A DNA stretch of 64,000 bases from an uncultured Acidobacteriota bacterium (GTDB lineage Bacteria > Acidobacteriota > Thermoanaerobaculia > Gp7-AA8), in contig CAWGHO010000001.1 of the NCBI GenBank assembly GCA_963822445.1, forward strand, positions 1,504,001 to 1,568,000, given 5' to 3'. The notes below the pieces were generated by a model that did no database searches, was not told where the DNA came from, and saw only the letters and a list, made by a program, of their open reading frames with translations. Position 1 is the stretch's first letter. Each line of letters opens with the position of its first letter. The translations under genes and the position numbers were made by a program. Shown here in pieces: positions 1 through 64,000 of this stretch.

Positions 1-1
1 C

Positions 2-454
2 GTGACTGAGCCGAAGAGGGTCGAGGATGTGATCGGGCTGATCGAGGCGCTCGGCGAGCTGCACGATCGCCGGGAACGGGCCGCGAAACTGGCGAATGAG
101 TTGCGCGATGCGCTTCGGTCGATGCCGCGGCGCGCGTTCACGTTCGCCTGTCCGATCTGGAAAGACCCCTGGATGTGGTGCGGCGGCGACACGTATGTCT
201 CGCGGCTCGTCGAAAGCGCGGGTGGGCGGAACGTGCTCGCGGATCGCGAGCGCTATCCGCAGGTGGCGCTGGAAGAGGTGATCGCGTTGCGGCCGGATGT
301 CGTTTTTCTGCCGGATGAGCCGTACGTGTTCACGGAGGCGGATGCGAAAGCGTTTGAGGGCCCGCGGGTCATCGGCCCCTTCCCTGGCCATCTCTTCACC
401 TGGCACGGCTCGCGGACGATTCAGGGCCTGCGGTTTCTGAGAGAAGTGGTCTGA
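2..454 (+). CDS. Periplasmic helical-backbone metal/cobalamin-binding protein (BtuF-like), 5' part outside window
   Basis: Motifs IWKDPWM..GGDTYV, RYPQV, PDVVFLPDEPY.F and FTWHGSR are typical of helical-backbone metal receptors. Confidence 0.75.
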   Translation: MTEPKRVEDVIGLIEALGELHDRRERAAKLANELRDALRSMPRRAFTFACPIWKDPWMWCGGDTYVSRLVESAGGRNVLADRERYPQVALEEVIALRPDVVFLPDEPYVFTEADAKAFEGPRVIGPFPGHLFTWHGSRTIQGLRFLREVV

Positions 455-522
455 ATCGCCCCGGCAGTTAGGAGAAGCGCCAACAGAAAGGGTCACGCAA
501 GGAGGCGCCGGGGCGATTCAGA
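450..522. repeat. 16-bp perfect inverted repeat between convergent genes (REP-like or bidirectional terminator)
   Basis: TCTGAATCGCCCCGGC (450-465) and GCCGGGGCGATTCAGA (507-522) with a 41-nt spacer. Confidence 0.7.
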
Positions 523-555
523 ACGAAGACAGACTATGCGATAACAGCATAAATG

Positions 556-1191
556 TCAACGTTCCAGAAGCTCCTCGGCCCAGCCCCGGATCGTCTCCTC
601 CACCGCCTCGAGCTGTTTGGTGAAGAAATGGTCCGCGCCGGTCACGGTCACGCTCTCGGCGTTGCGGATCCCCTGGACGAGTTTCTCGAGCTTGGCCGCG
701 TCGCCATGCTCGTCCTGCGTGCCGTGGATGAAGAGCATCGGCCGCTCGCAGGACCGGAGGTAGCTGAAGTCGTATTTGTTGACCGGGGTGCCGAGGAGGA
801 ACATCGCATCGACGTCGGTGCGCTCGCAGGCCACGCGGGTCGCGACCCAGGCGCCGAATGAGAATCCGCCGACGATCAGTTTCTTGTCGGGATGCTTGAG
901 CCTGGCCCACTTGATGGCCGCGGTGACGTCGTCCTGCTCGCCGTCGCCGTTGTCGAACTTGCCGCCGCTCGTGCCGACGCCGCGGAAGTTGAAGCGCAGC
1001 GTGGCCACGTTCGCGTTCTCCAGTCCGCGCGCCGCGCGAAACACGACCTTGTTGTGCAGCGTGCCGCCGCCCGTCGGCAGCGGATGGCAGATCACGGCGA
1101 CGGCCGCGGGATCCTGGAGCTCGCGATAAAGCGCTTCGAGACGGCCGGCCGGGCCGTAGAGATCGACATGACGCAGAGGTTTCGGATTCAC
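556..1191 (-). CDS. Alpha/beta hydrolase
   Basis: HPLP..GG.LHNKVV, RFNFRGVG.S, nucleophile GFSFG, HGTQDE and GADHFF. Confidence 0.9.
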   Translation of the reverse strand: MNPKPLRHVDLYGPAGRLEALYRELQDPAAVAVICHPLPTGGGTLHNKVVFRAARGLENANVATLRFNFRGVGTSGGKFDNGDGEQDDVTAAIKWARLKHPDKKLIVGGFSFGAWVATRVACERTDVDAMFLLGTPVNKYDFSYLRSCERPMLFIHGTQDEHGDAAKLEKLVQGIRNAESVTVTGADHFFTKQLEAVEETIRGWAEELLER

Positions 1192-1496
1192 GACAGCTTC
1201 ACCATCACTCGATCACCTTCCACTCGAACTTCATGCGTCGCGACGGAGATCTCCGGGTTTCCCGGACAGGCACCGGTCGCCAGGTCGAAGCCCCACAGGT
1301 GCCAGGGGCAGGTGATCTCGTCGCCGATCAGGTCTCCTTCAGCAAGCGGGCCACCACGATGGGGGCAGGTGTTGTCGGTCGCGTAAAAGCCTGAGCTCGT
1401 GTGGGAGATGGCGATGGTCCGGCCATCGACGACGCACGCTTTGATCCGGCCCACCGGCAGCTCGCTCACTGCCATGACTTCGATGAACTCGGGCAT
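1188..1496 (-). CDS. Rieske [2Fe-2S] ferredoxin
   Basis: CPHRGGPL...CPWH ligands; 102 aa. Confidence 0.92.
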   Translation of the reverse strand: MPEFIEVMAVSELPVGRIKACVVDGRTIAISHTSSGFYATDNTCPHRGGPLAEGDLIGDEITCPWHLWGFDLATGACPGNPEISVATHEVRVEGDRVMVKLS

Positions 1497-1499
1497 GCG

Positions 1500-1982
1500 T
1501 CAGCTGATCTTGCGCTGCTCGAGATCGTGTCTCGCCGCCGTGGTGTTCTGGTCTTTGTAGTGGTACTGCACGATCCCGTAATCGAGCGAGATGTTCTCGA
1601 CCGGCACGTCGCCGGGGCCGCCGGAGACGGAGTAGTTCGAAATGATGACGTGCTCCATCACCACCTCCAGATATTGGACCGGCCGGTTGCCGGAAGTGCC
1701 GTCCGAACGGAAGCAGGTCAGCGTCGCTTTACCGAACTGCTTTCCGCTCCAGCACGCCTTGAGCAGCTCGTTCGTGGTCCGGTCGAGGTACTTGGTGAAG
1801 CTGAGGTTCGCGTGGGATGCCTGCTCGACCGTCCCGCCGGCCGCGGAGCCGCGCGTCGGGCTGGTGGGCTGCGCGAATCCGTGGCTCCACGAGAGGACCT
1901 CGATCTCGCCCTGATGACCGGCAGCAGTGCTCGCCCCCGAGACCTCGGGATTCTCGAACCTGAGGTACATGTTCGTCGACAT
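1500..1982 (-). CDS. hcp: Hcp1-family type VI secretion tube protein (orphan)
   Basis: True start is MSTNMYL at 1982; GH.GEIEVLSWSHG, LSFTKYLD..T..L..AC.SG, YLEV.MEHVIISNYSVSG and PVENISLDY. Confidence 0.88.
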   Translation of the reverse strand: MSTNMYLRFENPEVSGASTAAGHQGEIEVLSWSHGFAQPTSPTRGSAAGGTVEQASHANLSFTKYLDRTTNELLKACWSGKQFGKATLTCFRSDGTSGNRPVQYLEVVMEHVIISNYSVSGGPGDVPVENISLDYGIVQYHYKDQNTTAARHDLEQRKIS

Positions 1983-1990
1983 GCGCCGGA

Positions 1991-3103
1991 TTAGATACGC
2001 ACCGGCCGCGGAATGCCACTCCTGCCAACCGCCGCGGTGCCATCCCAAACGCCGGGAATCGCAGTCGCGCATTCGGGGCACTTGCCGTCGACGAGCCTGT
2101 ACGACGTGACGCGGAAGCCAATCCGTCCGATGACCAGCGCATTGCACGACGGGCAGTGCGTTCCCTCCTTGTCGCCGAATCCGCCCGGAATGTTGCCCGG
2201 GTAGATGTAACGCAGGCCGGCGCGCTTGCCGATGTCGTACGCGCGCAGCAGATGCGACGCCGTCGTCGCGGGATTGGTCATCTTGTAATCCTCGTGGTAC
2301 GCGGTGATGTGCCAGGGGATGTCCGGATCGACGCCGGCCAGGAACTCGGCGATCTTCGTCAACTCTTCATCGGAGTCGTTGAATCCGGGGATGACCAGCG
2401 TGACGATCTCCACCCAGATCCCGCGCTGCTTGAGGCCGATGATCGTGTCGAGGACGGGCTGCAGGACGCCGCCGAGGTCGCGGTAGTGGCGATCGTCGAA
2501 TCCTTTGAGGTCGACCTTGTACATGGTGATGAAGGGCGCGATGTAGTCGAGAACTTCCGGCGTGCCGTTGCCGTTCGAGACGTACGAGCAGATCAGCCCT
2601 TCCTTTTTCGCCTCGCGGAAAACTTCCACTGCCCATTCCGAGGTGATGAGCGGCTCGTTGTAGGTCGAGGTGATGACCGTCGCGCCATGCTTTTTGGCGA
2701 TGCGCACCAGTTCCGCGGGCTCGACATCCTGCGGCGGCGCGATCGCGGCCGGATCGCGCAACGCCTGCGAGGTCACCCAGTTCTGGCAGTAGCCGCAGTG
2801 GTAATCGCAGCCGAGCATGCCGAACGACAACGCCAGCGCGCCGGGGTAAGCGTGAAAGAACGGCTTTTTCTCGATGGGATCGACCTGCAGCGCCGCGACG
2901 TAGCCGCGCGGCACGAGCAGCGTTCCGCCCTCGTTGTAGCGGACCTTGCAGATGCCTTTCAGACCGTCGGGGATTTTGCAGCGGTGTCCGCACGCGAAAC
3001 AGCGGACGGCGTTCTTCTCCAGCTTTTCGTAGAGCTCGCCTTCCACCGTCCGTTTCGAAAGGATCTCGCCCAGCGTCACCTGAGCCTGAGAGGTCGTGGC
3101 CAT
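1991..3103 (-). CDS. amrS: AmmeMemoRadiSam system radical SAM enzyme
   Basis: N-terminal CxxCxxxC...G.CKVR, DPIEKKPFFH, CDYHCGYCQN SAM motif, TYNEP, KVDLKGF and C-terminal CPSC/CPEC. Confidence 0.9.
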   Translation of the reverse strand: MATTSQAQVTLGEILSKRTVEGELYEKLEKNAVRCFACGHRCKIPDGLKGICKVRYNEGGTLLVPRGYVAALQVDPIEKKPFFHAYPGALALSFGMLGCDYHCGYCQNWVTSQALRDPAAIAPPQDVEPAELVRIAKKHGATVITSTYNEPLITSEWAVEVFREAKKEGLICSYVSNGNGTPEVLDYIAPFITMYKVDLKGFDDRHYRDLGGVLQPVLDTIIGLKQRGIWVEIVTLVIPGFNDSDEELTKIAEFLAGVDPDIPWHITAYHEDYKMTNPATTASHLLRAYDIGKRAGLRYIYPGNIPGGFGDKEGTHCPSCNALVIGRIGFRVTSYRLVDGKCPECATAIPGVWDGTAAVGRSGIPRPVRI

Positions 3104-3109
3104 GGCTGC

Positions 3110-4081
3110 TTAAAACAGCCGCAGGAACCGCGCCATTCGCGCCCGCCGCCAGGAAATCCACCAGCAACCGAGCGCGAGAACGAAGCCGGCCAGGCCATCG
3201 ACGAGGTAGTGCCAGCCGGTGATCATCGACCCGAGAAAAATGGTCGCCGCGAAAATGCCGAAGAGGACTTCGCCCGACGTCCAGAGCCGCCGCATCCACA
3301 AAAACACATACGTTTGAAAGGCGACGTGCAGGCTCGGAAACGCGGCGATCCCGAGCATCAGATGAATCGGGCCATGCTGCTCGCCGCGCGCGGCGCGGAT
3401 CACGTCCTGGTAGTTGCGCATCAGCACGGCCTGCAGGTACTGCGTGCGGGCGAGCACGTGGTCATACGCCAGCCAGACGTCGGGAAACCGATACGCGGGA
3501 CCGAGTGACGGAAAGGCCATGTACAACCAGACCCCCGCGATCCACAGCACGGCGTTGCCGTTCGCGAACGCAACGCGCACGCGGCGGCCGGGATCGGAGA
3601 AGAAGTAGCCCGAAGCGACGATCGTGCTGGCGTAGAAGACGTACGAATACGACCAGTCGATCGTCTTCAGAAAGGCCTCGTTGCCGAGGACGTCGAGAAA
3701 GAAAACGGTTGGCGCGAGGCCGAAGAAAACGAGCTGGTCGAGATCCCACAGTTGCTGATCGAAGAGCACGGGATGGACGACGGGCATGGCCAGCTTGATC
3801 CAGCCGTACGCGAAGAACGTGAGGCCGCCGGCGAAATTGAGGCGCAGCGTCTCCAGCAGCCACGGAAATCTCCGGAAACGCCGCAGATACTGTTTGCGGC
3901 CGGTCGCGAAGGCGACGATGACCCGGACGATGATGCCGATCACCGTGTAGATGAGCAGAGTCAGCGTGAGGGTGAGCGTCCACAACCAGGACGGCCGGAT
4001 TCCGGGGGCGTCACGGGTCAGGATGGCGATCGCGAGGATGTTCGCGATCGCCAGAATCTCCACAAAGTACAAACGCCTCAC
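3110..4081 (-). CDS. PAP2-family membrane phosphatase / IPC-synthase-like protein
   Basis: Multiple TM helices; PSLGP, AAFPSLHVA and GWHYLVDGLAG. Confidence 0.8.
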   Translation of the reverse strand: MRRLYFVEILAIANILAIAILTRDAPGIRPSWLWTLTLTLTLLIYTVIGIIVRVIVAFATGRKQYLRRFRRFPWLLETLRLNFAGGLTFFAYGWIKLAMPVVHPVLFDQQLWDLDQLVFFGLAPTVFFLDVLGNEAFLKTIDWSYSYVFYASTIVASGYFFSDPGRRVRVAFANGNAVLWIAGVWLYMAFPSLGPAYRFPDVWLAYDHVLARTQYLQAVLMRNYQDVIRAARGEQHGPIHLMLGIAAFPSLHVAFQTYVFLWMRRLWTSGEVLFGIFAATIFLGSMITGWHYLVDGLAGFVLALGCWWISWRRARMARFLRLF

Positions 4082-4088
4082 GCGGCGA

Positions 4089-4098
4089 AGATTACACT
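4089..4098. promoter_or_regulatory. Overlapping bidirectional -10 elements (AGATTACACT)
   Basis: + TACACT lies 7 nt before ATG 4106; - TAATCT lies 7 nt before GTG 4081. Confidence 0.55.
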
Positions 4099-4105
4099 CC
4101 GCCGC

Positions 4106-4882
4106 ATGTTCATCGAGACAACCATTCGGGATGGCGTGGCCACGATCACGCTGAATCGTCCCGAGAAACTGAACGCTTTCACCGGGACCATGCGCGAGGA
4201 TCTGCTGGAAGCCCTGCGCGCATGCGAGCGCGACGAAGCGGTACGCGTCGTGGTCCTCACCGGTGCAGGCCGCGCGTTCTGCGCGGGGGGCGACGTCGAG
4301 TACATGTCCGGCCTGCAGAAGAGCGGGGACGTGACCGCGTTCCGGAAGCTGCTCGACGCGGGTCGCGACGTCATTCTGCAGATCGCCACGATGCCCAAGC
4401 CCGTCATAGCCTCGATCAACGGCGTCGCCGCGGGAGCCGGCTGCAATCTCGCCCTGGCCTGCGATTACCGCATCGCTTCAGAGACGGCGAAGCTCAGCGA
4501 GAGCTTCGTGAAAATCGGCCTGCATCCCGACTGGGGCGGGACCTGGCTCCTTCCCCGACTGATCGGTCGCAGCCGCGCCGCGGAGATGCTGATGACCGGG
4601 CGGATGGTCGAGGCCGCGGAAGCGCTGGCCATGGGCATGATCGATCGTGTGGCGATGAATCTCACCGCGGAAACGGGAAGGCTCGCGGCGACGATCGCCG
4701 CGGCGCCGCCGATCGCGATCGCCGGCATCAAGCGCGCACTCGACGCCGCGGATCGCAACGACCTGCGCGCCCAGATCGAGCTCGAGAGCGAGCATCAACT
4801 GCGCTGCTTTCAATCGAGCGACGCCGCGGAAGGGATGGCCGCGTTCTTCCAGAAGCGCGCGGCCACCTTCAGCGGGCGCTAG
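4106..4882 (+). CDS. Enoyl-CoA hydratase/isomerase family protein
   Basis: TLNRPEKLNA, GRAFCAGGD, NGVAAGAG, ACDYRIA and GLHPDWGG; start trimmed to ATG 4106. Confidence 0.92.
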   Translation: MFIETTIRDGVATITLNRPEKLNAFTGTMREDLLEALRACERDEAVRVVVLTGAGRAFCAGGDVEYMSGLQKSGDVTAFRKLLDAGRDVILQIATMPKPVIASINGVAAGAGCNLALACDYRIASETAKLSESFVKIGLHPDWGGTWLLPRLIGRSRAAEMLMTGRMVEAAEALAMGMIDRVAMNLTAETGRLAATIAAAPPIAIAGIKRALDAADRNDLRAQIELESEHQLRCFQSSDAAEGMAAFFQKRAATFSGR

Positions 4883-5367
4883 TTCAACAGGAAGTACGGC
4901 GAAGTCCGTCCGGCGCTCGGCCGCATGGGCGTGCCGTCGACCGGACATTTGAATTCGCCGTCGTGATCGGTGTGCGGCACGCGCAGCATGGTCTGGTCTT
5001 TCGGACAGATGTAGTACGTGGCCTTCCGTCGAAGATCGGGGGAGGGCACCGGCAACGAGCCGTCGAGAGTCACTCCGTCGACGAGGATGCGATGCGGGCT
5101 GAGCGCCAGGCCCTGGGCGACGTCCTTCCACGTCAACTCCAGCACGCCATTCACCGGCTCGAGCTTGTACTCGTTCCTGACTCCCAGACGCTCCACGGTG
5201 ACGTGACGGATCTCGCCCTCGCGCCGGATGGTCACCTTCACGGACTCGTCGACGGTGAATACGTGCGCGATGCCCGGCGTGAGCTTGGACGTGTCGAAGC
5301 CGTACATACTCGCCGCGGCCTGAACGGTCGCCGCCGCAAGAAAGAGCACAAAAGCAAAAGCCTTCAT
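4879..5367 (-). CDS. Exported protein with C-terminal CPxD...CPxD heavy-metal-binding-like motif
   Basis: GGAGG RBS; signal peptide MKAFAFVLFLAAATVQA; YYICPKD...FKCPVDGTPM. Confidence 0.7.
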   Translation of the reverse strand: MKAFAFVLFLAAATVQAAASMYGFDTSKLTPGIAHVFTVDESVKVTIRREGEIRHVTVERLGVRNEYKLEPVNGVLELTWKDVAQGLALSPHRILVDGVTLDGSLPVPSPDLRRKATYYICPKDQTMLRVPHTDHDGEFKCPVDGTPMRPSAGRTSPYFLLN

Positions 5368-5390
5368 ACATCCTCCGTTTTGGAAGAATT

Positions 5391-7010
5391 CTACGCGCGG
5401 CGGACGATGACCAGGGTCTCGTCGTCCTTCTGCGGCGCTTCGCCGACGAAGTTCACGACCGCCGCGGCAATCTGATCGCGGATGAGCGCGGCACCGCCGT
5501 CGATGTGCTGCTCGAGCAGCGCCTCGAGCCGCTCGTTCCCGAACTCGTCCCCAGCCACATCCTCCGCCTCGGTGATCCCGTCGCTGTACAGCACGACGCA
5601 CGTGCCGGCCGGGAACGGGCGGGTCTGGGTCACGTAGTGAGTGCCGGGGAGGATTCCGATCGGCAGTCCGTGCGACTTGATCTGGTCGATCTTTCCGTTG
5701 CCGATCAGGTAGCAGGGATTGTGGCCGGCGTTCACGTACTGGATGGTCTCGTTCTCCGGATCGATGGCCACCATGATCATGGTGATGAACTTGTTCTCGG
5801 CCGACCAGTTGTGAATGTGGCGATTGAGCTCCGTGGCGATCTCGCCCAGGCCGCGGCCTTCGGCGAACAGCAGCTGAATGACGGCGTGCAGCGCGGACAC
5901 GAGCAGCGCCGCCGGCATCGACTTCCCGGCCACGTCGGCCACGAGCGTGGTGACCACGCCCTCGCGAACGAAGAACGCGTGATAGTCGCCGCCGACCTGC
6001 CGCGCCGGATTCGACAGCGCGGCGATCTCGATTCCTTCGACCTGGGGAATGGCCTTCGGAAGAATGTCGCGCTGGATCGTCGCGGCCAGCTCGAGGTCGC
6101 GCTCCATGGCCTGCTTCTCGAGGGCCTCGCGGTGCAGGCGCGCATTCTCCAGCGCGATCGCGACCTGATTGGCGAACAGTGAAAGCAGACGAAGCTCGTT
6201 CGCTTCGAACGCGCCGATGCCTCCCTCCCGCGTTTCCCGATCGGCCGCGGCCAGCACGCCGATCACGTTGTCGTTGCTGCCCTTGATCGGGACGCTGACG
6301 AAGGTCGTGCAATCGGGAAAGATGCAGTCGCTGCCGCCTTCGTACGTCAGCGGCTTGCCTTCGCGGATCAACTGCTCGGTCAGATCGGCATCGAGAAAGC
6401 TCTCCCTCACGTCGCCGAAGGACCGGTACAACTTGAAGCCGCCGGCTTCCTTCAGATAGAGCGAAGCCCGGCGCGCGTTGGTGAGCGAGATCATCCGGAA
6501 GAGGATCTCGTCGGCCAGCTCGTCGACGTTGAGGGTCGAGGCGATGGAGAGGCCGATGTCGTACAGCGACTCGAGCTCCCACAGCCGGTACTTGAGTTGA
6601 AAGTCCCCTTCCCGCGTTTCCTGCAGCAACCGCTGGTTGGTGATCAGCGTCGAGAGAAATGTTCCGGCCGCGCGCGCGAAGGCAATGTCTTCATCAGACG
6701 CGGCATCGCAATACAGCGCCAGCAACCCGACCGCTTCGCGTTGCGATTGCAGCGGCACCACGACCGACGGCACGGGCGACACGGAATCCTCGGCACGTCC
6801 ATCGAGGATCTCCGGCGCCACACACTGCTGTGATTTCGCGGCGAGTCTGAGCGGCGTGCCGCGCGACTCGCGCAGGTACAACGCACCGTCGCCGAAGGGA
6901 GTGTGCCGCGCGAACGCGTCGAGGATGGTCGGCCCCTGCGCCGTGATCGAGCCTCTCTCCAGTTGCTGAAGCTCGTGGACGAAATCTGCAAACCGTCGAA
7001 CCGGCGGCAT
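5391..7010 (-). CDS. GAF-domain PP2C/SpoIIE phosphatase (RsbU-like)
   Basis: GAF-like regions followed by VGGDY, VADVAGK, NAGHNP, YSDGITEA and KDDETL. Confidence 0.92.
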   Translation of the reverse strand: MPPVRRFADFVHELQQLERGSITAQGPTILDAFARHTPFGDGALYLRESRGTPLRLAAKSQQCVAPEILDGRAEDSVSPVPSVVVPLQSQREAVGLLALYCDAASDEDIAFARAAGTFLSTLITNQRLLQETREGDFQLKYRLWELESLYDIGLSIASTLNVDELADEILFRMISLTNARRASLYLKEAGGFKLYRSFGDVRESFLDADLTEQLIREGKPLTYEGGSDCIFPDCTTFVSVPIKGSNDNVIGVLAAADRETREGGIGAFEANELRLLSLFANQVAIALENARLHREALEKQAMERDLELAATIQRDILPKAIPQVEGIEIAALSNPARQVGGDYHAFFVREGVVTTLVADVAGKSMPAALLVSALHAVIQLLFAEGRGLGEIATELNRHIHNWSAENKFITMIMVAIDPENETIQYVNAGHNPCYLIGNGKIDQIKSHGLPIGILPGTHYVTQTRPFPAGTCVVLYSDGITEAEDVAGDEFGNERLEALLEQHIDGGAALIRDQIAAAVVNFVGEAPQKDDETLVIVRRA

Positions 7011-7037
7011 CGGAAAGGCAGGATATACCGGGGAGAA

Positions 7038-7391
7038 CTACAGGGCGAGTTGCTGCACGGCGGCTTCTTCCGTATCGAAGATGGCCGCGTAATTCGCCAG
7101 ACCCATGATGTGAAAGGTCTTGTGGATGACCGGGGTCAGGCAGCAGAAGGAGATCTTCCCTCCCCGCTCGATCATCTTCTCGATGATCTCGATGAGGATG
7201 GAGATGCCGATGGAGTTGACGATCTTGGTGTCGCCGAGGTTGAGGAGGAGGTTGTTGACACCCTGGTCCATCAGCTCGTAGGCGATGCGGGCGATCTCCT
7301 CGCCGCCGACGTTGTTGATGTAGCCCTTCGTGTACAGGATTGCGCCTGTGTCCCCCCGGCGCTCGACCCTGAGTCTCAATTCGTCCGTCAT
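7038..7391 (-). CDS. STAS anti-sigma-factor antagonist (RsbV-like)
   Basis: LLLNL..TKIVNSIGISIL with the phosphoacceptor Ser; FHIMGL; the start at 7391 overlaps the stop of the upstream gene. Confidence 0.9.
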   Translation of the reverse strand: MTDELRLRVERRGDTGAILYTKGYINNVGGEEIARIAYELMDQGVNNLLLNLGDTKIVNSIGISILIEIIEKMIERGGKISFCCLTPVIHKTFHIMGLANYAAIFDTEEAAVQQLAL

Positions 7392-7828
7392 TGCGTCTTC
7401 CCGTATTTCACCATGTGAATGGTCGTGCCGCCGTCGGGACTGGTCTCGATACCGACCTCGTCCATGTGTGCTTCGATGATTTGCAGACCCCAACCTCGCT
7501 TGTGAGCAACGCCGAGTTTCTGGCGGCGGGAACGGGCCTCGGTCACGTCGAACCCTTTGCCGCGATCGCTGATCCAGATGTCGATGCGCGGGTTGCCCTC
7601 GCCCAGAGAGGTGCCGACGATTCTTACATAGATACGTTTGTCTTCGCTACCGGAGTGCTCGCGCGCGTTGATGCATGCCTCGATCATCGCGTGGGCCATC
7701 TCGTCGATGGCTTCCGTGGGCATGCCCAGCTCCCTGGCGAGGTTGCCTGCCGCTCGCGCGGCGGCGATCTCGATATCCGGGACCATCGGGAGCGTCAGCT
7801 CCATCTGCCGCTCTGCGGTAGCAGTCAT
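7388..7828 (-). CDS. Anti-sigma factor / Ser kinase (RsbW-like HATPase)
   Basis: N box EACINAREH, G1 SDRGKGFD, G2 RGWGLQII. Confidence 0.9.
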   Translation of the reverse strand: MTATAERQMELTLPMVPDIEIAAARAAGNLARELGMPTEAIDEMAHAMIEACINAREHSGSEDKRIYVRIVGTSLGEGNPRIDIWISDRGKGFDVTEARSRRQKLGVAHKRGWGLQIIEAHMDEVGIETSPDGGTTIHMVKYGKTQ

Positions 7829-7856
7829 TAGCAGGATTTCCTCGGCGACTGGACGA

Positions 7857-8027
7857 TTAGAAAGCGAGGAAGAGCGCGGCGGCGGTCTTGATCCACCGAG
7901 GGATCCCGCCGAGTTGATCGAGCGCGAGCAGAGCGACGGTGTTGACGGCCAACACGCCGGGGAGGATGTAGCTGGCCGAAAGCGCTGATTCGAGCCGGGT
8001 GGTGCGTGTCTGCATGATGTTGTTCAT
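7857..8027 (-). CDS. Small (56 aa) membrane peptide, not in ORF track
   Basis: Hand translation [56 protein letters not shown]; RBS GAGGGGG precedes the ATG; directly downstream of a -24/-12 promoter. Confidence 0.65.
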
Positions 8028-8060
8028 GGTGAGCCCCCTCTGTTGTCGGGACCACCCTTT

Positions 8061-8076
8061 CGCAACGCGGCTGCCA
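8061..8076 (-). promoter_or_regulatory. Sigma54 (-24/-12) promoter
   Basis: The minus strand reads TGGCAGCCGCGTTGCG (GG-N10-GC), close to the TGGCAC-N5-TTGC consensus. Confidence 0.7.
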
Positions 8077-8165
8077 CGCGTGCCGAACCAGCTCGATGCC
8101 TCCTAACCTTCTGACGCGTGCGCAGTTTACACGAGTTGACCGTTTTGTGAAGGCGGACTGGCTTG

Positions 8166-8281
8166 TGTTGCATTTTGGGACAGAGTCGCAAAGTCTCAAA
8201 GTCGCAGAGTCGCAAAGTGCTTTGACTCAAGTACTTACTAGTGTATGTCCCAATTGTCAGCAATTGGCGCATTTTGGGACA
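8166..8281. promoter_or_regulatory. Candidate enhancer (UAS) sites for the adjacent bEBP
   Basis: TGTCCCAAAATGCAACA (8166-8182, -), TGTCCCAATTGTCAGCA (8246-8262, +) and TGTCCCAAAATGCGCCA (8265-8281, -), about 90-200 bp upstream of the sigma54 promoter. Confidence 0.55.
8182..8218. repeat. 8-bp tandem repeat A(G/A)AGTC(G/T)C, about 4.5 copies
   Basis: AGAGTCGC AAAGTCTC AAAGTCGC AGAGTCGC AAAGT. Confidence 0.75.
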
Positions 8282-9772
8282 GCTCGTCACGCTTGCGATA
8301 GAGCGTCTTGCGATCCACGCCCAGGATTTTGGCCGCCTTCGACATGATTGCCCTTGGTGAAGGCCAGCACTCGCATGATGTAGCGCGCTTCCAGCTCGTC
8401 GAGCGTCGGAAGGTCGCCGGAGAGCTCGCGCTCGTCCGCGCCGGCCGCCGATTCGGGAAGGAGGAGGTCGCCAGGATCGATGACCGGGTCGGTCGTCAGA
8501 GCCAGGGCGCCTTCGATCTGGTTCTCCAGCTCGCGGACGTTGCCGGGGAAGGCGTAGCGCATCAGCTTCTGCAGCGCCTCCTGCGTGATCCGCACGTCGC
8601 TGCAGCCCCTCGCGCTTGCCGTACTTGTCGAGGAAGTAGCGGACCAGCTTGGGGATGTCTTCCTTCCGCTCGCGAAGCGGTGGCAGCACGATCTCGACGA
8701 CTTTGAGACGGTAGTAGAGGTCCTGGCGGAACTCGCCGCGCTCGTTCATCTCCTCGAGATTGCGGTGCGTCGCGGAGAGGATGCGCACGTCGACGGGGAT
8801 CCGGCGCCGGCCGCCGAGCTTCTCGATCTCCCGCTCCTGCAGAACGCGCAGGAGCTTGGCCTGCAGGGTGAGAGGGATGTCGCCGATCTCGTCGAGGAAG
8901 ATCGTCCCGCCCTTGGCCAGCTCGAACTTGCCGGGCCGGGCTTCGACGCCCGTGGCGACGCCGCGCTCGATACCGAACAGCTCGGACTCGAGCAGCGTCT
9001 CCGGAAGTGCCGCGCAGTTGATGGCCACGAACGGACCGTCTTTCCGCGGCGAGTTGCCGTGAATGAGGCGCGCCACCATTTCCTTGCCCGTCCCCGACTC
9101 GCCACGAATGAGCACGCTGGCCTGGGAGTCGGCGACGCGGGCAACGAGGTCGATCACCCGCTGCATCTTCGGCGAGTCGCCGACCATCAGCCGGTCGGAG
9201 TACTCGCGCAGCATCCGCTGCTTCAGAGCGCGGTTCTCGTCCTCGAGCGTCTCGCGCACGAGATCGAGCTTGTGGAAGCGGCGGGTGTTGTCGATCGCCG
9301 CACCGCCGATGGAGGCGATGGATTCGAGAAAGCGAAGATCGTCGTCGACGAAGCTGCCGCCTTTCGTCGCGCCGCGCACTTCCTTGCCGCCGACGCCGAT
9401 CACGCCCGACGATGGCATCGCCGGCGATCATCGGCGCGATCAGGAGATCGCCACCCGGCCCGCCGAGGAACTTGGAGACGGTGACCATCATCGGCTCGCG
9501 CGAGGCGATGACCTGCTTGATCGGCGGCTCGGATGAGAAACGACTCCGCCGACCGCCGTCTCCAGACCGAACGTGAACAAGGTCTGCACGTGAAGCTTGT
9601 CGTCGACGGAGAAGACGAACCCGCTCATGGCATCGAGCACTGCCACCGCCCGGTGCATCAGCTCCTCGAGCAGATCATCCTCGGGGCGAAGCGTGTTCAG
9701 CGCGCGGCCGACGTCGTAGAGCGCCTCGAGCTGGAGGAGCTTGCTTCGTAATTCGAACTGGCTTTGTGCCAT
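8238..9772 (-). CDS. GAF-AAA+-HTH sigma54-type enhancer-binding protein (several frameshifts, probably sequencing errors)
   Basis: The pieces join as [11 protein letters not shown]... [51 protein letters not shown] and [24 protein letters not shown]. Confidence 0.85.
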
Positions 9773-9781
9773 GGTCTTCGA

Positions 9782-9854
9782 AGTCGCAGAGTCGTCGAAA
9801 GTCTGCAGAGTCTCAGACGAGGGCGTCTTTGCAGACTTTGACGACTCTGCGACT
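9782..9854. repeat. Hairpin built from the same AGTCGCAG-type unit, upstream of the bEBP start
   Basis: AGTCGCAGAGTCGTCGAAAGTCTGCAGAG pairs with CTTTGCAGACTTTGACGACTCTGCGACT. Confidence 0.7.
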
Positions 9855-9860
9855 ATGCGG

Positions 9861-10205
9861 CTATTTCCCGAGCGCCTTCCTGACACTCCCCGAGCAGAAA
9901 ATCCCCGTTCCAGGCCTGGTAAAACGCCTGATCGAGCGCGTAGATTCTGATCAGGAGGGCTGAGGCTTCGTCGTAACGGCCTGTTTTCATCAGCGTGCGG
10001 GCCAGGAAGTAGAGCGAGCGGATCGTTTGCGCGTCCTGCTCCTCGCGCTCGGCGATCCGGCGGAAGCCGGTCTCGGCCTCGCCGAAGTTGCGGCGCTGGT
10101 ACGCGCAGAGAGCCGCTCGTAGTCGCCTTCGAGGTTGCAGGTCGTCGGCGGTGGGCCGCGAGCGCAGTTGTCGGCGAGGAGTGCGAGAATGAGCGCCAGT
10201 CGCAT
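9861..10205 (-). CDS. Small exported TPR protein (frameshifted)
   Basis: Signal MRLALILALLA; an alternate frame gives AYQRRNFGEAETGFRRI...SLYFLARTLMKTGRYDEASALL (TPR helices). Confidence 0.6.
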
Positions 10206-10217
10206 GCGACGTTCATT

Positions 10218-10970
10218 ATGCGCTTAGGTATCGTCGGGGGCGGCAGGGCCGCGTGGGCGTTCGGCTCGGCGTGGAAGCGCATCGGCTGGCCGCTGTCGGG
10301 CCTCTGGCTGCGCGATGAGTCCCGCAGCCGCATCACCGAGCTGCTCGAAACGCCGCGCCTCGACATCGATGATCTGGCTCGCGACTCCGAGCTGCTCCTG
10401 GTTGCGGTCAGCGATCGCGCCATCCCCGAGGTTGCGGCTTCGATTCCGGAGAGCGAGGCGCTGATCTTCCACGCCAGCGGGGCCATGCTCAGCGTCCGCG
10501 GCGGATTTGCCCTTCATCCACTGAAATCACTGCCGCCGGTCGGCGAGCCTTCCGATCTCGAGGACACGCTGCTCGTCTTCGAAGGCGAGCATCGCCGCAC
10601 GGCGAAGCTTATTGCCGCCGCGGTCGGCGCCCGATTCGCCGAGGTTTCCGCGGAACAGAAAGCGCTGTACCACGCCGCGGCGGTGTTCGGATCGAACTAC
10701 GTCGCGGCGATGCTCGACATCAGCGAGCGTCTGCTGCGCCGCGCCGGCATCGAGGACGCGCGGGAGACGCTGGTCGCCCTCGCGCATTCGGCGATCGCGA
10801 ACTGGCGCCATCACACCGACGAGAAGCGCTTCACCGGTCCGGCGGCGCGAGGCGATGCCGAAGTCATGCAGCGCCACATCGCCGCTTTGCGCGATGATCC
10901 GCGGCTGCGAGAGGTCTACGAACTGCTCGCCGCCGAGATCGCCGGTTCAAAGCTTGCTAACCCAAAGTAA
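10218..10970 (+). CDS. Rossmann-like + DUF2520 domain oxidoreductase (PanG-like)
   Basis: GIVGGGRAA, LVAVSD, FHASGA, LHPL, LYHAAAVFGSNY and TGPAARGD. Confidence 0.85.
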   Translation: MRLGIVGGGRAAWAFGSAWKRIGWPLSGLWLRDESRSRITELLETPRLDIDDLARDSELLLVAVSDRAIPEVAASIPESEALIFHASGAMLSVRGGFALHPLKSLPPVGEPSDLEDTLLVFEGEHRRTAKLIAAAVGARFAEVSAEQKALYHAAAVFGSNYVAAMLDISERLLRRAGIEDARETLVALAHSAIANWRHHTDEKRFTGPAARGDAEVMQRHIAALRDDPRLREVYELLAAEIAGSKLANPK

Positions 10971-11016
10971 AGGCCGGTGGTGCTAGCATCACAAGCCCGT
11001 TCGAGAGCCTAAGTCG

Positions 11017-12390
11017 ATGGTCTTCTTCAATTACGCAACGATGCAGATGGCCGCGAAGATCGTTTACTACGGTCCGGGCCTGTGCGGGAAGACGACCAAT
11101 CTCCACCACATCTACACGAAGACCTCGCCGCAGAGCCGCGGGGAGATGGTCAGCCTGGAGACCGAAACCGACCGCACTCTCTTCTTCGATCTTCTCCCAA
11201 TCGACGTCGGCGTGATCGGCGGCTTCAAGACCCGCCTGCAGCTCTACACCGTCCCCGGCCAGGTCTTCTACAACACCACCCGCAAGCTGGTGCTCAAGGG
11301 CGTCGACGGGATCGTGTTCGTGGCCGATTCCCAGGCGGCGATGCTCGACGCCAACGTCGACAGCCTCAAAAATCTGCGCGAGAACCTGGCCGAGATCGGC
11401 CTCGATCTCGACGACATCCCGGTCGTGCTGCAGTTCAACAAGCGCGATCTGCCGAACGTCGCCGACCCCCAGACCATGCTCAATGCTCTCGATCCCGACC
11501 GCCGCTTCGAGCATGTCGAGGCGGTGGCGTACACCGGCATCGGAGTCTTCGAGACCCTCAAGCTGATCTCGAAACTCACCCTCCGCCAGCTTCGCCGGCG
11601 GATGACCGGCGACGACGCGGTGAAGTCAGCCTCGCCGCAGCAACGCGGCTTGGGGGCGCACTTCCGCGTGCGCGATGAGCCCGAGGTTTCCTCGCGGACG
11701 ATCGCGGCGGACACGCCTGTACCCGCGGTCAGGGCGAAGACGAGCACGAACCCGATTCCGGCGTACGGCGGCACCGCCACCGCTTCCACGGTCACGACGC
11801 CCGAGGCGCAGCCGATCGAGAGCCTCCCGCCGGCGGACATCATCGAGGAAGCCACGGAGGTCGTCCCCGACCTCGATCGGCACATCATTGCCGACGCGCC
11901 GGTACCCGAAGCACCGCCCGAAATCGAAGAACCGGAGCCGGAGATCGCGCCGGAACCGATCGAAGAGCCGCCAACAATCGAGGACGTTCCGCCGCCCCCG
12001 CCCGCCGAGCCGGAAATCGACTTCGGCCAGACCGCGCAGCCCCAGAAAGCCCAGCCCGAGGTAAAGACAGTCAAAGTCCGCTCCTCCGTCGACGTCATGG
12101 CCGAGTTGGAAGCTCTGCGCAAACGGGCTACGAACGTCACGCCCAAGGCAGCCCGGCGCGACATCATGGCTGACCTCGAAAGCCTCCGCCCCAAACGCGA
12201 CATCCAGCGCACCCTCCACCTGTCGGTCCCCTCCGACGTGCTCCCTCGCACGAAGAGCGTTCGGGTTACACTTTCCTTCGAAGATGGTGACCAGGGGGTC
12301 ATTCAGAGCCAGGACCAGACGGTGGACCTGGCCGACACCTCCGACGTCCAGAGTCTTTCGGTCAACCTGAAAATCGACTTAGCCCAATAG
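11017..12390 (+). CDS. MglA-like small GTPase with long Pro/Glu-rich linker and C-terminal domain
   Basis: KIVYYGPGLCGKTTNL, ETDRTLFFD, LYTVPGQV and NKRDL, then about 260 extra aa. Confidence 0.88.
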   Translation: MVFFNYATMQMAAKIVYYGPGLCGKTTNLHHIYTKTSPQSRGEMVSLETETDRTLFFDLLPIDVGVIGGFKTRLQLYTVPGQVFYNTTRKLVLKGVDGIVFVADSQAAMLDANVDSLKNLRENLAEIGLDLDDIPVVLQFNKRDLPNVADPQTMLNALDPDRRFEHVEAVAYTGIGVFETLKLISKLTLRQLRRRMTGDDAVKSASPQQRGLGAHFRVRDEPEVSSRTIAADTPVPAVRAKTSTNPIPAYGGTATASTVTTPEAQPIESLPPADIIEEATEVVPDLDRHIIADAPVPEAPPEIEEPEPEIAPEPIEEPPTIEDVPPPPPAEPEIDFGQTAQPQKAQPEVKTVKVRSSVDVMAELEALRKRATNVTPKAARRDIMADLESLRPKRDIQRTLHLSVPSDVLPRTKSVRVTLSFEDGDQGVIQSQDQTVDLADTSDVQSLSVNLKIDLAQ

Positions 12391-12421
12391 CTGTCGCGGC
12401 TGGGAAGCGAGGGGGTGCGCG

Positions 12422-13798
12422 ATGCGCAACACATTTCTGTTGATGACGACGGCGTTGTTCGCGGTTGCCTGTGCGAGCTCGTCCGTTGCGCCACAACCCG
12501 TCCCCGCGGCATCGGCCGTCGCCGCCGCGGAGGATGTCCATGCCGCCGAGTTCCGCAAGGAGCTCGAAGAGGCCTACACCCACATCCTGGCCCGCGTCGA
12601 CACGAAGGCCGTTCCCGTCGATGCCCCGGTCGTCGACATCGAGGCCGCCGCGTCGATCCCGATCCCCCAGCACCGGACCATTGATTCCGCAGTCCGTCTG
12701 TTCAGCGGCGACATGAAGGACAGCATCCAGACCTCGCTGATCCGTTCCGGCCGCTACAAAGAGCTGATCGACAAGGCCCTCGCCGAGCACCAGCTGCCGA
12801 AAGGGCTGGCCTATCTGCCGGTCATCGAGAGCGCGTATCTCCCCAATCTCACCTCGCGCGTCGGCGCGCACGGCATCTGGCAGTTCATGCCCGACACCGC
12901 CCGCGAGTACGGCCTGCGCGTCGACTGGTGGGTCGATGAGCGCGCGGATCCGGAGCGCTCCACCCGGGCCGCGGCGCAGTACCTCAAGGACCTCCACCGG
13001 ATGTTCGACGACTGGGCGCTGGCTCTCGCGGCGTACAACTGCGGTCCCGGCCGCGTGCGCCGCAAGCTCGCCGAGACCGGCGCGTCGACGTTCTGGGAGC
13101 TGCTCGAACAGAGCGCACTGCCGAAGGAAACCCGCGGTTACGTCCCGACGTTTTTCGCGACGCTGCTCATCGCCAGCGATCCGGCCACGTACGGCTTCGA
13201 GCTCGGCGAGGCGGTCGAGTTCGATCACAAGCGCGTCGAAGTTCGCGGCCCCGTCTCCCTGGCCTACATCGCCGAGACCACCGGTGTCGACGAGGACGTA
13301 CTCCGCGAGCTGAACCCCGCGTTCCGCCGCGCCGTCGTCCCGCCTGGCCGGGCTACGGTTCGCGTACCCGCGAAAGCAGCGGAAACGCTCGCCGCCGTCG
13401 CCGACTCGATCCGCGACGAAGACGCGCGGATGAAGGTCTGCACGTTCAAGCTGCGCAGCGGCGACAACCTCAAGAGCCTTGCCCGCGCCATCGGCACCAA
13501 GCCGGAAACAATCCTGGCCATGAACAACCTCGACGCGAATGACACCGTTCGCGCCGGCGAGACGATCTACCTCCCCGTCCGCGCCCGCGAGCTCGGCGCC
13601 CTCCTCGCCCACAGCAACGACAGCGATTACTTCTACGCCGTCCGCAAAGGCGACACGCTCTACTCGATCGCCAAGAAAAACGGGCTGACTGTCAGCGAGC
13701 TCCGCGAACTGAATGAACTGGGTGCCGGCGTGAAATTGCGGACCGGGATGAGGTTGCGGGTTGCCGCGCCGCGCACTGCTGCTGCCGGCGGCATGTAG
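12422..13798 (+). CDS. MltD-like lytic transglycosylase lipoprotein with LysM domains
   Basis: Lipobox AVAC; LPVIES, GIWQFM, AAYNCG and ETRGYV; C-terminal LysM repeats. Confidence 0.92.
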   Translation: MRNTFLLMTTALFAVACASSSVAPQPVPAASAVAAAEDVHAAEFRKELEEAYTHILARVDTKAVPVDAPVVDIEAAASIPIPQHRTIDSAVRLFSGDMKDSIQTSLIRSGRYKELIDKALAEHQLPKGLAYLPVIESAYLPNLTSRVGAHGIWQFMPDTAREYGLRVDWWVDERADPERSTRAAAQYLKDLHRMFDDWALALAAYNCGPGRVRRKLAETGASTFWELLEQSALPKETRGYVPTFFATLLIASDPATYGFELGEAVEFDHKRVEVRGPVSLAYIAETTGVDEDVLRELNPAFRRAVVPPGRATVRVPAKAAETLAAVADSIRDEDARMKVCTFKLRSGDNLKSLARAIGTKPETILAMNNLDANDTVRAGETIYLPVRARELGALLAHSNDSDYFYAVRKGDTLYSIAKKNGLTVSELRELNELGAGVKLRTGMRLRVAAPRTAAAGGM

Positions 13799-13886
13799 TC
13801 GTTACGGGGTTCCGAGGTTACGGGGTTACGAGGGAGTTCCCCACCCGTAACCCCGCAACCCCGTAACCTCGTAACCCCGCAACTAC
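13795..13886. repeat. Inverted array of 8-bp units (GTTACGGG x4 / CCCGTAAC x5)
   Basis: 13801-13832 forward and 13844-13883 reverse, bounded by GTAG...CTAC. Confidence 0.8.
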
Positions 13887-13907
13887 CTGTGCTAGTTTCC
13901 CCCTCCC

Positions 13908-16668
13908 ATGCCCGAAAGCAGCTCCGACTACAAAAAAACCCTCAACCTCCCGCAAACGACGTTTGCGATGAAGGCCAACCTGCCGCAGAACGAGCCCAAG
14001 CGGCTCGAGCAGTGGCGGGCGATGAATCTCTACGAGCGCATCCGGGAAAAGTCCGCCGGGCGGCCGAAGTTCATCCTGCATGACGGACCGCCGTATGCGA
14101 ACGGGCGGATTCACATCGGCCACGCCCTGAACAAGACCCTCAAGGACATCGTCGTGAAGTCGCGGACGATGCTCGGCTTCGACTCCCCCTACATCCCGGG
14201 CTGGGATTGCCATGGCCTGCCCATCGAGCACGCCGTCAACAAGGAGCTCGGCTCGAAGCGCAACGAAATGTCCTCTGCCGACATCCGCCGCGCCTGCCGT
14301 CAATTCGCTGCGAAATACATCGACGTCCAGCGCGAGGACTTCATCCGCCTCGGCGTCTTCGGCGACTGGGACCATCCCTACACCACGATGTCCTTCGATT
14401 ACGAAGCCGACATCGCCGATGCGCTGGGGCGGTTCTTCGAGACCGGCGCGGTTTACAAAGGCCTCAAACCGGTGCACTGGTGCACGTACGACCAGAGCGC
14501 GCTCGCCGAAGCGGAGGTCGAGTATCGCGATCACACCTCGCCGTCGATCTACGTCCGCTTCCGCATGCAGGAAGAAGCGATCAAAGAGCTCGACCTGCCG
14601 ATCGAGAAGCCGCTTTACGCCGTCATCTGGACGACGACGCCCTGGACATTGCCCGCGAACCTGGCCATCGCCGTCAAACCGGAGTTCGAATACGCGATCG
14701 TCGAGCACGACGGTGAGAACTACATCCTGGCCAGTGAGCTCGTCGCGCAGGTCGCGCCGAAGTTCGGCTGGACCGATTACAAAGTCGGGAAGCTTTACAA
14801 AGGCGCGGCGCTCGAGCATCTCCGCTACACGCATCCCTTCATCGAGCGCGAAGGCTTCATCGTTACCGGCGACTACGTGACCCTCGACGCCGGCACGGGC
14901 CTCGTCCACACCGCACCGGGCCACGGCGCGGACGACTTCGCGACCGGCCGCCGCTACGAGCTCGAGATCTACACGCCCGTCAATCACCGCGGCGAGTTCA
15001 CCCAGGACGTTCCGTTCTGGGCGGGCACGCACGTGTTCAAAGCGAATCCGAAAATCGTCGAGCACCTGCAGCGAGACCGGCGCGCTCGTACACAGCGAGC
15101 AGATCACCCACTCCTATCCGCATTGCTGGCGGTGCAAGAACCCGATCATCTTCCGCGGCACGGAGCAGTGGTTCATCTCCATGGACCAGAACGATCTGCG
15201 CCGGCACGCCCTCGAAGAGATCGACAAAGTGCAGTGGGTGCCGGCCTGGGGCCGCGACCGCATCTACGGCATGATCGAGAACCGCCCCGACTGGGTCATC
15301 TCCCGGCAGCGTTTGTGGGGCGTGCCGATCACCGTTCTGTATTGCGAGCAGTGCACCGAGCCGGTGACGTCGCCGGAGCTCTTCGCCAACGTCAGCAAGT
15401 ATTTTCGTGAAGAAGGCGCCGACGCCTGGTACGAGCGGCCGACGACCGACTTTCACAACGAGCCTTGCACCAAGTGCGGCGCCACGGCGTATCGCAAGGA
15501 AACGGACATCCTCGACGTCTGGTTCGACTCCGGTTGCTCGCACCTCGCCGTCCTCAAACGCCGCGAAGAGCTGGAATGGCCGACCGACGTCTACCTCGAA
15601 GGCCACGATCAACACCGCGGCTGGTTCCACTCGTCACTGCTCGTTGGAACCGGCATCGAGAAGGGTGCGCCGTATCGCGCGGTCGTGACCTGCGGCTTCA
15701 TCCTCAACGAGTCGGGCGACAAGATGTCGAAGTCGAAAGGCGATGCCCTCTCGCCGCAGGACGTGATCAAGCAGAGCGGCGCGGACATCCTCCGGCTCTG
15801 GGTCTCAGTCAGCGACTACACCGACGACATCCCCTTCGGGCCGCAAATCCTCACCCGAGCCAGCGATGGCTACCGCAAGATCCGCAACACCGCGCGCTAC
15901 CTGCTCGCCAATCTCAGCGATTTCGATCCGGCGAAGGACGCGCTTCCAAACGAGGAGCTGCTTCCCATCGATCGCTGGATCCTCGACCGCGCCACCCGTG
16001 CCGTCGATCGCTGCCGGCAGGCCTACGAGGAGTACGAATTTCACGTCGTCTACCACCGAATTCTCGAGCTCTGCACGGTCGATCTGTCGTCGATCTACCT
16101 CGATGCCTCGAAGGACACGATGTATTGCGACGCACCGGCCTCGCGCGAGCGCCGTAGCGCGCAGACGGCGATGTATCACGTGCTCCGCGGCATCACCGCG
16201 GCCATCGCGCCCATCCTCACCTTCACCGCCGACGAGATCTACGAGGCGATGCCCGGCGAGAAGGAAGCGTCGGTGCATCTGACGGAGATCCCGAAGCTGA
16301 ACGCGACGATCTCCGCGGAAGACGCAGGTGCCTGGACCCGGCTCCTTGCGTTGCGCGACTCGGTCATGGCCGTGCTCGAGCCGGCGCGCGCGGCGAAGGA
16401 GATCGGTCAGTCGCTCGAAGCGGACGTCACGCTGAATGAAGACGTGGACTGGGTTCCGAAAGGCGTCGACCTGGCCAAGCTCTTCATCGTGTCGCACGTC
16501 GATGTGGTGAACGACGCCGCAACGGCTGTTTCGTGGACGAAAGCGCGCGGACGGAAATGCGGCCGCTGCTGGCAATACCGCGAAGAAGTCGCGGTCGAAG
16601 GCGATCTTTGCGCGCGCTGCCAGAAAGTCGTCGACGAGCTCGCGCCCGCCGAAATGCCGACCGCGTAG
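13908..16668 (+). CDS. ileS: Isoleucine--tRNA ligase (single-base frameshift near 15070)
   Basis: [46 protein letters not shown] and C-terminal CGRCW..CARC. Confidence 0.95.
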
Positions 16669-16712
16669 CAATCGCGTCTGTTACATTAGCCATTCAAGAA
16701 GGAGAAACGAAA

Positions 16713-16916
16713 ATGGCTATCAAAACCAAAGCGATCAAGAAGGCTGCGGGCAAAGCGTACGACGACGCAAAGGAAGCTGCAGGATCCGCGGTGAAGTCGG
16801 TGAAGAAAGCAGCCAAACCGAAAGTGAAAGCGGTCAAGAAAGCGGTGAAGAGCGCCACCAAGGACGCTTTGAAGGCGACCGCGAAAACCCTGAAGAAGGC
16901 AGCAAAGAAACTCTAG
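16713..16916 (+). CDS. Small Lys/Ala-rich basic protein (histone H1-like or LEA-like)
   Basis: RBS AAGGAG; 67 aa with 22 Lys and KKAAK repeats. Confidence 0.75.
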   Translation: MAIKTKAIKKAAGKAYDDAKEAAGSAVKSVKKAAKPKVKAVKKAVKSATKDALKATAKTLKKAAKKL

Positions 16917-16917
16917 T

Positions 16918-17733
16918 TTGCGCTTCGCCGACCTCCATACCCATACCTACCATTCGGACGGAACGCGCGCACCGAAAGAGGTCGTCGACGTCGCGCGCGC
17001 TCACGGCATCACCATCCTCTGTATCAGCGACCACGACAACCTCGCCGCGTACTTCGAGATCAAGAAGTACGCGGACGAGGTTGGGGTGTTGCTCGTCCCC
17101 GGCATGGAGCTCTCCTGCGAATACGAGGGCATCGACATCCATGTCCTCGCCTACGCCTTCGACGCGAATGACGAGCGCATCGCCGATCGCCTGCGCGGGT
17201 TTCGCGAGACCCGCCAGCACCGCGGCGCGATCATCGTCGACCGCCTCCGAGCCCTCGGCTACAACATCTCCCTGACGCGCGTCGAAGAGCTCGCGGCCGG
17301 TGGCTCGCTCGGTCGCCCTCACGTCGCCCGCGCGCTGGTCGAGGCGCGCTACGTGAAGTCGGTGTCCGAGGCGTTCGATAAATTGCTCGGAACCGGGAAG
17401 CCCGGATATGTCGAAAAAGAGCGCTTCCGCATCGCTGAGGCGGTCACGCTGATTCGCGCGGCCGGCGGAGTCACGTCGATCGCCCATCCGACGTTGTATC
17501 CGAATCACGAGACGATCGTCCCGCTGCTGCTCGATGCCGGAATCGACGCCGTCGAAACGATCCATCCCGACGTCGATCCGCTCAATCGCGAGAAGTACAC
17601 GAACCTCGTCCGCTTCCGCGGCAAATTCGCCACCGGCGGCTCCGACGACCACGGCGCGGTGAAGAAGGTCGAGACCCTCGGCACGATTCGTGTTCCAGAG
17701 ACGATGATCCAGCCCTTGTTGGACCGTCTCTAA
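16918..17733 (+). CDS. PHP-domain phosphoesterase (YciV/RNase AM-like)
   Basis: DLHTHT.HSDG, SDHD, GRPHVA, IAHP and TGGSDDHG. Confidence 0.9.
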   Translation: MRFADLHTHTYHSDGTRAPKEVVDVARAHGITILCISDHDNLAAYFEIKKYADEVGVLLVPGMELSCEYEGIDIHVLAYAFDANDERIADRLRGFRETRQHRGAIIVDRLRALGYNISLTRVEELAAGGSLGRPHVARALVEARYVKSVSEAFDKLLGTGKPGYVEKERFRIAEAVTLIRAAGGVTSIAHPTLYPNHETIVPLLLDAGIDAVETIHPDVDPLNREKYTNLVRFRGKFATGGSDDHGAVKKVETLGTIRVPETMIQPLLDRL

Positions 17734-17749
17734 CGTCGGATCGTCTCTG

Positions 17750-19009
17750 ATGCTTCGTCCTCTCTTCTTTTCTCTGCTCTTCCTCGCCCTGGTCGGTGAC
17801 GCGCGGATCTTTCTGTTCGTGCTGAACCGCCTCGTCTTCGGCGCCCATCGCGAAGAGAAAGCGAAGCTGCACTGGCTGATGTACGCCGTTCCGCCGCTGC
17901 TGCTCTTTCTCACGCTGCTTTTCCTGCCGCTGCACGAATGGATTGCCGATCTGTCCGACAACCGTCTGGTCGATCGCATCACCCCCGAGCCGATCGAGCG
18001 GGTGTGGCAGGCGTTCTGGACCTACGTCGGCCCGGCCTGGCTGTTCATCGCCGCGGGCGTCGGCCTTTATTGGCTGATCGATCGCGTTCGCGTGCTGGTG
18101 TTCCCGGCTTCTGCCGTCGCCGGAACGAAGACATTCGTGCCGACGGTGATCCGCGCGCGGATCCGCGCGGAAGAACGCGAGCCGCAGGTATCGACGCTGA
18201 AGCGCATCGCCCGCGCGGTCGGCGCTCACAACGACGTTTACGATTTCGAGATCACGCAACACGAAGTTGCGATTGCGAGTCTGCCCGCATCCTTCGATGG
18301 CTATCGCATCGCGTTCCTCACCGACACTCACGTCGCATCCTTCATGCGGCGCGATTTCTACCGCGCCGTCGTCGCCCAGGCGAGCGCCTTCGATCCCGAT
18401 CTCGTCCTCCTCGGCGGCGACTTCGTGACGTGGGAGCGGCACATCCCGCTGATGGCCGAGGTGCTGCTGACCGATCTTCAGGCCCGCGATGGCATTTACG
18501 CGGTCCTCGGCAATCACGATTACTGGGCGAATCCGAAGGCGGTCATGGAAGCGATGACGGCGCGCGGCGTTCAGTTCATCGTCAATCGCTCCGTCGCCAT
18601 CCGCCGCGGCGACGAGATGATCTCGCTCCTCGGGATCGACGAGGTCTATCGCGGCCATCCGGACCTCGACGCCGCCTTCGCCGGCACCGATCCGAACCTC
18701 CCCTGCCTCGGCCTCAGCCACCATCCCGACATCATCGACAGGCTCGACGGATGGAAGCTCGATCTGCTCGTGTGCGGCCACACCCACGGCGGACAGATCC
18801 GCTTTCCGTTCTTCGGCTCGGTGATCGTCCCGTCGAAACACGAGAGCCGTTACGCGAGCGGATTTCAGCGGGTGGGGGACGTGTTGCTGTACGTCAGCCG
18901 CGGAATCGGGGCCATCCCGCCGGTGCGCATTCTTTGCAGACCGGAACTGGCCACCTTCACCCTGCGGCGGTCTCTCAATGACGACAAAACTCTCGGAGGT
19001 CTGGCCTGA
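17750..19009 (+). CDS. Membrane-anchored metallophosphoesterase (YkuE-like)
   Basis: N-terminal TMs; TDTH, GGD, GNHD, SHHPD, GHTHGGQ and VSRGIG. Confidence 0.88.
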   Translation: MLRPLFFSLLFLALVGDARIFLFVLNRLVFGAHREEKAKLHWLMYAVPPLLLFLTLLFLPLHEWIADLSDNRLVDRITPEPIERVWQAFWTYVGPAWLFIAAGVGLYWLIDRVRVLVFPASAVAGTKTFVPTVIRARIRAEEREPQVSTLKRIARAVGAHNDVYDFEITQHEVAIASLPASFDGYRIAFLTDTHVASFMRRDFYRAVVAQASAFDPDLVLLGGDFVTWERHIPLMAEVLLTDLQARDGIYAVLGNHDYWANPKAVMEAMTARGVQFIVNRSVAIRRGDEMISLLGIDEVYRGHPDLDAAFAGTDPNLPCLGLSHHPDIIDRLDGWKLDLLVCGHTHGGQIRFPFFGSVIVPSKHESRYASGFQRVGDVLLYVSRGIGAIPPVRILCRPELATFTLRRSLNDDKTLGGLA

Positions 19010-19899
19010 TCTCGAGCGCGTTGCTCGCGCCGAGGGAGTGCTGCATCTGGGAGCGAGTGACGTCGAGGATGCGCATGCGGCGATGTTCGCGGAGTGGATC
19101 GAGCGCGGACATCACGCGTCGATGTCCTACCTCGCCAGGAACGCGGCCATTCGCGCGAATCCCATCGAGCGGTATCCATGGGCGAAGTCGGTAATCTCCA
19201 TCCTCGTACCCTACGCGAGCGAGCGGCCGCACGCGCCAGAAGACGCGCTCAGTCATCACATCGCCCGCTACGCCCTCGGTGACGATTACCACGACGTCCT
19301 CGATCGCATCCTGCGCAAGGTTGAAGAGGCATTGCCGGGCGTGAAGACCTGGCGGTACGTCGATACGGGTCCGCTCTCCGATCGTGCCTACGCCGCGCAG
19401 GCCGGCCTGGGATGGATCGGCAAGAACGGCATGCTCATTCACGAAGAGCATGGCTCGTACTTTTTCATCGGAACGTTGCTGACCGCGCTGGAGAACGACA
19501 TCAGCGCGGTGACCGTCGCCGATCGCTGCGGCGCCTGCACGCGCTGCCTCGACGCCTGTCCCACGAACGCCATCCTGCCCGATCGCACGATCGACGTCGC
19601 ACCAATGCATCAGCTACGCGACCATCGAGCATCGCGGCGAGCTCGATGAGCGGATCGCAGACAGGCTCGAGTCGAATGCCTTCGGCTGCGACATCTGCCA
19701 GGAAGTCTGCCCCTGGAACCACGCGCCCGCTGCCGCACACCCCGCCTTCGCGGCTCGCGAGGAATACCGCGCGACGCCGGTCAGCGACCTGCTCCGCTTC
19801 GGCCAGGCCGAGTTTTCGACGCTCTTCCGCAAGAGCGCGGTGAAGCGGGCCAGGCTCGCGGGGATGCAGCGGAATGTGCGACTCTTGTCGCGTCGATGA
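18978..19899 (+). CDS. queG: Epoxyqueuosine reductase (frameshift near 19596)
   Basis: IARYALG.DYH, VDTGP, GWIGKN, CGACTRCLDACPT, then CISYATIE and FGCDICQEVCPWN in the next frame. Confidence 0.92.
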
Positions 19900-20672
19900 G
19901 CCACGACGCTCCGCCGCCCGACTGCCTGAACTGCAACGCCGCACTGCAAGGACCTTTCTGTCACGCCTGTGGGCAGAAAGCAGTCGCGCCGCTGGTCAGC
20001 GTCCATGACTTCGTTCATGAGGCGACGCATGAGTTCCTGCACCTCGACGGGAAGATTCTCAACACGATCAAGCTGCTCGTCCTGAAGCCGGGGCAGCTGA
20101 CGCGGGAGTTCATCGAAGGACGCCGGGCGCGGTACATCGGGCCGATTCGCGTCTATCTCACGTTCAGCGTGATTTTCTTCGCGCTGGCCGCCATCGTCCC
20201 GGGCGCGCGCGAGTCATTCATCAAAGTCGGGCCGACGAACAGCCTGCCCGCGACGGTTGCCGAAGAGGAACGCCAGGCCGACAAGATCCGCGAGACGCTG
20301 ATGCACAACATGCCTCGCGCCGCGTTTCTGCTGATGCCCGCGTTCGCGTTTCTGACCTGGCTCTTCTACCGCCGCGCGCAGCCGTACTACGTTCCTCATC
20401 TCTACTACTCGATCCACTTCCACGCCTTCGCCTTTCTGATGCTTTCCATCGCCATGCTCCTCGGCCTCCTCGGCCGCAGCGGGAAACTGTTCGGCAGCAT
20501 CGCCTTCCTCACCGTCTTCCCCTACCACTACATCGGCCTGCGGCGGATGTTCGGCGACTCGCGATGGAAGACGTTCGGGAAAGGCACGGCCATCGGCGTT
20601 CTGTACTGGATCGTGCTCGCGCTCACGATGGCGGCGCTGACCTGGGGGACGATGCGAGCGATCCCGAAATGA
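19896..20672 (+). CDS. DUF3667 membrane protein
   Basis: CLNC...GPFCHACGQ, KPGQLTREFIEGRRARY and TM helices. Confidence 0.85.
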   Translation: MSHDAPPPDCLNCNAALQGPFCHACGQKAVAPLVSVHDFVHEATHEFLHLDGKILNTIKLLVLKPGQLTREFIEGRRARYIGPIRVYLTFSVIFFALAAIVPGARESFIKVGPTNSLPATVAEEERQADKIRETLMHNMPRAAFLLMPAFAFLTWLFYRRAQPYYVPHLYYSIHFHAFAFLMLSIAMLLGLLGRSGKLFGSIAFLTVFPYHYIGLRRMFGDSRWKTFGKGTAIGVLYWIVLALTMAALTWGTMRAIPK

Positions 20673-20673
20673 G

Positions 20674-21096
20674 CTACTTCTTCGCCCGCGGTTCCGAATG
20701 GAACGCCTTGCTCACGACCTGCCACTTGCCGTCGATCTTCAGCAGCAGCATGTAGTCGGTGAACACCGCCGCCGGGTAATCGAGCTTCAGCTTGGCCACG
20801 GCGGCGTTGCCGGTGATGTCCACCATCTCGATCGTGCGTTTGCGCTGGGCCTCGTCCGCCGGCGCGTTGCCTTTCAATGCGGAAACGTACTCGTCGCGAG
20901 TGCGGGTCATGAACGCGCCGTCCTTCACCCACAACATCTTCCACTCCGGATGAAACGCCTCGAGCAGCGGCGAGCCCTGACCGGTGGCGTGGGCCTCGAA
21001 ATACTTCTCCACGGCGGCGCGCACGAGGGCCTGATCGTTGTCCTGCGCGAAGAGCGGCGTGGTCAGAAGGAGGGCGACGAGGATGGCGGTCTTCAT
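20674..21096 (-). CDS. Exported NTF2-fold (putative lumazine-binding family) protein
   Basis: Signal peptide; AFHP, DITGNAAVAK and FTDYMLLLKIDGKWQVVSK. Confidence 0.8.
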   Translation of the reverse strand: MKTAILVALLLTTPLFAQDNDQALVRAAVEKYFEAHATGQGSPLLEAFHPEWKMLWVKDGAFMTRTRDEYVSALKGNAPADEAQRKRTIEMVDITGNAAVAKLKLDYPAAVFTDYMLLLKIDGKWQVVSKAFHSEPRAKK

Positions 21097-21112
21097 GACC
21101 GCAGAGACTAAC

Positions 21113-22114
21113 TCAACGCAGCGGCAGCTCGAACGCGCGTCCGACGATGGTCGGGTCGACCGAGCGGTCGAGGTACTCCCACACGGCCAGCGCGTCGGGA
21201 TGATGCGCGATCGGCGGAGCGATCTCGCGGGTCTGGGGATCGTTGATGATCAGACGCGCGCGGCGGTAGTAGTGCATCGCTTCTTCGGGATTCAGGCGGA
21301 GCTCTTCGCGCACGCCCTGAATGAGCAGGTATTGCTCGGCGGGGACACCCGAGGCTTCTAGCGCGGCGTATTGCGGGGCGAGCTGGCGCGCGCGGGCGCG
21401 GATGATCTTCAGCTTGAGCCGGAGCGATTGCGTGTCCAGCGCCGCGCGAACGAGCTCGCAGAGCCGGCCGATCGCCAGCCGCAACTGCTCGGGCTTCTCG
21501 TTGACGTACAGGCCCGCGCGATAGCTTCGGGTGGTGCTGCCGGTGATCGCCTTCACCGTCGTCCACATCACTTCACCGGCGACGGCGAGTGAGATTTCGG
21601 ACTGGGGAACGCTGAACGACAGGATGGCCGTGGATCCGCGCAAAGGCTCCGCTGGCAGCTCGATGCGCGCGCCGCGCGCGGAGAGATTTTCGATGTGAAC
21701 GGGCTGGCCGTCGAACGTCGCGGGCAGCGACGGGGACACGAAGAAACGATCGGTCGAGCGGAGCTCTTCGATCCGGTTGGAGCGGTTCGACGTCTGCAGC
21801 TGCGCGATCAGCGAGCTGAGCACTTCCGGAGATCCATATGTCCGTGCTCCGGACACGAAACGCCCTGCCGAGCCATGTTCCGGCTGGCTCCAGACCACCA
21901 CCGCCTCGATGCTCACCGGCGAGGGACGGCCGTCCACGGACAGCTTGAGCAGGGACTTCATCCCCGTTTCGAGCGGCTTGTCGTGACGGAACCGCGCTCC
22001 CTTCGCCGAGATGTCGCAGATGGCGACGGGGGAAGTGCCGAACGTCGCCGCCAGCGGCGGGGCGAGCAGAAATCGCTCCGCCGTTCGGAGATTGCGAGCC
22101 GTGGCTTCGTGCAT
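21113..22114 (-). CDS. Tandem PilZ-domain protein
   Basis: RTAER...DISAKG and RSTDR...NLSARG; start codon uncertain. Confidence 0.8.
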   Translation of the reverse strand: MHEATARNLRTAERFLLAPPLAATFGTSPVAICDISAKGARFRHDKPLETGMKSLLKLSVDGRPSPVSIEAVVVWSQPEHGSAGRFVSGARTYGSPEVLSSLIAQLQTSNRSNRIEELRSTDRFFVSPSLPATFDGQPVHIENLSARGARIELPAEPLRGSTAILSFSVPQSEISLAVAGEVMWTTVKAITGSTTRSYRAGLYVNEKPEQLRLAIGRLCELVRAALDTQSLRLKLKIIRARARQLAPQYAALEASGVPAEQYLLIQGVREELRLNPEEAMHYYRRARLIINDPQTREIAPPIAHHPDALAVWEYLDRSVDPTIVGRAFELPLR

Positions 22115-22214
22115 TGTCGGAGTTGAGGACAGCTTACGCTCGATTTGGACCTGTTGAAAGCGTGTCGCTTGGTGTAACACCAGCGCCATCGGCCTTTTGT
22201 GATATCGCTCACTT

Positions 22215-22859
22215 ATGGATCGCCATTTCGACGTCATCACCTTCGACTGTTACGGTACGCTCATCGACTGGGAGTCCGGGATCGCCGACGCCTTCCGCGC
22301 GGCTGGTCTCGAACGCCCGCGCCACGACATCCTTCGCGCGTACGAGGAGATCGAGCCGGTCGTCGAGAGCGAGCGCTATCAGCTTTATCGCGACGTCCTC
22401 ACCGAGACCGCGGTCCGCGTCGGCTCGGCCCTCGGATGGCAAACGGACGGCGCCTTCCTGCCGGACTCTCTTCCCGACTGGAAACCGTTCCCCGACACGA
22501 ACGCGGCCCTGGAGCAACTCGTGGCCGGCGGTTACCGCCTGGGCATTCTCTCGAATGTCGACGACGTGCTGATCGCCGCGACGCGCCGCCACTTCACCGT
22601 CGACTTCGATCTGATCATCACCGCGCAGCAGGTCCGTTCCTACAAACCGGCGCCGGCGCACTTCCTCGCCGCGCGCGAGGCGATCGGCAACGCCCGCTGG
22701 CTGCACGCCGCCCAAAGCAACTTCCACGACATCGTCCCCGCCAACAACCTGGGAATCCCCACGGCGTGGGTGAACCGCCGCGGCGATACCGCCCTGCCGG
22801 GCGGGACGCCGACGTATGAGGTCAAGAATCTAACCGCGCTTGCGGAGCTATTGGCTTAA
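22215..22859 (+). CDS. HAD-superfamily hydrolase (haloacid dehalogenase type II-like)
   Basis: TFDCYGTLIDWE, LSNVD, SYKP and HAAQSNFHD. Confidence 0.9.
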   Translation: MDRHFDVITFDCYGTLIDWESGIADAFRAAGLERPRHDILRAYEEIEPVVESERYQLYRDVLTETAVRVGSALGWQTDGAFLPDSLPDWKPFPDTNAALEQLVAGGYRLGILSNVDDVLIAATRRHFTVDFDLIITAQQVRSYKPAPAHFLAAREAIGNARWLHAAQSNFHDIVPANNLGIPTAWVNRRGDTALPGGTPTYEVKNLTALAELLA

Positions 22860-24034
22860 ACCACTTCGACGATCATCGCTGCCGCTTCGCCGCCGCCGAT
22901 GCAGATCGCGGCGAGGCCGCGCTTCGCGCCGCGCTCGTGTAATGCGTGAATCAGCGTGACGAGAATGCGCGCGCCGCTCGCGCCGATCGGGTGGCCGAGG
23001 GCGACTGCGCCGCCGTAGACGTTCAGCTTGTCGTGGGGGATGTTCGCGTCCTTCATCGCCGCGAGGGCCACGGCGGCAAAGGCTTCGTTGATCTCGAAGA
23101 GATCGATGTCGTCGACGGTCATCTTCGCGCGCTGCAGCACGAGATCGATGGCCTTCGCGGGGGCGGTGGTGAACCACTCCGGCTCGTGCGCCGCCGTCGA
23201 CTGGGCGATGATCCGGGCGATCGGCTTGAGGTTGTGCTGCGAGGCGTAATCGGCTGACGTCACGACCAGCGCGGCCGCGCCGTCGTTGATCTTCGACGCG
23301 TTCGCCGCGGTCACCGTGCCGCCTTCCTTGGCGAAGGCCGGCTTGAGCTTGCCCATCTTGTCGAGCGGCGCGGAGAACGGCTCCTCGTCGTCGACGACGA
23401 CGGATTTGCCCTTCTTCCCCTCGATCTCGACGACGGCGATCTCCTTCTTGAACTTGCCCGTCTTGATCGCGTCCTGGGCGCGGCGGTAGGACTCGAGCGA
23501 GAACTCGTCCTGCTGCTCGCGGGTGAATTCGTACTTCGACACGCAGGTCTCGGCGCAATTGCCCATGTGCTTGTCGCCGTACGGGTCCCAGAGTCCGTCG
23601 TGAATCATCACGTCGATCATCTTGCCGTTGCCCATACGGTAGCCGGTGCGGGCCTGCGGCAGGACGTACGGCGCGTTGGACATCGACTCCATGCCCCCGG
23701 CGACGGCGAGGTCGTATTCGCCGCAGCGGATGTCGTTCGCGGCGTACATCAGCGCCTTCATCCCCGAGCCGCAGACTTTGTTCACCGTGACCGCGCCGGC
23801 GTTGACGGGAATGCCCGCGTAAATCCCGGCCTGACGGGCCGGCGCCTGGCCGATGCCGGCCTGGAGGACGTTGCCCATGATCACCTGCTGAACCTGGTCG
23901 GGCTGCACGCCCGAATTTTCGAGGGCGCATTTGATGGCCACGGCGCCGAGGCGGGGCGCGGGAAGGGCGGAAAGGGTGCCGAGAAACGAGCCGATCGGCG
24001 TGCGGGCGCCGCCGAGAATGACGATGTCTTTCAT
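22856..24034 (-). CDS. Acetyl-CoA C-acyltransferase (thiolase)
   Basis: NKVCGSG, NEAFA, GHPIGASG and CIGGG. Confidence 0.95.
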   Translation of the reverse strand: MKDIVILGGARTPIGSFLGTLSALPAPRLGAVAIKCALENSGVQPDQVQQVIMGNVLQAGIGQAPARQAGIYAGIPVNAGAVTVNKVCGSGMKALMYAANDIRCGEYDLAVAGGMESMSNAPYVLPQARTGYRMGNGKMIDVMIHDGLWDPYGDKHMGNCAETCVSKYEFTREQQDEFSLESYRRAQDAIKTGKFKKEIAVVEIEGKKGKSVVVDDEEPFSAPLDKMGKLKPAFAKEGGTVTAANASKINDGAAALVVTSADYASQHNLKPIARIIAQSTAAHEPEWFTTAPAKAIDLVLQRAKMTVDDIDLFEINEAFAAVALAAMKDANIPHDKLNVYGGAVALGHPIGASGARILVTLIHALHERGAKRGLAAICIGGGEAAAMIVEVV

Positions 24035-24050
24035 GAGCGTGTTTCTATCA

Positions 24051-24178
24051 CAAGGGGACGACGAGGGGCCTCCGGCGGCCGGGGCCACGGGCCCCGGACC
24101 CCGCTGTTTGGCTAGGCCAAACCAAACGGGTCCAGGGCCCGTGGCCCTGGCCGCCGGAGGCCCCCCGTCGTCCTCTTG
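24051..24178. repeat. Long palindrome (51-bp arms) in a divergent intergenic region
   Basis: 24051-24101 versus 24128-24178 with 4 transition mismatches; inner hairpin GTTTGGC-TAG-GCCAAAC. Confidence 0.85.
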
Positions 24179-24223
24179 AGCTAGAATGCGCCTCCCTCAA
24201 CGTCGCACACAGGAGTCGTCCGA

Positions 24224-25579
24224 ATGTCTCTCCCTTCAATCACCGATCGCCGGATCCATGTCCAGCCCGCCGAAGTCCATAACGTGCTGTCGCGGCACAT
24301 GCTCGCCGACGGCTACGACATCGTCATGGACCTCAGGAAGTCGCGCGGCTCGTGGGTCTTCGACTCCCGCCGCGGCCGCAAGGTGCTCGACTTCTTCACC
24401 AACTTCGCATCCGTGCCCATCGGCTACAACCATCCCAAGATGGACACGCCGGAGTTCCGCGAGCGGATCGCCGACGCGGCCATCAACAAGCCGGCGAATT
24501 CGGACATCTACACGACCTACATGGCGGAGTTCGTCGAGACCTTCGCGCGCCTGGCCGTGCCGCCGTCGCTCAACAAGCATCTCTTCTTCATCGAAGGCGG
24601 ATCTCTGGGCATCGAGAACGCCGTGAAGACCGCGTTCGACTGGAAGATCCGCAAGAACTTCAAGCGGGGATCGCAGAGCGAGAAGGGCACGCAGATCATG
24701 CATCTGCGCGAGGCCTTCCACGGCCGCACCGGCTACACGCTTTCGCTGACGAACACCGCCGATCCGCGCAAGACGCAGTACTTCCCGAAATTCGACTGGC
24801 CGCGCGTCGACAACCCGAAGATTGAGTTCCCGCTGACCGAAGAGTCGATGGCCGATGTCATCCGCCGAGAGAAGGCCGCCCTCGAGCAGGCGAAGCAGTT
24901 CCTGCATGACCGCAAGGACGACGTCGCGGCATTCATCATGGAGCCCATCCAGGGCGAGGGCGGCGACAACCATTTCCGCCCAGAGTTCTTCCGGGCCATC
25001 CGCCAGCTCTGCGACGAGAACGAGATGCTGCTGATCTTCGACGAAGTGCAGTCGGGCGTCGGCCTCACCGGCAAGATGTGGTCGTTCCAGCACTACGGCG
25101 TCGAGCCCGATCTGTTCTGCTTCGGCAAGAAGACCCAGGTCTGCGGCTTCGCGTCGAACGATCGCATCTTCGATCTCGCCGAGAACGTCTTCACGGTCTC
25201 GTCGCGCATCAACTCGACCTGGGGCGGAAACCTGACGGACATGGTCCGCTCGCAGCGCTACTTCGAGATCATCGACGAGGAGAACCTCGTGGAGAACGCC
25301 GCGAAAGTCGGCGCGTACTTCATCGGAGAGCTGGAGCGCTTCCAGAGCGAGTTCCCGAACCTCGTCTCCAACGTGCGCGGCCGCGGCCTCATGGCCGCGT
25401 TCGACCTGCCGTCCGGCGAAATTCGCGACGCCGCACTCAAAGCGTTCATGGCCCAGGACGTCATGGTGCTGTCGTCCGGACACCGCTCCGCGCGATTCCG
25501 CCCGCCGCTCAATCTCTCGATGGATGAAGCGGCGGAGGGATTGCGGCGGATGGAGAAGGCGCTGAAGGAACTGGCGTAG
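24224..25579 (+). CDS. lat: L-lysine 6-transaminase (class III PLP aminotransferase)
   Basis: NKPANSDIY, ENAVKTAFDWK, AFHGRTGY, EPIQGEGGD, FDEVQ, FGKK and RINSTWGGN. Confidence 0.9.
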   Translation: MSLPSITDRRIHVQPAEVHNVLSRHMLADGYDIVMDLRKSRGSWVFDSRRGRKVLDFFTNFASVPIGYNHPKMDTPEFRERIADAAINKPANSDIYTTYMAEFVETFARLAVPPSLNKHLFFIEGGSLGIENAVKTAFDWKIRKNFKRGSQSEKGTQIMHLREAFHGRTGYTLSLTNTADPRKTQYFPKFDWPRVDNPKIEFPLTEESMADVIRREKAALEQAKQFLHDRKDDVAAFIMEPIQGEGGDNHFRPEFFRAIRQLCDENEMLLIFDEVQSGVGLTGKMWSFQHYGVEPDLFCFGKKTQVCGFASNDRIFDLAENVFTVSSRINSTWGGNLTDMVRSQRYFEIIDEENLVENAAKVGAYFIGELERFQSEFPNLVSNVRGRGLMAAFDLPSGEIRDAALKAFMAQDVMVLSSGHRSARFRPPLNLSMDEAAEGLRRMEKALKELA

Positions 25580-25600
25580 CCGAGGCGTACAATTTCGCGT

Positions 25601-25828
25601 ATGAACGCGCGAATTGAGATCGACCCGGCCATTCAGCATGGAAGACCGGTGATCAAAGGGACGCGGGTACCCGTGGTGCGGATCCTGGGCTGTATCCAGG
25701 AAGGGATGACGGTCGAGCAGGCCGCCGCCGAATACGGCGTGAGCGTGGAGGATGCCCGCGCTGCGGTCGACTACGCCGCGGAGCTGGTGGAACAGGCGCA
25801 GCAGCGGCCCGTCGCGACGCACGGCTGA
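25601..25828 (+). CDS. DUF433 antitoxin
   Basis: IDPAIQHGRPVIKGTRVPV..IL. Confidence 0.9.
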   Translation: MNARIEIDPAIQHGRPVIKGTRVPVVRILGCIQEGMTVEQAAAEYGVSVEDARAAVDYAAELVEQAQQRPVATHG

Positions 25829-25830
25829 TC

Positions 25831-26190
25831 GTGCAGTTTCTGATCGACGCCGACCTGTCGCCTCGTCTGGCAGCGATCTTCGCGGAACACGGCCATGACG
25901 CGATCCATGTCGAAACGGTCTTTCCTCCGCGGACACCTGACGCGGCGATCGGGACCTATGCACGCGATCACGGTTACTGCCTCGTAACCGGCGACTACGA
26001 CTTCTCGGACGTCCGCGAGTTCGCACCGCAGCGATTCCCTGGCATTGTCGTGCTTACGCTCCCGCGGAATGCCGGTCCCGAATTCATCGCAAGTCTCGTT
26101 CGCGAATTTCTCACGCGCCTTCCAGATCTTGGCCCCCTCCGTGGCAAACTGCTGATCGTCGAGCGCGGCCGCATCCGCATCCGGGAGTGA
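25831..26190 (+). CDS. DUF5615 PIN-like toxin
   Basis: FLIDADLS, GHDAIHV, LVTGDYDF and GIVVL; paired with the DUF433 gene. Confidence 0.88.
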   Translation: MQFLIDADLSPRLAAIFAEHGHDAIHVETVFPPRTPDAAIGTYARDHGYCLVTGDYDFSDVREFAPQRFPGIVVLTLPRNAGPEFIASLVREFLTRLPDLGPLRGKLLIVERGRIRIRE

Positions 26191-26194
26191 CCTT

Positions 26195-26722
26195 GTGATT
26201 GCCACCCTCCTCGTCATCCTCTCCATCACCTCCACCCCACCACCCGAAGACGTGGTGAGGCGCTTCAGCGAGGTGTACGTCAGGCAAACCGAGCACGTAG
26301 GTCTGCTGCAGAGCCGCGGGTCGCGCGTCCTCGAATGCTACCTCAGCAAGCGCTTGCGGCGGGCGATCGCCGATCTGCGGGCATGCCAGAAGGACTGGCA
26401 TCGGCAGCAGCCGAAGGGATCGACCGACAAGCCGCCGTACGTTGATTGCTGTCTGTTCTCAGGTCTCCCTGACGGTCCGCCCGACGGCTTCACTCTCGGT
26501 CCGAGCGAGACGCTTCCGGACGGACGGGTCAAGGTCTTCGTCGATTTCACACTGAAGGATCGAGACACCGTCCTTCGCTGGCGCGACGCCTACATCGTTG
26601 CCAGAGCGGGGAATCGTTGGGTGATCGACGATTTCATAGGTGTCGTCGATGGCGACCGCCCGAACCACATTCCGCTCACCGCCGCTTACACGAACTGCCG
26701 CGGCGGCAAATGGGTCGAGTGA
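26195..26722 (+). CDS. Exported DUF3828/YbjP-like protein
   Basis: Hydrophobic N-terminus; PEDVVRRF, KPP...LFS and WRD......RWVIDD. Confidence 0.6.
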   Translation: MIATLLVILSITSTPPPEDVVRRFSEVYVRQTEHVGLLQSRGSRVLECYLSKRLRRAIADLRACQKDWHRQQPKGSTDKPPYVDCCLFSGLPDGPPDGFTLGPSETLPDGRVKVFVDFTLKDRDTVLRWRDAYIVARAGNRWVIDDFIGVVDGDRPNHIPLTAAYTNCRGGKWVE

Positions 26723-26732
26723 GACGGCACGT

Positions 26733-27716
26733 TCACTCGGCGGCCGGAAGAGCCGCGGCGGCCGGCGCGCCTTCCCAATCGGAATGCGGCTTCCGATTCA
26801 GCACCAGCCAGCCCCACAACAGCTCGCCGTATCCGCGCGCCACGATGCCGCGTTTTTCGTAAAACGGCAGCAGCAGTTTCTGCAGGCGCGGCAGGTTGTA
26901 GAACGGGACGCTCGGGAAGTAGTGATGCTCGAGGTGAAAGTTCGAGAAGAGGAACGTCGCATTCCAGAACCAGGAGCTCTTCACCAGCGTCGACCACTCC
27001 GCGGGATCGTTCGGGTTGATGTCGTAGTGCTGGCCGAGGCGGTTGAGGGCGAAGGCGATGGGGAAGATGAAGAAGACCGGAACGATGTAGAGCTTCCAGG
27101 CAATCGCCCACCCGCCAAGCCACGCCGCGAGTGCGAGGAGCGACAGGTGAAACACGATCGAGCCGAGGCGCTCGCGCGTGATCCGCGAGCGAAGCTCCGG
27201 TTCATACGTCGCTGTCTCTTTCGCCGCGGCGCGGAAGTAGATCGCGAACAGGGCCGGGGTGAAGTACAGCAGTTTGAGCCAGCGCGCGTTCCGCTTCGGC
27301 GAGAGCCAGTGGCGCTTCGGATCATCGTCGTAAGAGCCGAGGTTCGCGTGATGGTCGAGGTGCCAGCGCGTGAATTGCGAGGAGGAGATGCCGCTGGGAA
27401 CGGCGTACAGCAATCCGAGAAGCCGATAGACGCGCTCGCTCGATCCGTTGATCACCGCGCGATGCACGACTTCGTGCAGGAGGACCGTTCCGTTGAAGAC
27501 CGAGAAGCCGGCGATGACCGCGAACGGCAGCCAGAGGTACCAGACCTCGAAGCGGATGATGGCGATCGCGCTCAGCACCAGCGCCGCGAAATTCGCCAGC
27601 GCGACCAACCCATGCAGCACAGGCCGCTTCTGATGCAGCTCCCGCAACGCCTCGGCCGGAATCTCGCGGGCGAGGTCACGTTTCAGCTGCTGCGCGTGGT
27701 CGGAGTAGTAGGCCAT
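26733..27716 (-). CDS. Fatty acid desaturase family protein
   Basis: His boxes HEVVH, HLDHH, QH and HLEHH. Confidence 0.9.
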   Translation of the reverse strand: MAYYSDHAQQLKRDLAREIPAEALRELHQKRPVLHGLVALANFAALVLSAIAIIRFEVWYLWLPFAVIAGFSVFNGTVLLHEVVHRAVINGSSERVYRLLGLLYAVPSGISSSQFTRWHLDHHANLGSYDDDPKRHWLSPKRNARWLKLLYFTPALFAIYFRAAAKETATYEPELRSRITRERLGSIVFHLSLLALAAWLGGWAIAWKLYIVPVFFIFPIAFALNRLGQHYDINPNDPAEWSTLVKSSWFWNATFLFSNFHLEHHYFPSVPFYNLPRLQKLLLPFYEKRGIVARGYGELLWGWLVLNRKPHSDWEGAPAAAALPAAE

Positions 27717-27727
27717 CGGGCGTGTGT

Positions 27728-28258
27728 ATGTTGAATCGAATCTACACGATCGGCCATTCCACGCGGAGCCTGGCAGAGCTCGCCGGATTGCTGCAGGAGC
27801 ACGGCGTGACCCGTCTCGCGGACATCCGCCGCTTCCCTGGCTCGCGACGCCATCCGCACTTTTCAAAAGAGTCGCTCGAGCAGAACCTCCCTCGCGCCGG
27901 CGTCGAATACATCCATTTCGAGGCCCTCGGCGGAAGGCGCCGGCCGCTCGCGAGATCGCGGAACATGGGCTGGGAGAGCGAGCAGTTCCGCGGCTACGCC
28001 GATCACATGCTCTCCGGCGACGTTCGCGAAGCGATCGGACGCTTGCTCGACAGCGAAAAGCCGACCGCGGTCATGTGCGCCGAGGCCGTTCCGTGGAATT
28101 GCCATCGGAACCTGCTGTCGGATGACCTGGTGCGGCGCGGAATCGAAGTCATTCACATCACCGCGCCGGGGAAATCGCATGCGCACAAGATGAATGAGAT
28201 GGCGCGGATCGAGGGCGATTGCGTCGTTTACCCGCCCGAACAGGGCAAGATGTTCTAA
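27728..28258 (+). CDS. DUF488 family protein
   Basis: IYTIGHSTR, DIRRFPGSRRHPHF and MCAEAVPWNCHR. Confidence 0.92.
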   Translation: MLNRIYTIGHSTRSLAELAGLLQEHGVTRLADIRRFPGSRRHPHFSKESLEQNLPRAGVEYIHFEALGGRRRPLARSRNMGWESEQFRGYADHMLSGDVREAIGRLLDSEKPTAVMCAEAVPWNCHRNLLSDDLVRRGIEVIHITAPGKSHAHKMNEMARIEGDCVVYPPEQGKMF

Positions 28259-28293
28259 GCGGCTATAATCGGCGGCTCAGCGAACATCCCAAT

Positions 28294-30303
28294 ATGTCAA
28301 TCGCGGCCGAACAGCCGAGCGCCGGTGAACGGGACCTCGTCCTCGCCGTCGACGACAACGAGCAGAACCTGCAGTTGCTCGAAGAGTATCTGTGGAGCTG
28401 GGGCTACGACGTCGTGCTCGCGCGCGACGGCCGCGAAGCCGTGGAGCTCTACCCGCGCCACAACCCCTCGATCATCGTCCTCGACGTGATGATGCCGAAC
28501 ATGGACGGCTACGAGGCCTGCGGTCTGATCAAAGCCTCGCCGGGCGGCCGGACCATCCCCGTGCTCATGCTCACCGCGCTGACCGGGACCGACGACAAGA
28601 TCCGCGCCCTCGAATCCGGCGCCGACGACTTTCTCAACAAGCCCATCAATCGCGAAGAGTTGCGCACGCGCATTCGCTCGCTGATCAAGATCCGCAACCT
28701 ACGCAAAGAGCTCGACTCGAGCGAGAACATCATCATGACGCTCACCAGCGCGCTGGAGAGCAAGGACCCGCGCACCATCGGTCACGTGCAGCGCGTCGCC
28801 TCCTACGCGGCGCGGCTCTGCGACAAGCTGGGCATGAACCGCGACGAGCGGGAGACGATCATCAAAGGCGCGCTGCTGCACGACGTCGGCATGATCGGCG
28901 TGCCTGACGAGCTGCTCACGGCGACGTCGCTCGACGATGAAGAGCGCGGCCGCGTCGCCGAGCACGCGGTGATGGGAGCAGCGATCGTCGAGCCGATGAT
29001 CACCTTCCGCCAGTTCGTGCCTATCGTCCGCTGGCATCACGAGCGCTGGGACGGCAAGGGCTACCCCGACGGCCTGCGCGGCGACGCCATTCCGCTCGAG
29101 GCCCAGGTGGTCGGCATCGCCAACCGCTTCGACGAGATCCATCACGAGAAGTCGCTCACGGAAACGGATGCGATGAAAGAGTTGATGGCTGAGGCTGAGG
29201 GCGGCGCGTTCAACGAACAGCTGGCGAAGGTGTTCGCCGCGTCGCTCGACGAAGAAACGCCGACGGCGGTGACGTCGATGCACATCCGCCCGCGGGCCGA
29301 ACGCCGCGCGTGGGTGCTGTGCGTCGACGACAACCGGATGAACCGCGAGCTCGTCGCGGCGACTCTGGCCGAGGCGGGGATGCATACGGTTCTTGCTTCG
29401 AATGGACAGGAGGCGATGGACCTGCTCGAGCGCGAGCCGATCGACGTCGTGCTCCTCGACCTGCTCATGCCCGTGCAGGATGGAAACTCCACGCTCGTGG
29501 CGTTGCGCGCGGACTCGCGGTACGAGTTCCTGCCGGCGATCGTGCTGACGTCACACCGCGACAGCCGCCTGCGTCAGGAGGCGATCGTGGCCGGGGCGGA
29601 CGACTTCATCAACTATCCGCTGAACCGTCTGGAGCTGGTGACGCGCATTCATTCGCTGCTGCGGATCAAGGAGTACCACGCCGATCTCGAGCAAACGCAG
29701 AACGTGATCTGCGCGCTGGCGCTGGCGCTGGAAGCGAAGGACCGGTACACCCGCGGTCACTCCCAGCGCGTGGGCGATCTCGCCCGCAACTTCGCCCTGC
29801 ACCTGGGCATGCCCGCGGCCATCGCCGAGCGGATCCGCACCGCGGGACTGCTTCACGACATCGGCAAGATTGCCGTGCCGGAGAAGCTGCTGAACAAGAA
29901 CGGCCCGCTGACACGCGACGAGTTCATGCGCGTGATCGATCACCCGGTCATCGGCGAGGAAATGGTCCGCCCGCTGGCGACGCTGAGCGAAGTGCTGCAG
30001 CTGATCCGCCACCATCACGAGCGCTACGACGGCCGCGGGTATCCCGATGGATTGAAGGGCGACAAGATTCCGTACGAGGTGCGCGTGCTGTCGATCGTCG
30101 ACGCCTACGACGCGCTGACCTCGCACCGCTCCTACCGCCCCGCCCCCCTCACCCACGACGCCGCGATCGCCACTCTTCGCCGCGAAGCGACGGGCGGAAA
30201 GTGGGACCCGGAGATGGTGGAACGCTTCGCGGCGATGCTCGGCGCAACGCCACCGGTGTGGGAGCAGATTTTGAGGCCGGCGCCGGTGCTCAAGCTCGCG
30301 TAG
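28294..30303 (+). CDS. REC-HD-GYP-REC-HD-GYP cyclic-dinucleotide phosphodiesterase
   Basis: Two receiver domains and two HD/HHE..DG.GYP domains; TATAAT at 28264. Confidence 0.92.
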   Translation: MSIAAEQPSAGERDLVLAVDDNEQNLQLLEEYLWSWGYDVVLARDGREAVELYPRHNPSIIVLDVMMPNMDGYEACGLIKASPGGRTIPVLMLTALTGTDDKIRALESGADDFLNKPINREELRTRIRSLIKIRNLRKELDSSENIIMTLTSALESKDPRTIGHVQRVASYAARLCDKLGMNRDERETIIKGALLHDVGMIGVPDELLTATSLDDEERGRVAEHAVMGAAIVEPMITFRQFVPIVRWHHERWDGKGYPDGLRGDAIPLEAQVVGIANRFDEIHHEKSLTETDAMKELMAEAEGGAFNEQLAKVFAASLDEETPTAVTSMHIRPRAERRAWVLCVDDNRMNRELVAATLAEAGMHTVLASNGQEAMDLLEREPIDVVLLDLLMPVQDGNSTLVALRADSRYEFLPAIVLTSHRDSRLRQEAIVAGADDFINYPLNRLELVTRIHSLLRIKEYHADLEQTQNVICALALALEAKDRYTRGHSQRVGDLARNFALHLGMPAAIAERIRTAGLLHDIGKIAVPEKLLNKNGPLTRDEFMRVIDHPVIGEEMVRPLATLSEVLQLIRHHHERYDGRGYPDGLKGDKIPYEVRVLSIVDAYDALTSHRSYRPAPLTHDAAIATLRREATGGKWDPEMVERFAAMLGATPPVWEQILRPAPVLKLA

Positions 30304-30312
30304 CGAGCTTCT

Positions 30313-30386
30313 CAGGGACGAGGTACGAGGTACGAGTGGGTCTTGCGCTGATTTACTCGTCCCTCGTACCTCGTTGCTCGTCCCTG
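30313..30386. repeat. Inverted array of 7-bp units (GTACGAG / CTCGTAC) between convergent genes
   Basis: GGACGAG GTACGAG GTACGAG ... CTCGTCC CTCGTAC CTCGTTG CTCGTCC. Confidence 0.75.
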
Positions 30387-31399
30387 CGCGCGATGGCGCG
30401 AATCACATCAGCGATGGGAATCGCTTTTACACGGCCCACGTCGGTGGCGCGTAGCAACGAGTTGTAGATCGCTTCTTCCGTGGCTTCGATGACCGCCAGG
30501 AACAACGGTGACATGTCGTCGTTCTTCACCAGGCTCGTCGCGTTGCGGGCGGTGGAGAAGGCGATGGCGTAGTCGCCGCTGCCGTTCGAGCCGGCAGCGC
30601 CGGTGCGGGCCAGGCCAAGCATCGCTCGCGCGCCCATCCGCTTCAGGTTGCGGGCGTCGACCGGCGCGTCGGTGGCGATGACGATCATGATCGAGCCGTC
30701 GCCTTTATCCGGTGCGCGGCCCATCGGCGCGCCGGCGATGGTGAGTGAGCCGCCGAAGTTCGACTGCACCAGCACGCCCACCGTCCACCCGCCCGCCACC
30801 CTGCGCGAAGACGTGCCGATGCCGCCTTTCCAGCCGAAGGCGATGGTTCCCGTGCCTGCGCCGACACTTCCCTCGTCGACCGGGCCGTCCTTGGCGTTTC
30901 TGATCGCGGCGAAGACTTCCTCGCGGCCGACGTGGCGTCCGCGGATGTCGTTCAGCTGTCCGTCATTCGTCTCACCGACGACGACGTTGATCGAGCGCAC
31001 CTGTTCGTTCCCGGGCAGAGCGAGCATGTGATCGATCAGCGCATCGGCGACGCGGGGGACGTTCAGCGTCGAGGTCAGCGCGATCGGCGACTCGATCTCC
31101 CCCAGCTCCTCGATCTGCGTCGATCCCATCAGCTTCCCGAAGCCATTGCCGACGAACACTGCACCGGGGACCTTCTCGCGGAACAGATTCCCGCCGTGCG
31201 GAAGGATCACCGTCACGCCGGTGCGCACGGTCTCGCCGCGAATCACCGTGGTCTGGCCCACGCGAACGCCCGCGACGTCGGTGATCGCGTTCAGCGGTCC
31301 GGGCGGCAGGTTTCCGGGGGTGATGCCCAGGTCGCGGGCGCGCGGGCGGCCGGGGGCGACCGTGGCCAGGATGGTCAGCAGCAGAACCAGAGCGTGCAT
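30353..31399 (-). CDS. DmpA-like (S58/P1 family) aminopeptidase
   Basis: NAITDVAGVRVG, GETND, EGSVGAGTG, DGS autoproteolysis site and GSGDYAIAFST. Confidence 0.9.
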   Translation of the reverse strand: MHALVLLLTILATVAPGRPRARDLGITPGNLPPGPLNAITDVAGVRVGQTTVIRGETVRTGVTVILPHGGNLFREKVPGAVFVGNGFGKLMGSTQIEELGEIESPIALTSTLNVPRVADALIDHMLALPGNEQVRSINVVVGETNDGQLNDIRGRHVGREEVFAAIRNAKDGPVDEGSVGAGTGTIAFGWKGGIGTSSRRVAGGWTVGVLVQSNFGGSLTIAGAPMGRAPDKGDGSIMIVIATDAPVDARNLKRMGARAMLGLARTGAAGSNGSGDYAIAFSTARNATSLVKNDDMSPLFLAVIEATEEAIYNSLLRATDVGRVKAIPIADVIRAIARRDEQRGTRDE

Positions 31400-31406
31400 G
31401 GACGCA

Positions 31407-31416
31407 ATGCTATATT
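31407..31416. promoter_or_regulatory. Overlapping bidirectional -10 elements (ATGCTATATT)
   Basis: - TAGCAT lies 7 nt before ATG 31399; + TATATT lies upstream of ribF. Confidence 0.5.
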
Positions 31417-31436
31417 CGCGGCCCCAAACGCCCTCC

Positions 31437-32375
31437 ATGCTCGTCTTCACCGATCCTCTCCGGCAGACCGATCTCCCCCGCGGCTGCGTGGCGACGATCG
31501 GAAACTTCGACGGCATGCATGTCGGCCATCAGCAGATCGTCCGCGGCGTCGTGCAGCAGGCCCAGGACACCGGCCGCCCCTCCGCGGTGATCACTTTTCA
31601 CCCGCATCCGCTCTCGGTCGTCGCACCGGATCGCGTTCCGAAGCAAATCCTCACGCTCGCCCAGAAGGAAGAGCTGCTGCGCGAGATGGGCGTGGACGCG
31701 CTGCTGGTCGTCCCCTTCTCCCACGAGTTCTCGCGCTGGACGGCCGACCGTTTCATCGATGAGTTCCTCGTCGAAGCGCTGAACGTGAAGGAAGTGCGCA
31801 TCGGCCGCGATTTCTGCTTCGGCGCGGGCCGCGAAGGGAACCTCGAGCTCCTCACTGCAGCCGGGAAGCGCCACGGCTTCGAAGTCCTCGGCCACGGCGA
31901 CGTGAAAATCCGCGGCATCCGCGTGTCCAGCTCGATCGTCCGCGACGCCATCGCCAAAGGCGCCATGCACATCGTCAATCTCGCCCTCGGCCGCACCTAC
32001 TTCATCGACGGCCGCGTCGCGACGGGCCGGAAGCTCGGACGGAAGATCGGCTTTCCGACGGTGAACATGGATCCTTACAACGAGCTTTTCCCCGGCGGCG
32101 GCGTGTTCGTCACTACGTCGCGCTTCGAGAGCTTCGACCGCTCGTTCGCCAGCGTGACCAACATCGGCGTGCGGCCGACGCTCTACGAAAATTACGCGAC
32201 CACGATCGAGAGCCACATCCTCGATTTCGACTCCAACGTCTACGGCGACACGGTGCGCCTCTACTTCCACGGACTGCTGCGCCGCGAGCAGCAGTTCCGC
32301 TCCGCGCTGGAACTGACGAACCAGATCCGGCAGGACATCGAGCGCTCCCGCCGCTACTTCCTGCAGCATGGCTGA
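31437..32375 (+). CDS. ribF: Bifunctional riboflavin kinase / FAD synthetase
   Basis: IGNFDGMHVGH, TFHPHP, VSSS.VR, GRKIGFPTVN, NIGVRPT and ESHILDF. Confidence 0.95.
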   Translation: MLVFTDPLRQTDLPRGCVATIGNFDGMHVGHQQIVRGVVQQAQDTGRPSAVITFHPHPLSVVAPDRVPKQILTLAQKEELLREMGVDALLVVPFSHEFSRWTADRFIDEFLVEALNVKEVRIGRDFCFGAGREGNLELLTAAGKRHGFEVLGHGDVKIRGIRVSSSIVRDAIAKGAMHIVNLALGRTYFIDGRVATGRKLGRKIGFPTVNMDPYNELFPGGGVFVTTSRFESFDRSFASVTNIGVRPTLYENYATTIESHILDFDSNVYGDTVRLYFHGLLRREQQFRSALELTNQIRQDIERSRRYFLQHG

Positions 32376-33231
32376 TCCCGTCCTGGCTCTCGTGCTCATC
32401 GCGGCGTTCTTCCTCGCCGCCACCGTCGCGTACTTTTTCAAGACGCTGGAGAGCGATCTCTGGCGCGACGCGCAGATCCCGATCATCGCCGGAGTGGTCT
32501 GCGGCGTGATCATCCGCCTCGCGCCCCGCATCACGAATCAGCACGCGATCGTGGTCGGGGTGATCCTGACGCTCGCCGCGCTGTACGTCCGCCTCACCGG
32601 CCGGGAGAGTGAGCCCGCCGACGGTATGACCCTCGGCGCAATGACCGGTGCGGCGGCAGCGATTCCGCTGGTCTTCGCCGGCGAGCGCGAGTTGCTCTCA
32701 TTCGCCGAGTGCATCCTCGCCGGCGCCGTGGCCGGTTACGGGATCACGTTCGGCCTGACGCACGTCCGCGATCGGATGAAGCAAGCGCTGATCGACGCTT
32801 TCACCGCAGCGCTAGCCATCGCCGCCGCGGCAGCACCGTCGTTTTTCGCCGGCCGCATTTCGGATCGCAACATCGCCATCGCCGCCGCAGCCATCGTCCC
32901 CGTGCTGATCGTCGCCGCGGTCTTCAAGCAATGGCCGACAGTCCGCGGCGAGCTCCGCCACGAAGCCGCCCTCGGCGTGATCGACAACGAGGACGTCCGC
33001 CCCACCGCCCACCCTTTCCTCCGCCTCGGCCGCGCAGGCTGGCACGACGCCCGCGCGCACCGCCAATTCGTCCGCATCGCCAACAAAATCGCGCTCCGCA
33101 AACGGCAACAGCGAGGGCGTTCGGAGGATGTGGCCCGCCTCTACCAGCTGGAAGTGATCAAGCTGCGGATGGAGCTGCAGGAGATGACGCGGATCGATCG
33201 CGCTATGCGTGCTCACTCCAATGGACTCTAA
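32368..33231 (+). CDS. Membrane protein, degenerate PrsW-like
   Basis: About 7 TMs; EPADGMTLGA resembles the PrsW segment; basic C-terminal helix; no EExxK motif. Confidence 0.55.
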   Translation: MADPVLALVLIAAFFLAATVAYFFKTLESDLWRDAQIPIIAGVVCGVIIRLAPRITNQHAIVVGVILTLAALYVRLTGRESEPADGMTLGAMTGAAAAIPLVFAGERELLSFAECILAGAVAGYGITFGLTHVRDRMKQALIDAFTAALAIAAAAAPSFFAGRISDRNIAIAAAAIVPVLIVAAVFKQWPTVRGELRHEAALGVIDNEDVRPTAHPFLRLGRAGWHDARAHRQFVRIANKIALRKRQQRGRSEDVARLYQLEVIKLRMELQEMTRIDRAMRAHSNGL

Positions 33232-33386
33232 CTTCATCCTTCGGCGCGCAGCGCCGGAGGATCAACGGTTACACCGGGTCCATGTGGCCGAACGTGCAGC
33301 GTCTCTGGCTCCGGCTGCCGCGGTGTAACCGTTGATCCTCCGCGCCCCCGCACCCCCGCCCGCGCGAAGGATGGAGTGCGAGTCCA
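33222..33386. repeat. Nested inverted-repeat (REP-like) element upstream of lptD
   Basis: 22-bp perfect IR CGGAGGATCAACGGTTACACCG (33255-33276 / 33321-33342); outer IR CTTCATCCTTCG / CGAAGGATGGAG. Confidence 0.8.
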
Positions 33387-33404
33387 CTACAATGCGCCCA
33401 GCCA

Positions 33405-35642
33405 ATGCGCAGAACGTTCTGCCTCTTACTGCTCCTCACCGCAGCCGCCGTTTCCGCTCAGGTCCCGAAGTTCAAATTCATCCCCGGGCCCAAGCCTGGT
33501 GGTGGGGACATCAAGGTCAGCGTCGCGGAGAAAAACGGCATCCTCGAAGTCCAGAAAGACGAGTACATGCTTCTGGAGAACGAGGTCCGCGTCGAGTACC
33601 AGGACATCAAAGTCGCGGCCGACAAGGTCACGGTCAACCTGCGCACGCATGACGTCGTGGCCGAGGGGCATGTCGTCATCGATCAGGGGCCGACGCGGGT
33701 CACCGCCAACCAAGCCTTCTACAACCTCACCAGCAAGACCGGCACGTTCTTCAACGCCACCGCGGTCATGGATCCCTCGATGTACTTCGCCGGCGATCGC
33801 ATCGAGAAAGTCGATGCCGATACGTACCGGATGACCAACGGCACCTTCACCTCATGCGAGCTCGATCGTCCGGCGTGGTCCTTTCACGTCGGCAGCGCCG
33901 ACGTGAACCTCGACGACTACGCGTACATGAGCGACATCAAGTTCCGCGCGGGCGGGCTGCCGGTGTTCTACCTGCCGAGGCTCATCTGGCCGACCAAGCG
34001 CGATCGGTCGAAGGGACTACTCATTCCGCGGGCGCGTTATGTCGAGAAATTCGGGTCGCGGCTGGAGATGGGCTACTTCATGCCCTTCGGCGAATCCGTC
34101 GACGCGACTTTGTACGCCGACGTCAATTTCCAGAAGTACTTCGGGGCCGGCCTCGAGCTTCGTTACGTGCCGTCCGAGAACGTGAAGATCGGCGATCTCC
34201 GGGCGCACATGGTCCACAACGCCGCGCGGAGTCAGCTGGAGTGGAAGTATCAGTACCAGCACGCGCAGGAAAACCTGCCGGGTGGCTTCCGCGGCGTCGT
34301 CGACATCCAGGATTTCTCCAATCTCGACTTCTTCCGCGAGTACGACGACGACACGCGGCTGCACACCCTCTCGAACATCTACTCATCCGCGTACCTGACG
34401 AAAAACCGGCCGAAATACTCGCTGAACATCCTCTCCGACCGCCGCGACATCGAGCTGCTCGTGCCGAATCCGGACGACATCACTGAGCTGGTCACGGCGC
34501 GGCAGCGTTTCGAGCAGCTTCCGTCGCTGCAATTGCGCATGTATCCGCAGCGCATCGGCGGAACTCCGATTTACTTCTCGATGGAATCATCGGCGTCGCA
34601 TCTGCGATCGGGAGGCGTCAGCCCGACCGGCGAGCGTCGCGTCGATGCCGATTACTCGCGCGCTGACATTTTCCCGACGGTCGCGCTGCAGCTCCGTACC
34701 CCGCCGTGGCTCTCGCTCAAACCGCAGCTTTCCGTGCGACAGACCTTCTACACGGCCAGCCTGCAATGTCCGGATGAAACGGAAACCTGCTTCGATCGCG
34801 AGCTGCGCGATGACGAGTCCATCTCCCGTTTCTACGCGCAGGGACAGGTCGAAGCGGTCGGACCGTCGTTCTCGCGCGTCTTCAATCGCGCGGCCGGCGG
34901 TTTCAGCCGCTTCAAGCACGTCATCGAGCCGCGCGTCCGCTACGTCTACACGACCGACGTGAAGAATCGGAACGAGATCGTCCGCTTCGACACCGTCGAC
35001 TCGCCGTTCCTGCCGCTGGTGCAGGACTCGGTCGAGTACTCGCTCACCCAGCGCCTGATCGGCAAGGAAGCGGCGGAAGGCGGCAACGCGCGCGAAGTGC
35101 TGTCATTCGCGCTGCGCCAGAGCGTCGCGCTTTCCGAACCGTTCCAACGGCCGGGATCGACGACGACCACCGCGAGCGAGCACAAGTTCACGCCGCTCCT
35201 CGCATCGCTCCGCTTCAATCCCTACCAGTCCATCACCCTCGACGCCTCGGCGACCTTCGGCAACGTCTCTCATCAACTCGATCAGGTCAGCCTCTCGGCG
35301 AACATCGTCGGCACCGGCGCGCGCGCCGACAAGTACATGCACTTCACCTGGTTCTCCTCGTTCAATCCTCCGGGGTTCACCGACGCGGGATCGAGCCAGG
35401 TGCGCCTCAACGCCGGCTCGGCGATCGTACGCGATCGCATTCGCGCAGACGTGCAGCTCAACTTCGACATCAAGGACCAGAAGTTCCTCGAGCAGCGCTA
35501 CCTCCTCGGCTGGACAGGCTCCTGCTACGGAATCGCCGTCGAGTACCGCAACTACTTCCTCTTCGGCGTCACCGATCCGAACCGCAACAGCTTCGGCATC
35601 GCCCTCACGCTCAAGAACGTCGGGACGATCCCCATCAACTAA
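33405..35642 (+). CDS. lptD: LPS-assembly outer membrane protein LptD
   Basis: Signal peptide, OstA-like N-domain, FTSC...PAW, PVFYLP, R.KGLLIP, KHVIEP and beta-barrel C-terminus. Confidence 0.88.
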   Translation: MRRTFCLLLLLTAAAVSAQVPKFKFIPGPKPGGGDIKVSVAEKNGILEVQKDEYMLLENEVRVEYQDIKVAADKVTVNLRTHDVVAEGHVVIDQGPTRVTANQAFYNLTSKTGTFFNATAVMDPSMYFAGDRIEKVDADTYRMTNGTFTSCELDRPAWSFHVGSADVNLDDYAYMSDIKFRAGGLPVFYLPRLIWPTKRDRSKGLLIPRARYVEKFGSRLEMGYFMPFGESVDATLYADVNFQKYFGAGLELRYVPSENVKIGDLRAHMVHNAARSQLEWKYQYQHAQENLPGGFRGVVDIQDFSNLDFFREYDDDTRLHTLSNIYSSAYLTKNRPKYSLNILSDRRDIELLVPNPDDITELVTARQRFEQLPSLQLRMYPQRIGGTPIYFSMESSASHLRSGGVSPTGERRVDADYSRADIFPTVALQLRTPPWLSLKPQLSVRQTFYTASLQCPDETETCFDRELRDDESISRFYAQGQVEAVGPSFSRVFNRAAGGFSRFKHVIEPRVRYVYTTDVKNRNEIVRFDTVDSPFLPLVQDSVEYSLTQRLIGKEAAEGGNAREVLSFALRQSVALSEPFQRPGSTTTTASEHKFTPLLASLRFNPYQSITLDASATFGNVSHQLDQVSLSANIVGTGARADKYMHFTWFSSFNPPGFTDAGSSQVRLNAGSAIVRDRIRADVQLNFDIKDQKFLEQRYLLGWTGSCYGIAVEYRNYFLFGVTDPNRNSFGIALTLKNVGTIPIN

Positions 35643-36004
35643 TGCGCGGTCTGTTGCTGGCGGTGCTGCTCTTCACCGCGTGCCGCTCCGAGGAGCCTCC
35701 TGTCCCCGATGCGGCGTTGCGTGACATTCTTTTTCAGATACGGAAGGCGATCGATCATTTTCACGACGACAACGGCCACTATCCGCATTCTCTGGAGGAC
35801 CTCGTTCCGCGTTATCTCAGGCGGATTCCCGTCGATCCGGTGACGAAGTCGTCGACGACATGGCGGCTCGTGACCGAGCAGACCGTCCAGCCGAGCGCGG
35901 ATTTCTCGGCGACCGCAGCGCCGGCTTCGAAGCCGGAGATCTATGACGTCCACAGCGGCGCCACAGGCACCGATTCGACCGGGAAAGCGTGGGCGGATTA
36001 CTGA
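35642..36004 (+). CDS. Lipoprotein with GspG-like pseudopilin head domain
   Basis: Lipobox FTAC; IRKAID.F..DNG.YP.SLEDLV..YLRRIPVDP.T and DVHSG. Confidence 0.7.
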   Translation: MRGLLLAVLLFTACRSEEPPVPDAALRDILFQIRKAIDHFHDDNGHYPHSLEDLVPRYLRRIPVDPVTKSSTTWRLVTEQTVQPSADFSATAAPASKPEIYDVHSGATGTDSTGKAWADY

Positions 36005-36681
36005 TGCCCAACGTCTACACTTTCAAGGATTTCGAGGGCAGCTCGCACCGCATCCTGATCGACCTGATCGGACGTCACGCGAAGCGGCGCGGCACGCTGC
36101 TCGATCTCGGTGCCGCGGGCGGCGAGTTGGGCGCGTCGCTGCGCGATCAATTCGAACGGACGATCGGCTTCGAGTTCAACGTCGATTGCGTGTCGACGCT
36201 GACGAAGTGTTTCGATCAGGCGGTCATCGCCGATCTGGAGAAGGTCAAGCGCCTGCCCACGGACATCGACGTGATCGTGCTCGCCGACGTGCTCGAGCAT
36301 CTGCGCAGTCCGACCTCGACGCTCGCACTCGTGCGGGAGTCGCTCGCGCCGGACGGCCGTGCCTTCATCTCCGTCCCGAACATCGCCAACATCACCGTCC
36401 GCCTGGGCCTGCTCTTCGGCATCTTCGAATATCGCGATCGCGGCATCCTCGATTCGACCCACCTGCGCTTCTACACCAAGCGCACGATCCGCCGCGAGAT
36501 CGAAAACGCAGGCTTCGAGATCCTGGACATGCGCGGCTCCTCGGTACCGATCCGCCTGATCATCGGCAAGTACACGCCGGAACCGATCCTGCGGGTCGGT
36601 GAACGATTACTGTCGCTGCTCACGAGGCTCTGGCGGGGGCTGTTCGCCTACCAGATCATCATCGTCGCCGCGCGGAAATGA
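36004..36681 (+). CDS. Class I SAM-dependent methyltransferase
   Basis: LDLGAAGG, DVLEHL, ISVPN and GILDSTHLRFYT. Confidence 0.88.
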   Translation: MPNVYTFKDFEGSSHRILIDLIGRHAKRRGTLLDLGAAGGELGASLRDQFERTIGFEFNVDCVSTLTKCFDQAVIADLEKVKRLPTDIDVIVLADVLEHLRSPTSTLALVRESLAPDGRAFISVPNIANITVRLGLLFGIFEYRDRGILDSTHLRFYTKRTIRREIENAGFEILDMRGSSVPIRLIIGKYTPEPILRVGERLLSLLTRLWRGLFAYQIIIVAARK

Positions 36682-39133
36682 GCTCCCACGCGGCAACGGC
36701 GAGCCACGCTGCCAATCCGACGATCGCCGTCCACCACCAGCCGCGCGCGATGCGCCGCTGGTATACGACCTCGTGACGCCCGGCCGGGACCACGACGCCG
36801 GCGAAGAGCATGTTCATCTCGATGGCCTTCGCCTTCTTGCCATCGATGAACACGCGCAACTCGGGGGTGAGCTTTTCCGAGGACGCGAGGAAGAACGGCG
36901 CGGATGATTCGGCGATCATGCGCTGCTCATCCGGCGCGTAGCTCGTGAGCGTCACCCGCGCGTCCGTTGCGCCGACATCCGGCGGCATGACCGGATCGTC
37001 GGTGATGACGGCCTCCTGCGAATAGTCGATGTCGCGCGCGGCGATAAACTCGTCGTCGTTGAGTTTTCGCACGCGCGAGACCGGCCAGAACCGCGGAAGC
37101 TCGCCGAGGTTGCGGAAGAGACGGCCGTCGGGAAGCTCGCGGTCGAAGATCACCGGCGTCATCACCCGCCCGTAAAACATCGGCGACTCGCCGGGATTCG
37201 CGTCCTCCCCTTTCAGCGTCCAGCCCTTGATGTTGTTCGCGCGCAGGCGAAGGGTGAGCGTGTCGCCGAGACGTGCGTGCGGCCGCACCGGCACGTAAAT
37301 CTTGTTCATCACGTTCGCCTCTTTCTGCACGAACGCGCGCGACCAGAGCACGTCGGTGCCGCGGAGCAGCGTCACTTCGAGACGCCCGCGGCCTTCCTCG
37401 ATGTTGATCGGGACCTCGATCGCCCAGTACGGCTCGGCGTCGATCTTCACCGTGCGCTGCAGAACCACGCCGTGCTTCAGCGGCAGCGAGCCGGTCTCCT
37501 TCACGCCGGGAGTCGTGGCCGCGAAGATCGTCCACTTCACGATGTCGATGGCGTTGTGCTCGATGTACCAGCGGACGCCGAGCATCCCCGCCAGCGGATC
37601 GTTGAAGTTGTATTTGAGGCTGTTGAGCGAGAGCACCGTCGAGTGGCCTGCCCACGACGTCGGATCGAGGCGGTGCACGAGGCGGCGGTAATCGGCTTCG
37701 GAACCGAAATGGCTGCGGATGTCCTCGAGGCGCAGCAACTCCGCAGAATTCGGCCAGAGGTAATCGAAGAACGGCGCGACGCGAAACGGTCCGCGCTCGC
37801 GCTGCAGGAACTGGATCACCGGCGTCGCCGGCACGAGCGACTTCCCGGGCTCGAGGAACGGATGGAAGCGGCCGGCGACGAGCGCAAGATCGAACGCGAT
37901 CCAGATCGCCAGTCCGTATTGCAGCAAGCGCACGCGCCGCGGGATGAGTGCGGTTCCGGCCGCGGCGAGATAGCCGATCGCCAGCGGCAGCAGCAATCCG
38001 ACACGGGCCAGCGCCGAATACTTGAAGCCGGGAAGCGACGCGACGAGCGGCGCGATGAACGGCGCGCCGAACATGCACGCGACGATCACCATCGCGGCGC
38101 CGAGCCAGAAGAATCGCGTTCTCGCCCGGCGGTTCACGAGTCCGATCAGCGCGAGTGCGACGACGATCGCGCCGAGGTAAACCGTGGCTTCGACGTAGTT
38201 GTTGAGGACTCCCAGGCCGGCGTCGCCTGTCCAGTTTTTGTAGACGGGGTTGCCGAGGCGGTCGGGATCGAAGAACGAGGCCCAGTGTGCGGACGGGAAG
38301 ATCGCGCTGAGTGCCGTGGTCTGGCGCAGTTCGAGATAGCCGCTGCGCCTCAGCAGCTGCACGAACGGAATGAGAGACGGCAGCGCGATCAGAACGCCGA
38401 TCGCAACGGCTGCCGCGGCGCGGAGGATGTTTCGAGGCGCGAGCGACGGCGCGAGACGAAGCGCGTACGCAATCACCAGATACGCGCCGTACGCCATCGC
38501 CGCGGGAAAGCCGGCGAGCGCGTACGCGAGCGCGATCAGCGCCGCGACAGCGATCGAGAAGCGCTTTCCCTTCAGCGTCCGGCGAAGAAGCCAGAGCAGC
38601 GCGGGATAGAGCACGGTCGCGTTCGTGATCTGCCACAGCCAGCGTACGCCGTACACGCCGGCGCCGGCGATCACCAGCGCGCCGATGGCCGCGCCGCGGC
38701 GGCCGAGGCGCTCTTCACGAAGCCAGAGGTAGGCGAAGACGAACGACGCGTTCACTTTCAGAAAAACGATGCCCGTGTACACCCACGCCAGCGGCACGAG
38801 CAGGACCGGCAACAGGACGAAGGGCGAAAGCATCGCTGCCGCGGACGAGCCGAAGCCGGGGATGCCCGCGGCGACGTACGGATTCCAGTGAAAGACGCGC
38901 CAGTCGTCCTTCACCAGTGACATCAGCGTGAAGTAGGCGGTCGGCGGATCGTTGAGGAGCCGGTTCTGCACGTCCGTTCCCGCGGGCCGCGCTGAAGCCC
39001 ACGGCGAGAAGCCGTAATAAACGTCGTTCGGCGAGAGAGCCCGGCCCATGAACGCGACCGGAAAGAAGAGAACGAAGTTGTAGACGACCAGGGCGATGAG
39101 GGCCGCGCGGTGCTTCCGGAACAGTCGGACCAA
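36659..39133 (-). CDS. YfhO-family polytopic membrane protein (GT-C-like)
   Basis: WNPY..AG.P, many TMs and C-terminal N.LFAGVVVPAGRHEV. Confidence 0.85.
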   Translation of the reverse strand: MVRLFRKHRAALIALVVYNFVLFFPVAFMGRALSPNDVYYGFSPWASARPAGTDVQNRLLNDPPTAYFTLMSLVKDDWRVFHWNPYVAAGIPGFGSSAAAMLSPFVLLPVLLVPLAWVYTGIVFLKVNASFVFAYLWLREERLGRRGAAIGALVIAGAGVYGVRWLWQITNATVLYPALLWLLRRTLKGKRFSIAVAALIALAYALAGFPAAMAYGAYLVIAYALRLAPSLAPRNILRAAAAVAIGVLIALPSLIPFVQLLRRSGYLELRQTTALSAIFPSAHWASFFDPDRLGNPVYKNWTGDAGLGVLNNYVEATVYLGAIVVALALIGLVNRRARTRFFWLGAAMVIVACMFGAPFIAPLVASLPGFKYSALARVGLLLPLAIGYLAAAGTALIPRRVRLLQYGLAIWIAFDLALVAGRFHPFLEPGKSLVPATPVIQFLQRERGPFRVAPFFDYLWPNSAELLRLEDIRSHFGSEADYRRLVHRLDPTSWAGHSTVLSLNSLKYNFNDPLAGMLGVRWYIEHNAIDIVKWTIFAATTPGVKETGSLPLKHGVVLQRTVKIDAEPYWAIEVPINIEEGRGRLEVTLLRGTDVLWSRAFVQKEANVMNKIYVPVRPHARLGDTLTLRLRANNIKGWTLKGEDANPGESPMFYGRVMTPVIFDRELPDGRLFRNLGELPRFWPVSRVRKLNDDEFIAARDIDYSQEAVITDDPVMPPDVGATDARVTLTSYAPDEQRMIAESSAPFFLASSEKLTPELRVFIDGKKAKAIEMNMLFAGVVVPAGRHEVVYQRRIARGWWWTAIVGLAAWLAVAAWELISARRR

Positions 39134-39142
39134 GGCGGGTGG

Positions 39143-39152
39143 AGTTTAGACT
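39143..39152. promoter_or_regulatory. Overlapping bidirectional -10 elements (AGTTTAGACT)
   Basis: + TAGACT lies 8 nt before ATG 39161; - TAAACT lies 9 nt before TTG 39133. Confidence 0.55.
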
Positions 39153-39160
39153 GCCCGGCA

Positions 39161-40069
39161 ATGCGCAAAAAGCTCGTTGTGGCCGCGGACGTCGATCGCT
39201 CGCTTCTCGACAGGGCGCGCGCGGATGGGCGATTCGAGGTCATCGACCGGCCGGTGGCCACGGAAGAGGATCTGATCGGCGCCGCGGCCGATGCCCAGAT
39301 TCTGGTCACCCGCTCCTACAACCGGGTCACGCGGCGGGTGATCGAGAGCGCGCCGGATCTCGAGCTGATCGCCCAGGGCACGAGCGGCATCGACAACATC
39401 GACGCCGTTGCCGCCCGCGAACGCGGTGTCGCCATCGTGAACATGCCCGGCGAGAACGCGAACGCCGTGGCCGAGCTGGTGATCGGATTCATCATCGCCA
39501 TGACCCGCACCGTTCCGTTCTACACGCGCTCGATGCAGCGCGGCGAGTGGCTCCGCGAGGACTGCGCCACGCGCCACGAAATGCGCCACCACCGCCTCGG
39601 CATCATCGGCCTGGGCCAGGTCGGCTCGCGCGTCGCGCGGCTGGCCCGCGCGTTCGGCATGGAGCCGCGGGCGTACGACCCGTACGTCTCCGAAGCAGCC
39701 GTCGCGTCGCTCGATGAACTGCTGACGACCTCGGACATCGTGACGCTGCACGTTCCGTTGACCGAAGAGACGCGGGGAATGATCGGCGCCAGTCAGATCG
39801 CGTCGATGCCGCGCGGCTCATTCCTGATCAACGCCGCCCGCGGCGAAGTGCTCGATCAACGCGCGGCGCTGGAGGCCCTGGCGAACGATCACCTGGCCGG
39901 CCTCGCCCTCGATGTCTTCGATCCCGAGCCGCCCGTTGGCGGGTTTCCGGATGATCCGCGGTTGATTCTCACGCCGCACGTCGGCGGGTGCTCGCACGAG
40001 TGCAAGACGGCGATCGGGGCGAGGTTGTACGAGAAGATCGTGGGGTTCATGAGTTTATCCCGCGCGTAG
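39161..40069 (+). CDS. D-isomer-specific 2-hydroxyacid dehydrogenase (SerA-like)
   Basis: GIDNID, NANAVAE, GLGQVG, LHVPLT, INAARG, DVFDPEP and TPHVGG. Confidence 0.92.
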   Translation: MRKKLVVAADVDRSLLDRARADGRFEVIDRPVATEEDLIGAAADAQILVTRSYNRVTRRVIESAPDLELIAQGTSGIDNIDAVAARERGVAIVNMPGENANAVAELVIGFIIAMTRTVPFYTRSMQRGEWLREDCATRHEMRHHRLGIIGLGQVGSRVARLARAFGMEPRAYDPYVSEAAVASLDELLTTSDIVTLHVPLTEETRGMIGASQIASMPRGSFLINAARGEVLDQRAALEALANDHLAGLALDVFDPEPPVGGFPDDPRLILTPHVGGCSHECKTAIGARLYEKIVGFMSLSRA

Positions 40070-40164
40070 ACGCGGGATCTCACCGTGCACTGCGACTGTG
40101 CTGCCGACAGGCGCGATCCCCGCAGTATTACCGGGAGATCCCGCGTCTTCGCGCGGGATAAACT
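40052..40164. repeat. REP doublet (30-bp IR) overlapping the 3' ends of two convergent genes
   Basis: AGTTTATCCCGCGCGTAGACGCGGGATCTC and GAGATCCCGCGTCTTCGCGCGGGATAAACT (1 mismatch); each arm is itself palindromic. Confidence 0.82.
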
Positions 40165-41399
40165 TCTTCACCATCCCGAAACACCGCGCTCACCAGATTC
40201 ACCCCGAAGTGATAAACGAGGTGCAAATAGCTTGGCGCGTCGATCACCACGAAATCCGCGCATTTGCCCGTTTCAATCGAGCCGGTCTCGGATGAAAGCC
40301 GCAATGAATACGCGCCGTTCAGCGTGGCGGCGGTCAGCGATTCCTCGACGGTCATCTTCATCTGCAGCGTCGCCAGTTGCATGACCATCTGCATCGACTC
40401 GGTCATCGACGTGCCGGGATTGCAGTCCGTGGAGAGCGAGACGATCGCCCCCTTTTCGATGAGCTTCCGCGCCGGCGCGTACTGCGGCGACATGAGAAAG
40501 AACGACGTGGCCGGAAGCAAGTTCGCGACGGTATCCGAAGCGGCGAGTGCGTCGATTCCCGCGTCGGAGATTTGCATGAGGTGATCGGCCGACGCGGCGC
40601 CGACGATCGCCGCGAGCCTCGCGCCGTCCGTATCCGAAAGCTCGTCCGCGTGCAGCCGCGGAATCATCCCCAGCTCCGCCCCCGCTCGCAGAACGGTTTC
40701 GCCCTGATCGCGCGTGAAGACGCCGCGCTCGACGAAGGCATCGCAGAAAACGGCCAGCTTCTCCTCCGCGACGGCCGGCAGGATTTCGTCGAGGATCGTG
40801 GAGATGTAGCCCTCGCGGGCGGATTCGCTGCCTCGCGATTCGGGCGGAAATTCATGCGCGGCGAGACAGGTCGGCACCAGCCGCACGGGCGAAGTCTCGT
40901 TCGCGCGGCGGATGGCGCGGAGCTGTTTGAGCTCGGCCTCGACCGTCAATCCGTAGCCGCTTTTCGCTTCGGCGGTGGTCGTTCCGTAGCGCGCCATCGT
41001 CGTCGCGCGCTGCAGCACGTTCGCCGCGAGCTCGTCCTCGCTGGCCTGGCGCGTCGCGTGAACGGTCGACGCGATCCCGCCGCCCGACGCGGCGATCTCT
41101 TCGTAACTCTCGCCGCTCAGCCGGCGATTGAACTCCGACTCGCGCAATCCCGCGAACGGGATGTGCGTGTGCGAATCGATGAATCCCGGGACCGCCGCGC
41201 CACCGCGCGCGTCGAAGTCGTCGTCGATTTTCAGCTCCGCGGGGATGTCGCTCTCGCGCCCGACGAACGCGAACCGTCCGTCTTTCACCACGATGATCGA
41301 TTTCTCGTGGATCACCAGCCGGCGCATGGCCGCGCCGCGAACCGCACCGCGGCCCGCAGGCGTGGCGATCTGCGAGAGGTTGCGAACGAGAAGGGTCAC
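40128..41399 (-). CDS. hutI: Imidazolonepropionase
   Basis: PGFIDSHTH, GGGIASTV, EAKSGYGL, HADEL, SADHL and STDCNPG. Confidence 0.95.
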   Translation of the reverse strand: MTLLVRNLSQIATPAGRGAVRGAAMRRLVIHEKSIIVVKDGRFAFVGRESDIPAELKIDDDFDARGGAAVPGFIDSHTHIPFAGLRESEFNRRLSGESYEEIAASGGGIASTVHATRQASEDELAANVLQRATTMARYGTTTAEAKSGYGLTVEAELKQLRAIRRANETSPVRLVPTCLAAHEFPPESRGSESAREGYISTILDEILPAVAEEKLAVFCDAFVERGVFTRDQGETVLRAGAELGMIPRLHADELSDTDGARLAAIVGAASADHLMQISDAGIDALAASDTVANLLPATSFFLMSPQYAPARKLIEKGAIVSLSTDCNPGTSMTESMQMVMQLATLQMKMTVEESLTAATLNGAYSLRLSSETGSIETGKCADFVVIDAPSYLHLVYHFGVNLVSAVFRDGEEVYPARRRGISR

Positions 41400-41900
41400 G
41401 GCTGCTGGCGCTGACGGAAGAGACTCGTCAGCGGCTGATCGTTGGCCTCTTCCTCGGCATCGAGCACGATCAACTGCTGAATCATGTCGAGCGTTCCCTG
41501 CAGCTTGTTGCGCGCGGCGCGGCGCTCCAGCTTGAGATCGCCGATGGACTTCTCCAGATCGCCGACGCGCTGCAAGGCCTGTCCGACGAGCCGCTCCGAG
41601 AGCAGCTCCGCGTCCTTCACGATCAGCTCCGCTTCCTTGCGCGCGTTGCCGATCAGATCCTCGGCCACCTTCTGCGCGGAAAGCAGCGTGTCCTTGAGAA
41701 TGCGCTCGCGGTTGGAGTGGTCTTCGAGATCCTCGCGGAGCATGGCGTTCTCGCGCGAGGTGCGATCGACATCGCGCAGCAGCCGCTCGATCTCTTCGGC
41801 CACGAGGTGCAGGTATGCACGCACCTCATCCGGGTTGATACCCCTTGATTGCCCGCGAGAACGTCTGCTTCTGAATCTCGAGCGGTGTGAGGTTCTGCAT
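41396..41900 (-). CDS. divIVA: DivIVA domain protein (frameshift near 41836)
   Basis: MQNLTPLEIQKQTFSRAIKGY joins NPDEVRAYL; coiled coil with ARKEAELIVKDAE. Confidence 0.85.
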
Positions 41901-41933
41901 GTGGTCCCCTCCCGGCACTCCCAGTTCGTAAAG

Positions 41934-42267
41934 CTACGGGACAGTATAGATCCGGACCATGACCGCCCGCAGGATCTCCCGCAAAAGCCAGATCAGGAGC
42001 ACCAGCACCATCGGCGACCAGTCGATGCCCGCCGTATCGAACCGGCGCAGCCAGCGGCGGATGGGGCGCAGGAACGGCCGGGTCATCCGCTCGAACAGGT
42101 CGTTGAGCATCTCCAGCGTTCCGTAGAACTGCTTGTGCCGCCAGCGGAACTTCGAGTTCCGCATGAAGAAGAGAATCCAGGAGAGGATCACCCAGATGAA
42201 GATCGTCCACGGAGAGGATGCTCAGGATCAGGTCGACGGCCCGGAAGACGATCAGGAGGAAGTCCAT
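41934..42267 (-). CDS. yggT: YggT family membrane protein (frameshift near 42211)
   Basis: ILSW...TRPFLRPIRR...GIDWSP. Confidence 0.85.
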
Positions 42268-42938
42268 CAGCCGCGGCTCCCGAAGATCGCCCGGCCCACG
42301 CGGATGATCGTCGCGCCTTCCTCGATCGCCACTTCGAAATCGTCGGTCATGCCCATCGACAGGTGTTCCAGCCCGAGATCATCGCGCATCGTCCGCAGCT
42401 CGCGAAAGTAAGGCCGCATTTCCTCGGCCTCGCCGAGCGGGGGAATGGTCATCAACCCGCGCAGATTCAGCGACGGCAGCTCGCGAATGGCGCTTGCGAT
42501 TTCTGTAGCCTCGCGCAATCCGGCGCCGCTTTTCTGGTCTTCCCCGCCGACGTTCACCTGCAGCATGACGTCCTGCAGTTTCCCCGCTTCCGAGGCGATC
42601 CGGGCGATACGCGACGCGAGGTCGATGGAGTCGACGGTTTGAATGACGTCGAACAGCCGCACTGCGTCCTTCGCTTTGTTCGACTGCAGATGTCCGATGA
42701 GGTGCCAGCGCGCTTCGCCGCTCACCGCGGGCTTCTTGTCGCGCGCTTCCTGCACCTTGTTCTCGCCGACATTGGTGATGCCCGCGGCCAGCGCGTGCTC
42801 GACGTCGGTTGCTGGAAAGGTCTTCGTCACCGCAATCAGCGTCACCGCCTCGCGAGTCCGACCGGCGCGCGTGCAGGCCGCGGCGATGCGAGCCTCGACC
42901 GCGGCGACATTCGCGCGGATCTCGTCAGCTCGCGACAC
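42267..42938 (-). CDS. yggS: PLP homeostasis protein
   Basis: LIAVTK, GENKVQE, WHLIGHLQSNK, GLMTIP, LSMGMTDDF and RVGRAIFG. Confidence 0.95.
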   Translation of the reverse strand: MSRADEIRANVAAVEARIAAACTRAGRTREAVTLIAVTKTFPATDVEHALAAGITNVGENKVQEARDKKPAVSGEARWHLIGHLQSNKAKDAVRLFDVIQTVDSIDLASRIARIASEAGKLQDVMLQVNVGGEDQKSGAGLREATEIASAIRELPSLNLRGLMTIPPLGEAEEMRPYFRELRTMRDDLGLEHLSMGMTDDFEVAIEEGATIIRVGRAIFGSRG

Positions 42939-43356
42939 GCTTGCGCTCCACGAGACGGCCGTCCGCGCGATCGACGGCGAGATTCGCCAGGCGATCCGCG
43001 TCTTTGTTGCCCGCGCGGAGGGTGTGGCGAATGGAGAAGCGGGCGAACTTCCGCACCAGCGCCTTCGCCTTCGCGTGCATCGGAACGAGATTCGGATGCT
43101 TGACGCGGTAGATGCCGAGCATCTGTTTCACGAGCAGCTCGGAATCCGAAACGATCTCGACCTCGCGAGCCCCCTCGGCATCCGCGACTTCCAGAGCTTC
43201 GAGCAGTCCCGCGTATTCGGCGACGTTGTTCGTCGTGCGGCCGAGGTAGCCGCAGACTTCGATGATCTCGCCGGTGTCGGTGGTGATGTAAACGCCGTAG
43301 CCGGCCGGGCCGGGGTTGCCCCGCGCCGCGCCGTCGATGAATGCGATGAGCTTCAG
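42925..43356 (-). CDS. rnhA: Ribonuclease HI family protein with non-canonical CTG start
   Basis: Hand translation LKLIAFIDGAARGNPGPAGYG...TNNVAEY...SDSELLVKQM...NKDADRLAN; the ORF track captured only the last 68 aa. Confidence 0.88.
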   Translation of the reverse strand: MKLIAFIDGAARGNPGPAGYGVYITTDTGEIIEVCGYLGRTTNNVAEYAGLLEALEVADAEGAREVEIVSDSELLVKQMLGIYRVKHPNLVPMHAKAKALVRKFARFSIRHTLRAGNKDADRLANLAVDRADGRLVERKRVAS

Positions 43357-44057
43357 GATGTCGGCCCCACGTAGAGGATGCGGTGGCAGCCTTCGCAGTG
43401 AATGAGCTCACCGCGCTTGAGCTGCTGCGCGACCATCGCCCGCACGTGTGTGCGGCAGGTCGAGCAAGTGTTGTTCACGACCGGCGAGACGGCGACGCCC
43501 TGTCGCTGTCTGAAGATCTTCTGGAATTCGTTCTTCAGCCGTGGAGACAGCGTGGCCTCGAGCGCCTCGGCCTTCTTGCGAAGCGCATCCGCTTCCTTGC
43601 GCAGATCGCCGAGTGAGTGCTGCCAATCGCCATGGGCGGTGTCGTAGCGCGACTGGAGCTCGTCGTGACCGCCCTGACGCTCGTCGAGTTGCGACTGCAG
43701 CCCGTCCGCCTCGGTCATGTTCTTGAGCACCGATTCCTCGAGCTCCTTCACATGCTTGCGGGTGGCGTCGATCTCCTTCCACGCCGCGGCGTACTGCTGC
43801 TGATTCTTCACCTGCATCAGCTGCCCTTGATACTTCTTGAGCAGCTCCTGCTGGTCGGAGAGCTCGCCGTCGACCCGGCGGCGTTCCTTGCCGAGAACCT
43901 CGAGCTGTTGCTGCAGGCGCGTCATTTCCTCGTTCGCGCTCTGGTATTCACGATCGATGACCGCGAACGACTCCGGCTTCACCGACATCTGTTTCTCGCG
44001 CTCGTTCAGCGCGGTGTAGATCGTCTGCAGCTCCCACAATTTGTCGACTTCGCTCAA
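43353..44057 (-). CDS. C4-type zinc-ribbon coiled-coil protein (DUF164/CT398-like)
   Basis: Long coiled coil then CSTC...CEGCHRILY; RBS GGAGGAG before TTG 44057. Confidence 0.88.
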   Translation of the reverse strand: MSEVDKLWELQTIYTALNEREKQMSVKPESFAVIDREYQSANEEMTRLQQQLEVLGKERRRVDGELSDQQELLKKYQGQLMQVKNQQQYAAAWKEIDATRKHVKELEESVLKNMTEADGLQSQLDERQGGHDELQSRYDTAHGDWQHSLGDLRKEADALRKKAEALEATLSPRLKNEFQKIFRQRQGVAVSPVVNNTCSTCRTHVRAMVAQQLKRGELIHCEGCHRILYVGPTS

Positions 44058-44073
44058 CGACTCCTCCAGAAAC

Positions 44074-44102
44074 AAAAAAGGCGTTCCATGGTCGGAACGC
44101 CT
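44074..44102 (-). terminator. Intrinsic terminator downstream of tRNA
   Basis: The minus strand reads AGGCGTTCC-GACCAT-GGAACGCCT followed by a T-run. Confidence 0.75.
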
Positions 44103-44183
44103 CGGTGCGGAATATCTCCGGCACGCATCAGACAGGGATCAATATTCAATAGGACTCTCGACATAGCTCTCGACGTGGCGCGC

Positions 44184-44259
44184 TGGTGGGTCCACCAGGA
44201 TTCGAACCTGGGACCTGCCGGTTATGAGCCGGTAGCTCTAACCGCTGAGCTATGGACCC
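44184..44259 (-). tRNA. tRNA with CAT anticodon, most likely tRNA-Ile2 (lysidine-modified)
   Basis: GGGTCCATAGCTCAGCGGTTAGAGCTACCGGCTCATAACCGGCAGGTCCCAGGTTCGAATCCTGGTGGACCCACCA; 76 nt, encoded CCA, paired G1-C72 (not an initiator). Confidence 0.93.
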
Positions 44260-44271
44260 GGACGGGCGATT

Positions 44272-45473
44272 CTAGCGCAGCTCGACCTGATCGCCCACGA
44301 CCATCTCACGCTTGGCCGTGAGAACGATGGCCGTTGCCGTCCGGGCTTCCGTCGTGAGCACGCCGATCTGCCCGAGAACGACGCGGGGCTGGTCGGAACG
44401 CGAGCTCGGACGGAACACCGTCAGGAAATCGCCCGGCGCGATCTGGTTGTCGCGGCCGAGGTCGATCTGCACGAGGTTGCCCTCGACGACGCCGAGGTCC
44501 CAGCCGCGGGAGTCGACGATGTAGCCCGACGTGCGGCCGCTCGGAGGATCGCACCACTCCGGGAGGTTCGGAACGCGCGCGATGGGAATGGGAAGCTGGG
44601 GAACGGGCTTGAGCCGCGCACCGATCGGAATCTCGGTGCAGGCCTGGGTGATGATGGCGCGGGAGCGGTCGCCCTCGATGCAGAGGATGCGGATCTGGCC
44701 GATGTAGTCGTACTGGCGGCCGAGGACCTGGTCCGTGTCCGGATGGCGGACGATCTCGGCGGGCAGGACGGTGAGATACGTCTCGCCGGCGACGAGGCCC
44801 GTGCTCGCGCCGCCTGCGACGTACACGAGATCGCCGACAGTCGCATCGGACGGCAGCTCGGGATCGATCGCGCGCGGAACGTACTTGAGCTCGACGTCCT
44901 CGGCGGACTGGATGTAGTTCGGCATCGGCTCGTTCGGGATCGCCGATGTAGCCGTAGCAGTAGATGTCGGATTCAGTCCCGAGGGGAATCGGGGCGGATT
45001 CGCGCTGAACGCGGGCGACCGTGATTCCGCCATCGGATGTTGCCGTGAAGGGATTCTCTCCTTCGGTGCCGGGCTGGCCGGTTCGCGAGAAGCGGGGTGA
45101 CCGCCGGGAGGGCGCCTTCCCCTTCATTGGTGGTCGCGGCAGCGGTGGTCGTTCCTTCGCCTTCGACGAGGAGGACGTCGCCCGGGTAGATCCAGTGGGC
45201 GTCGGTGATCCAGGTGTTGGATTCCCAGAGCTGCGGCCAGAGATAGCGGTTGCCGTAGTACCGCGTGGCGAGGCCCCAGAGCGTGTCGCCGGCGGCGATG
45301 GTGTGGGTCTTCGCGCCGGCCGGATACGTGGCGGGATCAGGAGGGTTGTACGCGGTCCAGTGATCGCCGACGCGATGAAGATCGCGCGGAGGCCGCGACG
45401 ACTGCTGCTGCGCCATCGCCGACATCGCGACGACGAGCACGAGAAAGGGAGCCACCCTACGCACACTGACCAT
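44272..45473 (-). CDS. Exported LysM peptidoglycan-binding protein (TsaP-like; frameshifted)
   Basis: Signal peptide; HTIAAGDTLWGLA..YYG...LWPQLW..N...DAHWIYPGD; C-terminal beta domain in other frames. Confidence 0.8.
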
Positions 45474-45517
45474 TGTCCCCTCCCAGGTCATGTTCCCAGT
45501 TGAATCAGGTCAATAAG

Positions 45518-46177
45518 TTAGCCGAAGGTGGGGTTGGCGTCAAACGGGGGGCGGGCGGCGATGTAGATCATGGACAGCGGTTTGGCCGTTTCCGGGTGCA
45601 ACGGCTCGCGGGTTTCGACGACCTCGTAACCGGCCTTCTGGAAGGTGGCCGCCCAGGACTCGCGGGTGCGAAAGTACCAGGGCATCGGCTCCCGGAACGG
45701 CCCGTCGAAGGCCGCGAACGTCTCTACTTGCCACCCGTCCTGCTCCGCGAACGAGGGGTGCGCGGTCTGCACGATGACAGTGCGCGCGGGGATGCTGGCC
45801 AGCAACTCCTGGAGATCCTCCTCGAACAACGAGAAGTTCGCCACGGCCACGTCGAACGTGCGATTCAGCGACGCCAGCTCGCGATAGGGCATCGCATGAA
45901 ACTCACCGCCGCCGAGCTCCTTCGCCGCTTCGATGAGGGCCGGGGAACCGTCGATGCCGGTCACGTCCACGCCAGGAAGCGCCCGCGCGAGCCATCCTTC
46001 GCCGCATCCGAGGTCGAGGACGGTCTTCGGCTGCTGATCGAGGATCGCGCGGACGATCGCGGCGTCGGTGGCGACGCGGCGGCTTTCGATGCGGCGGTCG
46101 CGAACCGCGGACGTCCAGGCGTCCGCGTTCGCGATCCAGCTTCGGGAAATCTCATCGTTCTTCTCAGCAGGGCGCAT
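45518..46177 (-). CDS. Class I SAM-dependent methyltransferase
   Basis: VLDLGCGEGW, GIDGS and MPWYFRT. Confidence 0.88.
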   Translation of the reverse strand: MRPAEKNDEISRSWIANADAWTSAVRDRRIESRRVATDAAIVRAILDQQPKTVLDLGCGEGWLARALPGVDVTGIDGSPALIEAAKELGGGEFHAMPYRELASLNRTFDVAVANFSLFEEDLQELLASIPARTVIVQTAHPSFAEQDGWQVETFAAFDGPFREPMPWYFRTRESWAATFQKAGYEVVETREPLHPETAKPLSMIYIAARPPFDANPTFG

Positions 46178-46188
46178 GCGGCGCGAAT

Positions 46189-47115
46189 TTACCGCAACGC
46201 CAGCGAGCCGTCCGCCTCGGGCACCGATCCGCCGAGCTGCTGCTGCTCGTACTTTTCGATCTGCGCCGTACGCTTGTCGTAGTTCGTCATGACCTTCTTC
46301 ACGTAAGTGCGGGTCTCGCGGAACGGCGGGATGCCCTTGTAGCGCATCACGTTGCCCTCGCCGCCGTTGTACGCGGCGATGATCTTCTTCGTGTCGCCGT
46401 TGAAGCGCTTGTTCAGGTAGGCGATGTACTTCACGCCGGCGTCGACGTTCTGCTCGGGATCGTAGAGGTTGTTCGCGCCCATCCAGCGGCCGGTACGTGG
46501 CATGAGCTGCATGAGACCTTTCGCGCCGACGTGCGACTTCGCCCGCGGCTTGAAGCGCGATTCCTGTTCGATCACGGCCGCGACGAGCGCCGGATCGACG
46601 TCATACTTTTTCGACTTCTCCCAGATCAGCTCACCGAACGGGATCTCCTCCGCGAAAAACGCCGCGCGGACCGATTCGTTGATTCGCTTCATCTCGTTGA
46701 AGAAGAGACCGTGCTTCTTCTCCTCCGGCTCGGCCGCATCCGCGGTCAGCCACTCCTCGGTCGCAATCCACTTCTGATCGAAGAGCGAGAGCTCGCGGGT
46801 GACGTACTTGTCGGGCAGGGCCTGGGAAAGCTTGAAGAGCGTGTTGCCGGAGAAGCCGCCCTTCACGTTTGCGACGACCTTCTGGTCCTCCCCCTTCGTG
46901 CGCACCACGCGCACGGAGTCGAGATCCTTCTGGACGAGGAAATGGACGTTGTCGAACGTCTCGGCGACGCCGCCGATGGAAAGTGCCGTTCCGAGAAGAA
47001 GAGCGGCCGCACCGCGGCCACCGACGAAGGAGATGATGCGGTGACGCTCGACTGCTTTGCGTCCGCGAGCAACGCGCATGGAGATCTCGTGCTTCATCGG
47101 TCTCTTTTTCGTCAT
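46189..47115 (-). CDS. SLT-domain lytic transglycosylase
   Basis: AVIEQES, GAKGLMQLMP, AAYNGGEG and PPFRETRTYV; start uncertain. Confidence 0.88.
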   Translation of the reverse strand: MTKKRPMKHEISMRVARGRKAVERHRIISFVGGRGAAALLLGTALSIGGVAETFDNVHFLVQKDLDSVRVVRTKGEDQKVVANVKGGFSGNTLFKLSQALPDKYVTRELSLFDQKWIATEEWLTADAAEPEEKKHGLFFNEMKRINESVRAAFFAEEIPFGELIWEKSKKYDVDPALVAAVIEQESRFKPRAKSHVGAKGLMQLMPRTGRWMGANNLYDPEQNVDAGVKYIAYLNKRFNGDTKKIIAAYNGGEGNVMRYKGIPPFRETRTYVKKVMTNYDKRTAQIEKYEQQQLGGSVPEADGSLALR

Positions 47116-47254
47116 CAGCTCTCCGTTCGTTGGGGGATGGTTATTGTAATACAAATAAGTTGAATTTACCGGATCGCGCTGTTTAACGGTCTGACACGAG
47201 GGAATATGTCGCGCCGAGGCGGGCTGGACAGCTAAAACGCGTGTTTACAGCGAC

Positions 47255-47800
47255 TTACTCGCTGAAAACTTCTGCGGAGAAACGCTCGATCCGGCAGTCC
47301 GGAGAGCGCCACGCATCGGGGGGCAGACCCGCCTTCGTGCAGGTGTGGCTGAGGAAGGTCTCCAGGTCCCAGCCGAAGTCCGTGGCCACCTGCGGCAGCA
47401 GGAGGCCGGTGTTGCGGCCTTTGGTGATGATGAGCCCGTCACGGCCGACTTCGATCTCAGCCGTATCTTTCACCACCTCGATCGGCCCCATCACCGAGAT
47501 CTCCAGCTCGACGTTGGCGAGCTCTTCCTTCGTGAGCGGGTAAAACCGGGGATCGCGGAAGGCCGCATTCACCCCGCTGGAAGCGACGGCCTGGACGAGC
47601 GGAGCGACGGGAACGATCGAGCCGATACAGCCGCGCAGATCGCCGCCCTTGTCGTGCAGCGAAACGAACGCGCCCGCGGGACGGCGAAGCACTTCATCGA
47701 ACTCAGCCGGATCGAGCTGCGGACGCCGGCCGTCGAGTACGGCCGCGATCGCCTCACGGGCGATCGTCAACAACTGGCTGCGCTGTTCCTGGCTGAGCAT
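47255..47800 (-). CDS. amrA: AmmeMemoRadiSam system protein A (AMMECR1)
   Basis: GAFVSL, LRGCIG, DPRF, GRDGL, GLLLPQVA and KAGL. Confidence 0.93.
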   Translation of the reverse strand: MLSQEQRSQLLTIAREAIAAVLDGRRPQLDPAEFDEVLRRPAGAFVSLHDKGGDLRGCIGSIVPVAPLVQAVASSGVNAAFRDPRFYPLTKEELANVELEISVMGPIEVVKDTAEIEVGRDGLIITKGRNTGLLLPQVATDFGWDLETFLSHTCTKAGLPPDAWRSPDCRIERFSAEVFSE

Positions 47801-48065
47801 TTTTTCCGCGGTAGATGAGCATCAGGTTGCGGAGATAAACGATCAATCCGCCCGCCTGAGCGACGGTAAACACGGTGTCCCGAATGTGAATTGCGTAGAT
47901 CAGGGTGATGATCCCGCCGGTGAGCGACAGGTACCAGAACACGATCGGGATGTAGCTGACCTTCTTCCGCTCCGAGGCGATCCACTGGATGATGAAACGC
48001 GATCCGAAGATGAGCTGTCCGACAAGGCCGAACGCCACCCACAGATCCCAGTTGAACCCCCTCAC
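47754..48065 (-). CDS. Lipid-A-disaccharide synthase N-terminal (LAB_N) domain membrane protein
   Basis: GLVGQLIFGSRFIIQWIASER...P..FWYLSL.GG...YLRNL; the GTG start overlaps the GT2 stop. Confidence 0.85.
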   Translation of the reverse strand: MRGFNWDLWVAFGLVGQLIFGSRFIIQWIASERKKVSYIPIVFWYLSLTGGIITLIYAIHIRDTVFTVAQAGGLIVYLRNLMLIYRGKNAQPGTAQPVVDDRP

Positions 48066-48788
48066 CGCGGATCCTCGGACACCCGGTAATTCAACATCCG
48101 CTTGCCCATCCAGCGCACGGCGAAGCAATCGACGAGACCGCGAGCCGCGCGATTCATGGCCCCGTACTTGGAAACGCCGAAGCGCCGCTGGCGATGGTTG
48201 ACCGGCATCTCGATGACGCGATAGCCGGCGTAGCGGACCAGCGTCGGCAGAAAGCGATGCATGCCCGTGAAGAGGCGCACGCGATCGATGGCCTCGCGCT
48301 TCACCAGCTTCAGCGAGCAACCGGTGTCGGTGATCTGATCGCCGGTGATCCAGTTCCGCACGCCGTTCCCGATTCTCGACTGCATCTTCCGGCTCCAGGT
48401 GTCCTGCCGGTTCACCCGCACGCCGATGACCATGTCCGACTTCGTTTCCTCGAGCTTCTGGATCATGTGCGGGATGTCGGCGGGATCGTTCTGCAGGTCG
48501 GCGTCGAGCGGACACGACCAGCGTCCCTTCCGCCGCGCGCCACGCGGCGTCGAGTGCCGCGGTTTGCCCGCTGTTCTTCTCGAACGAGAGCACGCGCAGC
48601 ATCGGATAACGCTCACGGCTCGCGCGAAGGACCTCGAGGCTGCGATCGGTCGATCCGTCGTCGACAGCCACGATCTCGTAGGTCCAGCCCCGCCCTTCCA
48701 AAGCCGCGGCGATCTCGCGGAGGAGGATGGGGATGTTCTCTTCCTCGTTGTAGACGGGGAAGACGACGGAGAGGTCGGGACGGCTCAA
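48062..48788 (-). CDS. GT2 polyprenol-phosphate glycosyltransferase (frameshift near 48510)
   Basis: PVYNEEEN, VDDGSTD, NSGQTAA, then LDADLQNDP, DTGCSLK and HRFLPTL. Confidence 0.9.
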
Positions 48789-49546
48789 GATTGCGGGAGT
48801 CTAACCGAGAAAACTCGCTCGAAATTTGCGGTGGTCTGCTCGGCCACGGCCTCCACGGAAACGTCCCAAAGCTTCGCCAGAAGCTGGGCAACCGCGACGA
48901 CGTACGCGGGCTCGTTGTCGCGTCCGCGATACGGCACCGGCGCGAGATACGGAGTGTCGGTCTCGATCAGCACGCGGTCGTGCGGCAGTCCGCGCGCGAC
49001 GTCGCGCAGCGATTCGGCATTGCGGAACGTGACGATGCCGGAGAAGGAGATGTAGTAGCCGAGATCCACGAGCTTCTGCGCGACCTCGAGCGATTCGGTG
49101 TACGAGTGCAGAATCCCCCGCACGCCGCTACGCGACAGGATCTCGACCATGTCCTCGGTCGACTCGCGGTTGTGCACGATCACCGGCTTGTCGAGCTCGT
49201 TCGCCAGGGCGATGTGCCGCTCGAACACCTCGCGTTGCGCGTCGCGCGGCGAGAAGTCGTAGTGGTAGTCGAGGCCGATCTCGCCGATCGCGACGACCCG
49301 TTCCTCCCGCGCCAGCCGCGCGATCTCCGCGAACGCCGCGTCATCGCAATGCTTCGCGTCGTGCGGATGAAAGCCGACGCCGGCCCAGACATCCGCGTTC
49401 TTCTGCGCGATCTCCACGGCCTGCGGCGCGTCCTCGAGCTTCGTCGCCGGCACCACGAATCCGCGAACCCCCGCGGCCCGTGCCGCGGCGAGATTCGCCT
49501 CGGCATTCGACATCGTCAGATGGCAGTGGGAGTCGGTGAAGATCAC
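48785..49546 (-). CDS. tatD: TatD family hydrolase
   Basis: DSHCHL, GFHPH, GEIGLDY, VHNRE, SFSG and IETDTPYLAP. Confidence 0.93.
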   Translation of the reverse strand: MIFTDSHCHLTMSNAEANLAAARAAGVRGFVVPATKLEDAPQAVEIAQKNADVWAGVGFHPHDAKHCDDAAFAEIARLAREERVVAIGEIGLDYHYDFSPRDAQREVFERHIALANELDKPVIVHNRESTEDMVEILSRSGVRGILHSYTESLEVAQKLVDLGYYISFSGIVTFRNAESLRDVARGLPHDRVLIETDTPYLAPVPYRGRDNEPAYVVAVAQLLAKLWDVSVEAVAEQTTANFERVFSVRLPQS

Positions 49547-50733
49547 GTGCGCTCCACGAGCATCGAAAGTCCCATGCCTCCGCTGATGCACAGCGTGGCC
49601 AGGCCGAGGCGTTTCTCTCGCGTGTGCAGCGCATGCAACAGCGTGGTGGTGATGCGCGCGCCCGTCGCGCCGATCGGATGCCCGAGCGAGATCGCGCCAC
49701 CGTGCACGTTGAGTTTCGCGGGATCAAGGTGCAGCTCGCGATCGCAGGCGATGACCTGCGCGGCGAAGGCCTCGTTCAGTTCGATGAGATCGATGTCCTC
49801 GAGCGCGACCCCAGTCTCCTCGAGCAGTTTGCGCGTCGCGGGAACGGGTCCGATGCCCATGATCTTCGGATCGACGCCGGCCTGGGCGCAGCCGACGATG
49901 CGAGCCAGCGGCTGCAAGCCGTGACGTTTCACCGCGTCGCCGCTGGCCACGAGCATGCTCGAAGCGCCGTCGGTCACGCCCGAAGAGTTGCCCGCGTGCA
50001 CGGTCCCCTGCTTGCGAAACACGGGCGGCAGTTTGGCCATGCTGCCGAGGTCCGCGTCCAAGCGGGGATGCTCGTCCTTGTCGATGACTGTGTCCCCTTT
50101 TCGTCCCGCGACCGTCACCGGCACGATCTCGTCGGTGAATCGGTTCTCGTCATACGCCCGGCCCGCTTTCGACTGCGACTCGACAGCGAAGCGGTCCTGT
50201 TCCTCGCGACTGATGCCGTAGCGATCCGCGAGCGTTTCCGCGGTCGAGCCCATCATCTCGTCGGCGAGCGGGCACAGGAAGCCGTCGCGAACCATTCCGT
50301 CGATGACCTCGTCGTTCCCCATCCGATAGCCCCACCGCGCGCGTGGAAGCAGGTACGGCGTGTTCGACATCGACTCCGTTCCGCCCGCGAGCACGACGCT
50401 CACTTCGCCCAGGCGGATCTGATCCGCGGCATTCATGATCGCGCGCAGACCCGAGCCGCAAGCCTGATTGACGGTGTACGCCGGGACTTCGTGGCGCAGA
50501 CCGCTGCGGATCGCGATCTGCCGCGCCGAATTCGGACCGACGCCGGCCTGCCGCGCGTTGCCGAAGATCACTTCGTCGATCGCGGCCGGATCGATTCCGC
50601 TCCGGGCAACCGTCACCTTCGCGCTTTCGGTCCCGAGCTGCGGCGCGGTGAGTGAAGCGAGGCCGCCTCCGAACTTTCCGATGGGGGTGCGAACGGCGGC
50701 GATGAGGTAGATGTCGTGGGTCAGCTTCGGCAT
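49543..50733 (-). CDS. Acetyl-CoA C-acyltransferase (thiolase)
   Basis: NQACGSG, NEAFA, GHPIGATG and CISGG. Confidence 0.94.
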   Translation of the reverse strand: MPKLTHDIYLIAAVRTPIGKFGGGLASLTAPQLGTESAKVTVARSGIDPAAIDEVIFGNARQAGVGPNSARQIAIRSGLRHEVPAYTVNQACGSGLRAIMNAADQIRLGEVSVVLAGGTESMSNTPYLLPRARWGYRMGNDEVIDGMVRDGFLCPLADEMMGSTAETLADRYGISREEQDRFAVESQSKAGRAYDENRFTDEIVPVTVAGRKGDTVIDKDEHPRLDADLGSMAKLPPVFRKQGTVHAGNSSGVTDGASSMLVASGDAVKRHGLQPLARIVGCAQAGVDPKIMGIGPVPATRKLLEETGVALEDIDLIELNEAFAAQVIACDRELHLDPAKLNVHGGAISLGHPIGATGARITTTLLHALHTREKRLGLATLCISGGMGLSMLVERT

Positions 50734-51731
50734 AGGTCGATGACGAGTTGCTCGTACGTATCCACCGCATCGAGCAATTCCCGTTTGGCGATCTTCTCAT
50801 CCACGCCGTGCGCGTCGAGGATCGAGCCGGGGCCGAACAGCAGGGGCTTGCCGAGGTTGCTGAGCCAGGGGACGTCGGTGTTGAAAGCGACCACCGCGGA
50901 CGGCCGGCCTTCGGGAACGTGCATGAACTGCGGGACGTTGCCGCGCGAGGTCGTGATCACGCCCTTGTGCTCGGACAGCAGGTCTTCGAGACGCGACTGC
51001 ACATCCTCGGGCGTCGTAACGAGGCGGAACATGATTTCGCACTCGGCCTGCGCGGCGATGATGTTCGGCTTCTCGCCGCCGCGCACCACGCCGCAATTGA
51101 CCGTCGTGCGGCCGAGGATGTCGTGCGAGCCCCAGTTCGTGTGATTGATCTCCGCGACCGCCGCAACCATGCGATGAATCGCGGAGTCGCCGCGCTCGGG
51201 ATACGCTGAGTGCGCGGCCACGCCCTCGAAGCGGATCACGCAGGTCAGCGCGCCTTTCGAGGCTCGCGCGAACGTCGACTCGGTCGGCTCGCCGACAACG
51301 CAGTACTCCGATCCGAGCCCGGCGAAATGCTCGTTCGCTTTCTTCGCGCCGATCGAGTCCGTCTCTTCTCCGACTACGAACAGGAACGCAAAGTCATTCA
51401 CGTTCTTCGAGCGAAGCCGCTCGCCGGCGGCGATCATCGCCGCGATGATCCCCTTCGTATCGCACGAGCCGCGGCCGTACACGAATTCGTCGTCTTCGCG
51501 CGACGCGAACCACGGCGGCACCGTATCGATGTGCGAGTTGAGGATGACCCGCGGCCGCCCTCCCGCCGACGCGTAAAGATTGAAGCGGTCCTTCGAGATC
51601 TCATGGCGGCGCGTTGCAAAGCCGAGCCGCGTCAGCTCGCGGTCGAGCAACTCCCCCACCGCGAATTCATGATCGCTGGCCGAGGGAACGTCGATGAGCT
51701 GGCGCGCGAAGGCGATGGGGTCGATCGGCAT
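50721..51731 (-). CDS. M20 metallopeptidase (acetylornithine deacetylase-like)
   Basis: NSHIDTVPP, GRGSCDTKG, VGEE, GEPT and GPGSILDAH. Confidence 0.9.
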   Translation of the reverse strand: MPIDPIAFARQLIDVPSASDHEFAVGELLDRELTRLGFATRRHEISKDRFNLYASAGGRPRVILNSHIDTVPPWFASREDDEFVYGRGSCDTKGIIAAMIAAGERLRSKNVNDFAFLFVVGEETDSIGAKKANEHFAGLGSEYCVVGEPTESTFARASKGALTCVIRFEGVAAHSAYPERGDSAIHRMVAAVAEINHTNWGSHDILGRTTVNCGVVRGGEKPNIIAAQAECEIMFRLVTTPEDVQSRLEDLLSEHKGVITTSRGNVPQFMHVPEGRPSAVVAFNTDVPWLSNLGKPLLFGPGSILDAHGVDEKIAKRELLDAVDTYEQLVIDLCRS

Positions 51732-51747
51732 GGGGGCGCGATTGTAC

Positions 51748-53328
51748 TCACGGCTTGCGCCGGCCGCGGAACGGGCGCTGTCCCTGCGCCCCTTTGACCA
51801 GCTCGCGGAAGCGCATCAGATCGGGATCGCGAGGGCTGATCGTCTCCAGCTCCTGCACCAGCGTCGCGGCCTTTTCGTGATCGCGATCGAGCACCGCCAG
51901 GCCGATCTCGGTCAGCTTGCGCTCCCGCAGTTCGAGCCGGTCGGCGTTCTCGAGGGCGGTGTGCAGCTCGTGGCGCGCCAGCGGAAAGTCGCGGCCGAAC
52001 AGCGCGATCTGCCCGAGCCGGAAATGCGCCTTGGCATGGTTCGGATCGAGCTCGATCGCCGATTCGAAAGCTTCCCGCGCGCGGAACGGCTGGCGCTCGA
52101 CGAGCCGCACCAGACCATCGTTGTAGAAGTCGTCCGCGGTCCTCGGCGCGGTGGTGGACTTGTCCACCGGCTCGATGACGACCGCCGTGGTCGTCGTCGG
52201 TTGCGCGTCTTCTTCGACTGACGAAGTAGTCACGGCGGCCGCGGAGACTTCCATCGTCGTCGTCGACACCACGACGCTCGACGAGGTCGTCACGGCGACC
52301 GGTTTCGCGGGCGGTGCCGGCGGTGTGGGCCGCGGCCGGAGAATGACGATCGTCACCAGCGCGATCGCGATGACCAACGCGAAAACGGCGGCGATCGCCG
52401 GCCATCGACGCGGCGCCTTGTTCGGCTCCGTCAGCACGGTTGCCGCCGCGGCAGCGTTCGGCCCACTGCGTCTCGTGTAGGCGACGGTAGGCGCAACCGC
52501 CAGGTGTTGTTCGAGCGCGCCGCCCAGTTCACGCGCATTCGCGAACCGATCCTCGGGATTCTTCTGCAGACAGCGGAGGATGATCGCTTCGAGCCCCGGC
52601 GTGACCAATCCGCGCAATGGCGGAGGCTCGTCGCGCGCGATCTGCATGATCGTCTCGGTCGGCGATTGTCCGTAAAACGGCAACCGTCCCGTGGCCGCCT
52701 GATAAAGAAGAACGCCCAGCGAAAAGATGTCCGTCCGCGCGTCGACCGGCCGGCCCAGAGCCTGTTCCGGCGACATGTACGTGACCGTCCCGATGATCAT
52801 GCCCGTCTGCGTGCGAAACGCGGTCGGATCGTTCTCCCCGACCGCGGGCTCGAGCCCGGTCCGCTTCGCGATCCCGAAGTCGAGCACCTTCACCCGCTGT
52901 CCGTTCACGACGACGTTGTCCGGCTTGATGTCGCGATGGACGATCGACTTCGCGTGCGCGTCGGCCAGCGCGTCAGCGATGCTCCGGCCGATCCGGCAGA
53001 CTTCCGCTTCGGCCAGCGGACCGCGCCGGATGAGGTTCGTCAGCGGCTCGCCTTCGACGTACTCCATGACGATGAACAGCCGCCCTTCGGCCTCTTCGAA
53101 GGCGTGGATCATGGCTATGTTCGGATGGTTGAGCTGCGCCGCTGTGCGCGCCTCGCGGCGCAGCCGGCCGATGGCGTCCGCATCCGCGGCGACCGCGCTC
53201 GGGAGCACTTTGATCGCCACGGTGCGGCCGAGGCGGGTGTCCTCCGCCTTCCACACCTCGCCCATCCCGCCGGCGCCCAGGGGGCTGATCAGGCGGTACG
53301 CGCCGAGGTTGGTGTTCGGCTCGAGCAT
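51748..53328 (-). CDS. Membrane Ser/Thr protein kinase with extracytoplasmic TPR domain
   Basis: GAGGMGEV, VAIK, HRDIKPDN, DFG and YMSPEQ; then TM, Thr/Val-rich linker and TPR. Confidence 0.92.
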   Translation of the reverse strand: MLEPNTNLGAYRLISPLGAGGMGEVWKAEDTRLGRTVAIKVLPSAVAADADAIGRLRREARTAAQLNHPNIAMIHAFEEAEGRLFIVMEYVEGEPLTNLIRRGPLAEAEVCRIGRSIADALADAHAKSIVHRDIKPDNVVVNGQRVKVLDFGIAKRTGLEPAVGENDPTAFRTQTGMIIGTVTYMSPEQALGRPVDARTDIFSLGVLLYQAATGRLPFYGQSPTETIMQIARDEPPPLRGLVTPGLEAIILRCLQKNPEDRFANARELGGALEQHLAVAPTVAYTRRSGPNAAAAATVLTEPNKAPRRWPAIAAVFALVIAIALVTIVILRPRPTPPAPPAKPVAVTTSSSVVVSTTTMEVSAAAVTTSSVEEDAQPTTTTAVVIEPVDKSTTAPRTADDFYNDGLVRLVERQPFRAREAFESAIELDPNHAKAHFRLGQIALFGRDFPLARHELHTALENADRLELRERKLTEIGLAVLDRDHEKAATLVQELETISPRDPDLMRFRELVKGAQGQRPFRGRRKP

Positions 53329-53418
53329 TGGCGGACACATTGTAGGACAGAGCGTCCGGTGCAGAGGCCAAATCACACGATCGAAATAACTTACGCCGCT
53401 CGCTGCTTACCTGATGAC

Positions 53419-54466
53419 GTGCGAAAGGCTCTCGTTTTCCTCGCGTTTCTGATGGCCGCGACCGTACATGCGGAGACGACCTTCGTCTCTCCGCTGCAGG
53501 GTTCCCAGGCCCTCGGGCCGACGGTCCTGGAAGTCACGACGACCGCGTCGAACGTGGACCGCGTCGAGTTCTCCGTCGATGGCGTGCTGGCCGGTGTCGC
53601 GCGGACCAAGCCGTATCGCGTGGCCTTCGATTTCGGGACGTCGCTCAACACGCGCAACGATCACGGCGAAGGTGTGGTCGAACGGCTACAAGACTTCCGA
53701 GGTTGCGACGATCACCACCGCGGCCCTGAGCGCGAACGACAGCCTGACCATCGACCTCGTCGAGATTCCGATCCGCCTGCGGTCGGCGAAAGTAGTGAAA
53801 GCCGCCGACCTGCGCGTTCGCGAGAACGGCGTGGAGCAGGAGATTCGCGACGTGCGGCAGGAGCGTCCGCCCGCGCACTTTGCGTTCGTCGTCGACCGCT
53901 CGCTGAGCATGGGCGGCGGCAAGCTCGAAGCCGCGTTGCGCGCGATTCAAACCGCCACGCGCCAGCTTCGCGCCGGCGACACGGCCTCGGTCGTGCTCTT
54001 CAACCACCACGTGGCGAAAGCGCAGCCGATCGAAGCCGTCCGGACGCTGAAACTGGTTCCCTCGGGCGGCACATCGCTGCGCGACGCGCTGGCATCCGTC
54101 GACACGAAGAAGCGGACGTACGCGTTCGTGATCACCGACGGCGGCGATCGCAACAGCCAGCTCACCGACGAGCAGGCCCTGCGCAGGATCAGCGGCACGC
54201 GCACCGTCGTCAACGCGATCGTCCTCGGCGACTCCCACGCGAAGTTTCTCGACCGCGCGGCGAAGAACACCGGCGGCAGCGTCGTGTCGGCGACGAAAGA
54301 CTCCGTTGCGCGCGAGCTCGGACGGCTGCTGACGGACATCAACAGCCGTTACCTGGTCATCTATCAAAGCGCCGGCACGAAGCGCGGCTGGCGCACGCTC
54401 GATGTGACCCCGCGGCGCCGCGATGTGGAGATCGTTGCGTCGCGGAAGGGGTACTTCGCGGAATGA
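53419..54466 (+). CDS. Exported Ig-like + VWA domain protein (frameshift near 53656)
   Basis: Signal peptide; RVEFSVDG...PY Ig-like domain; MIDAS DRSLSM, GGTSLRDA and ITDGGD. Confidence 0.82.
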
Positions 54467-55875
54467 GGCGCTTTCTCGCGGTTCTCGTTCTCGCAGTGCC
54501 GATGCTCGCCCAGCAGCCGCGGCTCGCGTCCGACTTCGAGATTGCGCAGATGGAGAAGCAGCTCGCGAATGCGCGTGGATTCGAAGCGCAGCTTTCGGCG
54601 CGCTTGAATCTCGGCGATGCGCGCGCGGCCCGCAACGAGCGTTCGCTGGCGGCGACGGAGTACGCGAAGGCGCTGGATCTCGCGACGCGCGAGCGTCTGG
54701 CGGCGCGACGCGAATCGAGCATGACCCGCTACGCGATCGCCACCTCGTACGCGGCGCTGGCGCAGGGGAAGCTCGGCCGCGACGCGGAAGCCTTCGCGCT
54801 GCTCGAAGAATCCGTGCGCTACACGAGTGACGATCCGGAAACGTGGAACCTCTACGCCTCGGCCATGCGCAGCCTCGGACACCCGCGCAAGGCCGTTGCC
54901 GCAGCGCGCAATGCGGTGGCGATCGCGAAGCCGGAGAAGAGACTCGATCTCGCGATCTACCAGCATTCCCTGGCGTCGATGCTCGTCGAGGCGAATGAGC
55001 TCGACGAAGCGGAGCGCCTGCTCGTGACGGTGACGCAGTCGCTCGAGTCGCCGGCATTCGACGCCTTGAAACGCGAAGTCGCGCGCGGGGAGTCGTTCGA
55101 GGTGTATTCGTCGGCGCGCGGGGACGTCGCGGCGTATGTCTCGCTATTGAACCGCGCCCAGTTGCGGCTGGCGTCGTTGTACGAGCGCCGCGGCGCGACG
55201 GCGAAGGCGCGCGAGCAGTACGAGCGGGTGCTGGCCTCGCGTACGGATGACGCGACGGCGCTGGCCGGATTGGCGCGTCTGGCGGGATCGGACGCGGAAC
55301 GCGAGCGGCGGTATGCCGAGGCGTTCGAGGCGAACCCGTTTTCGATGACGCTGGTGCGGGAGTACCAGCGGTATTTGCGCACTGTCATCCCGAGCGAAGT
55401 CGAGGGACCCGGCGGCGTGGGTGGCTCGGTTCGTCTTGCGTTGGTGCACATGGCTCGCGGCAACACCCGCGCGGCACGCAACACTCTCGATGACCTCATC
55501 ACCCGTTTCCCCGAAAACGAAACCCTGCGCACGCTCCGCCGCGAAGCCGAACAGAAACCGGCCGCGCTTCCCAGCGCGAACCCGACGAAAAACGAGCTGC
55601 GCGCTTTGCTCGACGGCTTCGAGCAGCTCACGCCCGAACAGCGCGTCTCGCTCGATTCGCTTGCCTTCACCAGCGCCGCGAAGTTCAACAGAAGCGAAGT
55701 CGCGAACGGCCAGACCATTCTCGAGAAGGGCACGATCGAGGGAGTCCCGTTCCGCTTCGCAACGCCGATGGCCTTCACCGGCGAGTTCGACACCTCGCAA
55801 CCGTTGCAGCTCACGTATCGCATCGCCGGCGTGTCCGGCGACGCGCTGCTGCTCGAACCGGAGTCGGTGCGATGA
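54463..55875 (+). CDS. Exported TPR-repeat protein
   Basis: Signal MRRFLAVLVLAVPMLA; helical TPR-like repeats; C-terminal beta-rich segment. Confidence 0.75.
   Translation: MRRFLAVLVLAVPMLAQQPRLASDFEIAQMEKQLANARGFEAQLSARLNLGDARAARNERSLAATEYAKALDLATRERLAARRESSMTRYAIATSYAALAQGKLGRDAEAFALLEESVRYTSDDPETWNLYASAMRSLGHPRKAVAAARNAVAIAKPEKRLDLAIYQHSLASMLVEANELDEAERLLVTVTQSLESPAFDALKREVARGESFEVYSSARGDVAAYVSLLNRAQLRLASLYERRGATAKAREQYERVLASRTDDATALAGLARLAGSDAERERRYAEAFEANPFSMTLVREYQRYLRTVIPSEVEGPGGVGGSVRLALVHMARGNTRAARNTLDDLITRFPENETLRTLRREAEQKPAALPSANPTKNELRALLDGFEQLTPEQRVSLDSLAFTSAAKFNRSEVANGQTILEKGTIEGVPFRFATPMAFTGEFDTSQPLQLTYRIAGVSGDALLLEPESVR
55383..55410 (+). repeat. REP-like palindrome in frame inside the TPR gene
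   Basis: TGTCATCCCGAGCGAAGTCGAGGGACCC, read as (T)VIPSEVEGP; resembles the arms at 40052-40164. Confidence 0.65.
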
Positions 55876-56879
55876 AGCGGCTCGCGCTGATCCTGCTCCT
55901 GGCAACACCTACCTTCGCGCAGGTCCTCACCGACACGTCCCGCGGCGTCGTCGTCGCCCATGCCGGCCGCGTGCGGCTCGAAGGGGGATGGGATGTCGAG
56001 GGCGTTCGCGAAGCAACGGAGATCGCTGCGTCGAACGATCGAGTGGTCGTCCTCGATGCCCTGCACGATCAGGCCGTCGTCATCGAGATCGCCAATGGCC
56101 GCACGACGCGCGTCACCACCGGCGCGACGCCGATCGCCGCCGCATTCGTCGGACGCGACCTGTACATCCTCTCCCGCGACGCCCGCCAACTGCGGCGACT
56201 CGGCGGTCCCGCGATCGCGCTCGAGGCCGACCCGGCCTTCCTCGCCGTCGCCAGTCAGAAGCTGTACGTCTACTCGCGCACCACGGGAGTCGTCGAAGAG
56301 ATTCACAACGATCGCGTCACGCGCCGCGTCCGCATCGCGCCATTTGCCTCCGACTTCGAAGCCGACGGCAAGACCGCCTACCTCGCCTATCCGCGCGAAT
56401 CCCGCGTTCGAACGATCGATCTCGCGGCGATGAAACCGGGGGAAGCCATCGACGTCGGCGCGGTTCCGGTCGACATCGCCCTGACCGGTGGCGGCACCGC
56501 GCTCACCGCGCGCGTCCTGGCAGTGGCGGACCCCTCGGCGAAACGGATCTGGCTGACCGAGGGGCGGCAATCGATGACCAAAGCGGTCGCTCGGGGATTT
56601 CTTCGCGGAGTCCTCGGCCTCGGCCTCTACGGCAGCCGTTCGTCGCAGTTCCCGACGGGCGTCGATCGCGTCCTGGCCCGCGGTTCCCGCTGGATCGCCT
56701 ACGACTCCAGCAGCGGCACCCTCTACCGCGTCACCAGGCAGCAGAGCTCGGTCATCGCCAAAGGCATTGCGCCGAAAGGATTTACGCTCACCGCGGGCGG
56801 CGTCGCGTTTTGGCAGAACGGCCGCGTCCAGACCGTCCGGACAAGCGGCACCTCGGTTGCACAAACCAGGCGTCGATGA
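55872..56879 (+). CDS. Exported beta-propeller (YncE-like) protein
   Basis: Signal peptide; repeated beta blades such as TGATPIAA and DVGAVPVDIA. Confidence 0.7.
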   Translation: MKRLALILLLATPTFAQVLTDTSRGVVVAHAGRVRLEGGWDVEGVREATEIAASNDRVVVLDALHDQAVVIEIANGRTTRVTTGATPIAAAFVGRDLYILSRDARQLRRLGGPAIALEADPAFLAVASQKLYVYSRTTGVVEEIHNDRVTRRVRIAPFASDFEADGKTAYLAYPRESRVRTIDLAAMKPGEAIDVGAVPVDIALTGGGTALTARVLAVADPSAKRIWLTEGRQSMTKAVARGFLRGVLGLGLYGSRSSQFPTGVDRVLARGSRWIAYDSSSGTLYRVTRQQSSVIAKGIAPKGFTLTAGGVAFWQNGRVQTVRTSGTSVAQTRRR

Positions 56880-57781
56880 GCGAAAGAAGACCGTGTATCC
56901 GATGCGATCGGGCCATCGACGCCTGGTCGAAGCTCTGCCCCTTCTGCAACTGGGATCAGAACAACCCGAATCTGCCCCGTGAAACCGCCCCGCGTCAGAT
57001 GGCCGCCGAAGGTCCTCCGCCGGACGACCTCAAGGAGCAGATCAAACGCAAAGGCCTCTTTGCCGGGATCGGCGTGCTGATTCTCATTGCCTCGTTTCTC
57101 GTGGGCATGGTCATCAACAGCGACGACACACCGGACGATGCGCCGCTGCCGGTGACCGAGCAGGAGCAGAAAGCCATCCCGCCGGTGAAGCGCGCCGACA
57201 CGCCTCTCGTGCCGACGAATGAGCGCGGCGGAATCGAACAGCCGATTACCAGCGCGCCTGTCGCGTCGGTTCCGACGGGCACGTCCGACGGTTACGACCG
57301 CAGCGATGCGACCGCGGTTTCCTCGGAGGAGTACAACCAGCTCGCCAAGCGCGCGAAGGCGGAGAAAGAGCGGATGTCCGCGCTCGTCGATCCGCGCTCG
57401 CTCAGCGGAGCGGCGTACGCGCAGGGCGGACGTCCGCCCGCGCCGCGCGGACTTCCATCGGATCTGCAGCAAGGGTCACCAGCGGAGCAGCAGGCATCAG
57501 CGGCCGAGCCGCAACGCGCGCGCGCACGACGCTCGGTTCGCACGCGACCGGTTCCCCAATATCAGCCGCTGCCGAACCTTCACGCGTCGGGCACGGCCCG
57601 CCTCACGCTCATCATCGGATCCGATGGCCGCGTGCGCGACGTGAACATCGAGCGCGCGCTCAGCCGCAACACCGCGGACCTCGTTTCGGCGGTGCAGAAG
57701 TGGCGCTTCAAGCCGGCCACGGAAGACGGCGAGCCGATCGCGGCGCCTTACAGCGTTGACATATCATTCGGTGGCCAATGA
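56876..57781 (+). CDS. Zinc-ribbon - TM - TonB C-terminal domain protein
   Basis: CIRC...CPFC, TM, Pro-rich linker, then GTARLTLIIGSDGRV...AVQKWRFKPA.EDGEP. Confidence 0.8.
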   Translation: MSERRPCIRCDRAIDAWSKLCPFCNWDQNNPNLPRETAPRQMAAEGPPPDDLKEQIKRKGLFAGIGVLILIASFLVGMVINSDDTPDDAPLPVTEQEQKAIPPVKRADTPLVPTNERGGIEQPITSAPVASVPTGTSDGYDRSDATAVSSEEYNQLAKRAKAEKERMSALVDPRSLSGAAYAQGGRPPAPRGLPSDLQQGSPAEQQASAAEPQRARARRSVRTRPVPQYQPLPNLHASGTARLTLIIGSDGRVRDVNIERALSRNTADLVSAVQKWRFKPATEDGEPIAAPYSVDISFGGQ

Positions 57782-58269
57782 GTGAAGGCGTTTGCGCTGC
57801 GTGCCGCCGATCGATCGACGCGGCCGCGAAACTCTGCCCCTACTGCGGCGCCAACCCCGCGACCGGCGAGCGCGTCGACACGCAGGCGATCCTCCAGGAG
57901 GTCTTCAGCCCGCGCGAGATGAGCACGTCCGAGAGCGTGATGGAATACGCGCGTCAACGGCAGGGCGTCGTCATCACCGCCTCTGTGATCGTCGCTTTCC
58001 TCGTGCTCGCCGGCATTCATCAATTCGCCTCGATGCGGAACGCGAACGCGGTTACCGATTCGCCCGCGGTTCCGCTAACGGAGATCGCTGACTCGCCCGA
58101 TCAGCAGGTCAGCAAGCCGATCCCCATTCCCGACCTCGACTTTCAGTACGACGGCCGCCCGCAGGTGATGAGGACGTACATCGCCGAGAGAGGTGCCGTC
58201 GCGCCCGCGCCGCCGGCGCCCGCGCAGGCCCAGCCTCCCGCCCCCGCTTCCACACCGCCGTCTCGATGA
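57778..58269 (+). CDS. Zinc-ribbon - TM protein
   Basis: CAAC...CPYC, TM and Pro-rich tail. Confidence 0.75.
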   Translation: MSEGVCAACRRSIDAAAKLCPYCGANPATGERVDTQAILQEVFSPREMSTSESVMEYARQRQGVVITASVIVAFLVLAGIHQFASMRNANAVTDSPAVPLTEIADSPDQQVSKPIPIPDLDFQYDGRPQVMRTYIAERGAVAPAPPAPAQAQPPAPASTPPSR

Positions 58270-58859
58270 GCATCTGGTTCTGGGCCATCCTGATCGCCGT
58301 TGCGCTGATCGGCTGGCTGGCCGCCTACATGCTCGCGCAGAAACCGATCACCAACGCGCAGCAGCTCATTCATCAGCGCCGCTACGAAGACGCGGTGATG
58401 GAGGCACAGCGGACCGGCGATCATCAGCATCGCGCCGAGGCTTTGAAGCTGCTGGGGAAGTTCGACGAGGCCATCGACGCGTATCGCCAATCGAACGATC
58501 CATCCGCCCGCGAAGGCATTGCCCTCTCCCTCGCCCACCTCGGCCGCGATCTCCATGAAGCCCGCAAGCTGATGGAGACGCAGATTGCGCAGTTTCCGCA
58601 GATTCAGGAGTTCCAGTCGCTGGCACTCGCCTGGATCCTGCTGCGCGCCGGCGATCGCGAGGCCGCGTTGCGGCTTTATCGCGACAACGTCGAGCTCCTC
58701 GAGACGCGCTTTCGCGACGACTACACCGATGCCGATCCGCTGCTCAGCGAGACGCTGTTCCTGTTCTCGGAGCTGGCCGAGGCGAATGGCGAGGAGGCTC
58801 GCGCGGATTCGCTGCGGCGTCAGGCGGAGACGTGGGGTTGGCGGGCCGCCAACTTGTGA
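58266..58859 (+). CDS. Membrane-anchored TPR-like protein
   Basis: N-terminal TM; AEALKLLGKFDEAIDAY-type helices. Confidence 0.65.
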   Translation: MSIWFWAILIAVALIGWLAAYMLAQKPITNAQQLIHQRRYEDAVMEAQRTGDHQHRAEALKLLGKFDEAIDAYRQSNDPSAREGIALSLAHLGRDLHEARKLMETQIAQFPQIQEFQSLALAWILLRAGDREAALRLYRDNVELLETRFRDDYTDADPLLSETLFLFSELAEANGEEARADSLRRQAETWGWRAANL

Positions 58860-59836
58860 AACTCCCCCCGAATCCGATGCATCCCGATCGGCGCCGCGCA
58901 GGGATGAACGCGATTGGTGAGCAGCACGAAGATCCGATCCCCATCCACCCACACCGACGTTCCCGTGAAGCCCATGTGTCCCCAGGACGCGGGCGATAAC
59001 TGCGGACCGCCGGTCGCCCAGCTCAAACCGCGATCGGCAATGTGCGCCCGGGTCGCTTCCTTCACCACGTCCGGCGGGACGAGTTCGCCGCGAGCGAACC
59101 CCTGGGCAATGCGAAAGACATCCCGAGCCGTCGCGAACAACCCCGCGTTTCCGAGCGTCCCGCCGGCGTGGAAGGAGTTGCCGTCGTTCGGCTCGCCCCA
59201 CATCAACCCGTCGCGGAACCCGGTGAAAGCGATGGACCGCGTCGCGCACATCCCGTACTCGAACCGCTGGCCCCACTCCGTCGCGGCAATCCGCGGCCGC
59301 AGCCACTCCGGCGGGTTGAACCAGCTGTCGCGGAGGCCGAGGGGGATGAAAATCCGCTCGCGGGCGACGGAGATGTATCCGCCATGCATCTCCACCAGCG
59401 CGTGGTACAGCAGAAAGAAGTTGAGGTCGGAGTAGGCCACGCGCGACCCCCGGGAATGCTCCGGCCCCCGCTCTTCGATCGCTTTCAGGGGATCGTCGAA
59501 CGCGTACAGCGGCAGCCACGGCCGGAGCCCGCTCGAATGCGTGAGCAGCTCGCGAAAGGTGTAGCCGCGATACTCGTCCTCGAGCCGGATCTGCCCTTCG
59601 GCGACGGCCTGGAGGATCAGCGTTCCGGTAATGAGCGGCTTGGTGATGGAGGCGCAGTCGTAAATGGTGTCCGTCGACGCCGGAATGCGCACCGGGACGG
59701 CGACGGCATGTCCGTGGGCGTTTTCGCGTTCAATACCCTCGAACGATCCGATCGCGTAGCTGGCGCTGGGGAAGGACCCGACGTCGATTTCGGATCGAAG
59801 AAAATCATCGAGCTCGGACACCGGTCGATTGTGCAC
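58820..59836 (-). CDS. Serine hydrolase, beta-lactamase family
   Basis: ASITK, LLTHSSGL, YSD, GNAGLF, GHMGFTG and LTNR; start may be GTG 59821. Confidence 0.88.
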   Translation of the reverse strand: MHNRPVSELDDFLRSEIDVGSFPSASYAIGSFEGIERENAHGHAVAVPVRIPASTDTIYDCASITKPLITGTLILQAVAEGQIRLEDEYRGYTFRELLTHSSGLRPWLPLYAFDDPLKAIEERGPEHSRGSRVAYSDLNFFLLYHALVEMHGGYISVARERIFIPLGLRDSWFNPPEWLRPRIAATEWGQRFEYGMCATRSIAFTGFRDGLMWGEPNDGNSFHAGGTLGNAGLFATARDVFRIAQGFARGELVPPDVVKEATRAHIADRGLSWATGGPQLSPASWGHMGFTGTSVWVDGDRIFVLLTNRVHPCAAPIGMHRIRGEFHKLAARQPHVSA

Positions 59837-59905
59837 ACAACCGCGGGCAATTCACCGGTTTTTTCCTGCTAGCATCCGCGCTCAAATCGGACCGCCAGAG
59901 ATCAA

Positions 59906-62900
59906 ATGTTTCGTCTTGATAAGCTCGAAATCCACGGCTTCAAATCCTTTTACGACCCCGCCCGCCTGACCTTTCCGTCCCCGCTGACGGCCGTCGTCGG
60001 CCCGAACGGCTGCGGAAAGTCGAACATCTGCGACGCGCTGATCTGGGTGCTGGGAGAGAACCGCGCCTCCCACATCCGCGGCGAGACGATGGAAGACGTC
60101 ATCTTCCAGGGCTCCGCCCGCCGCCGTCCCCTCTCCATGGGCGAGGTCACCCTGACCCTCGGCACGTACAACGGCGACAGCGACCATCCGATGGCGGATG
60201 ACGGCAAGATCACCATCAACCGCCGGGTCTTCCGCGACGGGCAGTCGGAGTTCCGCCTCAACGGCAAACGGGTCCGGATGAAGGACATCTCCGACATCCT
60301 CATGGACACCGGCCTGGGCATCCGCAACTACTCGGTCATGGAGCAGGGCAAGATCGACCTGATCCTCTCCAACAAGCCGCAGGACCGCCGGAAGCTGATC
60401 GAAGAAGCCGCCGGCATCACCAAGTACAAAACCAAGCGGCGCGCCGCGGAGCTGAAACTCGACGAGACCCAGCAGAACCTGCTCCGCATCGACGACACCC
60501 TCGGCGAAGTCACGCGCAACCTGAATTCGCTCAAGCGCCAGGCCTCGAAAGCGCGCCGCCACAAAGAGCTCGCCGATCAGCTCTCGCTCGCGAAACGCGC
60601 CCTCTACAAAGGCCGCATCGTCCTGGCCCAGCTCGAGGAAGAAGGCGCGAACGCGGCTCTCGCCGACGCGCAGGGTCGCGAGTCCGAGCTCGCCGCGCAG
60701 CTCGGCACGGATGAAGCGGAGCTCGCCGAAACGCGCACGGTCCACACCGATCGCTCGCATCGCGCGTCGAAGGTCCGCGAGGAGATGGCCGGTCTGTCCG
60801 GCGAAGTGGAGCGCCTCCGCTCTTTCATGCAGCAATCCGAAACGAACCTCGGCGACCTCGTTCAGCGCATCGAAAACGGTCGCGCGCAGATCGCGACGTT
60901 CGAGCAGGAAGGCATGGAGCAGCAGGCCGCGCTCGACGAAAAAACGCAGCAGCTCGAGACGGCTCGCGGAGAGCGCAACCGCCTTCGCGACATCGCCGAT
61001 CAGGTCGAGCGCGATCGCCAGGAGCGCGGCGACGCCGTTCGCCAGCATGAGAAGTCGCTCGCGGAATCGCGCGAGTCGCTGATGCGCACGATCGCCAAGA
61101 TTTCCGAGGCTCGGAATCAGGTGCATCAGATCGAGATCGCCGTCGAAAAGTGCGAGTTCTACCTGACCAAGCTCACCGAGGGTGCGCGGCGTGCGGCGGA
61201 GAGCCGCGACGGCGCACTCACGCAGATGTACGAATGGGAACAGGCCGTGCGCGATGCCGAACAGGCGCTCGCGGCGGCACAGCAGCTCGCGCGGGAAACG
61301 CTCGACCACCGCGACGAGCTGACCTCGCGACGCGACGCTTTGCGCGAATCGCTGTCCGCTTCGCGCGATCGCGTGTCGCAGGCGACGTACAAGATCGATT
61401 CACTGCGCACGTTGCTCGTGTCGCTTGAGGCGCAGGACGAAGACGTCCGCCGCGCGATTCTCGAATTGATTCCGAACGCGACGTCCGCCGCGGAGGCCGT
61501 TCGCGCCGCGGAAGGATTCGAAGCCGCGCTGGATACCCTTCTGCGCGACATCTCGAAAGCGGTCGTCGTCGAATCGAGCAACACCGCTGCCGAAGCGATC
61601 CGTCGCTTGCGCGAGCGCGGTGCGGGCCGCGGCGCGTTCGTCACGCTCGACTTCCAGCCGACGGGTGAAGGATCACGCCGCGGCGATGCCGCGCATTCGG
61701 TCATTGGCGAAGGCCAGATCGCCAACGCCGTCCGCCAGGCGATCCCCGAGGCGTACATCGTCGGCTCGCTCGGCGAGGCCGTGCAGCGCTCGAAGGAGCG
61801 GCCGAACGCGACGTTCGTGACGCTCGACGGCGACGTCGTTCGCGGGCCGCTGGTCATCGGCGGCAAGACCGAAGGCGCGACGCCGGGCGTCTTCTCCGTC
61901 AAGCGCGAGATCGCCGATCTCGAATCGCTCCTCGGAACGGAAGAAACAAAAGCCAGCGGCATCGCGCTCGAGTTGCAGGCGCTCGAAGAAGAAGTTCGCA
62001 CCGCCGACGACGCGCGGATCATCGCCGAAGAGCGATCCCGCACCGCGGAACAGGACCTGCGCGATCGCAAGGGTCAGCGCGAGCGGGCCGGCGCGGAGCT
62101 GCAGCGGTTCGAAAAGGACCTGCTCGTCGCGACGGAAGAGCAGACGCTTTATGCAGAGGAGAAGGAGCAGTTGCTGGCGCGGAAGCATGCGGCCATCGGC
62201 GAGCTCGATCAGCTCCAGGCGCGCGAGCAGGAGCTGCACGAGCAGATCCGCTCGCATGAAGAGCAGTTGTCCGTCGCGCGCGTGGCGTTCGAGGAGATCA
62301 CCGAAGTCGCATCGAAGGCGCGCGTCGACGTGGAGACCGCGGCCGGCAACGTGAACGCGATTCAGCGCGAGCACGAGAACCTCTCCCGCATCGTGATCTC
62401 CCTCGGATCCCGCGCGACGCAGCTCACGCAGGAAATCGAGCAGCTGTCGCGGCGGCAGCAGGAGACCGAAGTCGCCGTCGAGAACGCGCGCGGCCAGCTC
62501 GATCAGTCGCTCGGCAAGTTGCATGACCTTTCCGAGATGCGCGTCGCGCTCGAGGCGGAAGTGGCGGACCTCGACGCGAAGGTGCAGGAGCTCGAGTCGC
62601 GCGCGATCAACTCGCGGGAGAGCTGGAACACCGCCAAAGACGCGCTCTTCGAGTCCGAGCGGCGCGTCGATCGCGCCAAATCGGCGTTCGATCTTCTGCG
62701 CGAACAGATTTCACTCGACCTGCACGCGGGCATCGACGCGTTGGCCGAGGTCGAGCCGCCGGCTGATGATGAATCGCGGGCGTCGATCGAGAGCGAAGTC
62801 GCGAAGCTTTCCGATCAGATCGAGAAGATCGGCCCGGTCAACGTGCTGGCCATCGAAGAGCATCAGGAGCTGGAGACGCGCGAGTCTTTCCTGCGCACCC

Positions 62901-63433
62901 AGCGCGACGATCTGGTGCAGTCGATCGAATCACTGCGTCAGACCATCCGCAAGATCAACCTGACGTCCCGCGAGCTGTTCCGCGATGCGTTCACGCACGT
63001 CAACCAGTCCTTCGGCGAGATCTTCACGAACCTCTTCGGCGGCGGCGCCGCGCGCATGCAACTGCTCGATGAAGAGGATGTGCTGGAAAGCGGCATCGAG
63101 CTCGTCGCCCAGCCGCCCGGCAAGAAGAATCAATCCATCGCGCTGCTCTCAGGCGGCGAGCGCGCGCTCACCGCGATCGCGCTGCTCTTCGCAATCTTCA
63201 AGTACAAGCCCAGCCCGTTCTGCATCCTCGACGAGGTCGACGCCCCGCTCGACGAGATCAACACCGAGCGTTTCGTCCGCCTGGTTCGCGATTTCTCGCG
63301 CGACACGCAGTTCATCGTGATTACCCACTCGCGCCGGACCATGGAAGCCGCCGACGTGCTGTACGGCGTGACGATGGAGGAGGCCGGCTGCTCGCGGCTG
63401 GTCAGCGTGAATTTCGCGGAGATGGAGAGCTAG
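59906..63433 (+). CDS. smc: Chromosome segregation protein SMC
   Basis: GFKSF, GPNGCGKSN, coiled coils and hinge, LSGGE and LDEVDAPLD. Confidence 0.97.
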   Translation: MFRLDKLEIHGFKSFYDPARLTFPSPLTAVVGPNGCGKSNICDALIWVLGENRASHIRGETMEDVIFQGSARRRPLSMGEVTLTLGTYNGDSDHPMADDGKITINRRVFRDGQSEFRLNGKRVRMKDISDILMDTGLGIRNYSVMEQGKIDLILSNKPQDRRKLIEEAAGITKYKTKRRAAELKLDETQQNLLRIDDTLGEVTRNLNSLKRQASKARRHKELADQLSLAKRALYKGRIVLAQLEEEGANAALADAQGRESELAAQLGTDEAELAETRTVHTDRSHRASKVREEMAGLSGEVERLRSFMQQSETNLGDLVQRIENGRAQIATFEQEGMEQQAALDEKTQQLETARGERNRLRDIADQVERDRQERGDAVRQHEKSLAESRESLMRTIAKISEARNQVHQIEIAVEKCEFYLTKLTEGARRAAESRDGALTQMYEWEQAVRDAEQALAAAQQLARETLDHRDELTSRRDALRESLSASRDRVSQATYKIDSLRTLLVSLEAQDEDVRRAILELIPNATSAAEAVRAAEGFEAALDTLLRDISKAVVVESSNTAAEAIRRLRERGAGRGAFVTLDFQPTGEGSRRGDAAHSVIGEGQIANAVRQAIPEAYIVGSLGEAVQRSKERPNATFVTLDGDVVRGPLVIGGKTEGATPGVFSVKREIADLESLLGTEETKASGIALELQALEEEVRTADDARIIAEERSRTAEQDLRDRKGQRERAGAELQRFEKDLLVATEEQTLYAEEKEQLLARKHAAIGELDQLQAREQELHEQIRSHEEQLSVARVAFEEITEVASKARVDVETAAGNVNAIQREHENLSRIVISLGSRATQLTQEIEQLSRRQQETEVAVENARGQLDQSLGKLHDLSEMRVALEAEVADLDAKVQELESRAINSRESWNTAKDALFESERRVDRAKSAFDLLREQISLDLHAGIDALAEVEPPADDESRASIESEVAKLSDQIEKIGPVNVLAIEEHQELETRESFLRTQRDDLVQSIESLRQTIRKINLTSRELFRDAFTHVNQSFGEIFTNLFGGGAARMQLLDEEDVLESGIELVAQPPGKKNQSIALLSGGERALTAIALLFAIFKYKPSPFCILDEVDAPLDEINTERFVRLVRDFSRDTQFIVITHSRRTMEAADVLYGVTMEEAGCSRLVSVNFAEMES

Positions 63434-63925
63434 TCAGTCGATCCAGAGCGCGCCGAGATTGATGTCGCAGGCTTCGAAGGGCTCGGCTCGGAACGGTTCT
63501 TCAAATGCGCCCCAGCTGGCGTACACCCAGCCGTCATCGGCGCGCCTGTAGCCCTCGAGCATTCGCATCGCCGGATCGAGTAACCAGCGATGCGTCACTC
63601 CGTGCTGCGCGTAGAGGCGGTGCTTTCGATATCGCGCCAGCGGGATATTGACCGTGTCACACACCCAGTCGGGCGTAGCAGTCGCACGTTCACTCCAACC
63701 GGCGAGCGACGGCAAAAGGACATCGTTCCCGAAACGGAGTAACGGCTGCAGCTCAAAACGCCATCCGGGCGCCGCTACGCTCAGGTGACGAACAAGCGCA
63801 TCGCACGACCGCATCGGCGGGCGCGGGGAGATGAACAACTCACCGTCGATGATCTCCGCCACCAGATGCTCGGGCACCTTTAGCAGGTCCTCGTACGTCG
63901 CCGGCTGCCGCATGACCTCAGTCAT
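63434..63925 (-). CDS. Uma2-family protein, degenerate nuclease motif
   Basis: ATYEDL..VPEHLVAEIIDGEL..SPRP, YAQHGV..WLLDP and RAEPFEA. Confidence 0.75.
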   Translation of the reverse strand: MTEVMRQPATYEDLLKVPEHLVAEIIDGELFISPRPPMRSCDALVRHLSVAAPGWRFELQPLLRFGNDVLLPSLAGWSERATATPDWVCDTVNIPLARYRKHRLYAQHGVTHRWLLDPAMRMLEGYRRADDGWVYASWGAFEEPFRAEPFEACDINLGALWID

Positions 63926-63944
63926 GGGCAAATCATACGCCCCC

Positions 63945-63981
63945 AAAAGAAAAGGACAGGCGCGTCAGCAGCCTGTCCTTT
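63945..63981 (-). terminator. Intrinsic terminator
   Basis: The minus strand reads AAAGGACAGGC-loop-GCCTGTCCTTT followed by TCTTTT. Confidence 0.7.
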
Positions 63982-64000
63982 CCTCCCCTTGATGCGCCGC

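Follow-up and report, generated by a model that had tools for sequence, protein, structure and literature searches.

Which output can a partner switch of the RsbU/RsbV/RsbW type serve when no sigma factor is encoded beside it? Among the partners in such switches, SpoIIAB and RsbW are true anti-sigma factors. The question is raised by a minus-strand block in a 64-kb stretch of DNA (the window, meaning the whole stretch analysed), in which a gene for a small exported TPR protein is followed by a bacterial enhancer-binding protein (bEBP) gene, three 17-bp dyads, a predicted sigma-54 promoter, a 56-aa ORF, RsbW-, RsbV- and RsbU-like genes and a gene for an exported CPxD protein. The reading preferred here, with a probability of about 60%, is that the locus, from a soil acidobacterium, holds a signalling cassette that is conserved, dedicated and dependent on sigma-54. 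Each element listed in an earlier note on this DNA, from the TPR protein to the CPxD protein, was found in its place. The absence of a sigma factor from the block, also claimed there, was borne out, as no sigma-factor gene was found in it by a Pfam scan of 16 window stretches between 1991 and 12390 (one of them, 4090-4882, out of frame).

Layout and conservation of the locus

All features lie on the minus strand. A Shine-Dalgarno sequence GAGGGGG (8034-8040) stands ahead of the ORF for a 56-aa hydrophobic peptide (7857-8027), which is followed by the genes for a 146-aa RsbW/SpoIIAB-type serine kinase (7388-7828; HATPase_c_2, E 1.8e-16), a 117-aa RsbV-like single-domain STAS protein (7038-7391; STAS, E 1.4e-10) and an intact 539-aa RsbU-like GAF-GAF-PP2C phosphatase of the SpoIIE family (5391-7010; GAF and SpoIIE, E 9e-44). 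The operon is tightly packed, the rsbV-like start overlapping the rsbW-like stop by 4 nt.

The core, made up of the bEBP, the promoter, the peptide and the W, V and U proteins, is syntenic in 18/18 relatives fetched, which range from the same genus to the same class; the relatives compared are Acidobacteriota, mostly Thermoanaerobaculia. The conserved linkage of bEBP, small ORF and rsbW/V/U, which the earlier note had proposed as a check, thus exists, and 27 of another 31 orthologous loci in Acidobacteriota also show it, with W, V and U downstream; the remaining four end at contig ends. A single-copy STAS orthologue is present in all 26 same-class genomes drawn (25/25 without the unpublished genome G030), 12 more genomes from a phylum sample of 301 have one as well, and rsbU-like orthologues occur in all 24 same-genus genomes searched, with 76-85% identity. 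Four same-class genomes (G028, G029, G033 and G037) gave weak RsbU matches only, so that not every member of the class carries the cassette.

The flanks were surveyed by synteny in all 18 loci and by Pfam on 26 flank ORFs of eight loci (L021 and L024-L030), genus-level flanks being judged by synteny with Pfam-scanned window genes. No polysaccharide, secretion or motility genes were found in the flanks covered by the window scan and these 26 ORFs. The TPR gene (9853-10205, from a three-frame reading; Pfam TPR_19 and others on 9856-10110) has intact orthologues of ∼114 aa in relatives, with signal-peptide-like N-termini and four conserved Cys. The earlier note was right to place it in the block, but its conservation is limited to the order level, and two class-level loci hold unrelated larger TPR genes. 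The CPxD ORF (4879-5367; 162 aa, CPKD...CPVD) starts 23 nt downstream of the rsbU-like gene and has no family in Pfam or NCBIfam. Its single homologue among the 18 loci (L020) is weak, at 29% identity, and none was found elsewhere in the genome. Judged by this distribution, the CPxD protein is a lineage-specific passenger outside the conserved core. The self-contained circuit of the earlier note therefore stands in part: sigma-54 activator, promoter, peptide and rsbW/V/U form a conserved unit (18/18), but the exported CPxD protein that it had counted in the system does not belong to it.

The 56-aa ORF has no match in Pfam or NCBIfam. It is read as coding because its median dN/dS is 0.31, its GC3 is 0.84 and its homologues fill 418 clusters, all annotated 'hypothetical' and without Pfam family. 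The peptide has a basic N-terminus, one transmembrane-like helix, a conserved Pro and a short amphipathic helix ending in LFLAF; over a 19-residue window, hydropathy reaches 1.6 or more in 33 of 42 sequences. The probable role of the peptide is to tether the module to the membrane or to modulate it there.

The activator, its promoter and its broken frames

The bEBP gene (8238-9772) encodes a GAF-AAA+-HTH protein with Pfam matches to Sigma54_activat (E 9.1e-69 on 8600-9403), AAA_lid_14 (8347-8598) and HTH_8; intact orthologues carry GAF_3, Sigma54_activat (E 1.7e-68), AAA_lid_14 and HTH_8. These domains agree with the activator described earlier, where the broken frames of the gene and the replacement of the GAFTGA sigma-54 contact loop by GVATGV were overlooked. 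GVATGV is invariant in the window bEBP and its 18/18 orthologues. As a point against the preferred reading, GVATGV is without the Phe of the GAFTGA loop, on which sigma-54 contact depends in PspF-type studies. The other 18 EBP-like ORFs of the genome comprise 13 with a GAFTGA-like loop including Phe and five in which no loop was found by the pattern used; among all 19, GVATGV and PP2C, W and V neighbours were each seen solely in this bEBP. An rpoN gene is present (C3:1663596-1664072). In a tree with a midpoint root, tips picked by motif and an outgroup from one genome, 81 GVATGV tips form one clade with support of 0.93, apart from the 18 canonical EBP-like ORFs of this genome, and GVATGV bEBPs from records of Desulfovibrionales type group within the same clade as the window bEBP. 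Outside the orthologous group, at least seven of 49 GVATGV loci, in other phyla, adjoin genes for a sensor PP2C, STAS or HATPase_c_2 protein, and in Mailhella and Avidesulfovibrio the bEBP frame overlaps the PP2C frame; at 40 of the 49, no such neighbour was found by the profiles used. GVATGV is thus the mark of a bEBP clade of its own, which in other phyla, too, stands beside PP2C, STAS and kinase genes.

Three putative upstream activator sites precede the promoter. Site 1, TGTCCCAAAATGCGCCA (8265-8281), lies within the 3′-terminal part of the bEBP gene, site 2, TGCTGACAATTGGGACA (8246-8262), overlaps the last bEBP codons, and site 3, TGTCCCAAAATGCAACA (8166-8182), lies ∼106 nt upstream of the -24 element. 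The motif TGTCCCAA occurs three times in the 64-kb window, each time within 8175-8281, against a shuffle mean of 0.67, with 3/100 shuffles reaching three. Site 1 fits the dyad TGTCCCA-N3-TGGGACA at 12/14 positions, and its position is kept in genus-level alignments. The predicted sigma-54 promoter, TGGCAG-CCGCG-TTGCG (8061-8076; GG 8074-8075, GC 8062-8063), is near-consensus, and a sigma-54-type promoter is found at the equivalent place in 18/18 relatives; TGGCAG-N5-TTGC occurs once in the window (8062-8076; shuffle mean 0.05). In the 6-Mb genome, the dyad is paired with a well-formed sigma-54 promoter at this locus alone. Seven other dyad-promoter pairs were listed and are read as chance, because they have single, weaker dyads (10-11/14) and weaker promoter matches. 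The bEBP thus appears, from these predicted sites, to be dedicated to the single adjacent operon.

In the assembly, the bEBP reads in five pieces (9539-9772, 9405-9536, 8600-9403, 8347-8598 and 8241-8342), while it is an intact single ORF of 491-565 aa in 18/18 relatives. Compared with contigs of four metagenome runs, which are without the extra bases, it carries one-base insertions at 8346, 8600/8601 and 9404 and two within 9533-9548. The TPR gene likewise shifts frame, near 10111; compared with soil metagenome contigs, it is broken by about three one-base indels near 10170, 10153 and 10113. The roughly eight indels of the two genes are most likely, with high confidence, assembly errors, since the sole copy of ileS is likewise frameshifted (near 15072) and no relaxation of selection is seen in the bEBP. 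The assembly consists of three contigs, yet its completeness is 94.7%. Alternatively, and improbably, the locus is decaying, TPR and bEBP genes being true pseudogenes of this strain and the downstream operon silent and being lost. Decay could account for the clustering, with ∼8 one-base indels in 1.9 kb (8346-10170) against two or three in the other ∼40 kb compared; uniform sequencing error leaves this clustering unexplained. It would also fit a short dispersed repeat with a 13-mer core, of which the genome holds 15 copies against ∼0.18 expected; copies lie at 8199-8211 and 9781-9793, so that the bEBP gene is flanked by both, and the repeat is absent at this place in relatives. Against decay, every indel is a single base, all stop codons are due to the shifts, and the downstream 2.6 kb with the peptide, W, V and U genes is free of frameshifts. 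No excess of amino-acid changes is seen either: the window bEBP has three private changes at 357 otherwise invariant columns, the lowest count among nine sequences, against 3-19 for intact orthologues. The same type of defect in ileS, an essential single-copy gene, also speaks for assembly error.

The switch proteins and their possible targets

Conservation in the trio extends to its predicted catalytic and phospho-acceptor motifs. The kinase is nearest to RsbW and SpoIIAB, with profile matches to RsbW of PDB 6M36 (E 2.4e-19) and to PDB 1TH8_A; its N-box, G1 and G2 are conserved, and E50, N54, D88, G90, G92, R111, G112 and G114 are invariant in 42 sequences. In the STAS protein, NSIG is invariant in an alignment of 19 sequences, and S60 is aligned to the first Ser of DSSG in SpoIIAA (PDB 1TH8_B), which we take to mark it as the phospho-acceptor. 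This protein is the most conserved of the module, with 45-81% identity across the phylum sample. The phosphatase matches SpoIIE over profile positions 3-191 of 192 (E 9.1e-44), and its second GAF is paralogous to the bEBP GAF (25% identity over 177 aa, E 4e-13). In the mechanism proposed, one ligand would derepress the bEBP, so that the operon is transcribed, and would also activate the phosphatase, which in turn would dephosphorylate the STAS protein at Ser60.

Three outputs may follow from this step, and the choice among them is inferred from the STAS protein being the most conserved component and from the lack of a SigB-type sigma. Tentatively favoured, at somewhat below even odds, is the model in which the dephosphorylated STAS protein itself acts on a conserved, unlinked target, by analogy with what is proposed for SypA-type systems. 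A canonical anti-sigma switch is possible but rather unlikely: the kinase would sequester an unlinked sigma-70-family factor, which the dephosphorylated STAS protein would release by capturing the kinase. The likeness of the kinase to RsbW and SpoIIAB favours it, as do the chlamydial Rsb systems, described in an excerpt of PMC11619594 as partner switches having a target sigma. A further point for it is a second sigma with region 3, conserved across the relatives searched: sigma-70-family genes with this region number only two in the genome, of which the second is RpoD/RpoS-like, and two matches with the SigB/F/G model were obtained in 18/21 genomes (a tally including the unpublished G002 and G030). 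The family cut-off of that model (TIGR02980) is reached in 0/21 genomes (0/19 without G002 and G030), which weakens both an anti-sigma role and the option, raised in the earlier note, that the kinase simply binds a SigB-like factor encoded elsewhere. No sigma gene occurs in the fetched flanks (synteny in 18 loci, Pfam on 26 flank ORFs of eight loci). The sigB and sigF operons are autoregulated by their own sigma, unlike the sigma-54-driven module here. Candidate targets of an anti-sigma kinase would be the conserved 395-aa RpoD/RpoS-like factor (G000:C3:1024573-1025145) or an ECF sigma.

In the third and clearly least probable model, capture of the kinase by the STAS protein would free the bEBP itself. 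More generally, the RsbW-like or STAS protein would bind the GVATGV bEBP or sigma-54, and the trio would gate enhancer-dependent transcription with no sigma-70-family target; this too is improbable. The operon would then be self-regulating, and the small peptide, as its sole non-regulatory product, would be an effector or membrane sensor. Such a closed loop is consistent with a bEBP for which no further target is apparent in the genome, with the single GVATGV clade, and with the adjacency to PP2C, STAS or HATPase_c_2 genes and the overlapping frames at non-orthologous loci. In the PspF/PspA system, the operon encodes the inhibitor of its activator, and by analogy the operon here may do the same. 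Nevertheless, the adjacency is equally explained by a bEBP merely regulating those genes, at most non-orthologous loci the profiles used found no such neighbour, and a search of nine GVATGV bEBPs from other phyla gave no STAS-like domain in their N-termini. If the loop were real, the GVATGV clade would be one of activators co-evolved with partner-switch proteins across several phyla, and in Thermoanaerobaculia this closed circuit would have the small membrane peptide as its effector or membrane sensor.

Known systems and biological meaning

The Bacillus RsbU-RsbV-RsbW/sigma-B and SpoIIE-SpoIIAA-SpoIIAB/sigma-F switches use the same three protein families, with motifs conserved here. In contrast with them, a SigB/F/G sigma is missing from the operon, the genome and 20 relatives, the cassette is under a sigma-54 promoter served by an adjacent bEBP, its phosphatase senses via GAF domains and its first gene encodes a conserved small membrane peptide. 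Other systems have a STAS protein, kinase and phosphatase and no cognate sigma, namely Vibrio fischeri syp (SypG, SypE, SypA), BtrUVW, RbaVW and HmpUVW. The syp locus is under the sigma-54 activator SypG. These modules lie inside polysaccharide, type III secretion, gene-transfer-agent or motility loci, whereas the core operon here consists of the switch and the peptide. They are without GAF sensors and small peptide, both present here, and SypE unites both activities in a single response-regulator protein. In Pseudomonas aeruginosa SiaABCD, too, a PP2C phosphatase operates with an RsbW-like kinase and a STAS-like protein and needs no sigma factor, and the SiaA model is matched weakly and in part by the PP2C protein here. 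The score, however, is far under the cut-off of that model (44.7 bits versus 700), and no diguanylate cyclase gene is found in the operon or flanks here.

PspF/PspA/PspBC offers another parallel, as a sigma-54 activator is there dedicated to an adjacent operon of regulators and small membrane proteins. Here the regulators are kinase, STAS protein and phosphatase; PspF is without a sensor domain, and no PspA/IM30 family protein is among the Pfam matches of the block. Desulfovibrio vulgaris DVUA0100, a one-component bEBP, shares the three GAFTGA-loop substitutions of GVATGV. In an excerpt of PMC4641369, predicted sigma-54 promoters adjoin its gene, control of type III secretion operons is predicted and its N-terminal region is called uncharacterised; the cassette differs in its GAF sensor, its partner-switch operon and flanks without secretion genes. 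Activity of the GVATGV clade is so far no more than predicted, from that regulon prediction for DVUA0100 (PMC4641369, same excerpt).

No description of an operon of such make-up was found in full-text literature searches. Excerpts of two papers hold that in sigma-less systems the unphosphorylated STAS protein is thought to be the output, acting on an unknown target (PMC8256260; PMC4517449), and that such switches are widespread, with targets mostly unknown (PMC8256260). Being compact, single-copy in 26/26 same-class genomes of one draw and equipped with a dedicated sensor-activator, the cassette is therefore a clean case for target-finding. It defines an unnamed family of small membrane peptides with 418 clusters. 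It also lends comparative support to the view that GVATGV bEBPs without the usual Phe still serve sigma-54 promoters, and it shows a recurring link of this bEBP clade with PP2C, STAS and kinase genes in several phyla.

Gene content and conservation of the locus

The minus-strand block at 4879-10205 of the window (G000:C1:1504001-1568000; source genome of 6.0 Mb in 3 contigs) opens, in transcription order, with a small TPR gene (9853-10205), followed by the gene of the GAF-AAA+-HTH enhancer-binding protein (bEBP; 8238-9772), whose domains are confirmed by Pfam. The first gene after the sigma-54 promoter is a 56-aa ORF (7857-8027). It precedes an RsbW-like kinase gene (7388-7828), a STAS gene (7038-7391) that overlaps the stop of the kinase gene by 4 nt, and a GAF-GAF-PP2C phosphatase gene (5391-7010), all three recognized by Pfam. 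In NCBIfam, the kinase is nearest to RsbW/SpoIIAB and the STAS protein to anti-sigma antagonists, with scores all far under the equivalog cut-offs. Genes of the operon overlap or are separated by 23-28 nt. Spurious ORFs are numerous, because the GC content in the window is 61-67%. A search of Rfam with 4500-10600 gave zero matches up to E 1, and no tRNA was found by a scan of 1-16000.

Conserved linkage of the activator gene, small ORF and kinase-STAS-phosphatase trio, as implied by the circuit of the earlier note, is seen in all 18 relatives whose loci were fetched. These 18 are free of the unpublished genomes G002 and G030, one or both of which enter the tallies of PP2C identity, STAS distribution and SigB/F/G. 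In each locus, the bEBP gene is followed by a gap of 311-633 nt and then by the trio in the same order; in L028, a class-level relative, the gap extends to 2.9 kb and contains an inserted isocitrate-lyase gene. The gap holds a sigma-54 promoter matching 9-11 of 12 specified positions and then a small ORF (18/18 loci). PP2C orthologues occur in all 24 same-genus genomes searched (76-85% identity; G002 and G030 included), and identity is 49-56% within the order and about 36-45% for further families in the class. In a phylum-wide draw of 301 genomes, a single-copy STAS orthologue is present in 26/26 same-class genomes (G030 among them) and also in 12 genomes from six further families. In four same-class genomes of 2.0-3.6 Mb (G028, G029, G033 and G037), PP2C is matched only weakly; the cassette is thus common in the class without being universal.

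The edges of the block are less constant. The earlier note had counted the exported 162-aa product of the last ORF (4879-5367; signal-peptide-like N-terminus, CPKD...CPVD) as part of the system, which is not borne out: of the 18 loci, L020 alone has a match, which is weak (29% identity) and sits another 1.7 kb downstream. This protein belongs to no Pfam or NCBIfam family even at E 10 and has no usable match in the Protein Atlas. Loci from the genus and the order have the small TPR gene. At class level, two loci carry an unrelated 481-aa TPR gene, and the upstream gene encodes a PDZ-(GAF)-SpoIIE protein in three class-level loci and is uvrA in three others. In L025, L028 and L030, the PDZ-(GAF)-SpoIIE phosphatase and/or the 481-aa TPR protein precedes the bEBP; some class-level relatives thus pair the cassette with an additional phosphatase. 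In the window, the starts of the TPR gene and a divergent DUF2520 gene are 12 nt apart (10205-10218; 14 nt in the relative L014), so that a promoter for the TPR-bEBP unit has to lie within adjacent coding sequence. A small-GTPase-like protein (11017-12390, plus strand), with a weak Arf-family match and a Pro/Glu-rich C-terminal extension of ~260 aa, is kept beside the cassette down to the order level; its N-terminus presumably resembles MglA.

Interrupted reading frames

The bEBP gene is split into five frame pieces and the TPR gene shifts frame. In all 18 relatives, the bEBP is a single ORF of 491-565 aa. The window was compared with contigs of four soil-metagenome runs, most pieces being 90-95% alike; the best-matching runs share 0.11 of words and represent relatives, not the source, and no RNA run is among the matches listed. 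One base is absent from the contigs of all four runs at 8346, 8600/8601, 9404 and 10170, and two further one-base gaps in metagenome contigs fall within 9533-9548. At 10113 and 10153, it is the contigs of one run that have an extra base. In total, ~8 one-base indels fall within 1.9 kb. We read them as most likely assembly errors, since the conceptual bEBP has only 3 private changes at the 357 columns invariant in eight genus-level orthologues (3-19 in the orthologues themselves) and the downstream 2.6 kb are intact. Also in line with residual indels is an assembly of 3 contigs with a marker completeness of 94.7%. A frameshift near 15072 splits the isoleucyl-tRNA synthetase gene ileS (13896-16662, plus strand) and interrupts its catalytic domain at profile position 185. 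A same-genus relative has this gene as one 932-aa ORF, and the source genome has no other copy, as would be expected if indel errors persist in the assembly. The genome of relative G003 (4 contigs, 86% completeness) likewise has a truncated rsbW match. A real pseudogene, the rival explanation, is improbable on this evidence, but assembly errors leave the clustering of the indels without explanation. Programmed frameshifting of the bEBP was rejected, the five one-base insertions being separate and none conserved in relatives.

A dispersed 13-mer repeat has 15 genome copies versus ~0.18 expected, often paired or in tandem; the copies at 8199-8211 and 9781-9793 flank the bEBP gene and are absent at that place in relatives. 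Near 19600, the frame also shifts in a gene at 18651-19887 (plus strand) that a relative carries as a single 444-aa ORF; the C-terminal piece contains a 4Fe-4S double-cluster domain and the N-terminal stretch has a stop in the frame tried. Another frameshift is possible near 41840.

Control region, peptide and switch proteins

The sigma-54 promoter (TGGCAG-CCGCG-TTGCG, 8061-8076) lies 35 nt upstream of the ATG of the small ORF, whose ribosome-binding site is GAGGGGG. Its pattern is unique within the window (0.05 expected from shuffles). All three window occurrences of TGTCCCAA are inside 8175-8281, with 0.67 expected from shuffles. As 17-mers, these sites are imperfect copies of the dyad TGTCCCA-N3-TGGGACA, found as a perfect palindrome at the position of the first site in L014; sites 1 and 2 lie within the final codons of the bEBP gene. 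We take this arrangement to match the layout of NtrC sites. Between site 3 and the promoter, a block TCGTGTAAACT(A/G)CGC (8124-8151, minus strand) is conserved genus-wide. It coincides with the second of two weak sigma-70-like matches (8199-8172 and 8151-8124). The block is a candidate for either a second promoter or the target of a bending protein. A simple terminator scan gave nothing over shuffle level (4 found, 4.0 expected).

By its codon pattern, the 56-aa ORF is a real coding gene, with a median dN/dS of 0.31 (8 genus-level sequences compared in 28 pairs) and a GC3 of 0.84 in frame. The small ORFs of the 18 loci share one hydrophobic helix, a proline, and a short helix with a hydrophobic L-x-L-x-F/L tail. 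A 19-residue Kyte-Doolittle window of at least 1.6 with a basic N-flank is found in 33 of 42 sequences, a heuristic sign of a putative N-in membrane helix. The peptide has no Pfam or NCBIfam match even at E 10, and the Protein Atlas returns unnamed clusters only (best score 0.90, low recognition). A large protein collection holds 418 homologous clusters without a Pfam family, the named ones all 'hypothetical protein'; two cluster titles name Thermoanaerobaculia.

The switch proteins retain their signature residues. In 42 kinase sequences, E50 and N54 of the N-box are conserved, as are the residues of G1 (D88, G90, G92) and G2 (G112, G114), and H58 of the N-box is nearly invariant; the kinase profile matches RsbW in the PDB (6M36, E 2.4e-19). 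Conservation is highest in the STAS protein, with a class-level identity of 45-67% versus 33-49% for the kinase and 36-44% for the phosphatase. In an alignment with SpoIIAA, S60 of its invariant NSIG motif falls on the first serine of DSSG. Pfam matches the PP2C domain over its whole length. The bEBP GAF and the second phosphatase GAF are paralogous, including a common N-terminal helix (25% identity, E 4e-13), which suggests that one signal may be read twice, by activator and phosphatase.

The GVATGV clade and the output of the switch

In the window bEBP and 18/18 orthologues, GVATGV replaces GAFTGA, within ELFGIExGVATGV. The only other bEBP of this kind found in the literature is DVUA0100 of Desulfovibrio vulgaris; in PMC4641369, its substitutions are judged compatible with activation, from predicted regulons. 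A scan with F-G-x-E-x-G-V-A-T-G-V, one genome per species, gave at least 120 stretches, and 80 loci were analysed. Of the 80 loci listed, 31 reach a bEBP score of 560 or more with profiles built from orthologues and are classed as orthologous, two being the same contigs as the fetched loci L015 and L022. Their titles name Acidobacteriota, Thermoanaerobaculia, Holophagae, Sulfomarinibacter or Multivoradales; the trio lies downstream in 27, and the remaining four stop at a contig edge. The other 49 listed matches score 311-458, come from Terriglobia, Desulfobacterota, Myxococcota, Bacteroidota, Pseudomonadota and others, and all lack the orthologous trio. PP2C, STAS or HATPase_c_2 profiles match at nine of these 49, and Pfam confirmed seven: Cache-HAMP-SpoIIE with RsbW- and RsbV-like genes beside the bEBP (L044), STAS with Cache-SpoIIE (L046), large SpoIIE proteins (L068, L073 and L043), two 5TMR-LYT-SpoIIE with both small partners (L092) and an RsbW-like gene (L067). 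In these seven and L071, from Bacteroidota, Pseudomonadota and Desulfobacterota, the bEBP adjoins membrane sensor PP2C, STAS and RsbW-like genes; the two genes for bEBP and PP2C have overlapping frames in Mailhella and Avidesulfovibrio. Nine GVATGV bEBPs of other phyla have no STAS-like N-terminal domain; two have a GAF domain and the rest no family. An AAA+-region tree with a single-genome outgroup, a midpoint root and tips chosen by motif unites 81 GVATGV sequences in a single clade (support 0.93) that excludes 18 other EBP-like ORFs from the source genome, with 32 orthologous sequences as a subclade (support 0.94). Among the 19 EBP-like ORFs of this genome, GVATGV and PP2C/W/V-type neighbours are confined to the one of the cassette.

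The genome contains rpoN. Its sigma-70-family genes with region 3 number only two: rpoD and an RpoD/RpoS-like gene for 395 aa. The latter (G000:C3:1024573-1025145; L157:1093-2280) lies below all equivalog cut-offs, is conserved with its region 3 in most relatives searched, and is a candidate target of the genome's several RsbW-like kinases. The SigB/F/G cut-off is reached in 0/21 genomes (0/19 without G002 and G030), and no sigma gene lies in the fetched flanks of the 18 loci.

The bEBP looks dedicated to the cassette operon, judging from a genome-wide search in which the dyad with a well-formed promoter occurs nowhere else, other pairs being weak and chance-like. In that case, any output would have to arise from products of the operon itself. 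The top-ranked model, in which the STAS protein itself would be the output, is tentatively given a probability of about 40%. An unlinked sigma factor released by the kinase is a possible but less favoured output, and feedback on the bEBP or on sigma-54 is unlikely.

No paper linking partner switching to a bEBP or a sigma-54 promoter was found among full-text open-access papers and preprints. Functionally, the cassette comes closest to the sigma-less STAS systems reviewed in PMC8256260, above all to the syp locus. The RsbUVW family is defined by a cognate sigma, of which none was found for the cassette, and the GAFTGA canonical in bEBPs is not carried by its activator. The components are all familiar, unlike their arrangement. 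The cassette most likely works like both RsbUVW switches and bEBPs.
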